A stretch of DNA of 64,000 nt. Origin: Flexistipes sinusarabici DSM 4947 (GTDB lineage Bacteria; Chrysiogenota; Deferribacteres; Deferribacterales; Flexistipitaceae). The notes beneath the pieces were generated by a model, which saw nothing but the letters and a program-made list of their open reading frames with translations, did not search any database and was not told the DNA's origin. The DNA lies in NCBI RefSeq assembly GCF_000218625.1, contig NC_015672.1:1647451-1711450 (forward strand), written 5' to 3'. Numbering within the stretch: position 1 is the first letter of the stretch; the number at the start of each line of letters is the position of its first letter. The position numbers and the translations under genes were made by a program. This document shows positions 1-64,000 of this stretch, in pieces.

Positions 1-420
1 TTTACCCTCTTCAACAGCCAGAATAATCTTATCAAATCTCATCGGGATAAAATCAAAATCCTCCCCGAAAAAATACTTAAATATCATATAAGCGGTGGTA
101 TTTTCTCCGGGAATGGCTATCTTGCCACCCTTAAGTTCATCAACAGTAAAAATGCCTGATGAAACGACAACCGGACCACAGTTGTATCCAAGTGCCCCGC
201 CGGATTTTAATATGTTGTATTTATTCTTGACTTTTGGAACAACGCCGTATGACACCTTTACAACATCCAAAATCCCTTTGACCGCAAACCCGTTAAGCTT
301 TTCAACATCGTCCAGAACCACCCTGAAAGTGAAAGGAGACGTATCCACAAAATTATGAATAATGGGCATAAAAATAAAAGTGTCATTTGGACATGTGGAA
401 ATCCCCAGTCTAAGTTCCAT
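1..420 (-). CDS. Partial (runs off window) MqnA/MqnD-family protein of the futalosine menaquinone pathway (1,4-dihydroxy-6-naphthoate synthase-like)
   Basis: Own translation of the minus strand from ATG at 420-418 gives MELRLGISTCPNDTFIFMPIIHNFVDTSPF...GGALGYNCGPVVVS. The GIS(T/P)CPNDTF motif is characteristic of the MqnA/MqnD periplasmic-binding-fold family. The ORF track misses it because it lacks a stop inside the window. Confidence 0.5.
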   Translation of the reverse strand, partial: MELRLGISTCPNDTFIFMPIIHNFVDTSPFTFRVVLDDVEKLNGFAVKGILDVVKVSYGVVPKVKNKYNILKSGGALGYNCGPVVVSSGIFTVDELKGGKIAIPGENTTAYMIFKYFFGEDFDFIPMRFDKIILAVEEGK

Positions 421-459
421 GAACAGCCTCCTGTAAAACCCAAGCCGAAAGCGGGATTT

Positions 460-2031
460 TTACTGCGTCGGAAACGGAACTTTCCCCAGCAGATATTTCA
501 AATCGTTGTCTGTAAATCTTATCCCCCCGCCGACAAAAAAGGAGCTGGTCTCTTCATTTAGAAAATCATCGTAACCGGCATCAACAAAAAAGTTCTTACC
601 CAGTCTGTATCGCAGCTTTGTTTTCAAATGAGGATCTCTTACCGAATCACTGTTAAAATCATATGCATCCAAATACAGTGTAAAATTATCATCAAAAAAC
701 GAATAATCGGCTCCTATACCGAACTCGGATTCCATAAGACCAAGCCTGAGAAAAAGGTTTTCATAAAACATCTGATGGGCATATTGTGCTATAAATGTCA
801 GTGAGTTCTCTTCTCTGGCAACCTCTGTTTCCGTGTAATCATGACCCACATCATTAGGCGGGTTGTCAAAGGTATGGGAAGTAACGGTGGTTGTGGTGGT
901 GCCCTGCTCACTTGAGGCAAGCCCGAGAAGATAGTATTTTTCCTCATTTGGATCTATTCTAAGTTTAAAATAACCCTTTGTCTCTCCGGTATCAACCATC
1001 TTTTCCCCTGCAAACTCGAGATTGAGCTGAAATTTATCATATTGTGTCACCATATTTTTCAATCCTCTGATTGTTTCTTTTACATCTTCAGCTGTTTCAT
1101 TATCATTTACCAGGGCACCAAACGTACCGGTTCCTTCGTTTATCTTGCTTGTGATTTCATTTACATTGTCCACTGTTTTCTCAAGCCTTGAAGTAACATA
1201 ACGTATACTGTTAATAGTCTCTTTCAGATCCTGTTTTGAGCTGCTCATAACATCATCCACATCACCTGTGATATTATTAAGCCGATCAGCTATACGGTTA
1301 ACTTTTTCTGCAATAACAGGTGTCTGTGTTCTCAACTCAGCCGAAAAGACCTCAAGGTTTTTTATAAGATTGTTAATACTCTTTTCATTCGATACAGCCA
1401 TTTTCTCCATCGTATTTGCCAGTTTCTCAACACTTTTGACGATATTGTTTACCCTTTGCTGATTACTCTGTATCATTTCCCTCATCATTTCTGTAGTGGC
1501 TCTGACATTCTCCAGAGTAGCTTTCATGCTGTTTTTACCTTCTGTTGTTGCAATTACTTCCTTTAGAGCCGAAGTAATTGCTTTCACATCACCGGCAATA
1601 TCTCCCAGCTGTGATGTCAGTTCATCAATATCTGTGCCGGATTTATAGCCCTTTAAAACTTCTCCATCCGCCAGATAGCCTTTTGACGGTTCTTTAGTTG
1701 TCTGAAGTTCAATATATTTTTCTCCCAAAAAGCCGGTTGATCTGACTGCCAGCTGCACATTATCAGGGATTTTGTATTTAGATTCTATACGCAGCTTAAC
1801 ATTAACTTTTCCGTTACTAAGCATGATATCTTCCACCTTTCCGACAGTTACCCCGCGGAACTTCACAGAAGCATCTTTTGTGACACCGGAAGCAGTGGGA
1901 ATTTGATAAGTTACGATATAACCCGATGATTTGTAAAAAGAAAATTCACTCACTTTGGTAGTCATATATCCCAGCATGACAAAAACAGCGATTACAAAAA
2001 CCCCCACCTTCGCTTCCAGACCAAACTTCAT
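460..2031 (-). CDS. MCE/MlaD-family protein with long coiled-coil and C-terminal extension
   Basis: N-terminal TM helix plus MCE domain (VKFRGVTVGKVEDIML). Sits downstream of the MlaF/MlaE genes in the same operon. Confidence 0.7.
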   Translation of the reverse strand: MKFGLEAKVGVFVIAVFVMLGYMTTKVSEFSFYKSSGYIVTYQIPTASGVTKDASVKFRGVTVGKVEDIMLSNGKVNVKLRIESKYKIPDNVQLAVRSTGFLGEKYIELQTTKEPSKGYLADGEVLKGYKSGTDIDELTSQLGDIAGDVKAITSALKEVIATTEGKNSMKATLENVRATTEMMREMIQSNQQRVNNIVKSVEKLANTMEKMAVSNEKSINNLIKNLEVFSAELRTQTPVIAEKVNRIADRLNNITGDVDDVMSSSKQDLKETINSIRYVTSRLEKTVDNVNEITSKINEGTGTFGALVNDNETAEDVKETIRGLKNMVTQYDKFQLNLEFAGEKMVDTGETKGYFKLRIDPNEEKYYLLGLASSEQGTTTTTVTSHTFDNPPNDVGHDYTETEVAREENSLTFIAQYAHQMFYENLFLRLGLMESEFGIGADYSFFDDNFTLYLDAYDFNSDSVRDPHLKTKLRYRLGKNFFVDAGYDDFLNEETSSFFVGGGIRFTDNDLKYLLGKVPFPTQ

Positions 2032-2047
2032 ACAACCCCTCCCGAAG

Positions 2048-2821
2048 TTAATTCACCTTTATAGGACCTTCCATGGACCCTGACAAAAACTGTTTGACAT
2101 AAGAATCGTCAGTTTTCCTGAAGTTATCTATAGTGTCGTTAATTATCGTTTTACCATTATAAATCATCGAAACATAATCGCCAATCTTATTGGTGCTGTC
2201 AATATCGTGGGAAATAACCACAGAGGTCACGTCTAATTCCTTCTGGGTTTCGTAAATAAGATTGTCCACCATATCTCTCATAATAGGATCAAGGCCGGTA
2301 GTTGGCTCATCATATAAAATAATCTGAGGTTCCAGAGCTATAGCTCTTGCAAGACCGACACGTTTGCGCATACCTCCTGAAAGCTCAGACGGCATTTTAT
2401 TTTCCACATTAACAAGTCCCACAAGCCGCAGCTTTTCCATTACAATATTTTTTATCTCATCTTCTTTAAATTTGGTGTGCTCTCTAAGAGGAAAAGCTAC
2501 ATTTTCATAAACGCTCATGGAGTCAAAAAGAGCGGCACTCTGAAAAAGCATGCCGAATTTCTTCCTCACCTTCAAAAGCTGTTTTTTGTCCATTTCAACC
2601 AGATTTTCACCGTCCACAAAAATATTACCCTTATCAGGCATAATAAGCCCCATCATCTGTTTTAACAGAACACTTTTCCCCGTTCCGGATGGCCCCAGAA
2701 TCACGGAAATTTTATTCCTCGGAATAAGAAGATTTATTCCTTCATGCACCTTCTGAGAACCGAAACTCTTATATATGCCGGACATTTCTATTACAATATC
2801 GCTGTCTTTAATACCCATCAA
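2048..2821 (-). CDS. mlaF: ABC transporter ATP-binding protein (MlaF-like)
   Basis: Walker A GPSGTGKS and ABC signature LSGGMRKRVGLARA. Adjacent to the permease and MCE genes. Confidence 0.85.
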   Translation of the reverse strand: MMGIKDSDIVIEMSGIYKSFGSQKVHEGINLLIPRNKISVILGPSGTGKSVLLKQMMGLIMPDKGNIFVDGENLVEMDKKQLLKVRKKFGMLFQSAALFDSMSVYENVAFPLREHTKFKEDEIKNIVMEKLRLVGLVNVENKMPSELSGGMRKRVGLARAIALEPQIILYDEPTTGLDPIMRDMVDNLIYETQKELDVTSVVISHDIDSTNKIGDYVSMIYNGKTIINDTIDNFRKTDDSYVKQFLSGSMEGPIKVN

Positions 2822-2830
2822 TACTCCCGA

Positions 2831-3601
2831 TTAAAACATAAAAGCGGTCAAAATATAGTCAAAAACAAGAATTAAAACGCATGAAAGAACAACAGATTCT
2901 GTCGTAGCCCGCCCTACTCCCTGAGCTCCTCCATGGGTGTAGAAACCTTTGTAGCATCCAACAAGGGTGAGGAGCAGTCCGAAAACCACTGCCTTGATTA
3001 TGCCGTTGTACAAGTCTTCAGCTCCAACATATTTATACATATTTTCCAGGTATAATGTTTTGTTAATCCCAAGAATATTAACACCTACAAAATAGCCGCC
3101 GACTGTACCGCAAAATACTGCTATGATATTCAAAAGAGGCATAACAATCAAGCCTGCAAGAATCCTCGGAACAATAAGATATTGAACGGGCTCCACAGCA
3201 AGTGAATTCAGAGCATCAATCTGCTCACTCACGCGCATAGTTCCTATTTCAGCAGTAATTGCAGAACCGGCTCTTGCCGCAACCATAATAGCACTTAAAA
3301 CCGGTCCCAGCTCCCTTGCCATTCCCAATCCGACTATTGTGCCAACCATGTATTCGGCACCAAACTTATGAAACCCTATATAGCTTTGAAATGCAAAAAC
3401 CATACCGGTAAAAGTTCCCGTAAGAACAATAACTGAGAGAGAGTTCACTCCGATAAATTCAACCTGCTTTAAAAGCTGCCTGAACCTGAAAGGGGGTATA
3501 AAAACCCACTTAAATGCATCTATAAGTAATAAAACCATCCTTCCCGCACCAAAGGATAAATTCAAAAAAGGCTTGCCGATAAAACTGAAAAAGCTGTTCA
3601 T
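2831..3601 (-). CDS. mlaE: ABC transporter permease (MlaE-like)
   Basis: Polytopic membrane protein of about 256 aa. Sits in the conserved operon position. Confidence 0.8.
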   Translation of the reverse strand: MNSFFSFIGKPFLNLSFGAGRMVLLLIDAFKWVFIPPFRFRQLLKQVEFIGVNSLSVIVLTGTFTGMVFAFQSYIGFHKFGAEYMVGTIVGLGMARELGPVLSAIMVAARAGSAITAEIGTMRVSEQIDALNSLAVEPVQYLIVPRILAGLIVMPLLNIIAVFCGTVGGYFVGVNILGINKTLYLENMYKYVGAEDLYNGIIKAVVFGLLLTLVGCYKGFYTHGGAQGVGRATTESVVLSCVLILVFDYILTAFMF

Positions 3602-3623
3602 TTAACCACCGACTTTTGATCAA

Positions 3624-4721
3624 TTAATCTGAATTATAAACTCTCGGAATCCTTTCCGAAATAGCACACAGCATTTCATAAGAGATACTGCCGGCCCACT
3701 CAGCCCACATTTCGGCTGTAACATGCTCGCCCATAAGCTCAACATCGGAAGAATAACTGCTTTCAGGCAATTCCGTTATATCCACCATCATTATATCCAT
3801 GCAGATATTACCAATGACAGGACAACGGTAGCCGTCAATATATACATGCCCTCTATTGGAAAAACATCTGAAATAGCCGTCCGCATAACCTACGGGAATA
3901 ACCCCGATTGTCATATCTCGCAGTGCATAGAAGGTTCTGTTATAACTTACGGATTCTCCCTTTTTTATACACTTGATTTGAACTATCTTCGAATAAATCC
4001 TCATGACAGGTTTTAAATCCACTTCATAATCCGCATATACATAACCGTAAGTCATTATCCCCGGTCTGGTATATGTGTATTTGTTACGGAAATTTACCAC
4101 AGCTGACGAATTAAAAACACTTGTGGGATAATCAAGACGGTTTTTGTGCATAAAATCGTCAAACCTTTTCATCTGCAGATTGGTATACTCAAAATCCGTA
4201 TCGGAACTGGACAGGTGTGTCATAAACATGCTTATTTCAAAACGGTCATATTTTTCCATAAATCCACAAATATCAAAATTATCAGTGTTAAATCCCAATC
4301 TGTTCATGCCTGTTTCCAGTTTTATAACAACATTTGCATTTGTGTCTTTTTCTTGGAGGAATTTGTGATAAGTCTCGGCTATATAATAATCGAAAACAGT
4401 CAGTATAATATTATTTTCATAAACTTCCGGGTAAAAATTTTTATCGATATAACCCATTACGGTGATATTGACATCATTTCCCAAAACTTCCCTGAGTTTG
4501 ACTGCCTCACTTATAGTCGCGACACCAAAATTTTTTATCCCGTTTTTTTTCATTATATACTCAGCCAGCCTGTCAGCTCCATGTCCATAACCGTTAGCCT
4601 TGACTATTGCCATCACCTCACCCCGGCCGGAAAGATGTTGGGCTATACTGATATTATGAGAATAGCTCGGCAGATCAATAACGGCATAAGTAGGTCTTAA
4701 TGTTTTTATTCTAGTCAGCAT
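3624..4721 (-). CDS. alr: Alanine racemase
   Basis: PLP-binding motif AIVKANGYGHG near the N-terminus and a length of 365 aa. Confidence 0.85.
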   Translation of the reverse strand: MLTRIKTLRPTYAVIDLPSYSHNISIAQHLSGRGEVMAIVKANGYGHGADRLAEYIMKKNGIKNFGVATISEAVKLREVLGNDVNITVMGYIDKNFYPEVYENNIILTVFDYYIAETYHKFLQEKDTNANVVIKLETGMNRLGFNTDNFDICGFMEKYDRFEISMFMTHLSSSDTDFEYTNLQMKRFDDFMHKNRLDYPTSVFNSSAVVNFRNKYTYTRPGIMTYGYVYADYEVDLKPVMRIYSKIVQIKCIKKGESVSYNRTFYALRDMTIGVIPVGYADGYFRCFSNRGHVYIDGYRCPVIGNICMDIMMVDITELPESSYSSDVELMGEHVTAEMWAEWAGSISYEMLCAISERIPRVYNSD

Positions 4722-5823
4722 CTGTTATCCCGGCTGTGAATAATAAATAGGATTTGATAAAATCATCTATATCTCCGTCCAAAACTGCATCAACATTGCC
4801 TGTTTCATGTCTTGTTCTGAGGTCTTTCACCATTTTATAAGGGTGCATAACGTAAGAGCGAATCTGATTACCCCAGCCCATCTCTGTTTTGGAGTCCTCC
4901 AGTTCCTGCCGTTCCTCATTTTTCTTTTCAAGCTCACGCTCATATAACCTTGCTTTAAGAATCTTCATAGCATGGGCTTTATTTTTATGCTGACTCCTTT
5001 CATTCTGACAGCTTACCACTATCCCGGTCGGCTCGTGCGTAATTCTCACAGCTGAATCAGTGGTATTAACATGCTGTCCTCCCGCACCACTGGCTCTGTA
5101 TGTGTCAATTCTCAAATCGGATTCATTTAAATCTACTTCAATATCATCATCAATCTCCGGAAGCACAAAAACGGATGCAAAGGAAGTGTGCCTTTTGTTA
5201 TTCGAATCAAAAGGAGATTGCCTCACAAGTCTGTGAATTCCGTTTTCGCCTTTGAGATAACCGTAACTGTAGTCACCTATGACATTAAACGTGACAGACT
5301 TTATACCCGCCTCATCTCCGGGAAGATAGTCCAGAAGCTCCTGTTTGTAATTTTTTCTCTCTATCCACCTGCTGTACATCCTGTACAACATTGCAGCCCA
5401 GTCATTTGCTTCTGTACCCCCGGCACCGGAATGTATTGTAACAATTGCATTGTTGGAATCGTTTTCATCGTTTAAAATCAAAGTCAATTCAAACTCATCA
5501 ACAAGATTTTCCAGATTATGAACACTGGTCTCAATATCCTGCTTAACCTCTTCTGACCCTTCTTCAAAAAGCTCCATGTAAACATCTATATTTTCAAGTG
5601 TTTCCAAAAGTTCATCATAACGGTTTAAAAACTTTTTAAGTTTAGACTGCTCTTTCAGCAGATACTTTGACTCTCTTTTGGACCAGAAATCAGGCTCTTC
5701 CACTGACCTTCTTTCAATTTCTTTTATTCTCTTCTTTTTATCATCAGCTTTTACGGCCTCTGAAAAGGATTCAATACGTTTTTTAAGTTCATCAACTTTA
5801 CTCTGAACTTCATCTATGAACAT
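4711..5823 (-). CDS. prfB: Peptide chain release factor 2
   Basis: GGQ motif (RASGAGGQHVNTT) and the RF2-specific SPF motif (RQSPFDS). Contiguous 370-aa ORF. Confidence 0.9.
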   Translation of the reverse strand: MFIDEVQSKVDELKKRIESFSEAVKADDKKKRIKEIERRSVEEPDFWSKRESKYLLKEQSKLKKFLNRYDELLETLENIDVYMELFEEGSEEVKQDIETSVHNLENLVDEFELTLILNDENDSNNAIVTIHSGAGGTEANDWAAMLYRMYSRWIERKNYKQELLDYLPGDEAGIKSVTFNVIGDYSYGYLKGENGIHRLVRQSPFDSNNKRHTSFASVFVLPEIDDDIEVDLNESDLRIDTYRASGAGGQHVNTTDSAVRITHEPTGIVVSCQNERSQHKNKAHAMKILKARLYERELEKKNEERQELEDSKTEMGWGNQIRSYVMHPYKMVKDLRTRHETGNVDAVLDGDIDDFIKSYLLFTAGITDAD

Positions 5824-5869
5824 ATTTTTCTACCTACCCCGCTTGCTCTTTGAAAATAATATTTTATCT

Positions 5870-6334
5870 TTATTTAGAAGTTTCGTCAAATTTTCTCATC
5901 ATGGCAATTTCATCACAATCCGGGAACATGGGGCACTTAAGACAATCAGACCAAATTTTTTTAGGCAGCAGATCTTTGCTTATTTCATCAAACCCGAGTT
6001 TTTTGAAAAACTCAGGCTTATAAGTAAGAGCAAAAATATTGGTAATTCCGAATTCAAGAGCCCTGTTTAAACAGTATTCCACCAACGCTTTGCCTACGCC
6101 TTTTTTATGTGACCGGCTGTCAACTGCCAAAGATCTGATTTCGGCCAGATCCTCCCACGCCGGGTGTAGTGCACAACAGCCGATTATTCCCTCACCTTCT
6201 TCCCATACAGCAAATTCAAATATCTTTTCATAAATCTCGTTAAGGCTGAGCTGAAGCATTTCACCCTGCCTGGCGTATGAATTAACCAGTTTCTGAATGG
6301 CTTTGGCATCACCCATGTTCGCAAGTCTGATCAT
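5870..6334 (-). CDS. GNAT family N-acetyltransferase
   Basis: Acetyl-CoA binding motif (RSHKKGVGKALVEYCL) and a length of 154 aa. Confidence 0.7.
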   Translation of the reverse strand: MIRLANMGDAKAIQKLVNSYARQGEMLQLSLNEIYEKIFEFAVWEEGEGIIGCCALHPAWEDLAEIRSLAVDSRSHKKGVGKALVEYCLNRALEFGITNIFALTYKPEFFKKLGFDEISKDLLPKKIWSDCLKCPMFPDCDEIAMMRKFDETSK

Positions 6335-6723
6335 TTTAATCTTTGAACAACCTTAGTGTAAAATTCCACCGCTTTATCTCTGGCCGGCAAGAGATTATAT
6401 CCTTTACGTGCTGTGATTGTCAGTCTGGAAGAGTTTTTGGTAAGGGATTTCACATCAAGAGTGTATTTTATTTCATTAACCTCCGCTTTTACTTTACCTT
6501 CTGAAATACTCGCAAACATAACGCTGCCGTTCCTGCTGTTAACCTCGTTAATGAATGCATCAACAATTTCTGAAACCTTTGCATCCACATTATCCGATAC
6601 CGAGTCCGTAGCCAGACTGTAAGTCACACCTGCACCTGCAGCACCTGCTACAATAACGGGAGCAACACACCCACTGATATAAACACTGCAGCAAATCACA
6701 AGAACCAGCAAATATTTTTTCAT
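6331..6723 (-). CDS. Small lipoprotein, function unknown
   Basis: Signal peptide plus lipobox MKKYLLVLVICCSVYISGC. Start placed at the internal Met. Confidence 0.5.
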   Translation of the reverse strand: MKKYLLVLVICCSVYISGCVAPVIVAGAAGAGVTYSLATDSVSDNVDAKVSEIVDAFINEVNSRNGSVMFASISEGKVKAEVNEIKYTLDVKSLTKNSSRLTITARKGYNLLPARDKAVEFYTKVVQRLK

Positions 6724-6924
6724 ACAATCCTCCGTTACTCTTTCAAACAATATAATTTTGTATTTTTTTAATATATTATTATTATTAGAAAAAAACTACT
6801 CAAAATTTTCAGAAAATATACTAATGAATTAATAATAAATCTTCAACCATTTATTTTTCTGGCATCACCCCAAAAATCATATAAAAGTATTGTTTTACAC
6901 ATACTTAGCTAACATGACACTGAT

Positions 6925-7115
6925 TTCAATGTAATTTGCACAAATGAAGCAGCCGATGTCTGAGAAACGTACTGCCGGTTAGCGGTCACACCCTGCGTTG
7001 GAAAGTAAAGTGGATAAATATTTGCAAATAAAAACAATTATGAGGGGAGGGTGTAGACGGTTAGCGGCAGTAGTTTCGAGTTTCGGCTGCGAAATGCGTG
7101 CAAATTACATTGAAA
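6925..7115. ncRNA. Candidate structured ncRNA: about 190-nt long imperfect hairpin with internal bubbles (6S-RNA-like architecture)
   Basis: 6926-6943 (tcaatgtaatttgcac) is perfectly complementary to 7098-7115. Further paired blocks follow inwards (gcagccga, aaac, actgccg), separated by bubbles. Intergenic location. Confidence 0.25.
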
Positions 7116-7321
7116 AATATTTGCACTACTAGCATCGGTCGAAAACCGATAAATTTGTGTACACAATAAAAAATGGGGTGACGTCAGATTTATTTTTGGC
7201 GGCCTCCCAAATTTTTTGTATTTATATGTACTTGATACGTAATGCAAGAATGTTCAACGTTCAAAATTCAGCGTGACTTAGCACTTAACACTTAGCACAA
7301 ATTCCCTATCTCACCATCTCA

Positions 7322-8161
7322 CTACAAATTAGCTCTTATTATCAACACCCCCACTATAATTACAATTGATCCGGCCAGCCTTTTATATGAAAATTTCTCT
7401 TTAAGAAACAAGACGCCGAGAAGTACACCAAACAGAGCATTAACCTGCCTCAGTGTTGTTGCATACGAGACCTGAACAAAAATAAGTCCCAGTCTGTAAA
7501 CAAAAAATGACATAAAAAGAATAATACTCCCGGCAAGCAGATATCTAATATTAGCTTTAAAATGTTCCAGATGATTGGTAAAACGCCTTGCAGAATACAT
7601 ATACATAAAAAATGTCATAAAAAAAGTTAATGAATAAACGTACAGTATAAAATTACTTACATCCACCCCAACCTTGTCCACTATTGCTCCCACAGAATAA
7701 AAAAACGCCGATATAAAAGCAAAAACTATTCCTTTGTCCAATTTTATATCCGATGTTTTTGAACTGTTAATAACCAATACACCTCCCAGTGTTATTACGA
7801 TTCCCAATAAGCCTAATAGAGTAATCTTTTCATGAAGAAATATAGCTGCCCACAATGCAACCCATATCGGCGAGGAGGTTGTTACCGGATAAACCATGGA
7901 AGCATCTGCGTACCTATAGCTTGTTGATAAAAAAAGATGATATCCTGTAAAAAAAAGTGCTGCACAAAAAGCAAGAACCACGGCCCGTAAATCAAAAAAC
8001 ATGTATTCTCTGAAAAAAACGACATAAGCAAACGTCATTATACAGAAGTTTAAAAAATGCATCTGGTAGTTAAAAAGATACTTGTTATTTGATTTTTTAA
8101 GTATGATATTCCAGAGAGAATGCATAAGCGCACTAGAGATTATTAAAAGAAAACCGGTCAT
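7322..8161 (-). CDS. EamA/DMT-family transporter (10 TM)
   Basis: Polytopic hydrophobic 279-aa protein with the duplicated EamA-like topology. Confidence 0.65.
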   Translation of the reverse strand: MTGFLLIISSALMHSLWNIILKKSNNKYLFNYQMHFLNFCIMTFAYVVFFREYMFFDLRAVVLAFCAALFFTGYHLFLSTSYRYADASMVYPVTTSSPIWVALWAAIFLHEKITLLGLLGIVITLGGVLVINSSKTSDIKLDKGIVFAFISAFFYSVGAIVDKVGVDVSNFILYVYSLTFFMTFFMYMYSARRFTNHLEHFKANIRYLLAGSIILFMSFFVYRLGLIFVQVSYATTLRQVNALFGVLLGVLFLKEKFSYKRLAGSIVIIVGVLIIRANL

Positions 8162-8446
8162 AGATAAACTTGATACATATATTCCCCGTGTAAATCAAGT
8201 TTAATTATCAAATAATTTTTTAGTGAATAAAAAAGAAGATTTTTCCCTAACTTACAGAACACAAACATAGCAATCAATTTAAATCATAATCATAACAGAG
8301 ACTTAAAAGAATACAAAATTTCCGGGCTGAGTCAATTGTAAATATTTTGTATATTGTATACAACAAATTTATTGACATTTCCTATAAACACTGATAAAAA
8401 TAAACAGTGGTTTATATTCGGGCAACAATAATAAAAGGAGGTATAT

Positions 8447-9754
8447 ATGTCAACATTGAAAGATGTACTCGCCAAAAAAATTGACGAGCACAGACCCAGA
8501 ACAGTAAAGCTGCTGAAAGAGCACGGTGATGTTAAAATCAGCGACGTTACAATTTCTCAGGCTATAGGCGGGATGCGAGGCGTTAAGTCTCTTGTAACTG
8601 ATATTTCATACCTTGATCCTTATGAAGGTATCAGATTCAGAGGTTACACTATCCCTGAAGTTATGGAAAAACTCCCAAAGCCTGAAGGAAAAGACTATCC
8701 CTATGTGGAAGGTTTCTTTTATCTTCTTTTAACAGGCGATATCCCTACTAAAGAACAGGCTGAAGAAGTAGTGGAAGAGTTCAGAAAAAGATCACAAATT
8801 CCACAGTACGTTATAGACATACTCAGAACAATGCCCAGGGATTCGCACCCCATGACAATGTTTTCCTCTGCTATTCTTGCAATGCAGAGAGAATCGGTAT
8901 TTGCCAGGAATTACAAAGAAGGTAAATTTAACAAATTCACATGTTGGGAAGATATGTATGAAGATGCAATGAACCTGATGGCAAAACTTCCCCATATCGG
9001 TGCTTACATCTACAGGATGAAATATAAAGGTGACACACCTATCGAACCTGATTTCAGCCTTGATTTGGGCGGTAACTTTGCTCATATGATGGGAATAGAG
9101 CCTCCTTATGACGAGGTTGCCAGAATGTATTTCATTCTTCACTCAGATCACGAAAGCGGAAACGTATCTGCTCATACGACACATCTTGTGGCATCTGCAC
9201 TTTCCGATGCCTATTATTCACTTTCAGCAGGTATTGACGGGCTTGCAGGCCCCCTACACGGACTGGCAAACCAGGAAGTTCTCGGATGGATTCAGAATTT
9301 TATGGATCAATTGGGCGGCGAAGTTCCTACAAAAGAACAGCTTCAGAAGGCAGTATGGGATACACTGAACAGCGGTCAGGTAATCCCCGGATATGGACAT
9401 GCTGTGCTCCGTAAGACCGACCCAAGATATACATCCCAAAGAGAATATTGTCAGAAGCATCTGCCTGATTATCCGCTTTTTAAACTTGTTAGTATGCTTT
9501 ATGATGTTGTACCGGATATTCTCAGAGAGCAGGGCAAAGCTAAAAACCCATGGCCGAACGTTGATGCTCACTCCGGTGTTATTCAGTGGTACTACGGTCT
9601 GGTTGAATATGATTTTTATACAGTTCTTTTCGGTATCGGAAGAGCTCTTGGTGTTCTTGCAAACATCACCTGGGACAGAGCACTCGGATATCCGATTGAA
9701 AGACCTAAATCGGTTACAACCGATATGCTGGAAGAGGCTGCAGGCATTAAGTAA
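8447..9754 (+). CDS. gltA: Citrate synthase
   Basis: Signature GYGHAVLRKTDPRY. Length 435 aa. Confidence 0.9.
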   Translation: MSTLKDVLAKKIDEHRPRTVKLLKEHGDVKISDVTISQAIGGMRGVKSLVTDISYLDPYEGIRFRGYTIPEVMEKLPKPEGKDYPYVEGFFYLLLTGDIPTKEQAEEVVEEFRKRSQIPQYVIDILRTMPRDSHPMTMFSSAILAMQRESVFARNYKEGKFNKFTCWEDMYEDAMNLMAKLPHIGAYIYRMKYKGDTPIEPDFSLDLGGNFAHMMGIEPPYDEVARMYFILHSDHESGNVSAHTTHLVASALSDAYYSLSAGIDGLAGPLHGLANQEVLGWIQNFMDQLGGEVPTKEQLQKAVWDTLNSGQVIPGYGHAVLRKTDPRYTSQREYCQKHLPDYPLFKLVSMLYDVVPDILREQGKAKNPWPNVDAHSGVIQWYYGLVEYDFYTVLFGIGRALGVLANITWDRALGYPIERPKSVTTDMLEEAAGIK

Positions 9755-9766
9755 ATCAAAGAAAAC

Positions 9767-9799
9767 CGTTAATATAAAAGGAGCCCGAAATGGGCTCCT
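9767..9799 (+). terminator. Rho-independent terminator after citrate synthase
   Basis: aaaggagccc-gaaa-tgggctcc followed by a T8 run. Confidence 0.7.
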
Positions 9800-9963
9800 T
9801 TTTTTTATAACAAATATATTAAAAACAACCTGGCATATTTTCTGCTTTTCCTTCGCAAAACAATCCACTTCTACGGAGGAATAACCAAAAAAGTGTATCC
9901 CCTATGTATTTTAAATATTTTTCTCGGAAACCGGTGTGACCCCCTGCGACCTATAAAACTCTA

Positions 9964-10770
9964 TCATGATAAAAATTTCCTTATAACAACTTTATTGCCT
10001 TTTTTATTGTACTCAACCGAATCAAAATAAATTTTGGTAAGCATAATGCCTCTGCCGTGAAGTTTCAGCAAATCATCGTCTTTAGCCTGAAGTTCGGCAT
10101 TTTCCACGTCAAATCCCAAACCTTCATCCTCAATGATAAATTCAACAGTTTTTTTATCCATATAAATCTCCAGCCTAACCCTACAGTCACAGCCCTTTGA
10201 ATTTTCAACTCTGCTTTTAAGAAAATCTTCGTAGGTTCCGGCCTCCGTATGTCTAAATTTTTCTTCTGCACTGATCCCGAGATTCCCGTGTTCAACTGCG
10301 TTTGCAAGCATCTCTGATAATCCTATACGTATCTTCTGGATTTCTGAAATACCGGCAAAAAAAATCAGTTCTCTTGTTATAAAGAAAATTATTTTATCAA
10401 GTTTGAAAATATCATTGCCTATCAAATAACTTTTTTTTATAAATTCCGGCCATGAAATCCTGGAATACAAATCATCACTCACTCCGTGCATAAGCTGATC
10501 CAGCAGTGACCTAAACTGTATCTTATCAAAAGGAATTTTCAGATTGAAAACATTTTGAAGTTTTCCTGACTGTGAGACAAAGGCTACCGGAATATCAGAG
10601 AATTTAATTTTTTCGGCGGCAAGGCTGTCATCGGTGACAAAAAGCATATAATCCGATAATTCCTCAAGAGAGGAATCCGTATTCTGAATTTCAAAACCTT
10701 CCTCTTCAGCTGCGGCGGATAAAGAGTGGTAAAAGTTGATATTTTGCATAAAACATGCTATTTTTTTCAT
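9964..10770 (-). CDS. HATPase_c-type regulatory protein (anti-sigma factor / Ser kinase-like)
   Basis: C-terminal GHKL ATPase-like motifs (LANAVEHGN...IEDEGLGFD). Confidence 0.4.
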   Translation of the reverse strand: MKKIACFMQNINFYHSLSAAAEEEGFEIQNTDSSLEELSDYMLFVTDDSLAAEKIKFSDIPVAFVSQSGKLQNVFNLKIPFDKIQFRSLLDQLMHGVSDDLYSRISWPEFIKKSYLIGNDIFKLDKIIFFITRELIFFAGISEIQKIRIGLSEMLANAVEHGNLGISAEEKFRHTEAGTYEDFLKSRVENSKGCDCRVRLEIYMDKKTVEFIIEDEGLGFDVENAELQAKDDDLLKLHGRGIMLTKIYFDSVEYNKKGNKVVIRKFLS

Positions 10771-10827
10771 AAGTTTATTATATCATAAAATACTTTAAAT
10801 TGAACAAAAATCAGGAGGTTTACTCAT

Positions 10828-12258
10828 ATGGTGGATTCAAATATTTTCAGACAATATGATATCCGCGGGGTTGTTCCGGATACATTTAATAAGGATGTTG
10901 CTCAACAGATTGCAAATGCTTTTGCGTTTCAGGTTAAGAGTGAAACGGGCAACAGAGTCCCGGCAATTGCTGTGGGCAGAGATGTAAGATTGTCCTCCAA
11001 AGATATTTTCAATGGAGTGGCTGACGGGATAAAAGATGCCGGCTGTGATGTTGTGGAACTTGGTGTATGCCCGACACCTGCAACTTATTTCAGTTCTTTT
11101 TTTATGGAAGTGGATGCTTTTATAATGATTACCGGCAGTCACAATCCTCCGGAATATAATGGGATAAAACTGGGTATAGGTCATTCCACATATCATTCAG
11201 AAAAAATAACATCCCTTTATGATGATATAACCCGTTACGGTTACATTAATGCCGACATGAGGGGGCAGCACAGAGTGGATACCATTAACAAACATTATAT
11301 AGACTGGAATATAGAGCACTTTTCCCCCCTTAAGGATAAAATCTCTTCGCTGAACCGGAACATCAATGTTGTAATCGATGCCGGTAACGGAGTTGCATCA
11401 CATGTAGCTCCTGAAATATTCGAAGCTCTTGGCGTAAAAGTAACAAAGCTCTACTGTGAGCCTGACGGAAATTTTCCCAACCACCACCCTGATCCCACAG
11501 TGGAAGATAATCTGGAAGATTTAAAAGATAAAATAAAAGAGAACGGGGCTGATTTTGGCGTAGCCTATGACGGAGACGCAGACAGAATAGGAATTATCGA
11601 TGAAAAACAGGATGTCATATGGGGTGATCTTCTCCTGCTCATCTATGCAAAAGAGTTGAAGAAAAAATATGAAAAACCTAAAATCATTGCGGACGTCAAA
11701 GCATCGAAAGTTTTGTTCGACTCTCTTGAAAAGATTGGTGCAGAAAGTATTATGTGGAAGACAGGTCATTCTCTGATAAAAAACAAGCTCCTGGAAACAG
11801 GTGCCGAATTGGCCGGAGAAATGAGCGGACACATATTTTTTAAAGATGACTATTACGGTTATGACGATGCCATTTACGCATCACTGCGGTTTCTGCAGGC
11901 TTATGTCAACAATCTTTGCGAGGAAAATATCGGAAAAGTCTCTGATATGCTCGGAGATATTCCAAAAGTCTATAATACCCCTGAAATCAGATTCGACTGT
12001 CCTGATGATAAAAAGTTTGAGATTGTCAACAAATTAGCAGAAAAATTTAAAAAATATCTAAAAGAAGGTAAGCTGGGAATAAAAGAAATTATCGATATTG
12101 ACGGTATAAGGGTGGTTTTTGAAAACGGCTGGGGGCTTTTAAGGGCAAGTAATACGCAGCCGGTACTTGTTATGAGATTTGAAGCCACCGACAAAGCTGA
12201 AATGGAGCAATACCGCAAAATAATCGAAAAAGAACTGAAAGAGATGATGGATCTATAA
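10828..12258 (+). CDS. Phosphomannomutase/phosphoglucomutase (alpha-D-phosphohexomutase family)
   Basis: Active-site TGSHNPPEYNGIK and metal-binding GVAYDGDADR. Confidence 0.85.
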   Translation: MVDSNIFRQYDIRGVVPDTFNKDVAQQIANAFAFQVKSETGNRVPAIAVGRDVRLSSKDIFNGVADGIKDAGCDVVELGVCPTPATYFSSFFMEVDAFIMITGSHNPPEYNGIKLGIGHSTYHSEKITSLYDDITRYGYINADMRGQHRVDTINKHYIDWNIEHFSPLKDKISSLNRNINVVIDAGNGVASHVAPEIFEALGVKVTKLYCEPDGNFPNHHPDPTVEDNLEDLKDKIKENGADFGVAYDGDADRIGIIDEKQDVIWGDLLLLIYAKELKKKYEKPKIIADVKASKVLFDSLEKIGAESIMWKTGHSLIKNKLLETGAELAGEMSGHIFFKDDYYGYDDAIYASLRFLQAYVNNLCEENIGKVSDMLGDIPKVYNTPEIRFDCPDDKKFEIVNKLAEKFKKYLKEGKLGIKEIIDIDGIRVVFENGWGLLRASNTQPVLVMRFEATDKAEMEQYRKIIEKELKEMMDL

Positions 12259-12300
12259 GTATTAGGGGGGTATTAGAGGTATTAGGGAGTATTAGAGGTT
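12259..12300. repeat. C-free (GTATTAGRGG)n degenerate repeat directly after the phosphohexomutase stop codon
   Basis: gtattaggggggtattagaggtattagggagtattagagg. Confidence 0.65.
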
Positions 12301-12385
12301 CAATACTGTTTCCGCCTACGGGCATGCCTGTTAAGGTACTTAAAACTTAGTACTTAGCTCTTAACACTAATATTTCACTCCCTCT

Positions 12386-13981
12386 CTACCTCACTATATT
12401 AGGCGCACCTTTTATAATGCTTTTATCCACGTGATTTTCATAACGCTTGAAGTTCTCCACAAACTTACCTGCCAGTTGATTCAGTGTTTCATCATACGCA
12501 TTTTTATCATCCCATGCCAAAGCCGGATTAAGCACGTCCTTAGGCACATTTGGAGCTTCCTGTGGAACAAGAAAGCCAAAAACATCATTTGCCGCATACT
12601 CAACATCTTCCAGTTTACCGTCCAGAATTGCATTAATTATTGATCTAGTGTGCTTTATTTTAAATCTTGAACCTACTCCGTACGGGCCTCCCGTCAAACC
12701 GGTGTTAACAAGCCAACACTTAACATCGTGTTTTTCCACTTTTTCACCCAGGAGTTTTGCATAGACCGACGGATGGTGAATCATAAACGGAGCACCGAAA
12801 CAGGCGCTGAAAGTTGCTTTGGGCTCTTTTACCCCTTTTTCCGTTCCTGCAACCTTGGCCGTATACCCGGAAATAAAATGGTACATAGCCTGACTTGTGC
12901 TTAATCTTGCAACAGGCGGCAAAACACCAAAAGCATCATATGTCAGAAAAATTATATTATCCGGAGCAACAGCTTTACCGTCTTCCACAATATTCGGCAG
13001 ATGAGTAATGGGATAAGACGCCCTGGTGTTTTCAGTAAGTGAATCATCATCCAGATCGACATATCTTGTTCTGGAATCTATAGTAACATTTTCAAGTATC
13101 GTTCCGAATTTTCGTGTACATTCATATATATCCGGTTCAGCTTCCGCAGATAAATTTATTACTTTGGCATAACATCCGCCTTCAATGTTAAATATTCCTT
13201 TTTCACTCCATCCGTGCTCATCATCTCCCACCAAAGCCCTTCCGGGATCTGTGGAAAGAGTCGTTTTGCCCGTCCCGGACAATCCGAAAAAAAGTGAAGT
13301 ATCACCATTTTTCCCGACATTTGCAGAACAGTGCATTGAAAGTATCTCCTTTTTAGGCAAAAGGTAGTTCATCACACTGAAAATAGATTTTTTTATTTCA
13401 CCGGCATAGCTGGTACCGCCTATCAGCACCAAACGTTTGTTAAAATTGATTATAATAAAAGTTTCTGAGTTTGTTCCATCCACTTCAGGTATAGCATGGA
13501 AACGGGGAAGATCGATAACTGTAAAATCCGGTTGGAACCCTTTCAGTTTACTTCTGTCCTCTTCCCTGACAAACATATTTCTTGCAAAAAGGTTGTGCCA
13601 CGCCGTTTCAGAAATAACCCTTACTTTTATCCTGCTGCTTTCATCTGTACCTGCATAACATTCCTGAACAAACAAATCTTTTGTCTGTAGATATGATCTC
13701 ATTCTGGTAAAAATTTTTTCAAAATTTTCTTCACTGATCGGTTTGTTATCTTTAGACCAGTTCACATCATCCAGTCCCTTAGATTCAACAATAAATTTAT
13801 CGTTAGGTGACCTGCCGGTGTGATGCCCTGTGCGCACCACAAGCGGCCCCAAGTGTGCCAATATCCCTTCCCTTCTCATAATGGACTGCTCGTATAATTC
13901 CGGTGTGGATAAGTTCCAGTATATCCTGGATAAATTATCGAGTCCCAGCGATTCCAGGCCGGTAATTTCCGTTTTAGCCAT
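12386..13981 (-). CDS. pckA: Phosphoenolpyruvate carboxykinase (ATP)
   Basis: Kinase-1a motif FFGLSGTGKTTLS. Start chosen at MAKTEITG. Confidence 0.9.
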   Translation of the reverse strand: MAKTEITGLESLGLDNLSRIYWNLSTPELYEQSIMRREGILAHLGPLVVRTGHHTGRSPNDKFIVESKGLDDVNWSKDNKPISEENFEKIFTRMRSYLQTKDLFVQECYAGTDESSRIKVRVISETAWHNLFARNMFVREEDRSKLKGFQPDFTVIDLPRFHAIPEVDGTNSETFIIINFNKRLVLIGGTSYAGEIKKSIFSVMNYLLPKKEILSMHCSANVGKNGDTSLFFGLSGTGKTTLSTDPGRALVGDDEHGWSEKGIFNIEGGCYAKVINLSAEAEPDIYECTRKFGTILENVTIDSRTRYVDLDDDSLTENTRASYPITHLPNIVEDGKAVAPDNIIFLTYDAFGVLPPVARLSTSQAMYHFISGYTAKVAGTEKGVKEPKATFSACFGAPFMIHHPSVYAKLLGEKVEKHDVKCWLVNTGLTGGPYGVGSRFKIKHTRSIINAILDGKLEDVEYAANDVFGFLVPQEAPNVPKDVLNPALAWDDKNAYDETLNQLAGKFVENFKRYENHVDKSIIKGAPNIVR

Positions 13982-14043
13982 CTCTAATACCCCTCTGTTT
14001 TTTTTGTTGAAAATATATGACATTTTAAACTATAATTTTCAAC

Positions 14044-14361
14044 ATGAATTGTAAACAGGATTTTATTTTTTTTGAAAAGGCCGATGAAAAGGAAATAAAA
14101 AAGGAAAAAGAGAAAGCAAGGTCTTTGAAAAAAAAGCAATGGTGGAAAAATAAACTGGCTTCTGGTATATGTCACTACTGCGGGAAAAAAGTGGGGCGGG
14201 AAAACCTCACGATGGATCATGTTGTACCGTTAATCAGAGGCGGCAAGTCCACAAAAGGTAATATTGTTGCTGCATGCAAAGAGTGCAACAGCAAAAAGAA
14301 ATACATGACACCTGTTGAGTGGGAAGAGTATATACAAAAATTGAAAGGGGAAGACGGTTAA
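14044..14361 (+). CDS. Stand-alone HNH endonuclease-domain protein
   Basis: HNH motif CHYCGKK...DHVVP...CKECNSKK. Length 105 aa with a basic N-terminal tail. Confidence 0.7.
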   Translation: MNCKQDFIFFEKADEKEIKKEKEKARSLKKKQWWKNKLASGICHYCGKKVGRENLTMDHVVPLIRGGKSTKGNIVAACKECNSKKKYMTPVEWEEYIQKLKGEDG

Positions 14362-16979
14362 TGACGGGAAAAGAAATCAGACAAAAATTTTTGGATTTTT
14401 TTGAACAAAAAGATCATACAATAGTAAAATCTTCATCGCTGGTTCCGGAAAATGACCCCACACTTTTGTTTACAAATGCCGGAATGAATCAGTTCAAGGA
14501 TACCTTTCTGGGTGTGGAAAAACGGAACTATTCCAGAGCCGCAACTTGCCAGAAGGTAGTCAGAGCAGGCGGCAAACACAATGACCTTGAGAATGTTGGC
14601 AGGACAGCACGACATCATACGTTTTTTGAAATGCTCGGAAATTTTTCTTTCGGGGATTATTTCAAAAGAGGTGTTATAAATTATGCATGGGAATTTCTCA
14701 CGGAGGTCTTGGGGCTTGATAAGGAAAAATTATACATCTCCGTTTTTCATAAGGATGATGAAGCTTTTAACATATGGAAAAACGAAATCGGCATACCGGA
14801 GGAAAGAATTTCAAAACTGGGGGAAAAAGAAAATTTCTGGTCTATGGGTGACACTGGGCCATGCGGTCCGTGTTCTGAAATTCATATAGACCAGGGTCCC
14901 AAAATTGGATGCGGCAGGAGTGACTGCGATCCTGAATGTGACTGCGACAGATTTTTGGAACTTTGGAATCTCGTATTTATGCAGTACGACAGAGATGCTG
15001 AAGGAACCCTGCATCCACTGCCCAAACCCAGCATAGACACGGGAATGGGGTTGGAGCGTATAGCAGCAGTTGTCCAGAATGTCACAAGTAACTTTGATAC
15101 AGACCTCATCAGACCAATCATTGAAGAAACGTCATCCATTGCCGGGATCAGGTATAAAGATAATGAAAAATTTGATATCAGTCTCCGTGTGATAGCTGAT
15201 CACGCCAGAGCAACAACATTCTTAATTTCAGACGGCGTTATACCTGCAAATGAGGGGCGCGGATATGTGCTGAAAAGGATTATGCGCAGAGCCATGAGGC
15301 ACGGGAGACTTATCGGTATTAAAGAGAACTTTTTCTATAAAATTTGTGAATTTGTAGTGGATTTTATGAGTGATCATTACCTGGAGCTTGTTGACAAGAA
15401 AAATTATATTTCCAAAATTGTTAAACAGGAAGAAAGCAGGTTTAAAAATACATTGACAACCGGTCTGAAAATTACCGAGTCACTTATAGAAAAATACAAA
15501 TATGACAAATATATACCCGGAAAAGAAATATTCACCCTTTATGATACATACGGATTCCCCGTGGATCTGTTAGAGGATATTGCGGAAGAAAACGGATTCA
15601 GCTTAGATATGGAAGGTTTTAAAAAGGAAATGTCCGCTCAGCAGGAAAAAGCTAAAAGAGCCTGGAGCGGCAGCGGAGATACCGCAGTTGATGAAAGATT
15701 TAAAAAACTTGCATCAAAATTCAGAACTGAATTTGACGGATATGACAAACTTTCCTTAGAAAGTGAGATTCTCGGAATCATTAGCAAAGGAAATAACACA
15801 GAAGAGGCAAAACAGGGAGATAAAATCGAAATAATTCTGTCAAAAACTCCCTTTTACCCGGAAGGTGGAGGAGAGACAGGTGATAAAGGTTATATAAAAA
15901 GTGACAATGCCGTAGCGGAAGTAAAAGATACAAAAAAATATGCCGAATCACTAATAGTTCATGAGGCTGAAATATTAAACGGTACTTTAAAGGTGGGGGA
16001 GATTATAACAGCAGAAGTGAACAGTGAATTTCGTAAAGCGGTTGAAAAAAACCATACTTCCACTCACTTGATTCACAAAGCTCTCAGAGAGGTATTGGGT
16101 GACCACGTGAGGCAGTCAGGTTCACTTGTGGATTCGGAAAAGCTGCGTTTTGATTTCACACACTTTTCCCCATTAAGCAGGGAAGAAATTGTAGAGATAG
16201 AAAATATAGTAAATAAAAAGATTCAGGAGAACCTCCCTGTAAAAAAGGAGATTACGGATATAGATTCTGCAATACAAAAAGGTGCAATGGCAATATTTGG
16301 AGAAAAATACGGTGATACAGTCCGTGTGGTTTCTGTAAATGATTTTTCCAAAGAGCTGTGCGGAGGCTGCCATGTCAATTATACGGGTGAAATCGGCCTG
16401 TTCAAAATTACAACGGAAACCAGTGTGGCATCAGGGATAAGAAGAATAGAGGCACTCACAGGTATCAAAGCATTTGAAGAGCTGTCCAAAATTTACAGAA
16501 TGGCGGAAGATACGGCCGGACTATTAAAAACATCCATTTCAAAATTGTTTGAAAGTGTTGATTCTCAGAATAAAAAGGTAAAAGAACTGGAAAAGCGGCT
16601 GAAAGAACTGAAAGACAAACTTAATTCACGGCAAACGGAGAAACTGCTCGAAAATGTGAAAGAGAAAAACGGAATAAAAATTCTCACATTAAGAGCTGAT
16701 GAACAGGATATAAATTCCCTGCGAAACATGACCGATGTTGCAAAAGCCAAACTAAAATCCGGTATTGTCGTTATAGGCTCAGAAAACAAAGGCAAAGCAG
16801 TTTTCATATGCGGCGTCACAAAAGATCTTACTGACAGATACAAGGCAGGCGATATTGTAAAGAAAGTGGCAGCCGTCTGCGGAGGCAGCGGAGGCGGAAA
16901 GGCTGAAATGGCACAGGCCGGAGCAAAAGACATAAATAAGATTGATGAAGCCCTCGAAACGGTTTATAATATATTATAA
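14361..16979 (+). CDS. alaS: Alanine--tRNA ligase
   Basis: Class II aaRS motifs. C-terminal editing-domain zinc motif HTSTHLIH...CGGCHV. Start at MTGKEIRQKFLDFF. Confidence 0.95.
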   Translation: MTGKEIRQKFLDFFEQKDHTIVKSSSLVPENDPTLLFTNAGMNQFKDTFLGVEKRNYSRAATCQKVVRAGGKHNDLENVGRTARHHTFFEMLGNFSFGDYFKRGVINYAWEFLTEVLGLDKEKLYISVFHKDDEAFNIWKNEIGIPEERISKLGEKENFWSMGDTGPCGPCSEIHIDQGPKIGCGRSDCDPECDCDRFLELWNLVFMQYDRDAEGTLHPLPKPSIDTGMGLERIAAVVQNVTSNFDTDLIRPIIEETSSIAGIRYKDNEKFDISLRVIADHARATTFLISDGVIPANEGRGYVLKRIMRRAMRHGRLIGIKENFFYKICEFVVDFMSDHYLELVDKKNYISKIVKQEESRFKNTLTTGLKITESLIEKYKYDKYIPGKEIFTLYDTYGFPVDLLEDIAEENGFSLDMEGFKKEMSAQQEKAKRAWSGSGDTAVDERFKKLASKFRTEFDGYDKLSLESEILGIISKGNNTEEAKQGDKIEIILSKTPFYPEGGGETGDKGYIKSDNAVAEVKDTKKYAESLIVHEAEILNGTLKVGEIITAEVNSEFRKAVEKNHTSTHLIHKALREVLGDHVRQSGSLVDSEKLRFDFTHFSPLSREEIVEIENIVNKKIQENLPVKKEITDIDSAIQKGAMAIFGEKYGDTVRVVSVNDFSKELCGGCHVNYTGEIGLFKITTETSVASGIRRIEALTGIKAFEELSKIYRMAEDTAGLLKTSISKLFESVDSQNKKVKELEKRLKELKDKLNSRQTEKLLENVKEKNGIKILTLRADEQDINSLRNMTDVAKAKLKSGIVVIGSENKGKAVFICGVTKDLTDRYKAGDIVKKVAAVCGGSGGGKAEMAQAGAKDINKIDEALETVYNIL

Positions 16980-16995
16980 AATTAAGGGGGAAAAA

Positions 16996-17364
16996 ATGAA
17001 CGAGTTTGCCAGAAAATTTTTCCTGGCCGGTTTAGGCCTTGCTGCAACAACAGAAAATAAAGCCAAAAATGCCTTTAATGAGCTGATCCAGAAAGGTGAG
17101 AATTTACAGTCCAAAGAAGCTAAGTTTCTCAAGGAAGTAATGGACTCTACAGAGAAGACAGCTGACGAATTTTCGGATCGTTTTGATGATTTAAAAAACG
17201 AGTTTATGCAAAAAATGGGCGCAGTCTCCAAAAAAGAGTTCGAAGATTTAAAAAACAGTGTGAATAAACTGAAAAAACAAAATGATGAACATAATGAAAA
17301 CTTAGAGAAACTTACCGGAGAGATAAAAAAGCTAAAGAATGAACTTAACAAAAAAACAGGTTAA
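16996..17364 (+). CDS. Phasin-like coiled-coil protein
   Basis: 122-aa alpha-helical protein with a good RBS (ggggg) upstream. Confidence 0.35.
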   Translation: MNEFARKFFLAGLGLAATTENKAKNAFNELIQKGENLQSKEAKFLKEVMDSTEKTADEFSDRFDDLKNEFMQKMGAVSKKEFEDLKNSVNKLKKQNDEHNENLEKLTGEIKKLKNELNKKTG

Positions 17365-17980
17365 GGAAATAAACAAAGTAAGAGCCGGTTGTGAAAAGCT
17401 GGATTACTGCGTTTATACCACTTTTTCCTTATACAACAGATTCAAAATTGATATCCCGAGAAGGCAAGCGGCTATACTAGTGCCGCTTTATTTTTTAAAT
17501 AACGAATGGTACATAATTTTCACCAAAAGAACAAACCACCTCCCCTATCACAGCGGAGAAATCTCTTTTCCCGGCGGCTCAAGGGAAAAACAGGATTCGG
17601 GCAAAAAGGAGACCGCATTAAGGGAAACTGAAGAGGAAATAGGAATTCCCAGAGAAGCCATGACTATATTAGGTAAGCTGGATGACCAGCTTTCAGTAGC
17701 TGATATCAATGTCACACCTTACGTTGCCAAAATAACAGATCTTACCGCTTTAACACATATGAAACCACAGGAAAGTGAGGTTGAAGAAATATTTCAGGTA
17801 CCTCTGCATTTTTTTTACCGTAAAAGCACATTCTGGTATGAAAATTGGATAAGAAACAAACAGCCGCACAAAGTATACTTTTACAATTTCAACGGCCGTA
17901 TCATATGGGGGCTGACAGCAAGGGTGGTTAAGAATCTGATTGAACTCCTTGAATTTTGCAACACCTGCGAAGAAAACTGA
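17339..17980 (+). CDS. Nudix hydrolase (CoA pyrophosphatase-like)
   Basis: Nudix box GGSREKQDSGKKETALRETEEEIG. Confidence 0.75.
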   Translation: MNLTKKQVKEINKVRAGCEKLDYCVYTTFSLYNRFKIDIPRRQAAILVPLYFLNNEWYIIFTKRTNHLPYHSGEISFPGGSREKQDSGKKETALRETEEEIGIPREAMTILGKLDDQLSVADINVTPYVAKITDLTALTHMKPQESEVEEIFQVPLHFFYRKSTFWYENWIRNKQPHKVYFYNFNGRIIWGLTARVVKNLIELLEFCNTCEEN

Positions 17981-18161
17981 TTCCTGTTTATTATTTATGA
18001 ATTTATGCAGTTTTCGTAAACAAAACAAACTATTTCAAAAAATAAAAACTTGTTGTTGTCAAAGGCACTTTTATATAATAAAAGACTTGAATAGAAGTGT
18101 TTAACTTCTGTAAATTTTAAGAGTTCAGAGGCAGAGCTTATAAAATAACAGGGAGTGGTAA

Positions 18162-21100
18162 ATGTTTAATATTTCTTTTTTAACCGGCAGCGAAATCAAA
18201 GAAAGGAAAAATATCGAAACGGTAAAAAAAAGGCATAATGAGGTCTTCGGCAAATTCAGACAAACAAATCCGCCTTTTTATTTTTTCACGGAAATATTCA
18301 TTATGCAGCTCCCCCTGAATTTTCTTGAGATACTAACGGATACGGATCTTCTGGAATTCCTGAAATTTTTGTTTGAAGATTTTAACGAAAGAAAAAAGAA
18401 AAAATACCGGATGAATTATACCACACCTTTCAACTCGTCCTTTTTTATAGGCAATTTCTCACTTATTACTCTTTCCACAGATGACAGGCCGTTTCTCGTA
18501 GACAGTATCAGAGAATATTTCTTCGAGGCTAATATTTCCCAGCAGTTTATACTGCATCCGATATTCAGCGTAAAACGCAACAACAAAGGAGATATTACAG
18601 ATATCAAAGACGCAGATATAGGAACCAAAAATGAATCCTATGTCGTTGTTTTTCTGGAAAACGTTGAAGAACCTGAATTTAAAAAAATCCGTTCGGAAAT
18701 TAAAAAGATATACAATGAAGTAATACTTGCTGTGGACGACTTTCCATCCATGAGTAATCTACTGAAAAACTTATCCGAGTCATACAAAAATATCACTCCT
18801 GAAGTATCAGAATTTATCGATTGGCTGATGAACGAGAATTTTATTTTACAGGGCGTAAGGATTTTAAAAAACGTTAACCTGCAAACGGGCGATTATTCAA
18901 TGGAACAGTTTGGCGTTTATAAACTTAACAGAACACTTTCATTAATCCCCTCAATAATTAAAGCAATACAGTCAAACAGATTAAAATATATAAACAATTA
19001 TCCCATTGTGGTGGATAAAGCCATACATGAATCCAAAGTTAAGAAAAGAATAAAATACGACCGGGTAATGATTACCGATTTTAATGAAAACTCCTGCACA
19101 GTCATAACACTTATCGGTGTCTTTTCCAAAGAAGCAATCAACACTCCGCCTTATAAAATCAGCATTTTAAGAAAAACAATTGCAGAGGTTTTCAATTATT
19201 TCAAATTTGTGCAGGGCTCACACGATTTCAAGTGGATTAGAGACATTATAAATTACTACCCCAAAACAGAAATATTTAATTTTGACAGAGACACGCTAAT
19301 TGATATTCTTGAAACTATTCTTTCCCTGCAGGGGAAAAATCAGATCAGACTGTACTGGAAAGACTTCAGACCGCTGAAGAATTTTTACATACTTCTTGCC
19401 ATCCCTTCCGAAAAATTTTCAAACGAGCTTATCAGAGAACTGAGCGGCAACTTCGCCGAAATACTCAGGGCAAATTTACTGGATTTAACGACCCGCAGCG
19501 ATGAGCACGGTTATCATTTAATACACTTTCACTTTTACCTGAAGGATTTAAACACTTTGGACAAATTGAAAGACAGTGATTTAAAAGAAATGGTGCAGGG
19601 CATCCTGAAAGACTGGGATGACGAACTTTATGAACTGCTTTCCATAAGATATTCCGGTTTAAAAACCGATCAGATTTATCATTCTTTTGTAAATTCGTTC
19701 TCTGAGAATTATAAAACGAGGCTCAGCCCCCGGGAAGGCGCATTTGACATATCATATCTTATAAAATTTAAGGGTCTTAGATCGGCTATTTATCATGAAA
19801 ATGATAAAATAGTATTAAAAATATACTCCGAAGAAAAGATTCTTCTTACTGATATCATGCCTGTTATTAATAACATAGGTTTAAAAGTACACGAGGAGGA
19901 AATATATACACTCTCCACAAAGGGTAAATCGTATTACATAAGCAATATCTATCTCGCCGAAATCGATAATAACAAAAAATTTGCCGACATTTACGGAGAC
20001 AAACTCTCTGAAATCCTGACAGCCGCAATGACAGAAAAGGTTGAAAACGACAGACTGAACAAATTGCTGGTTCTTGCCGAACTGAGCTACAAGGAAATAG
20101 ACGTTTTGCGGGGGCTGAGGAACTATGTTGAACAGATAAATTACACATTCAGCAGACAGTCTATTAATGAAACACTAATTAACAATCCGAAAATTGCAAA
20201 GCTTCTTTTCCAACTTTTCGATGAGAAATTCAATCCTTCCTGCAGCAAAAGGGATACAGAAGCTTTGGAGAAAAAGCTGCTTGAAGAAATTGACAAAGTA
20301 TCTTCTGTTCTTGGGGATTCAATATTAAGGCATCTGCTGAAAACAATAAACGCCGCCAGCAGAACAAATTATTACCAAACACCTGTCAGAAATTATATTT
20401 CATTCAAAATTCGAAGTAGCACATTGGATATTTTACCGGAACCCAAACCGATGTTTGAAATATATGTACACGGACCGCATATGGAAGGGGTTCATCTTAG
20501 AGGAGGAAAAGTAGCCAGAGGCGGCTTACGCTTCAGCGACAGGTTCGACGACTTCAGAACGGAAATTATGGGGCTTTTGAAAACACAGATGGTAAAAAAT
20601 ACAATCATTGTTCCGGTGGGCTCAAAAGGTGGATTTATAGTCAAAAAACGCTTTCAGGACATTGACAAAGACAGAGCTTTTGTAGTGGAGCAATACAAAA
20701 ATTTCATACGTGGTCTTCTCGACTTAACAGACAATTATGCGGGTAAAAAGATTATTCAGCCTGAAAACACAGTAATATATGATGATAAGGACCCTTATCT
20801 TGTTGTTGCCGCAGACAAAGGAACCGCCACATTCAGCGATGTTGCCAACTCCGTTTCCAAGGAATACAATTTTTGGCTTGGGGATGCATTCGCCTCAGGC
20901 GGCAGTGAAGGTTACGATCACAAAAAGGTGGGAATAACAGCCAGAGGCGCCTGGGAATGTGTAAAGAGACACTTCCGGGAGCTTGATAAAAACATTTCAA
21001 AAGAGGACTTCACAGTTGTCGGTATCGGCGACATGAGCGGGGACGTTTTCGGTAACGGCATGCTTTTATCGCGTAAAATAAAACTGCTCGGAGCATTTAA

Positions 21101-22859
21101 TCATATTCATATTTTTGTGGATCCCGACCCTGACCCGGAAACAAGTTTTTTAGAAAGACAGCGTCTTTTTAAATTACCAAAATCCACATGGAAAGATTAT
21201 AATCACGATATCATATCTGAAGGAGGCGGGGTATTTGACAGATCGGCCAAGAAGATAGAAATATCACCGCAAATGAAGGAGATTTTTGGTATCGTAAAAG
21301 ATACACTGACAGGTGAAGAACTGATACAGTATATTTTAAAAGCACCTGCTGAGCTTCTGTGGAGCGGAGGTATCGGAACTTACATAAAAGATGCAAGTGA
21401 AACCCATGAAGATGTCGGAGATAAAGCCAATGATAATGTAAGGGTGGATGCTCAGGAAATTCATGCCCGGGTCATTGGAGAAGGCGCTAATCTGGGACTT
21501 ACGCAAAAAGCAAGAATAAGTTTAGCCAAAAGTGGAGTTTTGATAAACACGGATGCTATAGACAATTCCGGCGGCGTAGATATGTCCGACCATGAAGTAA
21601 ATCTTAAAATCCTGCTGGATATACTTTTGAAAAAGAAGGTGTTAAAAAGCCGCAAAGAAAGGAATTCACTGATACATAAGCTTACAGAAGAAGTTACCGG
21701 CCTGGTGCTGAAGGATAATTATGAGCAGTCGGAAACAATCTCATGTGATATTTTGAGAAATAAGGACAATTCCATCCCTTTTGAAACCACTGCAAAATAC
21801 CTTAAAGAGACCGGGCTTTTAAACTTTAAAATTGAACATATCGATTTTATCAAAGAAAACAGAAATATAACACGGCCGGAACTTACTGTCCTGCTGTCTT
21901 ATGTCAAGATACTGCTTTTTGATGAAATAGTTGATGATGTGAAACTGGATGACGAGCTCATGGTAAATCTATACAAATCTTACTTCCCAAAAACAATTCT
22001 CGGTAAATACGGGGATCATATTTTCGATCATCGTCTGAAAAATCAGATAACGGCAACAATGATTGTTAATAAAGCTGTAAACCAGGCAGGAACAACTATA
22101 TTTCCGATGATTCACAGCAATACAGGTGCAGATTACAAAAAACTGCTGAAAAGATACATTTTTGCCGATAAGCTGATGCAGGCGGAAAATATCAGAACAA
22201 AGATAAGAAACCTTGATTACAAAATACCATCACAAACTCAATATTATATGCTGATTGAACTTGAAAAGACCCTTAAAGTAGCATTGGAGTGGCTTATAAA
22301 CGATAAAAACTTCGATATGATTCAGGAGCATAAAACTTTGTTTGACAAAATAAAGGTCACCGTACCCAAAAATCTTACCGGACATTTAAAAAATAATTTT
22401 AACAGAATTAATGACAAACTGGTTAGCGAAAAATGTACCAAAAGTATTGCAAAAACAATCTGCGAAATTCGTTACACTAAGCCGGCATTCGATATCTTTG
22501 AAATCTGTATAAACAATGAGCTTGATTACAAAGAAACTATTAAGAATTATTTTATTATAGATGACAAGCTGGCTCTCCACAAGATTACCGGCGGTATTAA
22601 GCATATCCCGCTGAAGACATCCTGGGACAGCATAAACAGGGAAAATCTTTTAAAACGTACCAAAAACCTGCAAAAACATTTAGCCAAGAAATCCACAATA
22701 AACTCATTATCCTGGTTTAAAAATCTTATGAAACAAGAGTCGGTATTTTTTATGAACTATGAAAAGTTTTTGTCATCTATTGAAAAGGATGAAATCAAAA
22801 GCTTAGTACCGTTTAATGTGATAATAGACAGCATGTTTGACATAATAAATAAATACTAA
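18162..22859 (+). CDS. gdh: NAD-specific glutamate dehydrogenase, large (~180 kDa) class
   Basis: 1565 aa. Catalytic core has GIGDMSGDVFGNGML and KGGFIVKK motifs typical of giant Bac_GDH enzymes. Confidence 0.85.
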   Translation: MFNISFLTGSEIKERKNIETVKKRHNEVFGKFRQTNPPFYFFTEIFIMQLPLNFLEILTDTDLLEFLKFLFEDFNERKKKKYRMNYTTPFNSSFFIGNFSLITLSTDDRPFLVDSIREYFFEANISQQFILHPIFSVKRNNKGDITDIKDADIGTKNESYVVVFLENVEEPEFKKIRSEIKKIYNEVILAVDDFPSMSNLLKNLSESYKNITPEVSEFIDWLMNENFILQGVRILKNVNLQTGDYSMEQFGVYKLNRTLSLIPSIIKAIQSNRLKYINNYPIVVDKAIHESKVKKRIKYDRVMITDFNENSCTVITLIGVFSKEAINTPPYKISILRKTIAEVFNYFKFVQGSHDFKWIRDIINYYPKTEIFNFDRDTLIDILETILSLQGKNQIRLYWKDFRPLKNFYILLAIPSEKFSNELIRELSGNFAEILRANLLDLTTRSDEHGYHLIHFHFYLKDLNTLDKLKDSDLKEMVQGILKDWDDELYELLSIRYSGLKTDQIYHSFVNSFSENYKTRLSPREGAFDISYLIKFKGLRSAIYHENDKIVLKIYSEEKILLTDIMPVINNIGLKVHEEEIYTLSTKGKSYYISNIYLAEIDNNKKFADIYGDKLSEILTAAMTEKVENDRLNKLLVLAELSYKEIDVLRGLRNYVEQINYTFSRQSINETLINNPKIAKLLFQLFDEKFNPSCSKRDTEALEKKLLEEIDKVSSVLGDSILRHLLKTINAASRTNYYQTPVRNYISFKIRSSTLDILPEPKPMFEIYVHGPHMEGVHLRGGKVARGGLRFSDRFDDFRTEIMGLLKTQMVKNTIIVPVGSKGGFIVKKRFQDIDKDRAFVVEQYKNFIRGLLDLTDNYAGKKIIQPENTVIYDDKDPYLVVAADKGTATFSDVANSVSKEYNFWLGDAFASGGSEGYDHKKVGITARGAWECVKRHFRELDKNISKEDFTVVGIGDMSGDVFGNGMLLSRKIKLLGAFNHIHIFVDPDPDPETSFLERQRLFKLPKSTWKDYNHDIISEGGGVFDRSAKKIEISPQMKEIFGIVKDTLTGEELIQYILKAPAELLWSGGIGTYIKDASETHEDVGDKANDNVRVDAQEIHARVIGEGANLGLTQKARISLAKSGVLINTDAIDNSGGVDMSDHEVNLKILLDILLKKKVLKSRKERNSLIHKLTEEVTGLVLKDNYEQSETISCDILRNKDNSIPFETTAKYLKETGLLNFKIEHIDFIKENRNITRPELTVLLSYVKILLFDEIVDDVKLDDELMVNLYKSYFPKTILGKYGDHIFDHRLKNQITATMIVNKAVNQAGTTIFPMIHSNTGADYKKLLKRYIFADKLMQAENIRTKIRNLDYKIPSQTQYYMLIELEKTLKVALEWLINDKNFDMIQEHKTLFDKIKVTVPKNLTGHLKNNFNRINDKLVSEKCTKSIAKTICEIRYTKPAFDIFEICINNELDYKETIKNYFIIDDKLALHKITGGIKHIPLKTSWDSINRENLLKRTKNLQKHLAKKSTINSLSWFKNLMKQESVFFMNYEKFLSSIEKDEIKSLVPFNVIIDSMFDIINKY

Positions 22860-22871
22860 AAAGGGGAAAGA

Positions 22872-24161
22872 GTGAAAAAACTGATTCTGGCTCTAACATT
22901 CTTTTTTATCCTGGAGGGATTTTCAATGGCGTTACAAACCCATGAGCTGCCAAACGGTGTCCAGCTTGTCTACAAACATGTGCCCGGAAACAAAATAACA
23001 TCCGTACAGCTTTGGATGAAGACGGGTTCCGTTAACGAAACTGCTCAAAACAACGGAATATCTCATTTTCTTGAACATATGGTATTCAAAGGAACGGAAA
23101 AATTTGCACCGGATGAAATCGATACTCTCGTTGAGGCCAAAGGCGGTCAGATGAATGCGGCAACCAGCAAAGATTATACATTTTACTATATCACTATACC
23201 CACTTTCAATGTGGAAACAGCTTTTAATGTAATCAGTCAAATGGTTTTTGAAGCCACATTCCCCAAAGAGGAAATAAAAAAAGAAAAACCCGTTGTCATT
23301 CAGGAAATAATGCGCAAGTACGACAGCCCGACATACGATATGTGGACATATTTATCGGAAACACTTTTCAAAAATACTCCTTATGCAAGAGAGGTCATAG
23401 GAAGCGTTGAAAACATCAAATCTTTTGACAGACAGACACTCTTAAAATATTACAACAGTTTTTATCACCCTGAAAATATGACACTCGTAGTGGTTGGTGA
23501 TTTATCAGAGGATAAAGCAAAAGAATTGGCAATGCAGTATTTTAATAAAACAAAAGATGCCAATCCTATTAACAAAAGCTTTGGGATTCCGGATAAGCTT
23601 AATAAAAATGTAAAAAAAGTTTTTGAAAAAGATATTACACAAAGCTATACCGCTTTGGTTTATAGAGCCCCCTCATTAATGAGTGAGGATAAATACGAGA
23701 TGGAAGTACTAACGGAAATTTTATCGGGTGGAGAGTATTCCCTCCTTAACGAAAAGCTCAAAAATATAGAAAACCCCCTTGTAAATATGGTTTTTGGCGG
23801 TTATCTGGGGCAAAAGTACGGAGGCAGTTTTACCTTCTTCTACACCAAACATCCCTCTACAGACGGTGATCCACTTTCAAAAATACGTGAAATTATAGAT
23901 AATTTGCAGAAAGGAAATTTATCTGAAAAAGATTTGAAAAAAGCAAAAAACAGACTAAAGGCGGAAACAGTTTTTCAGAGAGAAAAAGCGTCTAATGAAG
24001 CCCATGATATCGGGATGGCTTACACGTTGGGGATAACCGACTACTACAAAGATTATGTAGAAAATATAGAAGCTGTTGAATTGGGTGATATAAAGGATGT
24101 TGCACGCAAAATCTTTTCAGATAACTATATCCTTGTAAAAACTGTTCCGAAAAATCATTAA
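22872..24161 (+). CDS. M16 (pitrilysin) family zinc peptidase
   Basis: Signal peptide plus inverted zinc motif HFLEHMVFKGT. Confidence 0.8.
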   Translation: MKKLILALTFFFILEGFSMALQTHELPNGVQLVYKHVPGNKITSVQLWMKTGSVNETAQNNGISHFLEHMVFKGTEKFAPDEIDTLVEAKGGQMNAATSKDYTFYYITIPTFNVETAFNVISQMVFEATFPKEEIKKEKPVVIQEIMRKYDSPTYDMWTYLSETLFKNTPYAREVIGSVENIKSFDRQTLLKYYNSFYHPENMTLVVVGDLSEDKAKELAMQYFNKTKDANPINKSFGIPDKLNKNVKKVFEKDITQSYTALVYRAPSLMSEDKYEMEVLTEILSGGEYSLLNEKLKNIENPLVNMVFGGYLGQKYGGSFTFFYTKHPSTDGDPLSKIREIIDNLQKGNLSEKDLKKAKNRLKAETVFQREKASNEAHDIGMAYTLGITDYYKDYVENIEAVELGDIKDVARKIFSDNYILVKTVPKNH

Positions 24162-24227
24162 TGAAAAACAGCCGATCTTGGCAATCTGCGTTAATATACT
24201 CTCTCAAACATTAATTTACTCGTATAT

Positions 24228-24262
24228 TTAAAGGAATTCAGGGGGCTTAAAGCCCCCTTTGT
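24228..24262. terminator. Bidirectional hairpin terminator between convergent genes
   Basis: agggggcttaaagccccct flanked by T/A runs. Confidence 0.55.
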
Positions 24263-24264
24263 AG

Positions 24265-24927
24265 TTAAAGAAATCTGTATAGGTTTTCAATTGTCTTTTC
24301 AATTCCGGCAGCCACTTCAAGGGTATTTTGAGCCAGCATAAACGCAGGAGTTGTTATAATTTTATTTTCTTCATCAACAACCGCCTCTTTAACCGGACAC
24401 TCAACATGTGTGGCTCCGAAGGATTCTATCGAACCGGCTACATTTTCATCGCTACCGATTGTAATTTTGGATGTTATACCTGTCCCTTCAAGAGCTTTAG
24501 CCACCAGAACAGGAGCTATACATATTGCCGCCATCGGCTTTTTTGAAGTTACAATGGTATTAACCGCCTTTTTCACATCTTCATTGACTTTACAGTCATT
24601 ACCTTCAATAGCATAAGTGGTAAGGTTCTTAGCAGCACCAAAACCGCCGGGGATAACCAGTGCATCAAGCTCATTGATGTCCACCTCGCTGATATCTTTC
24701 ACATTGCCTCTGACAAGCCTGGCTGCTTCTTCCAATACATTCCGTTTTTTACTTTCATCTACATCACCCGTTAGATGGTTAACAACATGATATTGTTCGA
24801 TATTAGGCGCCATACAAACAATGTCAGCTCCTTTCTTCTCAAGAAAATATAATGTCATAACAGCTTCGGTAATCTCCGTTCCGTCGAAAACACCGCACCC
24901 GCTGAAAATCACACCTATTTTTGGCAT
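24265..24927 (-). CDS. elbB: Isoprenoid biosynthesis glyoxalase ElbB (DJ-1/PfpI superfamily)
   Basis: N-terminus MPKIGVIFSGCGVFDGTEITEAV...LDALVIPGGFGAAKNL closely matches ElbB. Confidence 0.8.
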   Translation of the reverse strand: MPKIGVIFSGCGVFDGTEITEAVMTLYFLEKKGADIVCMAPNIEQYHVVNHLTGDVDESKKRNVLEEAARLVRGNVKDISEVDINELDALVIPGGFGAAKNLTTYAIEGNDCKVNEDVKKAVNTIVTSKKPMAAICIAPVLVAKALEGTGITSKITIGSDENVAGSIESFGATHVECPVKEAVVDEENKIITTPAFMLAQNTLEVAAGIEKTIENLYRFL

Positions 24928-25222
24928 ACTGCACCTCCTAATAGCTTTTATTCAGTAGAATTATATCACAGAAAAAAGTTCATTTACAATATAAACCATT
25001 CTTGGCGCCCTCCTAAAAATTCCACATTTAAAATCCGTGATGCGTAATGAGGAGATATTTGATGTTATTGAGGTAATAAGGGTCTTAGGGGTAGTATGGG
25101 TTGTAGATGTATTAAATAAGTTAAGAGGTAATCGTGCAAACAATTATATCAACTCCCTAAATATCTGCCTCAATCTGGACTTTTCTCCTTGGCTCTGTAA
25201 ATTTAACGCTTAGTACTTAGTA

Positions 25223-25310
25223 CTAATAACCAATACACAAATATACCAATTTACCACTCATCCATTACTCCACTATTCCAATATCCTACTCAACCTTTTT
25301 AACTTTATCA
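25223..25310. repeat. G-free block of about 90 nt adjacent to the 25339 minus-strand gene stop
   Basis: ccaatttaccactcatccattactccactattccaatatcctactcaacc... No G. Confidence 0.6.
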
Positions 25311-25338
25311 ACCACTTCAAGTTCAGCAATCTGAATTT

Positions 25339-26448
25339 TCAGTTGCCCCTTAAAACAATCTTGTATTTGTCCAGCTCTTTAATCTCATATTTTATTAAAT
25401 CATTTATAGCTGTTGCAAGATAAATGCTCTTTTCAGGATATTCCACCAACAGTGTGTCTTCTGACTTGGTTTCAACACTGAGTACCCAGCTGATAAAAGA
25501 TAATTCATTTTTTAACTCCATAAGCTTGTCCAAATCATTGTTTCCTGCCAGAACAACTTCTATTCTTTTACTATTTATTCCCTTTATCTTTTCCATAACC
25601 TCAGAGATTAACCGGTTGGAGGCAGCGGTACTTAAATTTTCCATCATTCTGTAAGCAGCATCCTCCACAGTCGGCCCCTGTCCCCTTTCAGAAACGTAGC
25701 CGCTTGCAAGCACAAGTTTCTGACCGTTTTTTTCGCCTATCAGTCTGTAAGTAAGCCTGCCTGTGACTACATTAAAAGGCAGTGTTATTCCATAGCCCAC
25801 ATCCTTGCCGCTTTTGGCAGTAACAGTGGAATCAACTTTACCCACCAGTATCAAGCCGGATAAAAATTTATTGGCAATATTTCTTACTTCCATAAAATTG
25901 CCGCTCTTCATTGCAGACTCAAGCTCTTTAACTGACATCTCTGAGCCTGCTGAAAACAGATCAACTACTTCAAGACTTTGTGATGCCAGCTCATTTATAA
26001 TTTTTTCCGATAAAGGGTTTGTCTCTCTTACCTCATTGTTCGGAAGAACTACAGGGAGCATAACTGCAACCTTTGTATTCTTTGATAAATAACTGAAAGC
26101 CTTTTTGGCTTTTTCCGGTAAAACTTCAGCACTTAACTTAACCCAATATATACCATTATCTTTTCCTTCATCTGTGATTTTATAATCTTCAATAACCCCG
26201 CTCACTTCAGTCTTTATTGCTTCATCCACTAAAACAGCATCCTGCACAATGGTCTCTACTTTCACCTTTATTCCGGCAGCTTTTTCAAGCCCAGCCCATT
26301 TTGCCCTTGCTACAGCCCTGAGTTTTGCAGAAGCAATATCATCATTCTTAATCTGTGCTTCGCCAACTGCAGAAACAATCTTTGCCTGCAAAAAAAATGG
26401 CATTAGTAAAACTGATAAAATTATTAAAAATTTCTTCATAAATCGCAC
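25339..26448 (-). CDS. Secreted protein of unknown function (possible LPP20/FlgT-like partner of the CsgG-like gene)
   Basis: Signal peptide MKKFLIILSVLLMPFFLQA. Sits downstream of the CsgG-like gene. Confidence 0.3.
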   Translation of the reverse strand: MRFMKKFLIILSVLLMPFFLQAKIVSAVGEAQIKNDDIASAKLRAVARAKWAGLEKAAGIKVKVETIVQDAVLVDEAIKTEVSGVIEDYKITDEGKDNGIYWVKLSAEVLPEKAKKAFSYLSKNTKVAVMLPVVLPNNEVRETNPLSEKIINELASQSLEVVDLFSAGSEMSVKELESAMKSGNFMEVRNIANKFLSGLILVGKVDSTVTAKSGKDVGYGITLPFNVVTGRLTYRLIGEKNGQKLVLASGYVSERGQGPTVEDAAYRMMENLSTAASNRLISEVMEKIKGINSKRIEVVLAGNNDLDKLMELKNELSFISWVLSVETKSEDTLLVEYPEKSIYLATAINDLIKYEIKELDKYKIVLRGN

Positions 26449-26469
26449 CTTTATCCGAAAAAAATAACT

Positions 26470-27699
26470 TCAGTAGAGTTTATCCAATAACCCCTGACCT
26501 TCATATGGGGCTTTTTCAACCAATGTCCCTACTTTTAACCTCGATTTAGCTGACTCATTACCCTTAATAATTACCCATGCGCTGTTCTGATTCACTTGGT
26601 TCGTAACTATCATATTTACAGGTATTGTTGACTTATAACACTCAACTTCCCCGGTCATAAAATCTTTTATGGCTGCAAATTGATATGCTTCAACAGTATC
26701 ACCCGGTTTAATACCGTCACTTTTGCCGATAGAAATCAAAGCCACAGATTTCCCGCCCCTGAGCTGGTTGATATAACCGCGAGCATTAAATATCTCTGAA
26801 AAAACAGATTTTATATCTGTGACAGATTCGCCCATGGCTTTCTTAGCTGCAGAAATAATTAATTCAGGATTAAATGCCGGCTGAACACCGCCAAGTTCTC
26901 TTCCTCTGACTTTTTTGGAAACAAGAACCTGCCCTGTGGCAACATCTATCAGTTGAATTGTCATTTCTGTTGTAACATTCCAGCCTTCCGTCATTGATTT
27001 TGCCACTGCTTGGGTGAGGTTTAACCATGCATTGCCCGTGTCTTTAAATTTTGTTTGGGGGATATATCTTGCATTTATATAATCTACGCTTCCGGAAATT
27101 ATATAATCCACTCCTGCCAGTTTGCCAAATTTTACGACAGTATTCTGATCCGCAAGATTCATTTGAAAATTCTGTTCATCAAGGACATTCTGCATCTGTG
27201 ACCTTGTAAACACATCTACGCCGCCGAGATTTACTATTGTATTCTCAACTGCAGACTGGGCAAATTCACCTATCTTAGGAGCTATTTGACGCATAAATGT
27301 ATTAACATTGCCGGAATATTTAATATCTGTTCTGCTGGCTCCGGCATAACCTAAACCGGCAGCCCCCGGCCCGACAATGACTCCCGCCGCTCCTGCCTGT
27401 CTGCGATTGATATCTGCCCGCCCCTCGATCTGTGAGTTCCGGACTGTCATTTCACCATATATTGTATTATTAAGAAATGGAACAACCGCTACTCTGTAGA
27501 TTTTACTTTTATACTGGGATTTACAGGCATCAGGGATTACAACCTGCTCCTGATCTTCCTGTTTAATCTGCATGGACAGCGGATCAAGTTTCGGCGGAGC
27601 GCATGAAATGGTAAAAAAAAATGTTATAACTGTAAGCAGAAAAAACTGAAAGAAATATCTTTTCACCCATTCCCTCTGAACAAAATATCGATTAGACAC
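26470..27699 (-). CDS. CsgG-family lipoprotein
   Basis: Lipobox (FTISC). CsgG-like segments RVAVVPFLNNT and GVDYIISGSV. Confidence 0.55.
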   Translation of the reverse strand: MSNRYFVQREWVKRYFFQFFLLTVITFFFTISCAPPKLDPLSMQIKQEDQEQVVIPDACKSQYKSKIYRVAVVPFLNNTIYGEMTVRNSQIEGRADINRRQAGAAGVIVGPGAAGLGYAGASRTDIKYSGNVNTFMRQIAPKIGEFAQSAVENTIVNLGGVDVFTRSQMQNVLDEQNFQMNLADQNTVVKFGKLAGVDYIISGSVDYINARYIPQTKFKDTGNAWLNLTQAVAKSMTEGWNVTTEMTIQLIDVATGQVLVSKKVRGRELGGVQPAFNPELIISAAKKAMGESVTDIKSVFSEIFNARGYINQLRGGKSVALISIGKSDGIKPGDTVEAYQFAAIKDFMTGEVECYKSTIPVNMIVTNQVNQNSAWVIIKGNESAKSRLKVGTLVEKAPYEGQGLLDKLY

Positions 27700-27738
27700 T
27701 TACTCAATATTACCATGAATAAAAACCAATGAAAAAAC

Positions 27739-28407
27739 TTATTGTTTAAGATTCAGAATTTTCATAACCTCCTGCAAATCCTCCCAGGCAGGTCTTTTCA
27801 TCTTCGGATTTCTTAATAAATAAGCGGGGTGAAATGTGGGCATTAATTTAATACCGTTTAGTTCTGTAAACTTACCCCTTAACCGGGAAATACCTTTTTC
27901 GGTATTCAGCAGTGCCTGCGCCGCAACACCGCCCAAAGAGATAATCACTTCGGGCTTAATTATTTCAATCTGTTTATATAAATAGCCTATACAGGTGGAT
28001 ATTTCATCTTTAAAAGGATTTCTGTTCTGTGGAGGTCTGCATTTTACAATATTTGCTATAAATACATCTTCCCTTTCCAGACCCATAGCATTGATCATTT
28101 TGGTAAGAAGCTGCCCTGCCCTGCCCACAAAAGGGCGCCCCTGTCTGTCCTCTTCAGCACCGGGACCTTCACCGATAAACATAAGACGCGCATCGGTGTT
28201 GCCTTCACCAAACACAACGTTTGACCTTGTTTTGTGCAGGGGGCATTCCACACATACTGAAACTTTATCAAACAAAACCTGCATTTCTCTGTTCATATCT
28301 TCCGCAACATAACCCGTTTCTGATGAATTTTCGCTAACACGGGAATGTCCCTCTTTTTCATCAAAAAGTAAAAATTCCACTCCATATACATCTTTTAGAA
28401 TATCCAT
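27739..28407 (-). CDS. Uracil-DNA glycosylase, family 4
   Basis: GEGPGAEEDRQGRPFVGRAGQLL motif. Confidence 0.85.
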   Translation of the reverse strand: MDILKDVYGVEFLLFDEKEGHSRVSENSSETGYVAEDMNREMQVLFDKVSVCVECPLHKTRSNVVFGEGNTDARLMFIGEGPGAEEDRQGRPFVGRAGQLLTKMINAMGLEREDVFIANIVKCRPPQNRNPFKDEISTCIGYLYKQIEIIKPEVIISLGGVAAQALLNTEKGISRLRGKFTELNGIKLMPTFHPAYLLRNPKMKRPAWEDLQEVMKILNLKQ

Positions 28408-28509
28408 ATTAAACGCCTTTTTATGTTTCTGGAAGTGAGACTTAAGTAATATTTGTTTGAAAAATGATTAAGTAGTTAAGTGGTCAAATTATTACTTAAT
28501 AATTTAACC

Positions 28510-28575
28510 ATCTCTCTGCTTTCTACTTCACCATTTCACCCAAACCCATAACCCATAACCCATCACGATATCACG
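28510..28575. repeat. G-poor block with (CCCATAA)n adjacent to the coaBC stop codon
   Basis: cacccaaacccataacccataacccatcac. Confidence 0.6.
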
Positions 28576-28607
28576 CATCACGGCGTTTTACCGCAGTACT
28601 TCCTGAC

Positions 28608-29852
28608 TTATTTAAAACCTTTTTTATTCTTAAAAATATTTACAGCAAAATTAAGTATATCCTCAGCAATTTCACTTTTTCTCTTTTTACCAATATGTTC
28701 CACCTTTCCGTCTGCAAAAAATACAGTAACTTCATTGTACAAAGAATCAAATCCTATATCTTTTCTGGAAATATCGTTAGCCACTATCATGTCAAGCTTT
28801 TTGTCTTTCAGTTTTTTCAACGCATTTTCCTGTAAATTGTCACTCTCAGCGGCAAATCCCACAAAAACCTGATTTTTACGTTTATATCCAGAAATTTCCT
28901 GAAGGATATCAGGGTTTTTCTCAAGGTCAACACACATATGACCATTATTCTTTTTGATTTTGGAAGAAAAATATTTTTTTGGCTTATAATCCGCAACTGC
29001 GGCAGCCATTATCAAAATATCGCATTCGGAAATAAAATCATTAACCCTTGCAAGCATATCACCAGCTGTATCAGCAAAAACAGCCGGATAATGCGCTTCA
29101 ACGGATGACGGACAGATAAGACGAAAACTGCCCCCTCTTTTCTTTACGCTGTCACAAAAAGCCAGCCCCATTTTCCCACTGGATTTGTTCGATATGAACC
29201 TAACAGGATCAATATACTCTTTTGTCCCTCCAGCCGTTATAAGAAAGTTTATATTTTTATATTCCTCACGGCTTTTCAACCTTGAATCAACCAAATCAGC
29301 CAAATCTTCCGGTTCAGGCATTTTCCCGATTCCCACATCCTTACATGCCAAATTCCCAATAACCGGATCCACAATTTCATATCCTAACTCATAAAGTCCG
29401 GCCAGATTGTTCTGATTCTGACGGCTTTCATACATAACGGTGTTCATGGAAGGTACAACTATCAAAGGTACATCATCAGGTTTTGCCAAAACCGAAGATG
29501 TAAGGAGGTTATCGGCTATTCCATAAGAAATTTTCGCAATCGTATTAGCCGTTGCAGGAGCTATTACAAAAACATCAGCCCACTTCACAAGATCAATATG
29601 ATAAATATTGTCAGGTTCTTCCCCTTCCCTGAAATCATCAATGTATACTCTCTCATGCGTTAGTGATTCAAAAGTCAGCGGAGTAATAAATTTGGTTGCA
29701 GCTTCCGTCATAATAACCCTAACACTATGCCCTTTATCCAAAAGCCTTCTGCACAGTGAAGGAATTTTGTAACAGGCAATACCACCCGTTACACCAATCA
29801 AAACATTACTCATCAGATTCTCCAGTTTCCTTTTTAACAGGCTCAAAAGCAA
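28608..29852 (-). CDS. coaBC: Bifunctional phosphopantothenoylcysteine decarboxylase / phosphopantothenate-cysteine ligase
   Basis: N-terminal flavoprotein domain plus C-terminal DFP domain. Length 414 aa. Confidence 0.9.
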   Translation of the reverse strand: MLLSLLKRKLENLMSNVLIGVTGGIACYKIPSLCRRLLDKGHSVRVIMTEAATKFITPLTFESLTHERVYIDDFREGEEPDNIYHIDLVKWADVFVIAPATANTIAKISYGIADNLLTSSVLAKPDDVPLIVVPSMNTVMYESRQNQNNLAGLYELGYEIVDPVIGNLACKDVGIGKMPEPEDLADLVDSRLKSREEYKNINFLITAGGTKEYIDPVRFISNKSSGKMGLAFCDSVKKRGGSFRLICPSSVEAHYPAVFADTAGDMLARVNDFISECDILIMAAAVADYKPKKYFSSKIKKNNGHMCVDLEKNPDILQEISGYKRKNQVFVGFAAESDNLQENALKKLKDKKLDMIVANDISRKDIGFDSLYNEVTVFFADGKVEHIGKKRKSEIAEDILNFAVNIFKNKKGFK

Positions 29853-30039
29853 TTTTACCGTTTATTATTTCTGAAAGAGCCTTAGTAGTATATTTATCGT
29901 AATTTTCTTCCTGACAGGGGAGCGTATCTTCTTTGGGATTAAGGAGTTCCCTGGAACGTAAGCCGGCCAGACGAACAAGCCTGAATCTACTTTTAATTTC
30001 CTTTTTTCTGACACCTTTTTCAATATCAAGTAATGGCAT
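29806..30039 (-). CDS. rpoZ: DNA-directed RNA polymerase subunit omega
   Basis: SRFRLVRLAGLRSREL motif. Conserved gmk-rpoZ-coaBC order. Confidence 0.7.
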   Translation of the reverse strand: MPLLDIEKGVRKKEIKSRFRLVRLAGLRSRELLNPKEDTLPCQEENYDKYTTKALSEIINGKIAFEPVKKETGESDE

Positions 30040-30723
30040 TTAAACCTCCAGTTTCATAATATCTTCTATATTTTCGATTTCCAACGTCTTTAAATGTTCA
30101 GCAACAAATATACATTCCAACTCATAAAAAGCTTTATTATAATTATCATTCAGAATTAAATAATCGTAATTTTTATAGTATCTTACTTCCTTAATTGCAT
30201 TTTGCAATCTTTTATTAATCTTTTCCTCACTTTCACTGCGCCTTTTCTTAAGCCTGTTTTCCAATTCTTTAAGACTTGATGCAACTATAAAAATATATAC
30301 TCCGTATCCCAGCTTTTTCCTCAGAATCCTTGCTCCCTGAGGGTCGATATCCAGAATAACATCATAACCGTTTTTCAGCTGCTGCTTTATAAAATCGGCC
30401 GATGTGCCGTAATAATTCTCATGAACAACAGCCCACTCGATAAAATCTCCGTTCTCTATCATCTGATTGAACTGATTTTCATCAACAAAAAAGTAATCTT
30501 TTCCATCTTCCTCATTTTTCCTCGGTTTTCTGGTGGTATGTGATATAGAATATTTCAAATCAGGGTATTTTTTAATCAATCTGTTGCACAGACTCGTTTT
30601 CCCGGCACCGCTCGGTGCACTTACAACAAAAAGCTTACCCGGACTTTTAGCAATATCTTGGTTAGACAATATTCTGTACCTGCTCTCTGATCTTATCAAT
30701 TTCACTCTTTGCAGAAACGACAA
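30040..30723 (-). CDS. gmk: Guanylate kinase
   Basis: P-loop SAPSGAGKTSL. The true start may be an internal non-ATG codon. Confidence 0.85.
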   Translation of the reverse strand: MSFLQRVKLIRSESRYRILSNQDIAKSPGKLFVVSAPSGAGKTSLCNRLIKKYPDLKYSISHTTRKPRKNEEDGKDYFFVDENQFNQMIENGDFIEWAVVHENYYGTSADFIKQQLKNGYDVILDIDPQGARILRKKLGYGVYIFIVASSLKELENRLKKRRSESEEKINKRLQNAIKEVRYYKNYDYLILNDNYNKAFYELECIFVAEHLKTLEIENIEDIMKLEV

Positions 30724-31534
30724 TGTTCACCACATCTGCTGAGTTGCTTTTCGAACCAATTGTATTGAATTCTCTGTGAAGCTCCTGCGATATAAAATCA
30801 AGTTTTTTACCGCAGAAATCCTCCTTCTCCAGCGTGCTCATAAATTGATTAAGATGTGAATCAACTCTTACCACTTCTTCGGTAATATCAGCCTTCTCTG
30901 CATAAAAACCTGCTTCCTGGGTAATTCTGTCCTCCTGGGCTTCTATATCCAGCTTCTCCATCCGTTTTTTAAATTTATCAAACCAATAATCAAAAACACT
31001 GTTCTTCAAGTTATCTATCTTTTTTGCCGATTCCTTAAGTCTTTCTATTCTTTCCTTTAAATCATTATAAAGGTTTTCTCCTTCTTTCTGCCTCATACTG
31101 TTAAGCTCCTGGAGCGCCTGGCTGACAGAATCCTTTATGAATGCACCCACCTTCTCTTCAGTCTCTTTGTCTTCATTAAATTCCAATATATCATCGTAAT
31201 GAATCAGATGGTCTATACGGATATCATCCAAAACCTCGCTTTCCATCTGTATTTCCCTGAGAGCATCAAGATAAAGGTTGAGCATGTTGTGGTTTATTTT
31301 CGGTATTTTAACAGGTTTCCTGAACTGCACATCCACACTTATGTCAATTTTACCTCTCAGAGCTTTTTCCCTGAAAATATTCATCAGATCGATTTCAAGA
31401 TAATTGAATAATTTCGGAAGCCTGAATCTTAAATCGAGATATTTGCTGTTTACACTTTTGATTTCAGTTTTCACATAACAGAAATCGTTCGCAAGAAAAT
31501 TCCTCCCAAAACCGGTCATACTTAAAATCATCAA
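30662..31534 (-). CDS. yicC: YicC-family stress-induced protein
   Basis: N-terminus MMILSMTGFGR plus the C-terminal DUF1732 region. Length 290 aa. Confidence 0.8.
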   Translation of the reverse strand: MMILSMTGFGRNFLANDFCYVKTEIKSVNSKYLDLRFRLPKLFNYLEIDLMNIFREKALRGKIDISVDVQFRKPVKIPKINHNMLNLYLDALREIQMESEVLDDIRIDHLIHYDDILEFNEDKETEEKVGAFIKDSVSQALQELNSMRQKEGENLYNDLKERIERLKESAKKIDNLKNSVFDYWFDKFKKRMEKLDIEAQEDRITQEAGFYAEKADITEEVVRVDSHLNQFMSTLEKEDFCGKKLDFISQELHREFNTIGSKSNSADVVNIVVSAKSEIDKIREQVQNIV

Positions 31535-31607
31535 AACACCTTTATTATTTAAATTTAATAAGTTATAATAAACGTTAATAGTACAAAATATTCAACAGGA
31601 GGTCAAT

Positions 31608-32393
31608 ATGTTTAATACCACAACATTGATTGCGATAATTATTTTGCTTGTGTTGTCTTTACTCGTTAATATCCTTAAAATTTTAAGGGAATATGAGCGC
31701 GGAGTAGTTTTCAGACTGGGTAGGTTTGTAGGAGTAAGGGGCCCCGGGTTAATTATTCTGATTCCTTTTATAGAAAAACTTGTAAAAGTTAACCTGAGAA
31801 CCGTTGTTATGGACGTACCCCCTCAGGATGTAATTACCAGAGATAACGTTTCAGTAAAGGTAAATGCGGTGGTCTATTTCAGAGTCGTACACCCTGATAA
31901 AGCAATTCTGGAAGTGGAAAATTATCTGACAGCCACATCCCAGCTCTGTCAGACAACATTGAGAAGTATAATCGGACAATTTGAACTGGATGACATACTC
32001 TCCAACAGAGATAAAATAAACAGTGATCTACAGTCGGTTATCGATTCACAGACCGATCCTTGGGGAGTAAAGGTGAGCGCTGTGGAAATAAAACATATCG
32101 ATTTGCCTAATGAAATGCAGAGAGCAATGTCAAAGCAGGCTGAAACAGAAAGAATAAGGAGATCCAAGGTAATCAATGCTAACGGTGAACTGGAAGCTGC
32201 CGAAAAGCTTTCCCAGGCAAGTGACATAATGTCCACCAATCCGATAACCATTCAGCTGAGATATCTTCAGACTCTCAACGAAATCGGCAACGAGAAAAAT
32301 TCCACCATTGTTTTCCCAATTCCAATAGAAATGTTTAAACTTTTTGAAAAATTTATGAAGGATGATAACAAAGACGAGAAAACAAGAGAGTGA
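31608..32393 (+). CDS. SPFH/band-7 (stomatin/slipin-like) membrane protein
   Basis: N-terminal TM helix plus band-7 domain (VVFRLGRF...VITRDNV). Confidence 0.8.
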
Positions 32394-32510
32394 GAGAGTG
32401 AGATAGTGAGGTAGGGAAATAGTGAGATATTGAGGTAGGGAAATAGTGAAATAGGGAGATAGGGAGATAGGGAATTAGGGAATTAGGGAGATAGGGAATT
32501 AGAGATGAGT
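32394..32510. repeat. C-free degenerate minisatellite with G3 tracts ((A)TAGGGA(R)T / TAGTGAG units)
   Basis: About 115 nt immediately after the SPFH gene stop with no C. gggagatagggagatagggaattagggaattagggagatagggaa. Confidence 0.7.
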
Positions 32511-32804
32511 TTTAAATACCTTATTTCACAAACAGACAGAGCAGGACAGGTTTTTACCAATTAATAACTATGAATAAATCAAGTTTCGCACTTGCACATA
32601 TTACGCGTCTTTGTTCACCCTGTTAAATATCAGCTTCGCTGATTGCCTGTGGCATTTAACAGAGCAAGGGGTGATGACGACGAAGCAATCTCTCTTTTTA
32701 TATTATTTTGAGATTTCGAAACTTAAATAAATAACGATAAATAACTATATTTTACTAACATTGAACTTAAAATGTTGAACGTTGAACCTTGAACTTAGAA
32801 TATA

Positions 32805-32875
32805 TCCCTTAACCCATAACCCATAACCCATCACCCATCACCCATTACCCATTACCCATCACGGCATCACGGCAT
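32805..32875. repeat. G-free telomere-like minisatellite (CCCATAA/CCCATCA)n; complement is (TTATGGG)n
   Basis: aacccataacccataacccatcacccatcacccattacccattacccatcac. Confidence 0.7.
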
Positions 32876-32994
32876 CTTTAGATAAGATTCTTAAAAAAAC
32901 TCTTGATTTCAGCCATTTTTGTAATTATACATACCATTCGGGAGAATTTGGCAGAATGCCATTTTTTTCGTTATCTTGGGAATATAGTGGCCCG

Positions 32995-33098
<104 letters not shown>

Positions 33099-33130
33099 TT
33101 ATCAATTTATTATTTACTAAGAGGTAGACG

Positions 33131-35032
33131 ATGCTGAAACAATTCAGAAATCAAAAAAGACTTCTCAGTGTTTTCTTATGGCTGGTCATTGCTGCATTTA
33201 TAGGCACAATCTTTCTGGTCTGGGGTGTGGGGAGCAGAAATCAAAGCAGCAACAACTATGCACTGAAAGTTAATGAATATAAAGTTTCTTATGAAGAGTA
33301 TCAAAACTCATATCAAAATACAGTTGATACACTAAGGCAGCTATTCGGGAATCAGTCCAAACAAATGCCTTCTAATGAGGAAATACAAAAGCAGGATATA
33401 ACAGAATTAAAAAACAAATATCTTTTGCTGGGACAAGCAAATAAGCTCAATATCCCGGTCTCAGACACCGAAGTAATGAATGAGCTCACCAATATCTCAT
33501 CTTTTCTGCAAAACGGACAATTCAGTCCGGAAAGGTACACCAATATTTTACGGGCAAACGGTTTAACACCTGCAGCTTTTGAGCAGAGTTTAAAAGAAGA
33601 TATAAAAATTTCCAAACTGAGAAATATGATTAGAAACTCAACACGGGTTACCCCTTCAGAAATAAAAAAAGAATATACTTACCGTAACACCGAAGCTAAA
33701 ATAAGATATATTCCATTCTCCCCTTCATCTTTCAAAGATAATGTAAATATCAAAGATGAAGACCTGAGGGCATATTTTGTTGAGAACAAGGAAAACTACA
33801 GAATTCCTGAGGAAATCAAATTAAAATACATAGAATTCAACCCCCGGGACTTTGACTTTAAAACCAACATTACTCAGCAGGAAATGGAAAGTTATTACTT
33901 TCAAAATAAATCTGAATTCAGTCAGCCGGAAAAAGTCAGGGCCAGCCATATCCTTATAAGAGTAAAAGACTTTGATAATGAAACCGAAGTAAAAAATGCC
34001 AGAAATAAAATTGAAAATATCCTGGCACAGTTAAAAAAGGGAAAAGACTTTTCAGAAATGGCAAAAAAATATTCTGAAGATGCCAGTGCACAAAACGGCG
34101 GTGACTTAGGATATTTCAAAAAGGGAGAGATGATAAAAGAATTCGAAAATACCGCCTTTTCTCTGGAGACCGGGAAAATAAGCGGTATTGTAAAAACTCC
34201 TTTTGGTTTTCATATAATTAAAGTTACAGACCACCGGAAAGCTAAAGAACTTACATTCCAGGAGGCCAAAGACTCCATAGCTGAAAAGCTGAAGAAGCGT
34301 AATAAAGAACAGTATTTCAATGACAAGGTTTTTAATATTTACAGTAAAATTTTAAAAGCTTCAAATATTTCAGCATACCAATCTAAAAATGAAAATATTA
34401 CTGTTCATACAACAAAATACTTCAACACTTACGAGAATGTTTACCCCTTGGAAGGTAAGCCGGATGTGAAGAGACAATTGTTTAACCTTCCTGAAGCTGA
34501 GGTCAGTAACGTTATCGATATAGGCGATAAAAAATATGTTTTTGAAGTTGCTGACAGAAAGGATTCATATGTACCGGAATTCAGCAAAATAGAAGAAAAA
34601 GTCAGACAGGATTATATTCAGGAACAAAGCATACAAAAGGCCCGGAATTATGCCGAGAAGCTTCTAAAGGAAAATAAAAATATCGAAAGCATATCAGACA
34701 GTGTCAATAAAAATTATACAACAACACCTTTTTTTAAAAGGGCTGAGAGCATTCCTGGAATCGGTATCAACAGCAAGTTGACTGACAATATCTTCGCTGC
34801 TGAAATGGGAAGTACACTCGATAAACCATACACAGTAAATTCAAGGGTGTATCTTGTCGAGTTGGCAGATATAAAAACTCCGGATTTTCCGGCAGAAAAA
34901 GATCATCCGGATATCAGAAACTTCATAGCCAATATAAAAAGCGAAGCAGCATTGAATTCCTATATCAGCAAACTCGAGTCAAAAGCTGAAATATGGGTAG
35001 CACCATCCCTTAGAGATTATATCGGTAACTAA
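33131..35032 (+). CDS. ppiD: Periplasmic chaperone PpiD / SurA-like peptidyl-prolyl isomerase
   Basis: N-terminal TM anchor. Parvulin domain (ASHILI...FGFHIIKV). Length 633 aa. Confidence 0.7.
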   Translation: MLKQFRNQKRLLSVFLWLVIAAFIGTIFLVWGVGSRNQSSNNYALKVNEYKVSYEEYQNSYQNTVDTLRQLFGNQSKQMPSNEEIQKQDITELKNKYLLLGQANKLNIPVSDTEVMNELTNISSFLQNGQFSPERYTNILRANGLTPAAFEQSLKEDIKISKLRNMIRNSTRVTPSEIKKEYTYRNTEAKIRYIPFSPSSFKDNVNIKDEDLRAYFVENKENYRIPEEIKLKYIEFNPRDFDFKTNITQQEMESYYFQNKSEFSQPEKVRASHILIRVKDFDNETEVKNARNKIENILAQLKKGKDFSEMAKKYSEDASAQNGGDLGYFKKGEMIKEFENTAFSLETGKISGIVKTPFGFHIIKVTDHRKAKELTFQEAKDSIAEKLKKRNKEQYFNDKVFNIYSKILKASNISAYQSKNENITVHTTKYFNTYENVYPLEGKPDVKRQLFNLPEAEVSNVIDIGDKKYVFEVADRKDSYVPEFSKIEEKVRQDYIQEQSIQKARNYAEKLLKENKNIESISDSVNKNYTTTPFFKRAESIPGIGINSKLTDNIFAAEMGSTLDKPYTVNSRVYLVELADIKTPDFPAEKDHPDIRNFIANIKSEAALNSYISKLESKAEIWVAPSLRDYIGN

Positions 35033-35265
35033 AAATCGGGCAAATAAAATCTTGCTCTTCGTTCTGCCACTGCGGGGCTTCGCCTCCGCCCGTCGGCGGA
35101 CGGAGACAAGACGTGACTGGAAACTTCGTAATCTCTCAAAACATCTACCTCTATACCTCACTAACATCCCGCATTATACATTACGCGTAACGGTTATAAT
35201 CCAATCAACTTGACTATACCGCTATTTTTCTTTATATCTAAGTAAATAAGCGGGTCAGGTTAGAT

Positions 35266-35613
35266 ATGATTTCCGGTCTTTTTATACTTTTTCTATTCCT
35301 TTTTCTCGGCAACACCACTTCAGAGATCCTTAATATCCCTATTCCGGGCAGCGTCATAGGGATGTTATACCTGACAGGTGCACTTCGATTTAATATTGTA
35401 AAACTCGATTTGGTAAAAGATGCAGCAGAAGTTTTGGTGAAAAATATGGCTTTTCTTTTCATTCCTCCAGGCGTCGGAGTCATGCTTTACTTCAAATTGA
35501 TTGGAAATTCTTTTTTATCTATTGTCGTATCATTTTTTTTGAGCGCAATTTTGGTTTTAATTGTGGTTGGGGTTTCACAACAGATACTCGATCGGGGAAA
35601 ACAGAATGATTGA
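35266..35613 (+). CDS. lrgA: CidA/LrgA holin-like protein
   Basis: 115-aa protein with 4 TM helices. Followed by the LrgB gene. Confidence 0.7.
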   Translation: MISGLFILFLFLFLGNTTSEILNIPIPGSVIGMLYLTGALRFNIVKLDLVKDAAEVLVKNMAFLFIPPGVGVMLYFKLIGNSFLSIVVSFFLSAILVLIVVGVSQQILDRGKQND

Positions 35614-36298
35614 ATCTCCTGTATTTGCCGTAATGTTCACTTTCGGGGTTTATTTTTTATCTTCAAAATTATATTCAAAATTTAATTTTTTTCTTTTTAA
35701 TCCTATCCTGTTGTCAATTGTTTCCATTATTGTTTTCCTTAAAATTTTTAACATAGACTATAATACTTATTTTGCAGGAGCTAAAATAATAAGTTTTTTT
35801 CTGCCGGTATCTGTGGTAGCCCTGGGTGTCCCTCTTTACCTACAGCTGGGTGAAATAAAAAAGCGCGGTTTCTCGATAATACTGTCCACCATAATCGGAA
35901 GTATTGTAGGCATACTATCAGCGGCGCTTACCGCAAAATATATGGGTGCATCCAGGGAAATAGTTGCAAGTATAGCCCCCAAGTCCGTCACCACACCGAT
36001 AGCCATGTCGATTTCTGATAAAATTGGGGGAATACCGCCGTTGACGGCAGCTTTAGTCATTTGTACAGGAATTTTCGGTGCAATACTGGGGCCTGCAATT
36101 TTAAATCTGTTCAAAATAAAAGACAAAGTTGCATTCGGGCTGGCAATGGGGTCCGCTTCCCATGGGATAGGAACGGCAAGAGCAGCAGAAGAAGGTCAGC
36201 TTGAAGGTGCTGTGTCAGGTCTGGCTATATCCCTCAACGGAGTAGCTACTGCAATTCTTACGCCAATCTTGTTTAAACTGATCTATCTGATCCTATGA
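35606..36298 (+). CDS. lrgB: CidB/LrgB family membrane protein
   Basis: Polytopic protein of about 230 aa. Start at MIESPVFAVMF. Confidence 0.75.
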   Translation: MIESPVFAVMFTFGVYFLSSKLYSKFNFFLFNPILLSIVSIIVFLKIFNIDYNTYFAGAKIISFFLPVSVVALGVPLYLQLGEIKKRGFSIILSTIIGSIVGILSAALTAKYMGASREIVASIAPKSVTTPIAMSISDKIGGIPPLTAALVICTGIFGAILGPAILNLFKIKDKVAFGLAMGSASHGIGTARAAEEGQLEGAVSGLAISLNGVATAILTPILFKLIYLIL

Positions 36299-37080
36299 TT
36301 GATATAGTAGATATTCTCATAAAAAAATATGATTTGAGCGGCAGACAGGCCAAAAAACTTATAAAAAAAGGATGTGTGCTGCTTAATGATAAGCCTGTAA
36401 ACTCAAGATATATAGAAAAAAGCGGAACGGATAAAATTACAGTCAACCTAAAAAGACCGGAAATCATATACGATACCCATGATTTCTTTATTAAACAAAC
36501 CCCGCATGTCCTTTTCCTCTACAAACCTCCGTTTATGCATACAGAAAGGATAACCCCTTTTGACCCTTTAACACTGCAGGATATTGTACAAAACGAATTT
36601 CCAGGTTACAAGCTGATTTCAAGACTGGATTTTGAGACAGACGGAGTTGTTGCAGCAATCAGGGATTTACCGGAATATTCTACAAAAAAACAGTATCTCG
36701 CTTTCATTTGCGGAAAACTTAGGGAAAACATAAAGCTTTCAAATGAAATAGACGCATCTCATCGAAAAAAGGTAAAAGTTTTAAACAAGCAGGGAAATAA
36801 TACAACAATTTTAAGCCCGATAAAGCAGTTCAAGGATAATTCCGGAGATGAGGTCACACTGATCGGCGTTTCACTAAATTATGCTGTAAGACATCAAATC
36901 AGAGCCCTTTGCGCCCATATCGGCATGCCTATTGTAGGTGATACTTTATACGGTTTCAAAGATTACAAACGAATGCTTCTTCACTGCAAATACACGAAAA
37001 TTGTCTCCCCACTGCTTAATGAAAAGGAAATTCAGACTTTCAGCCCCAAGTGGCAGAGTTTTGTAAAATCTTTCGATTAA
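36295..37080 (+). CDS. RluA-family RNA pseudouridine synthase
   Basis: S4-like N-terminus plus the catalytic motif SRLDFETDG. Confidence 0.7.
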   Translation: MIDIVDILIKKYDLSGRQAKKLIKKGCVLLNDKPVNSRYIEKSGTDKITVNLKRPEIIYDTHDFFIKQTPHVLFLYKPPFMHTERITPFDPLTLQDIVQNEFPGYKLISRLDFETDGVVAAIRDLPEYSTKKQYLAFICGKLRENIKLSNEIDASHRKKVKVLNKQGNNTTILSPIKQFKDNSGDEVTLIGVSLNYAVRHQIRALCAHIGMPIVGDTLYGFKDYKRMLLHCKYTKIVSPLLNEKEIQTFSPKWQSFVKSFD

Positions 37081-37118
37081 AGATTTTTTATGTTATAATT
37101 CATTCAAAAGGAGGAAAT

Positions 37119-38450
37119 ATGAAAGTTGCTGTTATCGGAGGAATTGCCGCCGGATTGTCCGCTGCAAGCAGGGTAAAAAAAGAGAACAAAAACGCCGAAG
37201 TTGTTGTGTTTGAAAAAAGAGGTGACCTCTCCTATGGGGCATGTGGTATGCCCTATAATCTAACAATGGAAAATAGCCCTCCGGAAAGTCTTTACGCTCT
37301 TGATTATCAAACCATAACCCAAAAAAGGGGTATTGATTACAGACTGTATACCCAGGTTAATGAAATACTGCCTGAGAAAAACAAGCTTAAAGTATATGAT
37401 TTCAACAATAACGAAAGATACGATTACCATTACGATTATCTCGTTTGTGCAACCGGTGCAATATACAACAGGCTTGATTTCGAAGGATTTGACGAAAGGG
37501 TTTTCTATTTTAAAAATCTTAATCATCTGCGAAATCTGAAAAACTTTCTCTATAAAAATAAACCGAAAAAGGCATGTTTGGTTGGTGCCGGCTATATTAA
37601 TCTGGAACTGGCTGAAAACCTTGTTAACCTCGGTATTGATGTTACTATAATCGAAAAGTCAGACAGGCTGCTGCCTTTTTTACCCGTGGAACAGCAGCAA
37701 TTTGCTCTCTCACACCTTGAGTCAAAAGGGGTAAAAGTGTTTCTAAACACAGATATAATTTCAAAACAGGGCAATCTGTTTAACACTTCCAAAGGAACTT
37801 TTGAATGTGACTTTGTTGTTGTGGCAATAGGAGTAAAACCTAATACCGAAATTTTTCATGGCTCGGGCATTACCCTTGGTATAAAAAATGCTGTAAAAGT
37901 AAACCACAATCTGCAGACTAACATCGAAAACATCTTTGCAGCAGGCGATTGCGCAGAACATTATGTTCCGCTTTTGAAAGACTGGACATATATGCCTCTG
38001 GGAACAACAGCGAATAAAATGGGAAGAATTTCAGGTTACAATATTGCCAACATAAATAATATGGAAACCTTTTACGGAATAAACCAGTCAGCGGCATTCA
38101 GGATATTTGATATTTCCGTAGCAACAACCGGCCTGAACGAAAAGCAATTAAGTGATTACAAGTTCAACTATAAAAAAACCGAAATAAGTATCCCGGACAG
38201 ACCTGAATATATAGGGGGCGATACACAGAAAATATGTTTACTGTACGACAGCAAAACGGGACAAATATACGGCGCTCAGATAACGGGACACGGAACGGTT
38301 GCAAAAAGAATTGATATTTTATCAACAGCCATACATGCAGGAATGACTGTTGAAGATTTTTCCCATACAGATCTTACATATGCTCCGCCTTTTGCAAATG
38401 TATGGGACAGTCTTCTGGTGGCAGCAAATGTAGCATTAAAAAATTTATAA
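37119..38450 (+). CDS. Pyridine nucleotide-disulfide oxidoreductase (CoA-disulfide reductase / NADH oxidase type)
   Basis: FAD fold VAVIGGIAAG plus the redox Cys in SYGACGMPY. Confidence 0.75.
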   Translation: MKVAVIGGIAAGLSAASRVKKENKNAEVVVFEKRGDLSYGACGMPYNLTMENSPPESLYALDYQTITQKRGIDYRLYTQVNEILPEKNKLKVYDFNNNERYDYHYDYLVCATGAIYNRLDFEGFDERVFYFKNLNHLRNLKNFLYKNKPKKACLVGAGYINLELAENLVNLGIDVTIIEKSDRLLPFLPVEQQQFALSHLESKGVKVFLNTDIISKQGNLFNTSKGTFECDFVVVAIGVKPNTEIFHGSGITLGIKNAVKVNHNLQTNIENIFAAGDCAEHYVPLLKDWTYMPLGTTANKMGRISGYNIANINNMETFYGINQSAAFRIFDISVATTGLNEKQLSDYKFNYKKTEISIPDRPEYIGGDTQKICLLYDSKTGQIYGAQITGHGTVAKRIDILSTAIHAGMTVEDFSHTDLTYAPPFANVWDSLLVAANVALKNL

Positions 38451-38465
38451 TAAAAGGAGGATAAA

Positions 38466-38909
38466 ATGTACAAAACAGAAAAAATATTGGTTCCCACTGA
38501 TTTTTCAGAGTTCTCCGATAAAGCTTTGAAGAAGGCTGTCGATATCGCTGAAACGTTTAATTCCGAAATTTTTCTTCTTCATGTAATCCCCGATGAAGTG
38601 GGAATATCCATGGCTTATTTGGATAACGAAACCCAAAAAGAACTTAATGAAAGAATGAAAAAAGAAAGTATGAATGAGATGAAAAAGCAGGCAGAAAAAA
38701 TTCTTAAAGGAAAGAACTTAAAAATAAATTATACCGTTAAAAAAGGTGTACCATATCATGAAATTTTAAACTATGAAACCGAAGCCGGAACCGACCTTCT
38801 GGTCATTGCATCACACAGCAAATCTTTTATCGAGGAAGCTTTCTTCGGAAGTACAACTGAAAAAGTTGTAAGAAGATCAAAGTGTTCTGTATTTGTTGTA
38901 AGAGATTAA
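38466..38909 (+). CDS. uspA: Universal stress protein
   Basis: 147-aa UspA fold ending GSTTEKVVRRSKCSVFVV. Confidence 0.8.
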   Translation: MYKTEKILVPTDFSEFSDKALKKAVDIAETFNSEIFLLHVIPDEVGISMAYLDNETQKELNERMKKESMNEMKKQAEKILKGKNLKINYTVKKGVPYHEILNYETEAGTDLLVIASHSKSFIEEAFFGSTTEKVVRRSKCSVFVVRD

Positions 38910-38982
38910 TTGCAACATATGTAAGTTGCCTTACCTACATTTTTTAAGTGTAGGTAAGGTTTCATTTGATTTAGGCTGCCTG

Positions 38983-40236
38983 TTACAAATCTGAAAAATC
39001 CAGCGTTGCAAAATAATCTTCAATTGTTTCCGCTCTCCTTATCTGCTTTACGCTGCCGTCAGGCCTAATGAGGAGTTCGGCAGATCTGAGTTTACCGTTA
39101 TAATTAAATCCCATTGCATGACCATGCGCACCTGCGTCATGGATTACAATGATATCGCCGATATCAATTTTAGGCAGTTTACGGTCTATGGCAAACTTAT
39201 CGTTATTTTCACACAAAGACCCCACTATATCGTATGTATGATCATGAGGTTTATTTTCTTTGCCCAAGACGGTTACATGATGATATGCCTGATACATGCC
39301 GGGCCTCATCAGATTAGCCATACTTGCATCAAGTCCTATGTAATTTTTATAGATTTCTTTTTTATGAATAGCTCTCGCTACAAGATATCCATACGGACCG
39401 GTTATCATTCTGCCGTTTTCCATATAAAGTTTCAACGGATCCAGTTCAGAACCTTTTATCTTTTTATCAAATATTTTCTTCACTTCACCAGCAACATATT
39501 CGAGATCAACCGGCTCTTGATCAGGCTGATACGGAATACCTATTCCGCCTCCCATATTGATAAATTCAAAATTTATTCCCAGCTTACTGTGGATTTCGAT
39601 AACCAAGTCCACCAGCATATTAACGGTCTCAACAAAGTAATCGGCATTAAGTTCATTTGAAGCCACCATTGTATGAATACCAAAACGTTTCACTCCTTTC
39701 TCTTTTATCATACGGTATCCTTCAAATAGCTGCTCTTTGGTAAAACCGTATTTAGCCTCCTCGGGATTGCCTATTATGGCATTCCCCTCTCTCAAAGGCC
39801 CTGGATTATATCTGAAACTCAGCAATTCCGGCAACCCCACCTGCTCTTCCAAATAATTGATGTGAGTTATATCATCAAGATTAATGATAGCGCCCAGCTC
39901 TTTGGCTTTACTGTATTCTTTTGCAGGTGTTTCATTTGAGGTAAACATAATATTTTCGCCGGTTATACCGGTTTTTTCAGATAAGATGAGCTCCGGAAGG
40001 GAGCTGCAGTCCGTGCCGAATCCTTCATCCTTCATTATTTTTAATATATGAGGATTGGGGGTGGCTTTTACGGCAAAATACTCCTTAAAATCGTCACCAA
40101 GCCAGCTGAAAGCTTTCTTCAGCCTGCGGGCATTTTCTCTGATTGCCTTCTCGTCATAAATATGAAACGGTGTGGGGTACTTTTCAGCAATCTTCTCTAT
40201 TTTTTCTTTATTAAAAGGAACTTTCTTCTCAGACAT
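38983..40236 (-). CDS. Orn/DAP/Arg decarboxylase family 2 enzyme (diaminopimelate decarboxylase-like)
   Basis: PLP site YFAVKATPNP. Length 417 aa. Confidence 0.65.
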   Translation of the reverse strand: MSEKKVPFNKEKIEKIAEKYPTPFHIYDEKAIRENARRLKKAFSWLGDDFKEYFAVKATPNPHILKIMKDEGFGTDCSSLPELILSEKTGITGENIMFTSNETPAKEYSKAKELGAIINLDDITHINYLEEQVGLPELLSFRYNPGPLREGNAIIGNPEEAKYGFTKEQLFEGYRMIKEKGVKRFGIHTMVASNELNADYFVETVNMLVDLVIEIHSKLGINFEFINMGGGIGIPYQPDQEPVDLEYVAGEVKKIFDKKIKGSELDPLKLYMENGRMITGPYGYLVARAIHKKEIYKNYIGLDASMANLMRPGMYQAYHHVTVLGKENKPHDHTYDIVGSLCENNDKFAIDRKLPKIDIGDIIVIHDAGAHGHAMGFNYNGKLRSAELLIRPDGSVKQIRRAETIEDYFATLDFSDL

Positions 40237-40436
40237 AATTTTCCTCCAGATTATTTCAAATTGAAATCATTTTATAAATGCAAATACGCACATTTTCAAC
40301 CAAAAATTAGGATATTGTATAATCGGCAATAAAAATCAGTGATAAAATATTGTTGAATTTACATGGAAAGAGATTTTTACTAATCAATACAAAAAAATAT
40401 ACTTTTAACTTACTGGGAATTATAACTTTTTAAAAC

Positions 40437-40462
40437 AAAAAAGGCCCTTTCAAGGGCCCAAT
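40437..40462 (-). terminator. Rho-independent terminator of the HU gene
   Basis: aaaaggccctttcaagggccc hairpin followed by a T run on the minus strand. Confidence 0.6.
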
Positions 40463-40465
40463 AAT

Positions 40466-40738
40466 TTACTTAACTGCTTCTTTAAAATTCTTGCCGGGCG
40501 TAAACTTAGGAGTCTTTCCGGCTGGTATTTTTATTTCAGCACCTGTTTGAGGATTGCGTCCTTTCCTTGCCTGACGCTGTTTCTGTTCAAAGCTTCCGAA
40601 ACCTACCAAAGTAACCTTGTCGTTTTTCTTTACTGCTTCCATCACACTGTCCTGAAATGCATTCAGAGCCTTTTCAGCGTCTGTTTTTGTCAAACCGCTT
40701 TTCATTGCAATTTTTGCTACAAGTTCTGACTTTGTCAT
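40466..40738 (-). CDS. hup: DNA-binding protein HU
   Basis: 90 aa. GFGSFEQKQRQARKGRNPQTGAEIKIPA beta-arm. Confidence 0.9.
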   Translation of the reverse strand: MTKSELVAKIAMKSGLTKTDAEKALNAFQDSVMEAVKKNDKVTLVGFGSFEQKQRQARKGRNPQTGAEIKIPAGKTPKFTPGKNFKEAVK

Positions 40739-40937
40739 AATTACCTCCTTTTATTAAAGACAACATAATGTAGTCTTTTAACTACACAAAATTACTTGGA
40801 ATTAATCAAACATCTTTAAAGTCTAAATTAGCGTCCGGATAGACTAACTCACTGAAAATATTTTACGCTTAGAAATTATATACATAACTCACTCAAGTTT
40901 GCAAATAAAATTATTACTTTTTTAAAAATTATTATGA

Positions 40938-42512
<1,575 letters not shown>

Positions 42513-42748
42513 TTTGAAGGGGCGTGGACATAATTATGGTAATTTATTACACTTATGTAACGACTTATCCGGGTAAGATTAGTAAGAGCTTTTATTTATA
42601 ATTCAAGTTTCGCACTTAGGTCGGTCATTGCGAAACCGAGCACTTAAATTCTTAAGTGCTCGGTTAGTTGGGGTACTTATTCAAAGCTTTTTTAGTATTA
42701 TTCATTGATAATAAATTAATGTAACGTTATAGATGATAAGGAGTTTTT

Positions 42749-43021
42749 ATGAGAAAAACGGATGACAGGGACATCACCATCACGTTGGGAAAAGACAGAC
42801 TTGTAATACAGAAACGCTATAAATTTGCCAGTATATTAAACGATTTTTTGATAGCTGTATGGTTTCTCATGGGAAGCATTATGTTTTTATATCCCGACTG
42901 GGTCAAAGCCGGGACATGGCTCTTTATTCTGGGAAGTGCCCAGCTCTTAATAAGACCGTGCATACGCTTAGCCCATCATATTCATTTGAAAAAACTTCCG
43001 GAATCTCACTGGGAAATGTGA
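42749..43021 (+). CDS. Small membrane protein (YrhK-like)
   Basis: 90 aa with 2 TM helices. Confidence 0.35.
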   Translation: MRKTDDRDITITLGKDRLVIQKRYKFASILNDFLIAVWFLMGSIMFLYPDWVKAGTWLFILGSAQLLIRPCIRLAHHIHLKKLPESHWEM

Positions 43022-43055
43022 TTAAACTACAAAAAACACAATAACGGGGCATGGC

Positions 43056-44684
43056 TTGTCAATACATCCTGTAATACATAAAATACTTACTGGCAGAGGA
43101 GTGTTGAATAAACAGAAATTTTTACAACCGAGTCTGAAAGATTTATCCGATCCTTTAAATATAGTCCCTCAAGGTGCCGGCGAATTGGTTGCAGACACTA
43201 TCAGGCAAAACAATAAGATTTATATTTACGGAGACTATGATGTAGACGGTGTTTGCTCCGCGGCACTCCTAGTTAATTTTTTTAAAGAATTAGGTTTTGA
43301 AAATTATCAAACACTTATACCCAGCAGATATGAAAACGGTTATGGATTAACACCTGATACAGCACGACAGATGGCTGAAGACGGGGCAGATATGGTTATT
43401 ACTGTTGACTGCGGTATAACCTCTGTTAAAGAAGTAGAATATTTAAAAAATCATAACCTAAAAGTAATTGTCACAGACCACCATCTGCCAAAGTATGGAC
43501 AGCCTGAAGCTGATTTTATTATAAACCCGAAAATAAACCCCAAAAAAAGGAATGAGCCGGATTACAGTTTATGCGGATGTGGAGTTGTCTTTAAACTGCT
43601 CCAGATAATCAGGCGAATTTTAAACAGAAAAGATATAAATTTAAAAAAATACCTGGATCTTGTAGGGATGGCCACCGTGGCGGATATTGTACCACTGACA
43701 GGAGACAACAGGATTCTTGTAAAATACGGCCTTGACGTAATAAACAGCACCCCCTCACCCGGTATAAAAGCATTGGTTGAAATAAGCAAATTAAAAGATA
43801 AAAAAATCAAATCTTATCACCACGGCTTTGTTCTGGGACCAAGAATTAATGCAAGCGGTCGTATGGACATTGCTGATACTGCATTGAAACTACTTACAGG
43901 TGATGATTATGCAAAAAATCTGAAGCTGGCTGAAGAACTTGATAATAAAAATAAGGACAGACAGGACTTATGCGAAATCACTTTTAACGAAGCTGTAAAT
44001 ATTACTGAAAGAGATAAATACGGAAAAAACAGGGTAATCGTTGTATATCAGCCGCACTGGGTAAAAGGGATAATCGGAATAGTAGCTTCCAGAATAATGG
44101 AGAAATACTATCGTCCCGTTATTATTTTTGGCGGCGAAGACAGGCTGCAAGAAGGAGTAACAGGTTCAGCACGCTCAATTGACGGAATTGATATGTTTGA
44201 AATACTTTCAAAAATTGATAGAGACAGCCCCGGCTTACTTAAAAAATTCGGCGGACACGCTAAAGCTGCCGGTTTGTCTGTAACAAGGGAAAATATAGAT
44301 AAATTCAGAAATAAAATTAATGAAATTGTATGCTCAGAATGCAAAGAAGAAGTTTTTATAAAAAAGAACGACTACGATTTAGACATCACTGTTGATGATA
44401 TCGATGTTAATTTAGCAAAAGCTCTGGAATTGCTCGAACCATTCGGCGAAGGCAACAGAAAGCCGTTATTTCGTATAAAAAACCCCGTAATCGAAAATCA
44501 GCGCATAATTGGCAAAAACGGTGAGCATCTGATGTTTGAGCTCGGTAATGTTAATGGTAAAAAAGTGCGGGGTATACAGTTTAATACAGCAAAATCTGAA
44601 ATTAATCCGGAGCAGTTATTTGGATATGTTGAATGTAACAGATACAATGGTGGTGAATACTGTCAGGTGAAAATAATATCATAA
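43056..44684 (+). CDS. recJ: Single-stranded-DNA-specific exonuclease RecJ
   Basis: DHH motifs (YGDYDVDGV, DHH). DHHA1 domain. Confidence 0.9.
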   Translation: MSIHPVIHKILTGRGVLNKQKFLQPSLKDLSDPLNIVPQGAGELVADTIRQNNKIYIYGDYDVDGVCSAALLVNFFKELGFENYQTLIPSRYENGYGLTPDTARQMAEDGADMVITVDCGITSVKEVEYLKNHNLKVIVTDHHLPKYGQPEADFIINPKINPKKRNEPDYSLCGCGVVFKLLQIIRRILNRKDINLKKYLDLVGMATVADIVPLTGDNRILVKYGLDVINSTPSPGIKALVEISKLKDKKIKSYHHGFVLGPRINASGRMDIADTALKLLTGDDYAKNLKLAEELDNKNKDRQDLCEITFNEAVNITERDKYGKNRVIVVYQPHWVKGIIGIVASRIMEKYYRPVIIFGGEDRLQEGVTGSARSIDGIDMFEILSKIDRDSPGLLKKFGGHAKAAGLSVTRENIDKFRNKINEIVCSECKEEVFIKKNDYDLDITVDDIDVNLAKALELLEPFGEGNRKPLFRIKNPVIENQRIIGKNGEHLMFELGNVNGKKVRGIQFNTAKSEINPEQLFGYVECNRYNGGEYCQVKIIS

Positions 44685-44726
44685 AATAGTACAAAAATTA
44701 AATAATTGATCATAAAAAATAATGGT

Positions 44727-44750
44727 GCCTGAGGGGGGACTCGAAGGCTA
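44727..44750 (-). other. tRNA 3'-end fragment (T-loop to CCA) with no 5' half. Putative attachment-site remnant marking the island boundary
   Basis: Minus strand reads TTCGAGTCCCCCCTCAGGCACCA: T-loop TTCGAGT, T-stem 3' strand, acceptor 3' strand, discriminator, CCA. No complementary 5' partners upstream. Confidence 0.4.
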
Positions 44751-44911
44751 AATTGCATATTTTATTAAGTTACAGAAAATGATACAAAGTGAAGTAAAAT
44801 GTTTATATAACAATAAGTTACAAAGTATTGCTGTTTCATTCTATATAATTCCTGATAACGTTTTTTAACAATTTTTGTCAACTTATTGTCCACCTTTTTT
44901 GGCATATATAT

Positions 44912-45460
44912 TTAATCTTTTCCCCCCTTTTTCTCTTTAATTATTCCGCGCGTTTTCATGTAATTATACAAAATCGGATATTTAATATTTAATTCTTTTG
45001 CAATATCAGCCACCCTTTTATCATCTTCCAGATACTTTTTTCTTATATACTCAATTTGTTTATCTAACGGGGATCTTTTAGTGCCAAAAGGTCTTCCTTT
45101 TTTTTCCGCTTGTTTTGAACGTATTTTTAATAACTCATTATTTAGAGTTTTGACTAAATCAAAGTATTTTGCAATTTCTGGAAAATTAATATGATCAATT
45201 TGAATGCCTTCTTCACAAAAATATATATCTGTGTCTTGCGATACAATGTCAGAGATTTCAGTCAAAATGTCTCTTAAACTCGTATTCCCGACTAAATATT
45301 GAACATTTTTCGAAAAAAGCCTCGAATTATTATCGAGAAACGGTTTGATAATTTTTACATTATCGCACGGTACAGTAGTACCCTTAATTTTATGCTTTTT
45401 AAAATAGCTATCATAAAAATTCTTCTCTTCAGGGTCTTTAAGAATTATATAATTTAACAT
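44912..45460 (-). CDS. Small DNA-binding protein with C-terminal resolvase/Hin-type HTH; no recombinase catalytic domain recognised
   Basis: C-terminal KKGRPFGTKRSPLDKQIEYIRKKYLEDDKRVADIAKELNIKYPILYNYMK. First gene inside the AT-rich island. Confidence 0.45.
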   Translation of the reverse strand: MLNYIILKDPEEKNFYDSYFKKHKIKGTTVPCDNVKIIKPFLDNNSRLFSKNVQYLVGNTSLRDILTEISDIVSQDTDIYFCEEGIQIDHINFPEIAKYFDLVKTLNNELLKIRSKQAEKKGRPFGTKRSPLDKQIEYIRKKYLEDDKRVADIAKELNIKYPILYNYMKTRGIIKEKKGGKD

Positions 45461-45617
45461 TTTACCCTCTTTTTACGTCTATTAAAATTTAGTAATTTTC
45501 TTAATAAAAAGTCAAGATTAAAAATAACAAAATATGGTAAAAATAATATTTTATTAATCAACAATAAGTCGAGCAATTATTCTTAGATTTATAAGCTTTT
45601 TTATAAATTTAAAAATT

Positions 45618-45965
45618 GGCTGCCACATTACCATTTAGCAATTTAGTGGAGCTAAGCGTTTACCTGGACGCTACGGAACTGGTTTTTACGGTAAGCGTTC
45701 ACATAATTCTAAGCGGAACTATTACATGATTCATGCATAGCAGCCAAAGGGCGGAAAACTGCGGGAAAATCCAAGAGGACTTATACTAAGGCAAGACAGA
45801 GTGTTAAGTGACAAGGGAACACTTAGAATAAAGATTTACGTGGGCTGGTTATATTAAGTGAAGTCGGTGTATTAAGGGAGAATAATGTGGCACGGCGGGT
45901 TTAACTCTATGTGCGGAACTGATATTACGCATAGTATCGCCCGCCCTGATGGGGATTAGTTTTTT
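45618..45965 (+). ncRNA. Candidate structured ncRNA (GC-rich block in an AT-rich intergenic region)
   Basis: Long-range helix tgccacatt (45621-45629) with aatgtggca (45877-45885). 3' hairpin ggcggg...ctatgtgcg...cgcatag...cccgcc (about 45892-45945) followed by a T run. Internal repeat gcggaact (twice). No ORF. Confidence 0.25.
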
Positions 45966-46369
45966 CCTGTTTGTTTTCAATCTTGCTGATGAATTTTATC
46001 CTATCCATGCCTGCGAGAAGTGACAATATCACGGAATGTCCAAACTTGCTGTTTGCTGCCTTTTAATATCGATTTATATAGAAATAATAAACTTACTCTT
46101 ATTGCTAAATCAATTATTAAAAAGTATTTTCCAGAGTAAAATAGGCAATAAATTAAGGTTTATTGCTTTGGCTTTTTCGGCTTTCTTTATTATCAGATAT
46201 TTACAAAAAGCCAAATAAGCAATAAAATGCAATAAACATACGATAAACTAAAGAATACTTTCATGTTATCAATAGTTTACTAAAGCAATAAAATTAGATT
46301 TCATATAATTTGATATTATCTGCCGCGGGGAACGAATAAGTCTGATAAAGAATTTATCAAACTATTTTA

Positions 46370-47050
46370 TTAATTTGTTTTTTTATTTTCGATTTTTGAT
46401 GCAATTTTCAGTCTTTCCAGTGATCCTAAAATCGGCAAAACCACATAATGTCCGAACTTACTGTCTACTACTTTCGTTAGGTGGTGCATTCTTCTGAGAA
46501 AGGCTATGAGCTGTATGCCCTCATAAGCACGTAAACCAGCCTGCTTAATTGCCTCTCTGATTTCTTGCTCTTTCCCGCTGGTCAAATATCCCACAAGACG
46601 CAAGTAATAAACGATAGTGTCAATTTGTTTGTTTGTTATTTCCCGAGAAGCATCTGGCGACTCAAAAAACATCTCTTTATAAACTTGGCCTGTATATATA
46701 TTCAGACTGGTTCTGGATAAATATTTTGAATATTTAATGCGAATATTCTTATACTCTGAGCTATCTGTAAACTTTTCCCACGTTAATTCATCTTTCGACC
46801 TCTTATACAAATAACTGTAAGTGTCAGCAATTTCTTTACGGAAGGGTTCCCCCATACCGTTAAGTTTTACAGTTCTTTTTTTCCCGCTCTTTTCCGCCTC
46901 TTGCTCCCGAAATACTTTACGCACATACTTATCGCTTGCACCGACCTGAGACTGGATGTTAAGCACATCCTCACGAGTAAGTATATTCTTATTCTTAATC
47001 AGACTGAGGATGTGTTCCTTTTTGGACACATATTGTTTCTGGTCTGACAC
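46370..47050 (-). CDS. Hypothetical protein, 226 aa (island)
   Basis: ORF with basic N-terminal region. Lies downstream of the 20-bp iterons. Confidence 0.4.
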   Translation of the reverse strand: MSDQKQYVSKKEHILSLIKNKNILTREDVLNIQSQVGASDKYVRKVFREQEAEKSGKKRTVKLNGMGEPFRKEIADTYSYLYKRSKDELTWEKFTDSSEYKNIRIKYSKYLSRTSLNIYTGQVYKEMFFESPDASREITNKQIDTIVYYLRLVGYLTSGKEQEIREAIKQAGLRAYEGIQLIAFLRRMHHLTKVVDSKFGHYVVLPILGSLERLKIASKIENKKTN

Positions 47051-47337
47051 ATGACACCCCTCTAAGCGGTTCTGGTAATTTACTTCGCACTATTTTTTTT
47101 ATTGGTTACTTATATGTTCAATGAGCGTAACTTTTCACGAAAGTATAAATAAATTATTTATAAAAAACTTATTAAGTTTTTATTTAAAACTGTTTCTTTT
47201 GTTTCCCCCTGGAAACAACTTTATTTTAAACTTGTTTCCAATGCTGTTTAATTTACGTTTTAAATATAAAAAAACAAGAAAAAATATCTGGAATATTTTG
47301 ATGCTGTAAAAACCATTTAGAGTATATGTAAAATTGC

Positions 47338-47427
47338 GTCAAAATAAGTTACAGTTGTCCAAATTGTGTCAAATTGCGTAACATAGTGTCAAATTGAGTT
47401 ACAAAGAGTCAAATTAAGTAACAGGTA
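47338..47427. repeat. Four to five tandem 20-bp iterons GTCAAATTnnGTTACAnnnn
   Basis: Units start at 47338, 47368, 47388 and 47408, plus a partial unit at 47357. Confidence 0.6.
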
Positions 47428-47510
47428 TACTTATTTCTGATCCGTTAACATCAATACGTCGGATTTTAGGATAAATATTTATAATATCTTTTGCAGAGTT
47501 CCTTATGATC

Positions 47511-48425
47511 TCATCTTTCTTCCATTTTTTCCAGACTGTCCTGAAGATATTTTTTTAGTGTTTGCTTATAATAATCGGGATTTTTTATTTTAATAAACGG
47601 CGCCCAACGCAGTATTTGCAACAGAAAATCCATTTCGTTATAAACTTCAAAAGTTACTTCGATACTGCTTTCGCCTTCACCTGTTATTTTTTGGTTCGTC
47701 AAACAGGATTTCCTTTTAAAATAATCAGCTACTGAATTATCAATTTCCATAGTAATTTTATCTTTGTCATGCTCATTAAACCAAATATTATTAGCATCTT
47801 TTATTATTTCGTCTATATCATCCCTATGACTAAACACATTACCTGTGGTTTTTATTTCTGAGATTTGATCCACAACAAATTTCTTCAGGCAATCTTCATG
47901 ATCACCCAGTAAGTACCAAAAGCCGTCAGATAAGATTATTCTATATGGTTTTACCGTATAATTACGGCTATATCTTTCATAAAAGAAAGTGATTTCGTTT
48001 TGTTCCTTTATTGCAATTTCTAAATCATTTAATACTGAGGATATGTTTTCAAAACCAATCATATTTTCTTTAACAAAATCGTATGAGAAAGTGATACCGT
48101 TTAGGTGAAATATTTTACTTTTTAATTTATCCAGGTATTTCGCGGAATCATTGTTAACATCCCTTTTCAAAAAATCAAACAAAGCACCTACGTAAGACAA
48201 CTCAGTTTGTGATAAAAAAGTTCCTTCAAAAGAATAACTATCTATCAAAGAATAGCTGTTGTCTTTTTCATTATGTACTACTCCAGGAATAATGGACAAT
48301 TCGAGTAAATATCTTTGAGCCGTTCTGATGCTTACTCCAAGTTCTTCAGAAACTTTTTTTGAATCAATCTTCTTGTTTTCATTTAAAAGTTTTATCAAAC
48401 CCAGTGCTGTATATAGTTTATTCAT
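47511..48425 (-). CDS. wHTH-WYL domain transcriptional regulator (BrxR/CapW-like)
   Basis: N-terminal HTH_11 (VSIRTAQRYLLEL). Central WYL motif (FWYLLGDHED). Length 304 aa. Confidence 0.7.
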   Translation of the reverse strand: MNKLYTALGLIKLLNENKKIDSKKVSEELGVSIRTAQRYLLELSIIPGVVHNEKDNSYSLIDSYSFEGTFLSQTELSYVGALFDFLKRDVNNDSAKYLDKLKSKIFHLNGITFSYDFVKENMIGFENISSVLNDLEIAIKEQNEITFFYERYSRNYTVKPYRIILSDGFWYLLGDHEDCLKKFVVDQISEIKTTGNVFSHRDDIDEIIKDANNIWFNEHDKDKITMEIDNSVADYFKRKSCLTNQKITGEGESSIEVTFEVYNEMDFLLQILRWAPFIKIKNPDYYKQTLKKYLQDSLEKMEER

Positions 48426-48442
48426 AAAACTCCTTTAGCAAA

Positions 48443-48790
48443 TTATTCACTCAGCCCTACAATAACAGTAATTTCACTTTCATTGCCTATTTTAACTGCT
48501 TTAAGATATTTGTTAAAGGAAATCTCATTATCTTCCAAAAAATCGACAAACTCATTAATTTTGTTGAACCCATCATTTGATAGAATTGAATAAAGAATTA
48601 TTGCATTACCATTTTTTCTTTTTCTTAAATTTGTTATTTGATTAAACTTTGAGATATCATTGAAAAAAAAGAAACTAAATTTCCTAAAACCCGAAAGATG
48701 TTTTTCAATATCTTCCGGGCTTATAGAAACGTAACAATCACAAAAACCATTATTACATACATAATCTTTAATACGCTCAACCATGCACAC
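48443..48790 (-). CDS. Hypothetical protein, 115 aa; 17 bp upstream of the WYL regulator
   Basis: ORF apparently co-transcribed with the regulator. Confidence 0.4.
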   Translation of the reverse strand: MCMVERIKDYVCNNGFCDCYVSISPEDIEKHLSGFRKFSFFFFNDISKFNQITNLRKRKNGNAIILYSILSNDGFNKINEFVDFLEDNEISFNKYLKAVKIGNESEITVIVGLSE

Positions 48791-48819
48791 CTCCTTTTTA
48801 ATATACTCACACGGCTGAG

Positions 48820-48834
48820 CGTCGAAATCTGACG
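48820..48834. promoter_or_regulatory. CGTC-N7-GACG palindrome (cgtcgaaatctgacg) in the divergent promoter region
   Basis: Seen in sequence. Lies between the 48443(-) and 48878(+) genes. Confidence 0.45.
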
Positions 48835-48877
48835 TATATTTCTTTTAAATTAAAGATGATTTATTTAGGAGGTTTTT

Positions 48878-49510
48878 ATGAAATCAGTATCTTATGCTAT
48901 CAACAACATTCTGGACGCTTGTAATAAAGAAGACGGTCTATGGATTGGAAATACCCGAAAAGGCATCGAAGTAAGCGAAAAGAAAGAAATCGAAAATTTG
49001 TTTGACCTTATAATTTCAGGTAACACAATACTGGACAACATTTTAATTCTCGAAATCGAGGAGCCTTGCTTTTCAAGAAAATTCATAGCTAACTATTGGT
49101 CTGACCTTAATTTGAAAAAATTTTTCCAAAAGAGAAACTCTCAAAAGACTTTACTTTTGTGCAATGGACAGAGCTTGCAGGATATTTATATCGGGTTAAA
49201 GGGAAGCTATGACAAGCAAGAATTGTATTTCAACGTGATAAGCAGCAGTAGCCAAAATTCAAAAACCACGAATAAATTTAAGTTCTTACCCTACCCTTAT
49301 ATTGAAAAGACCGGAGTCTGGATTAAAGCAAAAGACCTGATTAATTCAGAAGTAAATCCTGACAAAATAATCAAAAAAATTGGAAACAAAATACCTGAAA
49401 ATGTTATAAGCAAAAAATATGATTTGATAAAAGCAAATATTCAAAGTTTTATCAATGAGTTTTCAATCAAAAAGAATGCTCATATAAAAATCATTAACGT
49501 TAACAATTAA
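48878..49510 (+). CDS. Hypothetical protein, 210 aa (island)
   Basis: RBS aggagg upstream. Divergent from the 48443 gene. Confidence 0.45.
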   Translation: MKSVSYAINNILDACNKEDGLWIGNTRKGIEVSEKKEIENLFDLIISGNTILDNILILEIEEPCFSRKFIANYWSDLNLKKFFQKRNSQKTLLLCNGQSLQDIYIGLKGSYDKQELYFNVISSSSQNSKTTNKFKFLPYPYIEKTGVWIKAKDLINSEVNPDKIIKKIGNKIPENVISKKYDLIKANIQSFINEFSIKKNAHIKIINVNN

Positions 49511-49570
49511 ACACTGCAATTCCATTTTCTATTGAGCTTCTTGAAATCCATATAAAATTATTTCACAAAA

Positions 49571-50068
49571 CTATTCCACTTCAATAACATTTGTTTTCTC
49601 AATACTAAATACTTCTTTTAATTCAGCTAATGTGCGTAATTTCACATCATTAACTTTTAAATATTTCATATAATTCTTGAATCCAGAGTCAGTTTTAAAT
49701 TCTTTCAAAATTTCCAGGTAGAATTCAGGAAAATATTCTGATTCATAGAAAAATTCACACTCTTTCAAGTGCCCTTTATTATCCGTATGAAAAATGAATA
49801 TCCCGATATTTGAGAAAAACAAGAAATAATCATCTGCTGAAAAAATACCTTCCTTTTCTGACATTGTATTGAGGTAAAAAGTGCCGCAACATTTTCCATA
49901 AAATTCATCATTTTTATCAGATATGCATTCACATATTCCGGTAATAAAAGAATTTCTAAGTTCGTTATTTAATTTTTCCTGAGAAATTTCATTGCAGGTT
50001 TTGGATAACAAGAAAATTATAAAATCATACATCTGCTTAAATTTAACTATTTCTACAGACTTCTTCAC
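49571..50068 (-). CDS. Hypothetical protein, 165 aa, Cys-rich (CECISDKNDEFYGKCCG)
   Basis: ORF with RBS. Confidence 0.45.
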   Translation of the reverse strand: MKKSVEIVKFKQMYDFIIFLLSKTCNEISQEKLNNELRNSFITGICECISDKNDEFYGKCCGTFYLNTMSEKEGIFSADDYFLFFSNIGIFIFHTDNKGHLKECEFFYESEYFPEFYLEILKEFKTDSGFKNYMKYLKVNDVKLRTLAELKEVFSIEKTNVIEVE

Positions 50069-50105
50069 AAAAACCTCCTAATAAATGATTAAGCTTGAAT
50101 TTAAA

Positions 50106-50603
50106 TTAGTCATCATCCCACTCACTTACCCCAGCTTTCTTGCCGGTTTCTCCAGTATCCCATAGCAAAACCATGTTTTCTACTCCGCCTTTCTTCACAT
50201 CTGTCCCTATTTGAATATTACCCAGTTTCTTTGATTTGATATAAAGAGTAATTCCAAGCATACTATCATAATCCAGTATACCATCGTATTCCTCAACTTT
50301 GACAGCTTCATTTGTCTCCACATTTTCATAGACAAACCTACTGCCGCTGATAAGATTTACCTGCTCTTCGTCGTCAATAGACTGAAATCCGGTGTTCCCC
50401 GCAGCTACCATATCCAGTACTTCTCCAGTAAGATTTACTAAAAACACATCATCTACCATATTTTTTTCACTATTAGTCCTTACAAGCCAAAGCAAAGGTT
50501 TTCTTTCCTCTACCTTATCAGACAACGGAAAAACAAATCTACCCTTTTGTTCGTGTGGCGGAGTCCAGTTAAACTGGTCTTTTACTCGTTTTTGTTTACT
50601 CAT
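50106..50603 (-). CDS. Hypothetical protein, 165 aa, acidic C-terminus (WDDD)
   Basis: ORF with RBS ggagga. CGTC-N7-GACG palindrome in its upstream region. Confidence 0.45.
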   Translation of the reverse strand: MSKQKRVKDQFNWTPPHEQKGRFVFPLSDKVEERKPLLWLVRTNSEKNMVDDVFLVNLTGEVLDMVAAGNTGFQSIDDEEQVNLISGSRFVYENVETNEAVKVEEYDGILDYDSMLGITLYIKSKKLGNIQIGTDVKKGGVENMVLLWDTGETGKKAGVSEWDDD

Positions 50604-50702
50604 ACTTCCTCCTTTTAAGTTTTTTGGGTTTATTGATAAATAATGAAATCGTTAGGATTTTGAAAAAGAATTATCTTTTCAAATGTAAAATAGTTCTTTA
50701 AT

Positions 50703-50719
50703 ACGTCAGAATCCGACGT
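50703..50719. promoter_or_regulatory. ACGTC-N7-GACGT palindrome (acgtcagaatccgacgt) upstream of the 50106..50603 gene
   Basis: Seen in sequence. Confidence 0.45.
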
Positions 50720-50972
50720 TAGAAATTAAAATTACAGAAAAAAACAAGGTGTCTTTATGCAGATTCATGCAAAAATCGTCAAGCTCTTCTTCTGTCATAT
50801 CAAGGATTTCTCTCTTTTTAGCTATATCTTGGGCATAAGAATAAAAAAATTCTCTGTATTTTTTATCTTTTGTAATATCAGAAATGAGACTCAGTTTTTG
50901 TTCCAGATCAAGCTGTGAAACAAGCTCTTTTATCTGGTCATACTTAATTTCAATTTCTTTTAGTTTGGGCAT
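50706..50972 (-). CDS. Hypothetical small protein, 88 aa
   Basis: ORF, probably a helical protein. Confidence 0.35.
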   Translation of the reverse strand: MPKLKEIEIKYDQIKELVSQLDLEQKLSLISDITKDKKYREFFYSYAQDIAKKREILDMTEEELDDFCMNLHKDTLFFSVILISNVGF

Positions 50973-51174
50973 AATTTACTCTCGAATAACAACATGTATT
51001 TATTATAATAAATTTAAATTTACAAAACCATTATTTCAATATTAATAATACACTCACACTTTATTTACTACATTACAAAAAAAACAAATTATTTATTTTT
51101 TCGTATTTGGATAATTATTATTGAAATACGAAAAATAGTTGCATTGTTCATTCTTATGAATTAAAATAAGTATT

Positions 51175-52578
51175 ATGAATACACCAGACTTTCTGAACAG
51201 AGAAAAAGAGCTGAATTTTCTACATTCACAATTTGCAAGAAAAGAAGCATCGTTTATCGTTATTTACGGAAGAAGAAGGGTTGGCAAAACATCCCTTATC
51301 AAGGAGTTTATAAAGGATAAGTCTTCACTGTTTTTTATGGCGGACAAACAGTCAGAAAAAGGCATTCTTGACAGATTTGCAAAAACAGCATCAACCTTTT
51401 TAGAAGATGAGTTTTTAGAAAAATTGACATTTAATTCCTGGGAAGATTTTTTTGGTTATATAACTCAGAAACTCGATGAATCAAAAAAATATGTTCTTGT
51501 AATAGATGAGTTTCAATACCTGCCGGATATAAACCATGCTTTTCCTTCTATATTACAAAGGATATGGGATGAAAAGCTAAAAGACAAAAATATAATGCTG
51601 ATATTGTGCGGATCTTTGATAAACATGATGTATTCTACTACATTAAGCTACCAGAGTCCGCTTTATGGCAGAAGGACCGGGCAGATAAAGTTAGATCCAA
51701 TCTCATTTGATTATTGTCATAATTTTTTCCCCAACATTGATGAGCGAAAACTTATTGAATATTATTCAGTAACAGGAGGAATTCCGAAATACATGGAGAT
51801 GTTTGATGCAACCAATGATATTCTTTATGATATAAAAACAAATGTTCTCTCAAAAAACAGTTATCTTTACAACGAACCACGGTTTATCTTAAACGAAGAG
51901 GTTACTGAAACAGCAACATATTTTTCTATACTTAAAGCGATAGCAGCAGGGGAACATAAAATTGGAAAAATTGCATCCATAGTGGGCGTTAAAACGAATG
52001 TGCTGGCAAAATATTTTAATGTACTGGCAGATTTGCAGATAATAGAAAGACAGGTGCCTGTAACAGAAGAAAATCCTGAAAAAAGCAAAAAGGGCTTATA
52101 TTTTATCAAAGATAATTTTTTCAGATTCTGGTTCCGCTACATATTCCCCTACCAAAGTTTTTTAGAAATTGAAAGAGATGACGTAGTGTTAAAAGAGATA
52201 CAAAAAAGTTTCAATATTTTTGTTAGTTTTGTTTATGAAAACTTGTGTCTGCAAAAGATTCCCGATCTTACCCAGAATGGTGTTATTAATTTCAAAATTG
52301 AAAAATGGGGTAGATGGTGGAGCAAGGATGAGGAAATTGATATAGTAGCTACAAGCAAAAAAGATAAAAATATCTTGTTTGGTGAATGCAAATGGAGCGA
52401 CACACCCATAGGAGTGAGCGTTTATGCTGATTTAAAGGCTAAAGCAAAAAATGTAAAATGGCACACAGATGAAAGGAACGAGTATTATATTCTTTTTTCA
52501 AAGTCAGGCTTTACAGAAGATTTAATGGATATAAATGAAAAAACAAGCAGTCTCATCTTAATCGACAGCATCGTATAA
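51175..52578 (+). CDS. AAA+ ATPase (archaeal-ATPase/DUF234 family) with C-terminal PD-(D/E)XK-like region
   Basis: Walker A GRRRVGKTS. Walker B VLVIDEFQYL. C-terminal EEIDIVA...GECKW. Confidence 0.7.
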   Translation: MNTPDFLNREKELNFLHSQFARKEASFIVIYGRRRVGKTSLIKEFIKDKSSLFFMADKQSEKGILDRFAKTASTFLEDEFLEKLTFNSWEDFFGYITQKLDESKKYVLVIDEFQYLPDINHAFPSILQRIWDEKLKDKNIMLILCGSLINMMYSTTLSYQSPLYGRRTGQIKLDPISFDYCHNFFPNIDERKLIEYYSVTGGIPKYMEMFDATNDILYDIKTNVLSKNSYLYNEPRFILNEEVTETATYFSILKAIAAGEHKIGKIASIVGVKTNVLAKYFNVLADLQIIERQVPVTEENPEKSKKGLYFIKDNFFRFWFRYIFPYQSFLEIERDDVVLKEIQKSFNIFVSFVYENLCLQKIPDLTQNGVINFKIEKWGRWWSKDEEIDIVATSKKDKNILFGECKWSDTPIGVSVYADLKAKAKNVKWHTDERNEYYILFSKSGFTEDLMDINEKTSSLILIDSIV

Positions 52579-52677
52579 AAATATTTAAGGCTTAAAAATT
52601 AACGGGTTCTCAAGCTCAGCATTTTGGTCTGTAATTACAAAAATTCAAAGATAAGATAATTATATCTTAAACTGCAA

Positions 52678-52692
52678 CGTCAGGTATTGACG
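52678..52692. promoter_or_regulatory. CGTC-N7-GACG palindrome (cgtcaggtattgacg) upstream of the AddB-like gene
   Basis: Exact reverse complement of 59053-59067. Same motif class as 48820 and 50703. Confidence 0.5.
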
Positions 52693-52779
52693 CATCTTTG
52701 TGCCAATAAAAAACCAAGAAAGATTTTCGTTTAGATGTAATAAATGCTATAATTTGCAATTATTTATTGTGGGTGAATC

Positions 52780-55700
52780 ATGAAATCAGTCTTAAAGTCT
52801 TTGGAAAACATCTGTTCTAAAAATATTACAAAGCGAAAAATACTTGTGATGCCGAGTTACACAGAAGGCTTAAGCCTATTGAATGCTCTTGCTCTTAACA
52901 ATGTAAATATCGCCAATATAAAAGTAGAAACACCCTTAAGTCTCGCAAAAGATATTTCAAAAATGAGCCTATATAAATCCGGCAAAGATTTTTTAGACAG
53001 ATCAAGTGCAAGATATGTTGTTTTAAACTTATTTAACCAGCTTCTGACAGAGAATAAGCTTAAATATTTTCAACAATTATCACCATCTGTAGGGGTAATC
53101 AGTGAATTGGAAAACGTTTTATATGAACTCAGAATTACAGATTACACCCATATAAATTTTCCTGTAAATTCTTTTATAGATCCTGAAAAAGAACACGACA
53201 TTAAAACATTACTGCAAAAATACGAAAACTATCTTGAAAATAATAACCGCATCGATGAGCCAGGTTTGTATAAACATAGCATACAAATGTTGCAAAAAGA
53301 CAGCTTTCATAAAGACAAGCTTTTTCTGATACCGGCTAATCTGGAACTGCCTTTACTCTCCAAAAGTTTTATCTCAATGCTTACGAAAAATAATCATGAA
53401 ATTATAAAATTCGCACAATTAAAAAGCTTAAATGTCCCTGAAAATTATTACTCAAATAATCCATATTCGGATACAATAGATAACTGCTTCAGCTGGCTTT
53501 ATGAGCTTAATAATTCCGAAAATTTGGACAAAAACCCCGGTTTTGAAATATACAGAGCATACGGCGAGTCAAATGAAGCCAAAAAAGTGATAAGAGTACT
53601 CAAGAGAGATGCAATAAATCTTGATGATGCTGTTATTTATACGACCTCTTCCCAACTGTATAATCAAATTCTCTATGATTTATCATGCACATACAATATT
53701 CCCATGACTTTTGAGGAAGGGATAAGTGTATCAAATACTTCTCCCGGTAAGCTTTTATTATCAGTTCTGGAATGGATTTCAGAGAAATACAGTGTTCCAA
53801 AATTTTGTACAATGTCCACAGGGGGATTTTTCAAATTTAGCAACAATGAAATCTCACCATTAAAAATAAGTAAAATACTTAAAGAAAGCAAGATTGCCTG
53901 GGGCAAAAAACGGTATAAAAAAATATTGGAGAATGAGTTAACGAACACTACAAATGATTATAAAATAGAAATTTTAAATGTCGTTCTTTCAGAGCTTAAT
54001 AGTATTTTTGACGAAATACCCGATACAGAAAACACTTCATCTATATCTTTATCTGAGTTTTCGAAAGGCTTAGTAAACATACTAAACAAACATACCCGAA
54101 TAAGAAATGAGACAGACGCATCAGCTTTAACCACACTTACCGAAAATCTTTCAAACTTGGCAGATTATTCAACACAGGAATTTCAGGAAAAAGAAATAAT
54201 AAAGATGCTTAAAAAACTTGTATATGGCATTAATATTAATGCCTCCTCAGCCAAGCCCGGTCATATTCATGTCACTAATTTTCAAAACGGAATCTGGCAT
54301 AACAGAAAGCACAATTTCATTTTAGGTCTTGATGCTGAAAAATTCCCCGGTAAAGGTGGTGAAAGCCCGTTTTTGCTTGATATGGAAAAGGAGCGTATTG
54401 GAAAAATTCAGACAAGTATTCAAAGGAAAAGCAGAAATATTTATAAAATGACAGAACTTCTTGCTAACACAAATGGCAAAATATATGCAATGTTCACCAA
54501 TTACGATACTGAGGCGGCGAGGCTCCAATCCCCATCCTCTTTACTACTGCAAATTTACAGACTACAGGAAAAGCTTGATAAAAGCACACCGGATAAAGAG
54601 CACATCGAAAGCTATCTGCCTTTTAAAAATAGTGAGAAAGAGATTCTTGATGAGACAGAATTATGGTTGCACAAAGCTTTTTATTCCGGTGGTATCAAAA
54701 ACAATGAAGAAATATTCCCTTCTGTTTACCCTGTATTTAATAAAGGTCTTTTTGCATTAAGTGAAAGGCAAAGCAGCATAAATGAGTATAACGGCTGTGA
54801 GTTAAACATAAGTGATGAAATTGTTAATAAATTACTTTATGAAAAGACCTTCTCAAACTCAAAACTTGAAACAATGGGCAGTTGTCCCCTCCGATTTTTC
54901 TTTCAACATATACTCTATCTAAAACCTCTTGAGGAATATGAGTATGACCCGTGGAGGTGGCTGGATCCTTTGGAAAGAGGAACGTTATTACACAGGATTT
55001 TTGAGCTGTTTTATAAAGAATTAATAAATAAAAAAGAAATGCCGGAATTAGATAAGCATATGGGTTTGTTAGAAAATATAGCAAAAACGGAAACTGAAGA
55101 ATTAAAAGATTTATTACAGCCTCCAAGTGAAACTGTATATGAAAGTGAATTTAATGAAATTTTAGATTCCTGCCGTATATTTCTCCAGAAAGAATCCACC
55201 AAATTATCCAAAGAAGGTCATCCTCTATATTTAGAGCTTTATTTCGGTAATTACCCCGAAAGTGAAGGTTCCAGTTTCCCGACGGCTGTGTTTACATTGC
55301 CATCAGGCAGAAAAATACAGCTTAGCGGTAGAATCGACAGGATTGATCAGTTAAATAACGGAAGCTATAAAATAATTGACTATAAGACAGGAAGTACCAG
55401 AGATTACAGCAGTAATGAATATTTCAAAAAGGGTAAACAGCTTCAACACGCTTTATATTCTTTGGCTTTCGAAAAGCTCATGGGGAATAAATACAAAATT
55501 TCACAATCCGGATACTATTTTCCAACAACCAAAGGCGAAGGCTCAGAATACATGTATCCACCAAGTGACGGAAAACATAAAAGAGAAGAAGTATTGGAAA
55601 TCGTTGACATTCTTCTTGATAATATTGAGAACCGTTTCTTCCCGCCCGTTAAGTATGATAACAAAAATGATTCATGTAGATTCTGCGACTATAAAGAGAT

Positions 55701-55797
55701 ATGCGATAGAGAAAAAAATGATTCATTAACAAAGATGCTGGAATATGAGGAAAACAAATACCTTCAAAATTACAGGAGGATTGAAAGCTATGAGTGA
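52780..55797 (+). CDS. addB: AddB/RexB-like helicase-nuclease subunit (no Walker A; RecB nuclease plus Fe-S cysteines)
   Basis: C-terminal PD-(D/E)XK (GRIDRIDQL...YKIIDYKTGS). Cysteines GSCPLRF...CRFCDYKEIC. Confidence 0.65.
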   Translation: MKSVLKSLENICSKNITKRKILVMPSYTEGLSLLNALALNNVNIANIKVETPLSLAKDISKMSLYKSGKDFLDRSSARYVVLNLFNQLLTENKLKYFQQLSPSVGVISELENVLYELRITDYTHINFPVNSFIDPEKEHDIKTLLQKYENYLENNNRIDEPGLYKHSIQMLQKDSFHKDKLFLIPANLELPLLSKSFISMLTKNNHEIIKFAQLKSLNVPENYYSNNPYSDTIDNCFSWLYELNNSENLDKNPGFEIYRAYGESNEAKKVIRVLKRDAINLDDAVIYTTSSQLYNQILYDLSCTYNIPMTFEEGISVSNTSPGKLLLSVLEWISEKYSVPKFCTMSTGGFFKFSNNEISPLKISKILKESKIAWGKKRYKKILENELTNTTNDYKIEILNVVLSELNSIFDEIPDTENTSSISLSEFSKGLVNILNKHTRIRNETDASALTTLTENLSNLADYSTQEFQEKEIIKMLKKLVYGININASSAKPGHIHVTNFQNGIWHNRKHNFILGLDAEKFPGKGGESPFLLDMEKERIGKIQTSIQRKSRNIYKMTELLANTNGKIYAMFTNYDTEAARLQSPSSLLLQIYRLQEKLDKSTPDKEHIESYLPFKNSEKEILDETELWLHKAFYSGGIKNNEEIFPSVYPVFNKGLFALSERQSSINEYNGCELNISDEIVNKLLYEKTFSNSKLETMGSCPLRFFFQHILYLKPLEEYEYDPWRWLDPLERGTLLHRIFELFYKELINKKEMPELDKHMGLLENIAKTETEELKDLLQPPSETVYESEFNEILDSCRIFLQKESTKLSKEGHPLYLELYFGNYPESEGSSFPTAVFTLPSGRKIQLSGRIDRIDQLNNGSYKIIDYKTGSTRDYSSNEYFKKGKQLQHALYSLAFEKLMGNKYKISQSGYYFPTTKGEGSEYMYPPSDGKHKREEVLEIVDILLDNIENRFFPPVKYDNKNDSCRFCDYKEICDREKNDSLTKMLEYEENKYLQNYRRIESYE

Positions 55798-58700
55798 TCA
55801 AGCTCTAAAGGACAGTCACGCAAGAAAGAAAATAATAAATGATCTTGATACAAATTTTTTAGTGGAAGCCGGTGCAGGTTCCGGTAAGACTTCAAGCCTT
55901 GTTAAAAGGATTACGTCTTTAATCACTAACGGAAAAAATAAAATCTCAGAAATAGCCGCTATTACTTTTACCAAGAAGGCTGCTTCTGAGCTTATGGAAA
56001 GACTTTTAAATGAATTGGAAGACCGACATAATTCAGAAACAGACCCTACCATAAAAGAGAACCTATATGATGCGATAAACAACTTTGACCAGTGTTTTAC
56101 CGGTACAATACACTCATTTTGCTCCGGCATATTGAGGGAAAGACCTGTGGAGGCTGGAGTTGACCCGGATTTTGATGAAATAGATGATTCAGACGAGTTT
56201 GGTTTGATTACTGAAGTCTGGAACGAGTTTATCAAGTCCACAAGAGCTGAGAATCCTGATATGCTAAAATTGACGGAGAAAATTGGGGTATCGCCTGAAG
56301 AGCTTCAGGATAGTTTTGTTATGCTGAATAAATATCCGGAAATCAAAATACACGCTGAAAAATCTGAAAAACCGGATTTAAAGCCTGCGGTTAAAAAAGT
56401 ATTAGAAATCTGTAAAGAGGCTTCAAAATACATTCCTGATGAAGAACCGGATAAAGGGTACGATGCTTTTCAGAAAAATGTGCAATCAACGCTCAGACTT
56501 TTAGAATATAGAAATCTCTATGAAGATAAGTATGCAATAGAAATATTAACAAAATTTGAGAAAACACCCAAAATAACACAAAACAGATGGCTTGATAAAA
56601 AAACTGCAAAAAATTTCCAGGATGTAATACTGCCGGATTTGGTTGAAAACACTGTTTATCCGGTATTAAGAAAACACAGGGAACATATTTATACTTATTT
56701 TATAGATTTTTTTCAAGATGCACTAACATATTATGAAAACAAGAGGAATCAGGAATCAATTCTGAATTATAACGATCTTCTGACACTTACCTCAAAGATG
56801 CTAAGAAATAATTCAAAAGTAAGAGAATATTTTCAAAATAAATACAAGACAACTCTGGTGGATGAGTTCCAGGATACCGATCCCATACAAGCTGAAATTA
56901 TCATGTATTTGACCGGAGAAGATTTAAAGGAAACCGATTGGAGTAAACTGAGACCCAAAAAAGGCTCACTTTTTGTAGTTGGTGATCCAAAACAGTCAAT
57001 ATACAGATTCAGAAGAGCTGATATAGATATTTATAACTTTGTAAAAGAAATTATTTCACAAACAGGCGGTGAAATACTCGAATTAACTTCCAATTTCAGA
57101 TCATTAAACAGCATAGCTGATTATCTCAATCCTGTTTTTGAAGAAAGGTTTCCTGAGAGTGGTGACAGGTATCAGGCACCTATGGCAAAGATCCGTGCAA
57201 TCCGTGAAAACAATTATGAACACGGTGTAAAAAAGATATTAGTCCAATGTGACTCCAGAAAAAAAGAAGATGTTGTTGAAATTGACGCTGAAAATATAGC
57301 AAGATATATAAAATATGCTGTAGACGGTGGAATAAAATTAGCCCGAAATGAGGAAGAAAAATCTAAAGGACTTAATGAGAAGCCTGTATATTCAGATTTT
57401 TTGATAATAACCAAACATAAAGATTTGCTGGAACAATATGCAAACACACTGGAAAAATACGGAATTCCTTCAACTGTAACCGGTGATGATTTTTTCAGCC
57501 AGTCAGAAGAGATAAACCATATTTATAAGCTCCTTAAATTTCTCAGTAAACCGGATGATGAGATACTCTTAGTATCAGTACTAAGAGGTATGTTTTTCGG
57601 TTTGAGTGATAATGACTTGTACCAGTTTAAAGCATCAAATGGGTATCTCAATATCTTTAGCAGTATACCGGAATCGCTGGATGAAAACATCAAAAATCTT
57701 TTTAATAACTGTTTTTCAACACTTCGCAAATATAAAAAGATTATCAATGAGTTGCCACCATCGTCAGCTTTGGAAACAATCTTTCAGGACTTAGGGATTT
57801 TACCCTATACATCACTGAAGAACTTATCAAAAAGCCGGGCTGCAAACATTTATTTTTTAATAGAACAAGTCAAACAGAAGGAAACTACCGAATTTTACTC
57901 ATTTGGAAATGTAGTCAACCATATAGGCAGATTGTTAGAGTCAAAATTTGAACAGAGAAACAGCCTCGAAGTTGAAAGCAATTGCGTGAGAATAATGAAT
58001 TTGCATAAAGCAAAAGGTTTGGAAGCACCTGTTGTTTTTCTTGCCCACCCTCACAAAAATACTAAACACGACCCAACTCAGCATATTAACAGACGAGAGG
58101 GCGAACCTATAGGTTATTTTGCACTAACTAAAAAGAAAGGGATACACCATAAAAAAATTTTTGCTCAACCTAAAAATTGGGAAGAATTCCAGGAAGAGGA
58201 ACAAAAATTTTTAGATGCTGAATTTGAAAGACTTGTCTATGTGGCAGCAACGAGGGCTAAAAATCTCCTTATAATAAGCTGTAAAGAAAAAGGCAATGGG
58301 AGTCAGAACCCCTGGCTGAGCCTGCTGGGTAATTTAAAAGATGACGATGTAATAGATGTACCTGATGTCAGTATAGAGCATGATTCAGGTGTAAATGAAT
58401 TATCCGTAAAAGATATAAATGATAAAAAAGCTGAGATCAGTCATTGGAGGCATTCTGTGTCAGAAGAGAATTATTCAAACATGACCCCCACAGAAGTAAA
58501 AGATTTGGAAAAAATATTTGCCGGTGAAAGGCTCGAAGGCGGCGGTCAGGACTGGGGTACCGCTGTGCATAATTTTTTAGAGTTTGCTGTAATGACCAAA
58601 GATACCGGATATGAGGATTTGGATACTTATATAAAATTTACTTTTGAAGAGCTGGATATAAGCTCTGACAGAACAGAGGAAGCTAAAAAAATAATAGAAG

Positions 58701-59038
58701 ATTTTAAACAAACAGACTTATTTAACCGAATAAAAAATGCCGAACAAGTGGAGACGGAAGCCCCCATTTCTATGAAAATTAATCCGGAATCCGAAATCAT
58801 GAATTTGTTTAATACTAAAACGAGTAACAAGCCTATAATCCTGGCAGGCGTAATTGACCTTGTGTTTAAAGAAAAGGACGGCTGGGTAATTATAGATTAC
58901 AAAACCGACAGAGTTAATTCCGAAGAAGAATATGAAAAACTCAGGCAGGCCTATTTAAATCAAGTGGAAATTTATGCAAAAGCATGGGAAGAGATAACCG
59001 GTGAAAAAGTAAAAGAGAAAAATATATACTTTGTATGA
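55790..59038 (+). CDS. addA: AddA/RexA-like UvrD-family helicase with C-terminal RecB nuclease
   Basis: Walker A AGAGSGKTS. Motif II LVDEFQDTD. Motif III GDPKQSIYRFRRAD. Motif VI VYVAATRAK. Nuclease GVIDLVF...IIDYKTD. Overlaps the addB stop by 8 nt. Confidence 0.8.
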   Translation: MSDQALKDSHARKKIINDLDTNFLVEAGAGSGKTSSLVKRITSLITNGKNKISEIAAITFTKKAASELMERLLNELEDRHNSETDPTIKENLYDAINNFDQCFTGTIHSFCSGILRERPVEAGVDPDFDEIDDSDEFGLITEVWNEFIKSTRAENPDMLKLTEKIGVSPEELQDSFVMLNKYPEIKIHAEKSEKPDLKPAVKKVLEICKEASKYIPDEEPDKGYDAFQKNVQSTLRLLEYRNLYEDKYAIEILTKFEKTPKITQNRWLDKKTAKNFQDVILPDLVENTVYPVLRKHREHIYTYFIDFFQDALTYYENKRNQESILNYNDLLTLTSKMLRNNSKVREYFQNKYKTTLVDEFQDTDPIQAEIIMYLTGEDLKETDWSKLRPKKGSLFVVGDPKQSIYRFRRADIDIYNFVKEIISQTGGEILELTSNFRSLNSIADYLNPVFEERFPESGDRYQAPMAKIRAIRENNYEHGVKKILVQCDSRKKEDVVEIDAENIARYIKYAVDGGIKLARNEEEKSKGLNEKPVYSDFLIITKHKDLLEQYANTLEKYGIPSTVTGDDFFSQSEEINHIYKLLKFLSKPDDEILLVSVLRGMFFGLSDNDLYQFKASNGYLNIFSSIPESLDENIKNLFNNCFSTLRKYKKIINELPPSSALETIFQDLGILPYTSLKNLSKSRAANIYFLIEQVKQKETTEFYSFGNVVNHIGRLLESKFEQRNSLEVESNCVRIMNLHKAKGLEAPVVFLAHPHKNTKHDPTQHINRREGEPIGYFALTKKKGIHHKKIFAQPKNWEEFQEEEQKFLDAEFERLVYVAATRAKNLLIISCKEKGNGSQNPWLSLLGNLKDDDVIDVPDVSIEHDSGVNELSVKDINDKKAEISHWRHSVSEENYSNMTPTEVKDLEKIFAGERLEGGGQDWGTAVHNFLEFAVMTKDTGYEDLDTYIKFTFEELDISSDRTEEAKKIIEDFKQTDLFNRIKNAEQVETEAPISMKINPESEIMNLFNTKTSNKPIILAGVIDLVFKEKDGWVIIDYKTDRVNSEEEYEKLRQAYLNQVEIYAKAWEEITGEKVKEKNIYFV

Positions 59039-59052
59039 GTTTTAAGAATTAA

Positions 59053-59067
59053 CGTCAATACCTGACG
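59053..59067. promoter_or_regulatory. CGTC-N7-GACG palindrome (cgtcaatacctgacg) after the AddA-like gene and upstream of vapBC
   Basis: Reverse complement of 52678-52692. Confidence 0.5.
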
Positions 59068-59163
59068 CAATCCTCTTTAATAATAATTTTCACTTGAAGA
59101 TTGCATAATAAGCTTAAAAAGTATATATTGAAGTATATACTTTTCAAAAAGGAGTTATTAATA

Positions 59164-59391
59164 ATGGATACTGCAAAAATATTTGAAAACGGAAAAAGTC
59201 AGGCTGTCAGGTTACCCAAAAAATACAGGTTTGACAGCGATGATGTGTTTATAAAAAAAATTGATGACATCGTTGTATTAATTCCTAAAGATAAAGTCTG
59301 GCAAATTTTTAGTTCATCTTTGGACAAATTTTCGGAAGATGTAGATTTTCAAAAAGACAATTCTATACCACAGGAAAGAGAAGAAATATAA
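59164..59391 (+). CDS. vapB: VapB-type antitoxin (AbrB/SpoVT-like)
   Basis: MDTAKIFENGKSQAVRLPKKYRF. Stop overlaps the PIN toxin start. Confidence 0.65.
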   Translation: MDTAKIFENGKSQAVRLPKKYRFDSDDVFIKKIDDIVVLIPKDKVWQIFSSSLDKFSEDVDFQKDNSIPQEREEI

Positions 59392-59793
59392 ATGTCTTAC
59401 CTTTTTGATACAAACATATGTATTTACATCATAAAAAATAAGTACAAACAAATTGCAAAAAAAATGCAGGAAGCTGGATTAGAAAAAATTTGTATCTCTG
59501 CTATTACCGTTGCAGAGTTAGAATACGGTATATCAAAAAGCTCCAAAAAGGACGAAAACAGGATTGCGTTGCTGGAATTCCTTATTCCGTTTACAGTATT
59601 AAATTTTGATCAAAATGATGCCAGAAAATACGGTCAAATCAGGTACAATTTGCAAAAAGCAGGCACACCTATTGGTAACATGGATTTGCTTATTGGATCC
59701 CAGGCTTTGGCAAGAGATATGACTCTGATAACAAATAACGAAAAAGAATTCAGCCGGATACAAGGGTTAAAAATAGAAAACTGGATTAAATAG
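59392..59793 (+). CDS. vapC: VapC PIN-domain toxin
   Basis: PIN motifs LFDTNICIY, ...TNNEKEF. Confidence 0.8.
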   Translation: MSYLFDTNICIYIIKNKYKQIAKKMQEAGLEKICISAITVAELEYGISKSSKKDENRIALLEFLIPFTVLNFDQNDARKYGQIRYNLQKAGTPIGNMDLLIGSQALARDMTLITNNEKEFSRIQGLKIENWIK

Positions 59794-59814
59794 AAATTTT
59801 ATACGGAGAATCTC

Positions 59815-60261
59815 ATGTCTGACATATGTTTTTTAAGACCAACAGCAGCAAAGCGTATTGAAAACTGGCTTAACAGCAACAATTACTCATTACATAACGG
59901 TTATTTTACGCTGGAGTACAATTTTTCTCCGATTGTAGATGATGGAATTATTCTGAGTTTTATTGATAACAAAACGGGCGATATTCACAAATTAGTTGTA
60001 CAGGATGATATTGAAGGTATTATTGAACCTGATGAAGAATGTTCAGTATCACAAATAAGTATTGATTACATCCCCCTATCCCTTGAGCTTACTCCGGAAA
60101 CTTTGGAAAAATTTTCAGAAATAGAATCAAGAAAATTTGAGGCGGAAGTTGAAGAGTTAGTAGAACCTGTAGGTTGCGGAATAAAATTTGAAATCTATTC
60201 AGACAGCTATGCAATTTTCGCCTGCAAAAAGGAATTGCAACGCACTCAAATCGGAGAATAA
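59815..60261 (+). CDS. Hypothetical protein, 148 aa
   Basis: ORF only. Confidence 0.4.
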   Translation: MSDICFLRPTAAKRIENWLNSNNYSLHNGYFTLEYNFSPIVDDGIILSFIDNKTGDIHKLVVQDDIEGIIEPDEECSVSQISIDYIPLSLELTPETLEKFSEIESRKFEAEVEELVEPVGCGIKFEIYSDSYAIFACKKELQRTQIGE

Positions 60262-60271
60262 TCCTTTATTC

Positions 60272-61819
60272 TAGTTAACCCTGAAAAAGGTATATTTTCT
60301 TAAAATTTGCCAATATTTTTGTTTATTAAATGTAAACTATACATATATTTTGGCATACTTTTTATCCAGAAACACTTCGTTTGCAAAATTTGCTAATTTT
60401 TTTGCAATATTATCCATAAATTTTTTGAGAAAAAATAAAAGAAAGGCCAGTATCAGCCTTAGGTTATGACCACTTGCCGCCAAAATTGCATTAGCTTTAT
60501 CTCCCTCTTTGCCTTTCAGATAATTTCTGTCCATCCGGTTATCTCGCTTAGTATGACCTATCGTCGCCTCAACACAACTTCGTCTTTTCAATAACCTCTT
60601 AAAATTAACTTTGAATTTCTTCATACTGCGTGGAACTACATGGACTTTTGCATCCCCTCTATAATTGTGCTTCCTGTAACCCAAATCTACCAATATCGTA
60701 TCTATTGTACCGTTACTACCCAAAAGGGTTTTTGCTTCACATAAATTCTCTTCTAATGTATGACCGTCATAAGGATTGCCGTGAAATGATTTGCAACTCA
60801 GTATAAAATTCTTCTTCAATGTACCAACAAAACCTACTTTGTTACCAAACTCATACCTCTTATGGCTCTTGCCCTTGCTAATGCACTCAACCTCTGGACT
60901 GTGAAGACTGTAAAGTTTGTTCTTGCTCTTTTTACTCCGATTCCACAAACTCTCGTAAAATAACTTTAGCTGTTGAAACTCATCCGAATTCCTCAATTCC
61001 TCAGGTAAAACCCTTTCTATAGAACGATATAATTTGCCCATCTTTGTCTTCATCTTTTTTACTGCCTTACCCGCTCTCTTGTACTGTTTCGCATGAACAT
61101 AGCCACTATATTTCATCAATAGCTTCTTGCCGGAATATTCATGTGTCTCCTTTAACCTTATCTCATGCTTCTTTGAAAATTTCACAAGATATTTGATCAT
61201 TGTATAAAAAAGTTTTATGTCCGTTGGAAACGTTATGTTCTTTTCCTGCACCGTCGTATCTGCAGCTACTTTCTTTACGTCATTCTTATTAAGATAACCA
61301 CTACGAAAAGCAGTGTTAATTGTCTCCTCTAAAAACTTCAACAAATCTTCTTCTTTTAAACGATTCCGAAATCTTGTCATGCTGGTTGGATTTATCGGCA
61401 CCTTTGTCTGGAATACCTTTTCTCCAGTGAAGTACTGCCAGTAAGGGTTTTCTTTCCAGCCATGCACCACGTCTTCATCACTCAAATTGTACGTGTATTT
61501 CAAATAATGAAACCCAACCATCATACGCATTGGAATTCCTGGGCGACCATCGTTACGGTGATAAAGACTGCCAAATTCTTTCTCAAAATATTCCCAGTCT
61601 ATTTTATCTGCTAATTGTATTAATGGATGTTTCATATCTATAATGTTAACAAGCAGTGGTTCTAAAAGCTCTTGTGTCGTCGAATCTTGCTTCTTAGGAC
61701 GCATATAATCCCCCGGGTTTTTTGCTTATTCCTTTACTTTTCTGTGGGATTACTTTAGCATATTTCCTTGGTTAACTCAAGTATTATCAAATAGTTATCT
61801 AGTTTCTCAGGGCTAACTA
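60272..61819 (-). mobile_element. IS5-family (IS1182-like) insertion sequence
   Basis: Terminal inverted repeats tagttaaccctgaaaaa (60272-60288) and tttctcagggctaacta (61803-61819). Single DDE transposase gene. Confidence 0.65.
60337..61704 (-). CDS. IS5-family DDE transposase
   Basis: InsH-N-like region (GRPGIPMRMMVGFHYLKYTYNLSDEDVV). DDE region (DLGY...NLRLIL). Confidence 0.8.
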   Translation of the reverse strand: MRPKKQDSTTQELLEPLLVNIIDMKHPLIQLADKIDWEYFEKEFGSLYHRNDGRPGIPMRMMVGFHYLKYTYNLSDEDVVHGWKENPYWQYFTGEKVFQTKVPINPTSMTRFRNRLKEEDLLKFLEETINTAFRSGYLNKNDVKKVAADTTVQEKNITFPTDIKLFYTMIKYLVKFSKKHEIRLKETHEYSGKKLLMKYSGYVHAKQYKRAGKAVKKMKTKMGKLYRSIERVLPEELRNSDEFQQLKLFYESLWNRSKKSKNKLYSLHSPEVECISKGKSHKRYEFGNKVGFVGTLKKNFILSCKSFHGNPYDGHTLEENLCEAKTLLGSNGTIDTILVDLGYRKHNYRGDAKVHVVPRSMKKFKVNFKRLLKRRSCVEATIGHTKRDNRMDRNYLKGKEGDKANAILAASGHNLRLILAFLLFFLKKFMDNIAKKLANFANEVFLDKKYAKIYV

Positions 61820-61885
61820 ACTAAATAAGCACTGTTTTTGAAAACTGCCGTCTGTCTTTAACTTCTGTTTGCTGTACTCTGTTAT

Positions 61886-62121
61886 GTCGTAATCCCTTCA
61901 AAACATTTGCGCAATATCTCATCGCAAATGTTTCTGTTCAGAGCTTGCTGGAAATCAGGTCATTAATTCCAATAGTATATCTTAACTTAACAAATGGATT
62001 AGAAGACTTTTGTCGTAATCCCTTCAAATCAGGTCATTAATTCCAATTCGGGTGCTGCGTATTATGCAACTGCTCCCACGGAAGGGGTCGTAATCCCTTC
62101 TAATCAGGTCAATTCCGAAAA
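61886..62121 (+). CRISPR. CRISPR mini-array A: interrupted first repeat, one canonical repeat, degenerate terminal repeat
   Basis: 36-nt repeat GTCGTAATCCCTTC(T/A)A(A/G)TCAGGTCAT(GG/TA/GA)ATTCCAAT. Spacers of 38-39 nt. Terminal repeat degenerate (gtcgtaatcccttctaatcaggtcaattccgaaaat). Confidence 0.8.
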
Positions 62122-62318
62122 TAGGTTTTAGGTTTTAGGTTTTGGGTTTTAGGGAAAGCAGGGTTGCAAATCTTTCGAGCAGGGAATTGGCTTCGCCAAC
62201 GTATCTCGTCTCACGCAAAAAACAACTAAAGCTGAAAACAAATAATCTTTGAAATCTACGTGAACATTAAAAACGTTGAACATTGAACGTGGAACGCTGG
62301 CACGACAGTGCCAGATCT

Positions 62319-62774
62319 GTTGTAATCCCTTCAAAACCCAGCCATCATATAATCGGCTGGGTTTCTGGTCCGAGCTTGCTGGAAATCAGGTCATGGATTC
62401 CAATGGTATAGATAATAAAAAAATTGTCCATGTATTTGATATAGTCGTAATCCCTTCTAATCAGGTCATTAATTCCAATAATAAACTATCCAAGAACTTT
62501 TGGAATTGAGATAGAAGTCGTAATCCCTTCAAGTCAGGTCATGAATTCCAATTGGTTCAGTACAAAAATAGCCATAAAAAAGCCATTAAAAGTCGTAATC
62601 CCTTCAAGTCAGGTCATGAATTCCAATATCCGACCAAATTCCATGGTCGGAGCTCTCTTCAGCTATGTCGTAATCCCTTCAAGTCAGGTCATGAATTCCA
62701 ATAAATTTCCGGACTGAGGCAATTAGGATGGCAAAAAAAGTCGTAATCCCTTCTAATCAGGTCAATTCCGAAAA
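62319..62774 (+). CRISPR. CRISPR mini-array B: leader copy 1 (62110-62318), interrupted first repeat, 4 repeats, degenerate terminal repeat
   Basis: Repeats at 62319-62404 (86 nt, interrupted), 62444, 62517, 62592, 62667, 62740 (degenerate). Spacers of 37-39 nt. Confidence 0.85.
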
Positions 62775-62971
62775 TAGGTTTTAGGTTTTAGGTTTTGGGT
62801 TTTAGGGAAAGCAGGGTTGCAAATCTTTCGAGCAGGGAATTGGCTTCGCCAACGTATCTCGTCTCACGCAAAAAACAACTAAAGCTGAAAACAAATAATC
62901 TTTGAAATCTACGTGAACATTAAAAACGTTGAACATTGAACGTGGAACGCTGGCACGACAGTGCCAGATCT

Positions 62972-63433
62972 GTTGTAATCCCTTCAAAACCCAGCCATCA
63001 TATAATCGGCTGGGTTTCTGGTCCGAGCTTGCTGGAAATCAGGTCATGGATTCCAATGTTGAAGCACTCGGCGCAGTTCTATCTTTTGAGCAGAGTCGTA
63101 ATCCCTTCTAATCAGGTCATGGATTCCAATAGAGAGATTTCTCCATTTCCTAAATTTAATACAGTTGATGTCGTAATCCCTTCTAATCAGGTCATGGATT
63201 CCAATCTTCCGGAGGGTTTTAGATTTAAGTACCTCAAAGTCGAGGTGTCGTAATCCCTTCTAATCAGGTCATGGATTCCAATATATGTCGCCCAGCTCAT
63301 GGGCGGCAGGTTGCCGGAAGGGTCGTAATCCCTTCTAATCAGGTCATGGATTCCAATTACACAACTAAAACAGATACTTTGATTATTGTCTTTTCCTAGT
63401 CGTAATCCCTTCTAATCAGGTCAATTCCGAAAA
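62972..63433 (+). CRISPR. CRISPR mini-array C: leader copy 2, interrupted first repeat, 4 repeats, degenerate terminal repeat
   Basis: Repeats at 62972-63057 (interrupted), 63095, 63170, 63247, 63322, 63399 (degenerate). Spacers of 37-41 nt. Confidence 0.85.
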
Positions 63434-63630
63434 TAGGTTTTAGGTTTTAGGTTTTGGGTTTTAGGGAAAGCAGGGTTGCAAATCTTTCGAGCAGGGAATT
63501 GGCTTCGCCAACGTATCTCGTCTCACGCAAAAAACAACTAAAGCTGAAAACAAATAATCTTTGAAATCTACGTGAACATTAAAAACGTTGAACATTGAAC
63601 GTGGAACGCTGGCACGACAGTGCCAGATCT

Positions 63631-64000
63631 GTTGTAATCCCTTCAAAACCCAGCCATCATATAATCGGCTGGGTTTCTGGTCCGAGCTTGCTGGAAATCA
63701 GGTCATGGATTCCAATCTGAAGCGAATCAATTATATAAAAATTCTTTCTCTTCTGTCGTAATCCCTTCTAATCAGGTCATGGATTCCAATAGTGATGCGG
63801 GGTGGGTACGTCGGTTTGCATATCGAAAGTCGTAATCCCTTCTAATCAGGTCATGGATTCCAATACATCAAGAACAGAAAGCGCTGTTTGAAATGGCAGC
63901 TCGTCGTAATCCCTTCTAATCAGGTCATGAATTCCAATCAGGTTGCCGGAAGGGGCAACAACCCTTCCGGAGGGTTTGTCGTAATCCCTTCAAGTCAGGT
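63631..64000 (+). CRISPR. CRISPR mini-array D: leader copy 3, interrupted first repeat, at least 4 repeats; truncated by window end
   Basis: Repeats at 63631-63716 (interrupted), 63755, 63829, 63903, 63978 (truncated). Confidence 0.85.

What the first reader, a model, noticed from the sequence alone, without database searches (positions are those of the whole stretch)
48820..59067. Shared CGTC-N7-GACG palindromic operator at four promoter regions of the island, including both flanks of the AddAB-like operon
cgtcgaaatctgacg (48820), acgtcagaatccgacgt (50703), cgtcaggtattgacg (52678) and cgtcaatacctgacg (59053) all fit (A)CGTC-N7-GACG(T). The last two are exact reverse complements. They bracket the 6.4-kb addB-addA module like terminal inverted repeats. 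One interpretation is a common regulator binding site that places the helicase-nuclease pair in the same regulon as the unknown genes, which implies a defence role. The other is terminal IRs of a mobile cassette.
Basis: seen in the sequence. Interest (0 to 1): 0.7.

Follow-up and report, generated by a model that had tools for sequence, protein, structure and literature searches.

The report
DriD/DdaA-type boxes of a WYL regulator
The four CGTC-N7-GACG palindromes are real, conserved binding sites of the kind used by the DNA-damage-sensing WYL regulators DriD and DdaA, and they most likely tie an AddAB-like helicase-nuclease and several unknown genes of a variable island in Flexistipes sinusarabici to the WYL regulator encoded beside them; this is a new example of a known regulatory system, not a mobile-element end.

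Summary
CGTC-N7-GACG occurs exactly four times in 64 kb (about 0.15 expected). All four sites are intergenic and lie within 10.2 kb.

The sites match the published box of the WYL activators DriD (CGNC-N7-GNCG; didA site ATACGTCCGTTTCTGGCGCA) and DdaA (CGWCA-N5-TGWCG). The island's regulator is an HTH-WYL-WCX protein (Flexsi_1581, 47511-48425). Its closest solved relative by sequence profile and by fold is DriD, and it keeps both base-reading arginines (RTAQR against DriD RTAER).

In related Flexistipes-like lineages with 71-92% regulator identity, the boxes upstream of the regulator operon, the p165 operon and AddB persist. Their arms are invariant while spacers, flanks and neighbouring genes change. 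Across 26 homologue loci, including other orders, 19 carry the box within 300 bp upstream of the regulator gene, a 32-fold enrichment.

The terminal-inverted-repeat reading fails. Site 4 lies in a 45-bp indel that a lineage with the same AddBA-VapBC lacks. Deletion breakpoints do not coincide with the boxes, and no recombinase lies inside.

Two questions stay open: whether the regulator activates (favoured) or represses, and whether the regulon serves defence or repair.

Verdict: a new member of a known kind, of moderate interest.

The parts
48820..48834 (.). Box S1, CGTCGAAATCTGACG. It lies between the divergent p115-WYL operon (35 bp to the p115 ATG) and p210 (43 bp to its ATG). It is the autoregulatory site.
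   Evidence: Orthologous boxes occur in L013 (9426), L045 (9592) and L017 (9592, where the spacer differs), each followed by the conserved ctcagccgtgtga.
50704..50718 (.). Box S2, (A)CGTCAGAATCCGACG(T), 100 bp upstream of the p165b-p165a operon. A -10-like TATTTT lies 11 nt from the box end on the minus strand (inferred).
   Evidence: Orthologues occur in L013 (7511), L017 (6468), L045 (7709) and L021 (9298, CGACGGAAACTGACG).
52678..52692 (.). Box S3, CGTCAGGTATTGACG, 87 bp upstream of AddB. It lies 55 nt upstream of the conserved extended -10 TGCTATAAT (52745-52753). A perfect TATAAT lies 13 nt away in the opposite direction.
   Evidence: Across five lineages the arms are invariant and the spacers differ (AGGTATT, ACGTATG, AAGTATT, AAGCATT, AGGCTTT). 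In L021 the arrangement toward AddB is box + 10 nt + TATAAT.
59053..59067 (.). Box S4, CGTCAATACCTGACG, the reverse complement of S3. It is 14 bp after the AddA stop and 98 bp before VapB, inside a 45-bp insertion specific to this strain.
47511..48425 (-). wHTH-WYL-WCX regulator (Flexsi_1581), DriD/DdaA-like. It is the proposed protein that binds the boxes.
   Evidence: Pfam WYL 1.3e-10, WCX and HTH_11. It is identical to the NCBI protein Flexsi_1581. The family profile hits DriD chains best, at about E 4e-8. Foldseek ranks DriD first at 2.8e-13. R34-T35-A36-Q37-R38 aligns to DriD R37-T38-A39-E40-R41.
48443..48790 (-). p115, unknown function. It is the first gene of the S1-driven operon with the regulator; the likely start is the ATG at 48784.
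   Evidence: Conserved in L017 and L045.
48878..49510 (+). p210, unknown function, divergent from S1. TAAATT lies 11 nt from the box end.
   Evidence: In L017 the gene is deleted but its promoter and box remain.
49571..50603 (-). The p165b (50106-50603) and p165a (49571-50068) operon downstream of S2. Both proteins have unknown function. p165b is modelled as a beta-sandwich.
   Evidence: p165a homologues sit beside WYL homologues and a box in Deferribacter abyssi and D. thermophilus; a p165b homologue precedes WYL in L021.
50706..52578 (.). Inserted cassette made of the small ORF p88 (minus strand) and an ATPase_2/DUF234 ATPase (plus strand, PADLOC candidate PDC-S27). It separates S2 from S3 and is not itself preceded by a box.
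   Evidence: The cassette is absent in L013, where S2 and S3 lie 240 bp apart.
52780..59038 (+). AddB-like (52780-55797) and AddA-like (55745-59038) helicase-nuclease operon downstream of S3.
   Evidence: NCBIfam addA_Gpos 6.5e-107 and addB_Gpos 9.3e-24, both below the equivalog cut-offs. PADLOC shows a Cas4-like nuclease and UvrD/GajB-like hits. A box precedes AddB in the window, L013, L045 and L021.
59166..60261 (+). VapB (59166-59391), VapC (59392-59793) and p148 (59815-60261), downstream of S4. VapBC has its own sigma70-like promoter and an operator-like inverted repeat.

Best explanation
The four palindromes are binding sites (boxes) for a homodimer of the island's own wHTH-WYL-WCX regulator, Flexsi_1581. 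This protein is a Deferribacterota relative of DriD from Caulobacter and DdaA from Acinetobacter.

Each wHTH reads one CGTC/GACG half-site, with two arginines of the recognition helix (R34, R38) contacting the guanines. The 7-bp AT-rich spacer is not read.

S1 autoregulates the p115-WYL operon and serves divergent p210. S2 serves p165b-p165a. S3 serves the AddB-AddA-like helicase-nuclease operon. S4 is a recent strain-specific copy of S3 in front of vapBC-p148.

The favoured mode (about 0.55-0.6, inferred) follows DriD and DdaA. Single-stranded DNA produced by DNA damage or phage replication binds the WYL domain. The dimer then binds the box, which lies where a -35 element would be, and recruits RNA polymerase. 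The local regulon is thereby switched on.

What is shown here: the motif, its conservation, its linkage to this regulator family, and the structural and sequence kinship to DriD. What is inferred: actual binding, the ligand, and the sign of regulation.
For: (1) Statistics: 4 sites against 0.15 expected, only at spacing 7, all intergenic and clustered.
(2) Identity with published boxes: DriD XCGXC(X)7GXCGX, with T typical at position 3 and an AT-rich gap, and the didA site ATACGTCCGTTTCTGGCGCA (PMC10853764). DdaA has CGWCA-N5-TGWCG, with recA site CGTCATGTTATGTCG (PMC12392091 and PMC13010146). Window sites 1 and 2 read ATACGTCAGAWTYCGACG.
(3) Regulator kinship: the family profile hits DriD chains at about E 4e-8, PafBC at 3.9e-5, and no BrxR or CapW at E<=1. 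Foldseek on the model ranks DriD at 2.8e-13, above PafBC, CapW (3.5e-9) and BrxR (4.8e-8).
(4) Recognition helix: SIRTAQR aligns with DriD GRRTAER. Arg37 and Arg41 of DriD read the two conserved guanines. R34, T35, A36, Q37 and R38 are invariant in 25 homologues.
(5) Orthologous loci at 71-92% regulator identity keep boxes before the WYL operon, p165b and AddB, with invariant arms and variable spacers and flanks.
(6) Family-wide linkage: the strict box CGWC-N7-GWCG lies within 300 bp upstream of the regulator gene in 19 of 26 homologue loci, at 2.76 per kb against 0.085 per kb elsewhere. The other candidate DNA-binding genes, p182 and p226, are absent from loci that keep the boxes.
(7) Geometry: a -10-like hexamer peaks 10-11 nt after the box end (13 of 61 hits over 30 offsets, mostly independent loci), and no -35 consensus is present. 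This fits the report that the DriD box covers the -35 position in promoters that lack a -35 element (PMC13004042).
(8) Most DriD ssDNA-contact residues have conservative equivalents: Y149, R154, Y171, K181, F183.
Against: No binding or expression data exist for this organism.

Box-to--10 distances are not uniform. They are 5-6 nt in the Seleniivibrio/Denitrovibrio group, 10-11 nt in many loci, and 13-14 nt for S1 toward WYL and for S3 in the reverse direction. That suits a repressor as well as an activator.

AddBA also has a conserved extended -10 promoter 55 nt downstream of S3, so it may be expressed without the box.

The DriD residues that touch RNA polymerase (G18, A20) are not conserved; the equivalents here are E16 and N17. 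Two DriD ssDNA-contact arginines are replaced (R178 by Y156, R207 by V184).

The -10 assignments are made in 30%-GC DNA, where such hexamers are common. The generic promoter scan was at chance level.

The rest of the genome could not be scanned, so 'island-specific' is shown only for this 64-kb window and for about 20-kb flanks in relatives.
Confidence: 0.85

Rival explanations
1. The sites and the protein are the same, but the regulator acts as a CapW/BrxR-style repressor. It would sit on the boxes, overlapping the core promoters, in the absence of signal, and leave when ssDNA binds the WYL domain. The island genes would then be de-repressed.
For: The regulator lies in a variable, low-GC island with toxin-antitoxin modules and a PADLOC candidate ATPase, next to a CRISPR array. 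WYL regulators characterised so far in such settings, BrxR and CapW, are repressors (PMC11662680). Box positions overlap the -35/spacer region at variable distances from -10-like hexamers, which occlusion tolerates better than activation. AddBA has an independent conserved extended -10 promoter. The DriD residues that contact RNA polymerase are not conserved.
Against: Sequence profile and fold place the protein nearer to the activators DriD and PafBC than to CapW or BrxR. It has a canonical FWYL motif rather than the RWHVR motif of the repressors. Pfam gives WYL/WCX, not WHD_BrxR/BrxR_CTD. The box is the DriD/DdaA box, whereas the CapW site is unrelated. The promoters lack -35 elements, and the modal spacing is 10-11 nt.
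Confidence: 0.3
2. S3 and S4 are terminal inverted repeats, or recombination or inversion sites, of a mobile AddAB cassette.
For: S3 and S4 are exact 15-bp reverse complements that bracket the 6.4-kb AddBA operon. Gene content of the island varies between lineages, and some synteny breaks lie near boxes: at the S1 edge, 25 bp beyond S2, and 23 bp before S3. In L017 a 234+255-aa cassette sits between two boxes.
Against: S4 lies in a 45-bp indel and is absent in L013, which has the same AddBA-VapBC arrangement. L021 also has AddBA with only the upstream box. The lineage without AddBA (L017) lacks 52763-59796, including VapBC, yet keeps S3 and the promoter, so the breakpoints are not S3 and S4. 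The same motif occurs at sites that flank nothing mobile and upstream of regulator genes in other orders. There is no transposase or recombinase between the sites, no target duplication, and identity does not extend beyond the 15 bp. No inverted AddBA arrangement was seen in any relative.
Confidence: 0.03
3. The palindromes act as RNA hairpins (weak intrinsic terminators or attenuators) rather than as protein-binding DNA.
For: The terminator-like scan flagged S1, S3 and S4 as short stems followed by T-containing tails. S4 lies just after the AddA stop codon.
Against: The stems are only 5-7 pairs including G-T, without a proper U-run. Across more than 40 distinct sites the arms keep the same letters (CGWC/GWCG) instead of covarying. 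The sites lie upstream of genes, not at operon ends, and they are symmetric on both strands.
Confidence: 0.02
4. The boxes are bound by a different transcription factor encoded elsewhere, such as a global damage regulator, and the adjacent WYL protein is coincidental.
For: No binding data exist. The recognition-helix pattern R-T-x-x-R is common in HTH_11/DeoR-type domains.
Against: The box co-occurs with this wHTH family in 19 of 26 loci from several orders, directly upstream of the gene. That includes short Geobacterales proteins that share only the wHTH. The other island genes with possible HTHs (p182, p226) are not conserved with the boxes.
Confidence: 0.05

Closest known systems
DriD and its box (Caulobacter crescentus; CGAC-N7-GTCG, general form XCGXC(X)7GXCGX)
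   Same: The box has the same 15-bp architecture and the same conserved positions (G2, C4, G12, C14; T3 common), with an AT-rich unread spacer and even the ATACGTC flank of the didA site. The regulator has the same wHTH-helical linker-WYL-WCX layout, and DriD is its best PDB match by profile and by fold. Both base-reading arginines are kept. A box sits in the regulator's own promoter, and the box occupies the -35 position. The DriD regulon also contains nucleases and repair genes (recJ, bapE, recA).
   Different: Sequence identity is only about 16-17%, and the phylum is different (Deferribacterota). Glu40 is replaced by Gln37. The RNA-polymerase-contact residues G18 and A20 are not kept, and two ssDNA-contact arginines are replaced. 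All sites seen so far cluster in one variable island rather than at dispersed housekeeping repair genes. The targets are an AddAB-like pair, unknown small proteins and a toxin-antitoxin pair.
DdaA and its motif CGWCA-N5-TGWCG (Acinetobacter/Moraxellaceae)
   Same: The consensus is identical to the one that emerges from the Deferribacterota sites (CGWCA-N5-TGWCG). DdaA is a WYL activator of the damage response that also drives anti-phage systems (CRISPR-Cas, RM, Zorya). This is the same mix of repair-like and defence-like targets as here, and this island also sits next to a CRISPR array.
   Different: The DdaA regulon is genome-wide and replaces SOS, which could not be tested here. No sequence comparison with DdaA itself was possible, because no DdaA sequence was available to the tools. 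The phylum is different.
BrxR/CapW defence-island WYL repressors
   Same: They share the domain family and the setting, a WYL regulator at the edge of a variable island of nucleic-acid enzymes. They also use a palindromic operator, and ssDNA is the likely ligand.
   Different: Their operator sequence is different (CapW: TAAAAACTGATCGTATAATAATGCTACGCT). They carry an RWHVR motif and WHD_BrxR/BrxR_CTD domains, which are absent here. They rank lower by fold and are absent from the profile hits. They act as repressors.
PafBC (Actinobacteria)
   Same: It is a WYL activator of DNA-damage genes that works at promoters lacking a -35 element. It is the second-best structural and profile match.
   Different: It is a heterodimer or fusion, binds a non-palindromic motif only together with RNA polymerase, and has a different DNA sequence.

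Membership tests
DriD/DdaA-type WYL regulator box | 15-bp palindrome CGNC-N7-GNCG with G2, C4, G12 and C14 conserved (DdaA form CGWCA-N5-TGWCG) | tested here: met
   All four window sites are CGTC-N7-GACG. S3 and S4 fit CGWCA-N5-TGWCG exactly, and S1 and S2 fit with one mismatch each. The definitions come from PMC10853764 and PMC12392091.
DriD/DdaA-type WYL regulator box | AT-rich spacer that varies while the arms are kept | tested here: met
   The four spacers are 4-5 of 7 A/T. In S3 orthologues from five lineages the 8 arm positions are invariant, while 4 of 7 spacer positions change.
DriD/DdaA-type WYL regulator box | Cognate wHTH-WYL-WCX homodimeric regulator with two base-reading arginines in the recognition helix | tested here: met
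   Pfam finds WYL, WCX and HTH_11. R34 and R38 align with DriD R37 and R41 and are invariant in the family. The dimeric state was not tested.
DriD/DdaA-type WYL regulator box | A box in the regulator's own promoter (autoregulation) | tested here: met
   S1 lies 35 bp upstream of the p115-WYL operon. 19 of 26 homologue loci have a box within 300 bp upstream, and the others have it before the first gene of the operon.
DriD/DdaA-type WYL regulator box | The box covers the -35 position at a fixed distance from the -10, in promoters without a -35 element | tested here: inconclusive
   The modal distance is 10-11 nt from box end to a -10-like hexamer, and no -35 consensus is present. Spacings of 5-6 and 13-14 nt also occur, and no transcription start sites are known (PMC13004042).
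DriD/DdaA-type WYL regulator box | The regulator is closest to DriD/DdaA among WYL proteins | tested here: met
   The profile against the PDB hits DriD at about 4e-8, ahead of PafBC and with no CapW or BrxR. Foldseek ranks DriD first at 2.8e-13. DdaA itself has no PDB entry among the hits, so it was not compared.
DriD/DdaA-type WYL regulator box | Direct, arm-dependent binding, ssDNA-stimulated, with activation of the target promoters | not testable with these tools
   This needs EMSA or fluorescence polarisation, reporter assays or RNA-seq.
BrxR/CapW repressor operators | WHD_BrxR/BrxR_CTD architecture with an RWHVR motif, and the family's own palindromic operator | tested here: not met
   Pfam gives WYL/WCX/HTH_11 only. 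The sequence has GFWYLL. The CapW operator is unrelated. BrxR and CapW rank below DriD and PafBC by fold.
Terminal inverted repeats of a transposable or mobile cassette | Both repeats travel with the cassette, and presence/absence breakpoints fall at the repeats | tested here: not met
   S4 is absent in L013, which has the same AddBA-VapBC. The L017 deletion runs 52763-59796 and retains S3.
Terminal inverted repeats of a transposable or mobile cassette | A transposase or recombinase inside the element and a target-site duplication | tested here: not met
   Only AddB-like and AddA-like genes lie between S3 and S4. The flanks show no duplication.
Canonical AddAB (housekeeping double-strand-break resection enzyme) | Scores above the NCBIfam equivalog cut-offs for AddA and AddB | tested here: not met
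   addA_Gpos scores 358.8 bits against a cut-off of 707.65. addB_Gpos scores 83.1 against 903.7. The pair is therefore called AddAB-like only.

The most novel reading that the evidence does not exclude
The DriD/DdaA box and its wHTH form an ancient, portable 'ssDNA-alarm' promoter module. In Deferribacterota this module is attached to interchangeable cassettes of unknown genes and helicase-nucleases: AddAB-like, UvrD+PD-(D/E)XK, DUF4011-type helicase-REase, and an RNase_T exonuclease. The Flexistipes island would then be an inducible anti-phage or anti-plasmid island in which each acquired cassette brings, or lands next to, its own box. The boxes would mark module junctions where cassettes are exchanged. 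The AddAB-like enzyme would be an inducible defence effector rather than the housekeeping resection enzyme.
Probability: 0.25. Interest if true: 0.6.

Novelty: new member of a known kind. Interest (0 to 1): 0.4.

Why it matters
The finding extends the DriD/DdaA recognition code (CGWCA-N5-TGWCG read by an RTAxR helix) from Alpha- and Gammaproteobacteria to Deferribacterota, and through wHTH-only relatives to Geobacterales. This suggests that one of the few known SOS-independent damage and infection alarm circuits is far more widespread and older than shown so far.

It gives a concrete, testable regulon for an uncultivated-like corner of bacterial diversity. It links an AddAB-like helicase-nuclease and several 'dark' gene families (p115, p210, p165a, p165b, and the box-linked cassettes in relatives) to an ssDNA-type signal, which is a useful handle for assigning them function.

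It also shows that the apparent 'terminal inverted repeats' around AddAB are regulatory sites, which prevents a wrong mobile-element annotation.

Tried and rejected
- The terminal-inverted-repeat or mobile-cassette idea was rejected by comparing lineages.
- The terminator or hairpin idea was rejected because the stems are weak and the arm letters stay constant instead of covarying.
- The generic sigma70 promoter scan of 48.4-59.4 kb found no more sites than shuffles (47 against 46.3), so it gave no help in placing promoters.
- A relaxed motif scan of the whole window (CGWCANNNNNTGWCG with up to 2 mismatches) found no convincing extra site, none before recJ, and counts at or below the shuffle expectation.
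- PADLOC, Pfam and NCBIfam gave nothing for p115, p210, p165a, p165b, p148, p182 or p226. They also gave nothing for the box-linked cassette genes of relatives.
- p165b homologues in Psychromonas and elsewhere carry no DriD-type box and share no neighbours with this locus.
- phmmer with the regulator alone, or with its N-terminal 89 residues, did not reach DriD's HTH. Only the family profile did, and that HTH alignment is weak (scores of -1.7 and -1.9 bits for the HTH stretch).
- An exact-protein look-up of VapC to see whether S4 exists in the 92%-identical lineage L045 returned only the same strain.

Full report
An exact search for CGTCNNNNNNNGACG finds four sites, at 48820, 50704, 52678 and 59053, and no others in the 64-kb window. 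Dinucleotide-preserving shuffles give 0.15 matches on average and never reach four. The window contains 76 CGTC and 86 GACG. Only the 7-nt spacing is enriched, and the inverse arrangement GACG-Nx-CGTC never occurs. When oriented alike, the sites fall into two pairs. S1 and S2 read ataCGTCAGATTTCGACG and ataCGTCAGAATCCGACG. S3 and S4 both read CGTCAGGTATTGACG, with S4 on the opposite strand. All four sites are intergenic.

**2. Context.** The window comes from Flexistipes sinusarabici DSM 4947 (Deferribacterota). The regulator gene is Flexsi_1581. The sites lie in a low-GC stretch (0.29-0.35 against 0.38-0.41) between recJ and an IS element followed by a CRISPR array. The gene order is as follows.
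- p182(-), p226(-), WYL regulator(-), p115(-)
- S1
- p210(+), p165a(-), p165b(-)
- S2
- p88(-), ATPase_2/DUF234 ATPase(+)
- S3
- AddB-like(+), AddA-like(+)
- S4
- VapB, VapC, p148(+)

The regulator has HTH_11, WYL and WCX domains. The AddA-like and AddB-like proteins hit the AddA and AddB models well below the equivalog cut-offs. The small proteins have no family assignment.

**3. Related lineages keep the boxes while everything around them changes.** I recovered Flexistipes-like contigs whose regulator is 88-92% identical (L013-L016, L017/L018/L024, L045) or 71% identical (L021/L022/L027).
- S1 orthologues precede the p115/p113-WYL operon in L013, L045 and L017. In L017 the spacer differs (CGTCATATTTTGACG). 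In each case the conserved ctcagccgtgtga follows.
- S2 orthologues precede p165b in L013, L017, L045 and L021, where the site reads CGACGGAAACTGACG.
- S3 orthologues precede AddB in L013, L045 and L021. In L017 the box also persists although AddBA is gone.
- In the five-way S3 alignment the eight arm positions are invariant, while the spacer reads AGGTATT, ACGTATG, AAGTATT, AAGCATT or AGGCTTT.
- Extra boxes precede other unknown genes. These are L045 10965 and L021 10943 (just downstream of the regulator), and L017 756 and 7936.

Invariant arms with free spacers are the signature of a dimeric DNA-binding protein. They are not the signature of an RNA hairpin, whose arms would covary.

**4. The mobile-cassette reading fails.**
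- blastn synteny shows that L013 lacks the p88-ATPase cassette (window 50744-52654), so S2 and S3 lie 240 bp apart there.
- L017 lacks window 52763-59796, which holds AddB, AddA, S4 and VapBC. It retains S3 and the promoter downstream of it. The deletion therefore does not run from S3 to S4.
- S4 lies inside a 45-bp insertion placed immediately after the AddA stop codon. That insertion is absent from L013, which has the same AddBA-VapBC arrangement.
- L021 has AddBA with only the upstream box.
- No recombinase gene lies between the sites. Identity does not extend beyond the 15 bp. No relative shows AddBA inverted.

S4 shares its exact spacer with this strain's own S3, not with the S3 of other lineages. 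It therefore looks like a recent local copy. Its role is unresolved: it could add an inducible promoter for vapBC-p148, or it could pair with S3.

**5. What the motif is.** The literature on WYL regulators gives an exact match.
- DriD of Caulobacter binds XC1G2X3C4(X)7G12X13C14G15X. G2, C4, G12 and C14 are conserved, T is usual at position 3, and the gap is AT-rich.
- The first mapped DriD site, in the didA promoter, is ATACGTCCGTTTCTGGCGCA.
- Arg37 reads G2, Arg41 reads the guanine opposite C4, and Glu40 touches C1.
- 68 of 69 alphaproteobacterial DriD homologues have the box in their own promoter (PMC10853764).
- DdaA of Acinetobacter/Moraxellaceae binds CGWCA-N5-TGWCG, with recA site CGTCATGTTATGTCG. 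It activates damage-response genes and also CRISPR-Cas, RM and Zorya systems (PMC12392091, PMC13010146).
- The CapW operator is unrelated (PMC11662680).

The window sites fit CGNC-N7-GNCG exactly. Sites 1 and 2 even share the ATACGTC flank.

**6. The regulator is DriD-like.** A profile of 25 homologues hits DriD chains best in the PDB (about E 4e-8 to 1e-7), then PafBC (3.9e-5), and no BrxR or CapW at E<=1. An AlphaFold2 model (pLDDT 76.8; the linker is poorly resolved) finds DriD complexes first by Foldseek (E 2.8e-13). PafBC, CapW (3.5e-9) and BrxR (4.8e-8) follow.

In the admittedly weak HTH alignment, DriD G-R36-R37-T38-A39-E40-R41 matches S32-I33-R34-T35-A36-Q37-R38. These residues are invariant in the family.

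Most DriD ssDNA-contact residues have conservative counterparts: Y168/Y149, R176/R154, Y192/Y171, R204/K181 and W206/F183. Two do not: R178/Y156 and R207/V184. The protein has a canonical FWYL motif rather than the RWHVR motif of the repressor clade.

**7. Box and wHTH travel together across taxa.** I examined homologue loci from Deferribacter, Seleniivibrio, Denitrovibrio and other Deferribacterales. I also examined Geobacterales loci that encode short 141-154-aa proteins sharing only the wHTH (50-59% identity over about 70-75 residues). In these loci a CGWCA-N5-TGWCG box lies 30-250 bp upstream of the gene.

The strict pattern CGWC-N7-GWCG occurs within 300 bp upstream in 19 of 26 loci. Its density is 2.76 per kb there against 0.085 per kb in the remaining 306 kb, and many of those remaining sites are themselves regulon sites. 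The loci without a proximal box, including the window, have it before the first gene of the operon. The 54%-identical Flexistipes paralogue has a one-mismatch box (TGTCAGAATCTGTCG) 55 bp upstream. p182 and p226 are absent from loci that keep the boxes, which excludes them as the cognate factor.

**8. Geometry and mode of action.** In DriD promoters the box sits where the -35 element would be, at a fixed distance from the -10, and the promoters lack a -35 (PMC13004042).

I took 45 distinct boxes, read both directions, and recorded -10-like hexamers (A2, T6, at least 5 of 6 matches). Their positions peak 10-11 nt after the box end, with 13 of 61 hits over 30 offsets. Examples are L021 toward AddB (TATAAT at 10 nt), D. 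abyssi toward its UvrD-like gene (11 nt), L006 toward a DUF4011 helicase-REase-WYL operon (11 nt), and L045/L021 toward the gene after the regulator (10 nt).

In the window, weaker hexamers lie at 11 nt toward p210 (TAAATT), p165b (TATTTT), AddB (CAATAA) and VapB (AATAAT). No -35 consensus falls inside the boxes.

Several points count against a clean activator picture. Other spacings occur: 5-6 nt, and 13-14 nt including S1 toward WYL and a perfectly conserved TATAAT 13 nt from S3 in the reverse direction. AddBA has a conserved extended -10 (TGCTATAAT, 52745-52753) 55 nt downstream of S3. The DriD residues that contact polymerase are not conserved. I therefore favour activation only moderately, at about 0.55-0.6.

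**9. What the regulon does.** Regulators of this family in Deferribacterota sit next to different nucleic-acid enzymes, each preceded by a box or in an operon with the regulator.
- AddAB-like pairs: the window, L013, L021 and L045.
- UvrD-like plus PD-(D/E)XK nuclease: D. abyssi.
- A UvrD-like gene after a p165a homologue: D. thermophilus.
- An RNase_T exonuclease and a DUF499 ATPase: L005.
- A 1550-aa DUF4011/AAA_11/AAA_12/MTES_1575 helicase-nuclease: L006.

Several features give the island the look of a defence island: variable cargo, toxin-antitoxin pairs, a PADLOC candidate ATPase, transposases and the adjacent CRISPR array. The repair-type enzymes and the DriD/DdaA precedent fit a damage response. 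DdaA shows that the two roles are not exclusive. The data do not decide between them.

**10. Verdict.** Its 'common regulator' reading is right, and the regulator can be named. Its 'terminal repeat' reading is wrong. The system is a new, phylogenetically distant member of the DriD/DdaA class, not a new kind of system. Its main value is that it extends the class to new phyla and flags a set of unknown genes as ssDNA-alarm-controlled.

Noticed in passing
window 62012-63958 (continues to the window end): A CRISPR array with the 36-nt repeat GTCGTAATCCCTTCTAATCAGGTCATGGATTCCAAT at 73-77-bp spacing. It is interrupted three times by a 100%-identical 300-nt element (62087-62386, 62740-63039, 63399-63698). 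The element begins inside a repeat, carries a TAGGTTT x4.6 microsatellite, and ends with a repeat 3' half. It looks like a small element that targets the CRISPR repeat, or like a segmental triplication of repeat plus insert.
   Followed up: partly
window 47366-47423: A 20-bp tandem repeat, GTGTCAAATTGAGTAACAAA x2.9, in the gap between the regulator's stop codon and the start of p226. It may be an iteron-like or operator array for p226.
   Followed up: no
window 32392-32497 and 32802-32859, upstream of SRP RNA at 32993-33091: Short tandem arrays, GAGATAGG x13 (or a 24-mer x3) and the heptamer ATAACCC x8.3, lie just upstream of the small SRP RNA gene.
   Followed up: no
window 59100-59150: vapBC has its own promoter-like TTGCAT-17-TATATT, overlapped by the inverted repeat AAGTATATA-TTGA-AGTATATACTT. 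It is conserved in L013 and is probably the VapB autorepression operator, independent of S4.
   Followed up: partly
L008-L011, L030-L043 (Geobacterales metagenome and genome loci): Proteins of 141-154 aa share only the wHTH (50-59% identity over about 70-75 residues) with the WYL regulator. They nevertheless carry a CGWCA-N5-TGWCG box 45-245 bp upstream, often divergent from PAS-domain histidine kinase genes. This is a WYL-less branch that uses the same DNA code.
   Followed up: partly
L017 7877-7950 and 9592-9606: In this lineage p210 is deleted, but its box, its -10-like TAAATT, its RBS and its first codons (MKSVS) remain. A 234+255-aa cassette of unknown genes sits between this remnant box and the S1 orthologue, so the cassette is bracketed by two boxes.
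   Followed up: partly
L019/L028 (same 80-kb Flexistipes-like contig as L015): A 54%-identical WYL paralogue lies about 24 kb from the main locus. It precedes a Schlafen-like/UvrD-like helicase and is next to HNH, two GmrSD (DUF262-type) proteins, an S24-peptidase repressor and a PIN/PhD toxin-antitoxin pair. This is a second WYL-headed defence-like island, with a one-mismatch box (TGTCAGAATCTGTCG) 55 bp upstream.
   Followed up: partly
L047 (Psychromonas ingrahamii CP000510, 3.017-3.034 Mb): The nearest named homologue of p165b (Ping_2476, 43% identity) sits in a P4-like satellite island (AlpA, pRha, Toprim primase, AAA_25). That island also holds two BrxR-type WYL regulators and a 1138-aa Metallophos plus ADP-ribosylglycohydrolase protein. 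No DriD-type box is present.
   Followed up: partly
window 60337-61704: An IS-type transposase gene (455 aa, minus strand) separates the island from the CRISPR array and marks the right edge of the low-GC region.
   Followed up: no

What the first reader, a model, noticed from the sequence alone, without database searches (positions are those of the whole stretch)
61886..64000. Tandem CRISPR mini-arrays, three of them with near-identical ~210-bp leader copies
The leader-like unit (attccgaaaataggttttaggttttaggttttgggttttaggg ... ctggcacgacagtgccagatctgtt) occurs three times (about 62110, 62763, 63422). Each copy follows a degenerate terminal repeat of the previous array and precedes a fresh array of 4-5 spacers. 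The IS5 element lies immediately upstream of array A, which lacks this leader. This gives multiple active-looking leaders in series rather than one long array. No cas gene is present in the 20 kb upstream.
Basis: seen in the sequence. Interest (0 to 1): 0.65.

Follow-up and report, generated by a model that had tools for sequence, protein, structure and literature searches.

The report
CRISPR array punctuated by repeated end-modules
A Flexistipes CRISPR array is divided into short blocks by three identical 318-bp units, but these units match the module found at the far (trailer) end of related arrays rather than a leader, and they carry a conserved hairpin built into a repeat that may stop transcription or block junk guide RNAs.

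Summary
There are three exactly identical 318-bp units (62087-62404, 62740-63057, 63399-63716). They separate blocks of 2, 5, 5 and at least 4 unique spacers that use one 36-nt repeat. The window comes from Flexistipes sinusarabici DSM 4947, whose genome paper lists 0 CRISPR repeats.

The 'leader' reading is not supported. Related loci place this repeat family downstream of type III csm/cmr-csx20 operons. They are transcribed so that the repeat ends in ...GGGAUUACGAC, which is the window's minus strand. The spacers are antisense to target genes in that orientation.

In relatives, the canonical leader is AT-rich, lies next to csx20 and is unrelated to the unit. The unit's homologue lies at the opposite, trailer end. 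Each unit has three parts:
- a 'split' repeat carrying a ~50-nt insertion;
- 199 nt of trailer-like sequence;
- a 5'-degenerate repeat.

The split repeat is the conserved terminal repeat of this family. Its hairpin exists in three fully compensated stem versions, always with an 11-nt loop.

Best reading: this is one type III array interrupted by copies of its own end-module, spread or kept identical by recombination. The module probably terminates transcription and/or suppresses the extraneous crRNA from the last repeat. That function is inferred, not shown.

The parts
60272..61819 (-). IS element (IS5-like); transposase ORF 60337-61704. It lies 66 bp beyond the trailer end of the CRISPR locus.
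   Evidence: Pfam DUF772, DDE_Tnp_1_6 and DDE_Tnp_1. Imperfect inverted ends TAGTTAACCCTGAAAAA / TTTCTCAGGGCTAACTA were read. The same-strain contig L004 ends at this IS.
61886..61973 (-). Terminal split repeat S(v1) of the whole locus. It is a repeat with a 52-nt insertion; hairpin CATTTGCG / 11-nt loop / CGCAAATG. This is the same version as in L001, L006 and L126, and nearly the same as in L138.
61974..62086 (-). Mini-array A: 2 spacers and one repeat (62012-62047). That repeat is identical to the repeat of L001, L006 and L126.
62087..62404 (-). Unit T1 (318 bp). R' is a 5'-degenerate repeat (62087-62119). X is 199 nt of trailer-like sequence (62120-62318) containing the heptad GG tract (62122-62153), small hairpin HP3 (62187-62199) and hairpin HP2 CTGGCAC/GTGCCAG (62297-62314). 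S(v2) is the split repeat (62319-62404), with hairpin CCCAGCC / 11-nt loop / GGCTGGG at 62337-62361 and handle AUUACAAC.
62405..62739 (-). Mini-array B: 5 spacers and 4 repeats. The repeat variant switches between 62444 and 62517.
62740..63057 (-). Unit T2, 100% identical to T1
63058..63398 (-). Mini-array C: 5 spacers and 4 identical consensus repeats. Spacers 63206-63246 and 63283-63321 overlap spacer 63939-63976 on a single target.
63399..63716 (-). Unit T3, 100% identical to T1
63717..64000 (-). Mini-array D: at least 4 spacers; cut by the window end. The promoter-proximal side of the locus lies beyond 64000.

Best explanation
This is one type III-associated CRISPR locus of Flexistipes sinusarabici DSM 4947. 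It is transcribed from right to left (window minus strand), and its true leader should lie beyond 64000.

The 318-bp unit is not a leader. It is a copy of the array's end-module and has three parts:
(i) a 'split' repeat S. This is a complete repeat with a ~50-nt insertion placed just upstream of the 8-nt crRNA handle. The insertion carries a conserved single-stranded stretch and a hairpin followed by UUUU.
(ii) 199 nt (X) homologous to the sequence that follows arrays in related genomes. X starts with a second hairpin (HP2) that covers the first ~25 nt of any guide made from it.
(iii) a repeat R' that is degenerate at its 5' end.

S is the ancestral terminal repeat of this repeat family. Three copies of S-X-R' sit in spacer slots inside the array. 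They were most likely placed or kept identical by recombination between repeat and unit sequences, not by each acting as an acquisition site.

Functionally, the module most likely ends pre-crRNA transcription and/or prevents the last repeat plus trailer from yielding an 'extraneous' crRNA. If so, internal copies would damp expression of the older mini-arrays to their left.

Shown here: anatomy, orientation, homology to trailers, lack of relation to the canonical leader, and structural conservation of the hairpin. Inferred: the recombination origin and the terminator / ecrRNA-suppressor function.
For: Orientation:
- Arrays with this repeat lie downstream of, and co-oriented with, csm or cmr operons ending in csx20. 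They read ...GGGATTACGAC in L001, L126, L138 and L139, which has cas1-cas2.
- In L098 the degenerate last repeat is on the 3' side in this orientation.
- Spacer strand bias and Shine-Dalgarno+ATG-containing spacers agree.

Trailer homology:
- The order S, HP2, a conserved 36-nt block (89% identity, E=2e-5), a decayed truncated S, a heptad tract and a partial repeat is colinear between the window unit and the csx20-distal ends of L001, L006 and L126.
- In L006 and L126 the X units are tandem with no spacers between them.

Not a leader:
- There is no similarity to the canonical leader, and GC is 41% against 28%.
- A genuine leader duplication in L138 copies the canonical leader at 95-97% identity.
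- No promoter-like site was found in the unit.

S as a conserved terminal element:
- It ends both arrays of L138 (Csx20 only 46% identical), the arrays of L001 and L006, and the left end of the window locus.
- All 9 distinct S sequences have a perfect 7-8 bp stem and an 11-nt loop.
- The three stem versions differ at 3-5 of 7 positions, and every change is compensated. The chance of such a stem in a random 25-mer is about 5e-5.
- Hairpin free energy is -13.5 to -18.2 kcal/mol.

ecrRNA frame:
- In class 1 systems the extraneous crRNA comes from the last repeat. The known countermeasures are terminators, guide-sequestering hairpins and repeat mutations (PMC12080349, PMC13187072).
- S (hairpin plus UUUU before the handle), HP2 (guide nt ~3-25) and the handle G-to-A change in v2 correspond to these three.

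Recombination:
- The units are bounded exactly by repeat sequence.
- Repeat variants switch by 1-3 substitutions at once within blocks B and D.
- A run of six identical-variant repeats spans unit T3.
Against: - No transcript data exist, so termination, Cas6 processing and ecrRNA suppression are all untested.
- As a Rho-independent terminator, S is atypical. Its loop is 11 nt and only 4 U follow on the crRNA strand, whereas good terminators in this window have 3-7-nt loops and 6 or more U. The U-rich tail is actually better on the opposite strand (UUUCUGUU).
- An invariant 11-nt loop and a conserved 21-nt single-stranded flank suggest a specific binding partner rather than a plain terminator.
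- In L126 the last repeat before X is a normal repeat, and two S copies sit mid-array with 23 spacers after them. This is awkward if S stops transcription efficiently.
- No spacer is shared between blocks or with relatives. Neither the polarity of spacer addition nor the route by which units came to lie between unique spacers could be reconstructed.
- Spacers from one target occur in both blocks C and D, which would also fit parallel acquisition.
- The window's own spacers show only a weak strand bias (p=0.09).
- The right flank, including the canonical leader and any cas genes, could not be retrieved.
Confidence: 0.55

Rival explanations
1. The units are working internal leaders, but in the corrected orientation. 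S ends one mini-array, and X carries a promoter and integration signals for the next mini-array to its left, which starts at R'. The locus would then be a series of independently transcribed and independently growing mini-arrays.
For: - Each mini-array ends with the family's terminal repeat. This resembles the two tandem arrays of L138, where a leader follows the first array.
- Parts of X are conserved between lineages, including a compensated small hairpin: TCGGCGAAGCCGA against TTGGCGAAGCCAA.
- Overlapping spacers from one target occur in both C and D.
- The two complete blocks have the same size, 5 spacers each.
- A TTGCAA hexamer identical to the -35 element of the L138 leader is present in X.
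Against: - There is no -10 element at a usable distance and no promoter-like hit in the unit.
- X is GC-richer than the genome and unrelated to the canonical leader and its conserved junction GGGG(T)GCT|ATTGGAAT.
- The repeats next to R' are normal repeats, not copies of R'. Integration at R' would have duplicated R'.
- In L006 and L126 the same X units are tandem and have collected no spacers.
Confidence: 0.2
2. The array is read on the plus strand. Each ~210-bp unit is a leader upstream of a fresh array, and the truncated repeat before it is the degenerate terminal repeat of the previous array.
For: On the plus strand R' looks like a classic terminal repeat with 3'-end degeneration, as described in PMC8047081. 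The unit is also identical in all three copies.
Against: - All comparative evidence puts transcription on the other strand.
- On the plus strand the supposed leader ends in two terminator-like hairpins immediately before and within the 'first repeat'.
- The supposed first repeat (86 nt) is never copied into the array.
- In relatives the homologous sequence is on the far side of the array from the cas operon and the canonical leader.
Confidence: 0.04
3. Assembly artefact. A single unit, or units that differ slightly, was expanded or homogenised during the 2011 454/Illumina finishing. Alternatively, array variants from a mixed culture were joined in tandem.
For: - The genome was finished from 454 Titanium, paired-end and Illumina data with Dupfinisher and PCR (PMC3236037).
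- A 318-bp exact repeat is close to the 454 read length.
- Perfect identity of three copies could be consensus smoothing.
- The short-read contig of the same strain (L004) breaks at the IS.
Against: - Every unit has unique spacers on both sides, so at least three distinct left and three distinct right junctions must exist in the reads.
- Independent metagenome assemblies show the same building blocks multiplied: tandem X units and internal split repeats in L006 and in L126/L127.
Confidence: 0.07
4. The unit, or the ~50-nt insertion inside S, is a small non-autonomous mobile element that targets CRISPR repeats.
For: - The insertion in S is flanked by a duplicated TTT.
- The two repeat-derived ends of the unit overlap by 10 nt (TGACCTGATT), which looks like a target duplication.
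- Copies are identical and sit only within repeats.
- Internal S copies occur in L006 and L126.
Against: - There are no terminal inverted repeats.
- There are no copies elsewhere in the 64 kb window.
- The insertion is ancient and fixed at array ends across distant lineages. Its stem is replaced by compensatory changes while the flanks stay constant, which is the signature of a selected RNA or DNA structure rather than a transposing element.
- The apparent duplications are equally well explained by recombination between repeat halves.
Confidence: 0.08

Closest known systems
Degenerate terminal repeat and conserved trailer ('anchor') end of CRISPR arrays (reviewed in PMC8047081)
   Same: S sits at the leader-distal end of arrays in L138, L006, L001 and the window. 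It is the one repeat that differs from the rest, and it is conserved along with the array end.
   Different: Known terminal repeats carry a few substitutions or a 3' truncation. Here a full repeat carries a structured ~50-nt insertion with a covarying hairpin. In addition, the end-module recurs inside the array, three times in the window.
Mechanisms that suppress extraneous crRNAs: leader-repeat hairpin in II-A and type VI; upstream terminator, guide-sequestering hairpin and extra-repeat mutations in II-C (PMC12080349, PMC13187072)
   Same: The element sits at the 'extra' repeat, which for class 1 is the last repeat. It combines a terminator-like hairpin, a hairpin over the would-be guide (HP2) and a handle mutation.
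   Different: Those cases are class 2 and act at the first repeat or upstream of the array. Nothing comparable has been described for type III. Here the hairpin is inserted inside the repeat itself. Function is untested.
Duplicated leaders and extra arrays, e.g. P. aeruginosa CR3 with a CR2-like leader (PMC13142298) and the second array of L138
   Same: Several arrays use the same repeat within one genome or locus, with distinct spacer sets.
   Different: In those cases the copied sequence is the canonical leader, placed upstream of the array. Here the copied sequence is unrelated to the canonical leader and corresponds to the trailer.
Spacer-repeat block duplication and deletion by recombination or slippage between repeats (PMC8047081)
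   Same: S-X-R' occupies a spacer slot and is bounded exactly by repeat sequence, so the same processes could move or homogenise it.
   Different: The duplicated 'spacer' is 199 nt of non-spacer sequence, and its neighbouring spacers were not co-duplicated.

Membership tests
CRISPR array | Constant-length direct repeats separated by unique spacers of similar length | tested here: met
   36-nt repeat in 12 copies with at most 3 mismatches, 0 expected. There are 16 unique spacers of 37-41 nt.
CRISPR array | Association with cas genes | tested here: inconclusive
   No cas genes were found at 37-60 kb of the window, and the right flank is not available. The same repeat family lies next to csm/cmr-csx20 operons in L001, L126 and L138. 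The only csx20 of DSM 4947 found is Flexsi_1337, about 255 genes away.
Type III-associated array (crRNA with 8-nt 5' handle) | Repeat 3' end of the ATTxxGAC type, co-oriented downstream of the effector operon | tested here: met
   ...GGGATTACGAC is co-oriented with csm/cmr genes in L001, L126, L138 and L139. The resemblance to handles such as AUUGCGAC is from memory.
Type III-associated array (crRNA with 8-nt 5' handle) | Spacers complementary to target transcripts | tested here: met
   Purine bias of spacers: L126 p=2e-5 and L098 p=1e-3; L001+L006 p=2e-5 and window p=0.09. Spacers tile Shine-Dalgarno+ATG gene starts in antisense.
CRISPR leader | Lies upstream of the first repeat in the direction of transcription | tested here: not met
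In relatives its homologue is at the csx20-distal end.
CRISPR leader | AT-rich and carrying a promoter | tested here: not met
   X has 41% GC, against 37% for the genome and 28% for the canonical leader. No promoter-like site was found in the unit on either strand. This was a consensus scan only.
CRISPR leader | Homologous to leaders of other arrays with the same repeat, including the leader-repeat junction | tested here: not met
   There are no matches beyond 7-8-nt words to the L126 leader. The junction motif GGGG(T)GCT|ATTGGAAT shared by L126 and L138 is absent.
CRISPR leader | New spacers are added next to it | not testable with these tools
   No spacers are shared among the window, L001, L006 and L126, and no second strain carrying the units was retrievable.
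Rho-independent terminator | Stable G+C-containing stem-loop | tested here: met
   7-8 bp perfect stems, extended by A-U pairs; free energy -13.5 to -18.2 kcal/mol.
Rho-independent terminator | Short loop and a run of U immediately after the stem | tested here: inconclusive
   The loop is always 11 nt. The tail is UUUUGAAG on the crRNA strand and UUUCUGUU on the other strand. Typical terminators in this window have 3-7-nt loops and longer U runs.
Extraneous-crRNA suppression element | Located at the extra repeat, which for class 1 is the last repeat | tested here: met
   S is the last repeat in both L138 arrays, in L006 and L001, and at the left end of the window locus. The definition comes from PMC13187072.
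Extraneous-crRNA suppression element | Lowers production or activity of the handle+trailer RNA | not testable with these tools
   Requires RNA-seq or reporter assays.
MITE / small insertion element | Terminal inverted repeats, target duplication and copies at unrelated sites | tested here: not met
   There are no terminal inverted repeats, and the motifs occur only in the array. Only a TTT duplication flanks the insertion.
tracrRNA-like anti-repeat | Extended complementarity between the unit and the repeat | tested here: not met
   The duplex predictions are scattered and interrupted, with no continuous anti-repeat. There is no Rfam match.

The most novel reading that the evidence does not exclude
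The split repeat is a dedicated, ancient solution of a type III (class 1) CRISPR family to the extraneous-crRNA / array-end problem. A hairpin module is inserted inside the last repeat, just upstream of the 8-nt handle, and is backed by a guide-masking hairpin in the trailer. Because the module is flanked by repeat sequence, it can be copied into internal repeats. There it would act as a movable stop sign that partitions an array and silences older spacers without deleting them.
Probability: 0.25. Interest if true: 0.65.

Novelty: new variant of a known kind. Interest (0 to 1): 0.5.

Why it matters
How class 1 systems handle the spacer-less last repeat is an open point in the recent work on extraneous crRNAs. 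Those studies found dedicated mechanisms only in class 2 systems.

A terminal repeat with a built-in, structurally conserved hairpin is a concrete and testable candidate. It is shared by lineages whose Csx20 proteins are only 46% identical. Its multiplication inside an array would also be a new way of shaping which spacers are expressed.

There are two practical points. Array finders will split or misorient such loci, and the genome paper for this strain reported no CRISPR at all. A 'leader-like' conserved sequence next to an array is not evidence for a leader unless the orientation is established first.

Tried and rejected
- Rfam, with permissive thresholds on 60-64 kb and gathering thresholds on the whole window: no CRISPR-DR or other family in the region.
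- Protospacer searches: blastn of the whole array against phage genomes gave only chance-level hits. An exact scan of IMG/VR with the core of the tiled spacers gave 0 hits, as did a scan with the split-repeat insertion.
- The genome-contig scan with the repeat found only L001.
- Retrieving the right flank failed. Flexsi_1337 (P0004) and a unit-internal ORF are not on record. Contigs of related strains either lack the array (L002, L003) or break at it (L128-L136).
- The stop-codon / open-frame test for spacer strand was uninformative. Purine bias and Shine-Dalgarno+ATG motifs were used instead.
- A sigma-54 reading of TGGCAC...TGC in HP2 was rejected by hand. The GG-to-GC spacing is off by one in the window and by two in L126, while the palindrome is kept.
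- A promoter in the S loop (TGGTATAAT in some v1 copies) was rejected because it is not conserved in v2, v3 or L138.
- No plausible ORF exists in the unit.
- MAFFT could not put the three hairpin versions in register, so covariation was tallied directly.
Full report
**What is there.** The region from 61886 to the window end is a CRISPR array.
- The 36-nt repeat GTCGTAATCCCTTCTAATCAGGTCATGGATTCCAAT (plus strand) occurs 12 times with at most 3 mismatches. All copies are clustered, and shuffles predict none.
- The 16 spacers are unique and 37-41 nt long.
- Three units are exactly identical over 318 nt and not beyond: 62087-62404, 62740-63057 and 63399-63716.
- Read on the plus strand, each unit has three parts:
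  - a 33-nt repeat with a 3-nt deletion and two substitutions near one end (R');
  - 199 nt of non-repeat sequence (X), containing a 7-nt periodic tract and a 7-bp hairpin CTGGCAC/GTGCCAG (HP2);
  - an 86-nt 'split' repeat (S), in which the two halves of a repeat are separated by about 50 nt that include a strong hairpin.
- The leftmost repeat of the locus (61886-61973) is also a split repeat, with a different hairpin sequence.
- An IS with a DUF772/DDE transposase lies 66 bp to the left.
- No core cas gene was found at 37-60 kb. There is a WYL regulator, a PDC-S27-type ATPase, AddAB-like nucleases and a MazE/PIN pair.

**Source.** Two window proteins are exact matches to Flexistipes sinusarabici DSM 4947: Flexsi_1592 and RecJ AEI15228.
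- The genome paper describes a finished 454/Illumina assembly and lists 'CRISPR repeats 0' (PMC3236037). This array has therefore gone unannotated.
- I could not retrieve sequence to the right of the window.

**Orientation.** Related loci settle this point. The repeat family reads ATTGGAAT...GAAGGGATTACGAC when it lies downstream of, and co-oriented with, a type III operon ending in csx20:
- a III-A csm operon in L001;
- a cas6-cmr operon in L126/L127;
- a csm-Cad1 operon in L138;
- a more distant repeat with the same 3' end follows csm-csx20-cas1-cas2 in L139.

Further support:
- In L098 the degenerate last repeat lies on the 3' side in this orientation.
- Type III crRNAs must pair with transcripts, and host genes here are purine-rich on the sense strand (0.55-0.60). 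In this orientation the spacers are pyrimidine-rich: L126 0.418 (p=2e-5) and L098 0.374 (p=1e-3). L001+L006 give the complement, 0.613 (p=2e-5).
- Several spacers are the reverse complement of a Shine-Dalgarno sequence plus ATG. Three spacers from two metagenomes tile one gene start.
- The window's own 16 spacers lean the same way, but weakly (p=0.09).

The array is therefore transcribed on the window's minus strand, with the handle AUUACGAC. Its promoter-proximal end lies beyond 64000.

**The unit is the trailer module, not the leader.**
- In L126 the sequence between csx20 and the first intact repeat is a 308-nt stretch with 28% GC. It has a plausible promoter just upstream of the repeat.
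- Its repeat-proximal part, including the junction GGGG(T)GCT|ATTGGAAT, is recognisably conserved in L138, whose Csx20 is only 46% identical. The same flank occurs in L001 and L006.
- The window's X shares nothing with this leader beyond 7-8-nt words. It has 41% GC, above the genome's 37%.
- X is instead homologous to what follows the array at the far end in L001, L006 and L126. The hairpin HP2 comes directly after the repeat. A 36-nt block follows (89% identity, E=2e-5), containing a small hairpin with a compensated pair. Then come a decayed 5'-truncated split repeat carrying the same two internal deletions, a tract with GG every 7 nt, and a partial repeat.
- In L006 and L126 these X units are themselves tandemly repeated, at least three times and twice respectively. 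No spacers lie between them.
- When a real leader duplication occurs in this family, as in L138 array 2, the canonical leader is what gets copied. There it is copied together with the 3' end of csx20, at 95-97% identity.
- A consensus scan finds no promoter-like site in the unit on either strand.

**The split repeat.** S is the last repeat of both L138 arrays, of the L006 and L001 arrays, and of the whole window locus at its left end. It also occurs internally: once in L006, twice consecutively in L126, and three times in the window as part of the unit.
- The insertion lies after repeat position ~21. That is upstream of GAAGGG|AUUACGAC, so both repeat halves stay intact.
- The insertion consists of a conserved 21-nt stretch (CCAGCAAGCUCGGAACAGAAA; 71% identical in L138) followed by a hairpin, and it abuts the repeat's own UUU.
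- All nine distinct copies have a perfect 7-8-bp Watson-Crick stem and an 11-nt A/U-rich loop.
- Three stem versions exist: CAUUUGCG, CCCAGCC and CAUCGGG. They differ at 3-5 of 7 positions, and every change is compensated. A random 25-mer of this composition forms such a stem with probability of about 5e-5.
- The hairpins fold at -13.5 to -18.2 kcal/mol on the crRNA strand. In the predicted fold of the whole split repeat, the outer repeat halves still pair.
- This is strong evidence for a selected structure, and it is older than the split between Flexistipes and the L138 lineage.

**What it may do (inference).** Recent work defines the 'extraneous' crRNA made from the one repeat that has no spacer.
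- For class 1 systems this is the last repeat, whose handle would be joined to trailer sequence (PMC13187072).
- In class 2 systems the described countermeasures are a Rho-independent terminator, a hairpin that sequesters the would-be guide, and mutations of the extra repeat (PMC12080349).
- The Flexistipes end-module has a counterpart for each:
  - a hairpin followed by UUUU placed before the handle (S);
  - a hairpin covering roughly nt 3-25 of the would-be guide (HP2);
  - in the window's version, a G-to-A change in the handle (AUUACAAC).

I therefore favour the view that S-X marks and insulates the end of an array.

Several points argue for caution:
- S is not a textbook terminator. Its loop is 11 nt, and only four U follow on the crRNA strand. 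Clear terminators in this window have 3-7-nt loops and longer U runs.
- The U-rich tail is better on the opposite strand, so blocking antisense read-through is an alternative role.
- The constant loop length and the conserved flank suggest a specific partner.
- L126 keeps 23 spacers downstream of two internal S copies.

**How the window's arrangement arose (inference).** S-X-R' sits exactly in a spacer slot and is bounded by repeat sequence.
- Its two repeat-derived ends overlap by 10 nt. Excision and reinsertion, or repair templated by a unit, could therefore place it in any repeat. The 318-bp copies are also the best substrates for gene conversion in the region.
- The locus looks mosaic:
  - The leftmost normal repeat is identical to the repeat of the sister lineage.
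  - Repeat variants switch by up to three substitutions at once within blocks B and D.
  - A run of six identical-variant repeats spans unit T3.
- The repeats next to R' are normal repeats. Integration at R' would have duplicated R' itself, so they argue against acquisition there.
- Spacers in blocks C and D overlap on one target. This fits either a single leader or parallel acquisition.
- With no spacers shared between loci, I cannot reconstruct the history.

**Rivals.**
- An internal-leader function of X in the corrected orientation remains possible (about 0.2).
- An assembly artefact is unlikely. Each unit has unique flanks on both sides, and independent metagenome assemblies show the same modules multiplied. 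The exact copy number and order still rest on a 2011 assembly.
- A repeat-targeting mobile element is not supported. The unit has no inverted ends, no copies elsewhere, and a fixed ancient position.

**Verdict.**
- The finding is an unusual variant of CRISPR array architecture.

Noticed in passing
window 63206-63246, 63283-63321, 63939-63976: Three spacers, two in block C and one in block D, overlap by 14-16 nt and rebuild one ~92-nt target on the same strand. The target carries two hairpins, one of them terminator-like (CCGGAAGGG/CCCTTCCGG followed by GGGTTTT). An exact scan of IMG/VR with the target core found nothing.
   Followed up: partly
L006 (spacers at about 1443 and 1666 in crRNA orientation) and L126 spacer at about 12457: Spacers from two different metagenomes tile the same phage-like gene start: AAGGAGG, 7 nt, then ATG AGA AAA ATA ACA GAT. 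All are antisense to it. This points to repeated or hotspot acquisition from one transcript 5' end.
   Followed up: partly
window 62122-62153, 62775-62806, 63434-63465; L001 about 395-420; L126 about 14580-14610: A tract with GG every 7 nt (5-6 times) on the window plus strand is kept at the same place in the trailer in different lineages, although the filler bases differ (TAGGTTT against GGTAGAG/GGTTAAG). Its function is unknown.
   Followed up: no
whole window / PMC3236037: The F. sinusarabici DSM 4947 genome paper lists 0 CRISPR repeats, although this window alone holds about 20 repeats.
   Followed up: yes
window 47511-48425, 51175-52578, 52780-59038, 59101-59793: The array lies in a defence-island-like setting: a WYL-domain regulator (a PADLOC CRISPR-associated signalling class), a PDC-S27-type ATPase (ATPase_2+DUF234), a two-gene AddB/AddA-like nuclease-helicase pair and a MazE/PIN toxin-antitoxin pair. 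In related strains (L002, L003) a PLD-nuclease plus SNF2-helicase cassette is inserted after the helicase, and no array follows.
   Followed up: partly
L138 8304-8699 and 13514-13896: A true leader duplication: the last ~90 nt of csx20 plus the whole canonical leader are copied at 95-97% identity in front of a second array 5 kb downstream. The csm operon of this locus carries a CARF-adenosine deaminase (Cad1-like) gene.
   Followed up: partly
L126 14294-14470: A 58-aa ORF lies between two copies of the third split-repeat version in the decayed trailer of L126. It was not analysed.
   Followed up: no
L098 1541-1585: In a related repeat family the degenerate terminal repeat itself forms a 7-bp hairpin (AACCGAC/GTCGGTT). 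This may be a different route to a structured last repeat.
   Followed up: no
L131 1510-10405: This contig carries two copies of a partial cmr-csx20 operon as a perfect inverted duplication around a truncated cas10. It is probably a palindromic assembly artefact.
   Followed up: no
window 62444 vs 62517; 63829, 63903, 63977: Repeat variants change by 1-3 substitutions at once inside blocks B and D. This suggests the blocks are mosaics of arrays that carry different repeat variants.
   Followed up: partly

What the first reader, a model, noticed from the sequence alone, without database searches (positions are those of the whole stretch)
62319..62404. Leader-proximal repeat of every array is split by a conserved ~50-nt hairpin-containing insert
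In all four arrays the first repeat is gtYgtaatcccttc + AAAAC-hairpin-gtttctgKtcMgagcttgctgg + aaatcaggtcatNNattccaat (86-88 nt). The hairpin is cccagcc...ggctggg in B-D and atttgcg...cgcaaat in A, but the 3' tail of the insert is conserved. An insertion inside a CRISPR repeat that is maintained in every leader-adjacent position is unusual. It could be a cis-element for adaptation (integration-host-factor/Cas1 docking), a processing signal or a transcriptional element.
Basis: seen in the sequence. Interest (0 to 1): 0.7.

Follow-up and report, generated by a model that had tools for sequence, protein, structure and literature searches.

The report
Hairpin-split last repeat of CRISPR arrays
The 86-88-nt "split" CRISPR repeat is real, but it sits at the far, oldest end of each type III array rather than the leader end, and it carries a stem-loop insert conserved across related bacteria that most likely marks or caps the end of the array transcript.

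Summary
The sequence observation is correct. There are four repeats of the form 14 nt + ~50-nt insert + 22 nt, and the insert holds a perfect hairpin followed by a conserved tail.

- Modules B, C and D are 100% identical over 318 nt. The window therefore holds only two independent instances.
- The orientation is inverted. In ten related arrays, cas6/csm/cmr/csx20 or cas1-cas2 and a conserved leader sit next to an intact repeat at the opposite end. Transcribed that way, the repeat ends in ATTACGAC, a type III-like 8-nt tag.

The split repeat is therefore the leader-distal, terminal repeat. It occasionally lies inside an array, most simply as the scar of a fusion between arrays.

It is not specific to this strain. 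It ends arrays in three lineages (Csx20 46-100% identical). Its stem has four unrelated sequences, yet is always perfectly paired (116 of 116 cells; 6 of 11 pairs changed on both sides). The loop is always 11 nt. I found no copy outside CRISPR repeats, no Rfam match and no transposon hallmarks.

Best reading (inferred, not shown): an RNA element that caps the end of the array. It would stop or stabilise the 3' end of the pre-crRNA inside the last repeat, upstream of the tag. It scores poorly as a canonical terminator. Interest is moderate.

The parts
62319..62404 (-). Split repeat B (the finding). On the + strand it reads: 5' half-repeat 62319-62332, A 62333, hairpin V1 62334-62364, tail 62365-62382, 3' half-repeat 62383-62404. 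On the transcribed (-) strand it reads ATTGGAATCCATGACCTGATTT + CCAGCAAGCTCGGACCAG + AAACCCAGCC-loop-GGCTGGGTTT + T + GAAGGGATTACAAC.
   Evidence: covariance-model hit of 70.4 bits
62972..63057 (-). Split repeat C, identical to B
63631..63716 (-). Split repeat D, identical to B. It is the distal end of array D, which runs off the window at 64000.
61886..61973 (-). Split repeat A with hairpin variant V2 (61901-61933) and tail 61934-61951. It is nearly identical to the V2 copies in the related metagenomic lineage.
62087..62318 (-). Inter-array trailer module, also present at 62740-62971 and 63399-63630. It contains, in + strand order: a degenerate repeat (62087-62116); TAGGTTT x4.6 (62122-62154); a decayed copy of the insert (62155-62180); a conserved block AGGGAATTGGCTTCGCCAACGTATCTCGTCTCACG holding a mini-hairpin (62181-62215); a diverged stretch; and the hairpin CTGGCAC-GACA-GTGCCAG (62297-62314).
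   Evidence: It is homologous to the 196-nt tandem trailer units of L006, L009, L029, L034 and L053.
61974..62116 (-). Array A: 2 spacers, 1 normal repeat and 1 degenerate repeat. The repeat subtype is the one used by the metagenomic lineage.
62405..62769 (-). Array B: 5 spacers
63058..63428 (-). Array C: 5 spacers
63717..64000 (-). Array D, at least 4 spacers, continuing beyond the window towards the presumed leader
60272..61819 (-). IS5-family insertion sequence (transposase 60337-61704). It cuts the trailer of array A 66 nt from the split repeat. It is not part of the element but sets its left boundary.

Best explanation
The split repeat is the leader-distal (terminal) repeat of a family of type III-associated CRISPR arrays. 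These arrays are linked to Csm/Cmr, Cas6 and Csx20.

The arrays are transcribed on the window's minus strand. Read that way, the last repeat is ATTGGAAT..CCTGATTT, then a 50-52-nt insert, then GAAGGGATTACGAC. The insert has three pieces: a conserved stretch CCAKCAAGMTYGGANCAG, a 10-11-bp stem-loop closed by AAAC/GUUU with an 11-nt A/U-rich loop, and a short U run.

The insert lies in the middle of the repeat's most conserved 3' block (GACCTGAnnnrAAGGGATTrCGAC). This is just upstream of where Cas6 would cut to make the 8-nt tag AUUACGAC.

Shown:
- its position at the trailer end;
- its inheritance across three lineages;
- structural constraint on the stem;
- its spread by array duplication and recombination, including the three identical modules in this window.

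Inferred: the element works in the pre-crRNA as an array-end cap. The hairpin would stop RNA polymerase (weakly) and/or block the 3'-to-5' exonucleases that trim type III crRNAs. Because it splits the last repeat before its tag, no tag-bearing 'crRNA' would be made from trailer sequence. Internal copies mark old array ends that were joined to other arrays by recombination between repeats.
For: Orientation:
- In L029/L006 the order is PrimPol-Cas1-Cas2...Csm1-5-Csx20 -> leader -> array.
- In L036/L053 it is Cas6-Cmr1-6-Csx20 -> leader -> array.
- In L052 it is Cas6-Csm-Csx20-Cas1-Cas2 -> leader -> array.
- L055 has Csm-Csx20 -> leader -> array, plus a second array with its own leader copy.
- L008 has cas2-cas1 on the same side.
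- In every case the cas genes are on the strand where the repeat ends ATTACGAC.
- The leader motif (GAAGGGGGGTATC on the + strand, as searched) always abuts an intact repeat.
- Spacers as written on the + strand are purine-rich (0.59), like sense strands. Three overlapping spacers carry an RBS-ATG in sense.

Position:
- The split repeat is the last repeat in L006, L009/L033, L020, L029 and both arrays of L055.
- In L055 only the final repeat of 43, and of 14, is split.

Structure:
- There are 42 copies and 6 distinct hairpins in the first two lineages, plus 2 more in L055. All have perfect stems and 11-nt loops.
- 116 of 116 cells are paired and 6 of 11 pairs changed on both sides. 0 of 500 shuffles reach this, and slid controls give 28-52% paired.
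- Within variant V2 there are 4 loop variants and 5 tail variants but no stem variant.
- The hairpins are stable as RNA: -11 to -16 kcal/mol at 37 C, and still -4 to -10 at 60 C.

Directionality:
- Between the two L055 arrays, the part downstream of the hairpin has decayed (5 of 14 positions).
- The half-repeat upstream, the conserved stretch and the stem differ at 1 of about 64 positions.
- V1 and V3 also carry point mutations in the tag part.
Against: - By a d'Aubenton-Carafa-type score, every variant is negative on both strands (-10 to -34). The loop is 11 nt and the U run only 4 nt.
- The same genome has canonical terminators with tetraloops and long T runs.
- The 18-nt conserved stretch upstream of the hairpin has no role in a pure terminator model.
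- In L011/L036/L053 the repeat next to the trailer unit is normal and two split repeats are internal. There, 25 perfectly conserved repeats lie downstream of them. That is awkward if the element terminates efficiently.
- L005 and L007, from the same repeat family, lack the element.
- No expression data exist.
- The window's own leader was not seen, so its orientation rests on homology.
Confidence: 0.45

Rival explanations
1. Neutral fossil. An old indel with a palindrome arose in the never-replaced terminal repeat and was carried along as arrays were duplicated, transferred and recombined. Perfect stems are kept by templated quasi-palindrome correction during replication, not by selection.
For: - Terminal repeats are never renewed by adaptation, so they persist (established knowledge).
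- All split repeats keep the ancestral 'AAA' triplet even where the local repeat consensus has moved to TAA, AAG or GAG.
- The trailers are mosaics of repeat fragments and tandem 196-nt duplications.
- B, C and D are identical copies.
- The element scores poorly as a terminator.
Against: - Four unrelated stem sequences are all perfectly paired, and the loop length is invariant.
- The flanking trailer has diverged beyond alignment in L055 and partly between the window and L006.
- Substitutions avoid the stem and the upstream half, while the downstream tag part decays.
- Template-switch correction does not raise the substitution rate enough to replace whole stems next to a nearly unchanged tail.
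Confidence: 0.22
2. A protein- or RNA-binding module. The sequence-conserved 18-22-nt stretch plus the adjacent shape-conserved hairpin would be a docking site. It could bind Cas6, a nuclease or an array-specific regulator, or it could be part of a structured trailer RNA together with the two other conserved trailer hairpins.
For: - The stretch is 78-100% conserved across lineages while the stem sequence is free to vary.
- The trailer holds two further conserved hairpins. One shows a compensatory change, TCGGC/GCCGA to TTGGC/GCCAA.
- The trailer also holds short direct repeats such as CGTATCACG and ACGTRAA.
- The insert's first bases (UUCCA) can pair with the repeat's 5' UGGAA, which could mask a Cas6 binding site.
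Against: - There is no covariation outside the main hairpin, and the second predicted hairpin is broken by the observed variants.
- L055 has the split repeat without the rest of the trailer module.
- No complementary partner of 11 nt or more was found in about 0.4 Mb of related loci.
- No Rfam family matches.
Confidence: 0.2
3. Footprint or miniature of a mobile element, or an anti-CRISPR insertion, that targets this CRISPR repeat at a fixed position and blocks processing or transcription of older spacers.
For: - The insertion point is the same in every copy.
- The insert is flanked by AAA on both sides, a possible 3-bp duplication.
- Internal and even adjacent split repeats exist.
- Phage integration into CRISPR repeats and array-targeting Tn7-like transposons are documented (PMC11837452).
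Against: - The insert has no terminal inverted repeats, no second end hairpin and no associated recombinase.
- There is no copy outside a CRISPR-repeat context in the 64-kb window plus about 0.35 Mb of loci. The metagenome pattern did include 8 nt of repeat, so that survey was biased.
- Split repeats carry the ancestral triplet rather than the local one, which argues for inheritance rather than fresh insertion.
Confidence: 0.07
4. One reading: a leader-proximal cis-element inside the first repeat that guides Cas1-Cas2/IHF or marks the start of the transcript.
For: - The module upstream on the + strand is conserved between arrays and A/T-rich with short direct repeats, as leaders often are.
- L011 has two consecutive split repeats, as if one had been duplicated by a spacer insertion.
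Against: - All orientation evidence listed under the best explanation.
- If acquisition happened at a split repeat, new repeats would be split too. Yet 12 of 16 repeats in the window are normal, and hundreds are normal elsewhere.
- On the + strand the repeat would end AUUCCAAU, unlike known type III tags.
Confidence: 0.04

Closest known systems
Degenerate terminal (trailer-end) repeat of CRISPR arrays
   Same: It is the last, leader-distal repeat. It departs from the array consensus. It is inherited rather than renewed, and it keeps an older repeat subtype (AAA triplet) than the active repeats.
   Different: Instead of scattered point mutations or truncation, it carries one discrete 50-52-nt insertion at a fixed position. 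The insertion has a covarying perfect stem and is conserved across three lineages. It is also embedded in 196-nt tandem trailer units.
Intrinsic (Rho-independent) terminators and 3' stabilising stem-loops
   Same: It is a stable stem-loop followed by a U run on the transcribed strand, at the end of a transcription unit. An A run before and a T run after the stem resemble bidirectional terminators. The stem sequence is free to vary while the structure is kept.
   Different: The loop is 11 nt and the U run only 4 nt, and the terminator score is negative. It lies inside a CRISPR repeat. An additional 18-nt sequence-conserved stretch sits upstream.
Mobile-element insertions into CRISPR repeats (phage PhiAP1.1 integration, IS insertions; Tn7-like array-targeting transposons, PMC11837452)
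   Same: It interrupts a repeat. It is expected to prevent normal processing of the neighbouring spacer or expression of distal spacers.
   Different: It is only about 50 nt and has no recombinase, no inverted ends and no copies elsewhere. According to that paper, the Tn7-like elements insert in spacers, not repeats.
Leader-repeat junction elements (IHF sites, leader-anchoring sequences)
   Same: It is a cis-element physically tied to one particular repeat of the array.
   Different: It lies at the opposite end of the array, and the leader-adjacent repeat is intact in all related arrays.
crRNA-like regulatory RNAs and mini-arrays with degenerate repeats (CreA-type; from my own knowledge, not tested against a paper here)
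   Same: Partial repeats flank a fixed, non-spacer sequence next to a CRISPR-cas locus. Here that sequence is the 124-nt unit core, lying between a full and a 5'-truncated repeat.
   Different: No complementarity to cas promoters or other loci was found. The fixed sequence is far longer than a guide and is internally structured.

Membership tests
Leader-proximal CRISPR repeat / leader element | Lies at the end of the array next to the leader, usually on the cas-gene side and upstream in the direction of transcription | tested here: not met
   In 10 related arrays the leader and cas genes lie at the end opposite the split repeat.
Leader-proximal CRISPR repeat / leader element | Is the repeat copied at each spacer acquisition, so younger repeats resemble it | tested here: not met
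   Normal repeats lack the insert and carry different triplet subtypes.
Terminal (trailer-end) CRISPR repeat | Is the last repeat, distal to the leader, followed by non-CRISPR sequence | tested here: met
   L055 arrays 1 and 2, L006, L009, L020 and L029. In the window this is inferred by homology because the leader is outside it.
Terminal (trailer-end) CRISPR repeat | Shows unconstrained decay (the usual assumption) | tested here: not met
   The stem is perfectly kept through four sequence variants. Only the part downstream of the hairpin decays.
Type III CRISPR array | Associated with Cas10-type effector genes and Cas6 | tested here: met
   Csm1-5, Cmr1-6, Cas6 and Csx20 lie next to arrays of the same repeat in L029, L036/L053, L052 and L055. 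The window itself holds no cas genes.
Type III CRISPR array | Repeat 3' end yields an 8-nt crRNA tag | tested here: inconclusive
   The repeat ends ATTACGAC (ATTGCGAC in L007). It resembles the known tag AUUGCGAC as I recall it. No RNA data are available.
Intrinsic terminator | G+C-rich stem, short loop (3-8 nt) and a U tract of about 6 or more | tested here: not met
   The stem is adequate (-11 to -16 kcal/mol). The loop is 11 nt and the U run 4 nt. The score is negative on both strands, and the consensus scan does not call it.
MITE / IS-derived element | Terminal inverted repeats and a target-site duplication | tested here: not met
   The ends ACATTTG... and ...GCTTGCTGG are not inverted repeats. 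Only an ambiguous AAA is duplicated.
MITE / IS-derived element | Multiple copies at unrelated genomic sites | tested here: not met
   There is none outside CRISPR repeats in about 0.4 Mb.
Any described RNA family (Rfam 15) | Match at or near the gathering score | tested here: not met
   The only hit is a chance match to mir-221 at E = 0.93.

The most novel reading that the evidence does not exclude
A dedicated 'array-end cassette' lives inside the last CRISPR repeat of a family of type III arrays. It would be a selected RNA module, made of a conserved single-stranded stretch plus a hairpin that is free in sequence but fixed in shape. It would define where pre-crRNA ends, protect that end, and prevent trailer RNA from being tagged and loaded. 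It could move between repeats by gene conversion, and so delimit which part of an array is expressed.
Probability: 0.2. Interest if true: 0.6.

Novelty: new variant of a known kind. Interest (0 to 1): 0.42.

Why it matters
The distal end of CRISPR arrays is usually dismissed as decaying junk. Here, a fixed-position structured insertion in the last repeat is kept across lineages that have replaced all their spacers, their active repeat subtype and even their trailers. This suggests that some type III arrays have a defined, selected 'stop' element.

If confirmed, it would bear on three questions:
- how pre-crRNA 3' ends are made and protected before exonucleolytic trimming;
- whether cells avoid loading trailer-derived RNAs;
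- how arrays fuse and split over time, since internal copies would serve as scars of past fusions.

There is also a practical point. The element inverts the naive orientation call for these arrays, which matters for spacer-target strand assignment in type III systems.

Tried and rejected
- **Extending the window to see its leader.** Exact-protein look-ups of the last genes gave contigs that stop at the IS element, or only short IS contigs. The Flexistipes Csx20 (P0004) is not on record.
- **Viral scans.** Scans for the repeat and for two multiply targeted protospacers found nothing.
- **Promoters.** The consensus scan gave nothing above shuffles around the arrays or in the L006 leader. I therefore make no promoter claim.
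- **A -10 box in the hairpin loop.** TATAAT-like hexamers occur, but on inconsistent strands and in A/T-rich loops. Rejected.
- **A second hairpin joining the tail to the 3' half-repeat.** It is predicted, but the natural variants break it. Rejected.
- **Small ORFs.** An ATG in the loop, and an ATG in the trailer hairpin, are not conserved between variants or in the window. Rejected by reading.
- **Hammerhead or other small ribozymes.** The core motifs are absent and there is no Rfam hit.
- **Integron attC-like site.** Only AAC...GTT is shared, the element is too short and no integrase is present. Rejected.
- **Aberrant spacer integration.** There is no 36-bp duplication and the insert is longer than any spacer. 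Rejected.
- **MAFFT alignments of the variants.** They put the stems out of register. I replaced them with a covariance-model alignment.
- **Stop-free-frame test of spacer orientation.** Uninformative.
- **Other Csx20 loci (L045-L051, L056-L061).** They had no adjacent array.

Full report
**1. Observation**

The right end of the window holds four CRISPR arrays with the 36-nt repeat GTCGTAATCCCTTCTAATCAGGTCATGGATTCCAAT. The repeat occurs 12 times within 3 mismatches, against none expected by chance. At the left end of each array there is an 86-88-nt unit in which the repeat is split after its 14th base. The coordinates are 61886-61973 (A), 62319-62404 (B), 62972-63057 (C) and 63631-63716 (D).

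The insert reads A + AAAC-stem-loop-stem-GTTT + CTGKTCMGAGCTTGCTGG.

One premise is wrong, however. The 318 nt from the degenerate repeat through the split repeat are identical, with 0 mismatches, in B, C and D. The window therefore offers two independent instances, A and B/C/D, not four.

No cas genes or tRNAs lie in the window. The neighbours are AddAB-like genes, a VapBC pair and an IS5-family element at 60272-61819, which ends 66 nt from split repeat A.

**2. Which end is the leader?**

A genome-collection scan with the repeat and a metagenome scan with the insert/repeat junction brought in related arrays. I also fetched loci around Csx20 homologues. The layout is always the same.

- The cas genes sit on one strand: PrimPol-Cas1-Cas2...Csm1-5-Csx20 in L029/L006, Cas6-Cmr1-6-Csx20 in L036/L053, Cas6-Csm-Csx20-Cas1-Cas2 in L052, and Csm-Csx20 in L055.
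- Next comes a conserved leader. On the transcribed strand it contains ..GATACCCCCCTTCC...
- Next comes an intact repeat that reads ATTGGAAT...GAAGGGATTACGAC on that same strand.

Further evidence agrees with this orientation:
- L008 has cas2-cas1 on the same side.
- The repeat's 3' block GACCTGAnnnrAAGGGATTrCGAC is the part conserved across the window, L005, L007, L052 and L055. Its last 8 nt resemble known type III tags, as far as I recall them.
- Spacers as written on the window's + strand are purine-rich (0.59). Three overlapping spacers carry an RBS plus ATG in sense, as expected if the crRNA is the complement.

Relative to the window, transcription therefore runs on the minus strand. The leader of array D lies beyond position 64000, and the split repeat is the last repeat, not the first.

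The clearest cases are the two arrays of L055, with 43 and 14 repeats, each with its own leader. In both, only the final repeat is split, and it is followed directly by unrelated DNA.

**3. Anatomy on the transcribed strand**

The unit reads, in order:
1. the last spacer;
2. ATTGGAAT..CCTGATTT, the first 22 nt of the repeat;
3. CCAKCAAGMTYGGANCAG;
4. AAAC-stem, an 11-nt loop, stem-GUUU;
5. U;
6. GAAGGGATTACGAC, the last 14 nt of the repeat, including the tag.

In the window's lineage and in the L006/L029/L053 lineage, a trailer module follows. It holds a hairpin (CTGGCAC..GTGCCAG), a diverged stretch, a conserved 35-nt block with a mini-hairpin, another (often decayed) copy of the split repeat, and a 7-nt tandem repeat.

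In the metagenomic lineage this module is a 196-nt unit repeated 1-5 times in tandem. L055 has the split repeat without that module.

**4. Is the hairpin constrained?**

Forty-two copies in the first two lineages give six distinct hairpins, and L055 adds two more. The central stems are CCAGCC, ATTTGCG, ATCGGG and ATTTGC, each with its complement. All are perfectly paired over 10-11 bp, and the loop is 11 nt in every case.

On a covariance-model alignment, 116 of 116 cells form standard pairs, and 6 of 11 pairs show changes on both sides. No shuffle out of 500 reaches these values, and sliding the partners gives 28-52% pairing. That alignment is fitted to the model, but the stems are gap-free and unambiguous by eye.

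Within variant V2 there are four loop variants and five tail variants, but no stem variant.

Between the two L055 arrays, the half-repeat, the conserved stretch and the stem differ at 1 of about 64 positions. The 14 nt downstream of the hairpin differ at 5.

The structure is thus maintained. The part that follows it in the direction of transcription looks dispensable.

**5. What it is not**

- *Not a known RNA family.* There is no Rfam match.
- *Not a detectable mobile element.* No copy of the insert lies outside a CRISPR-repeat context in the window plus about 0.35 Mb of loci. It has no inverted ends and no recombinase. Every split repeat keeps the same 'AAA' triplet even where the local repeats have TAA, AAG or GAG. 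This argues for inheritance of one old event rather than repeated insertion.
- *Not a canonical intrinsic terminator.* With an 11-nt loop and four U, all variants score negative on both strands. The genome does have textbook terminators, for example at 40459-40442. The hairpins are nevertheless as stable as that terminator and persist at 50-60 C.

**6. Internal copies and the window's tandem layout**

L009/L033 have one internal split repeat. L011/L036/L053 have two adjacent ones, with 13 normal repeats on the leader side and 25 on the distal side.

Both halves of a split repeat match normal repeats. Recombination between the terminal repeat of one array and a repeat of another would therefore join the arrays and leave the split repeat inside. 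This is inference.

The window looks like three such joins: D, C, B and A, each keeping its trailer module. Consistent with once-separate active arrays, spacers in arrays C and D tile a single ~90-nt target.

**7. Mechanism**

The most economical reading places the function in the pre-crRNA. A stable stem-loop inside the last repeat, upstream of the Cas6 site, would do one or more of three things:
- end or pause transcription;
- shield the 3' end from the exonucleases that trim type III crRNAs;
- stop trailer RNA from receiving a tag.

This is inferred from position, strand, structural constraint and the decay pattern. No step is shown experimentally.

Three observations remain unexplained by it:
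- the conserved 18-nt stretch;
- the poor terminator score;
- the intact repeats distal to internal copies.

For this reason I keep three rivals open: a neutral-fossil reading, a protein-binding reading and, with low weight, a mobile-element reading. The leader/adaptation model is essentially excluded.

**8. Novelty**

I found no description of this repeat or of a structured insertion in terminal repeats in the searchable literature. Insertions of phages and transposons into arrays are known.

I file it as a new variant of the known 'degenerate terminal repeat' phenomenon. It is of moderate interest, mainly because it suggests that array ends can carry a selected element.

Noticed in passing
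window 63206-63246, 63283-63321 (array C) and 63939-63977 (array D): Three spacers from two different arrays overlap end to end and tile one ~90-nt target, all in the same orientation. The target contains a hairpin, CCGGAAGGG..CCCTTCCGG, followed by a T-rich stretch. No match to it was found in viral contigs or in the window.
   Followed up: partly
L009 (oriented) 589, L011 1321, L029 (oriented) 860: Three different arrays of the related lineage each hold a distinct spacer overlapping the same RBS-ATG region (aaaggaggtaacaaaatgagaaaaataaca). This points to repeated acquisition from one transcript start.
   Followed up: partly
window 60272-61819: An IS5-family element (455-aa transposase, PF05598) is inserted 66 nt from split repeat A. 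Another copy of the same IS in a metagenome (L039) is flanked by GTTCAAGG/GTTCAACG short repeats that resemble the CRISPR trailer.
   Followed up: partly
L006, L009, L020, L029, L034, L053 trailers: The array trailer is a 196-nt unit repeated 1-5 times head to tail. The unit consists of a half-repeat, the insert, 8 nt of repeat and a 124-nt core. One older unit lacks the insert (L037 6806 / L053 13816).
   Followed up: yes
window 62122-62154, 62775-62807, 63434-63466; also 32392-32497 and 32802-32859: Short 7-8-nt tandem repeats occur in two places. (TAGGTTT)n lies in each trailer module; the related lineage has (GGTAGAG)n at the same place. Separately, (GAGATAGG)x13 and (ATAACCC)x8 lie just upstream of the SRP RNA gene (32993-33091).
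   Followed up: no
L029 3-2550 (locus + strand): A CRISPR-associated primase-polymerase gene lies directly upstream of cas1-cas2 in the type III-A locus that uses this repeat.
   Followed up: no
L055 7346-9433 and L051 7355-9433: Type III-A loci of this family encode a large protein with an adenosine-deaminase domain (with a CARF-like Cas_NE0113 domain in L055), together with Card1-like nucleases. L051 additionally has a SAVED-domain protein.
   Followed up: no
L001/L002 2467-9210 compared with window 55745-59391: Related strains carry a three-gene insertion between the addA-like gene and the vapBC pair: an unknown gene, a PLD-like nuclease and a SNF2/ResIII helicase. The insertion is absent from the window and looks like a variable defence islet.
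   Followed up: no
L055 15560-15865: The second array of L055 is preceded by a near-exact copy of the end of csx20 plus the leader. Whole leader-array units are therefore duplicated in these genomes.
   Followed up: partly
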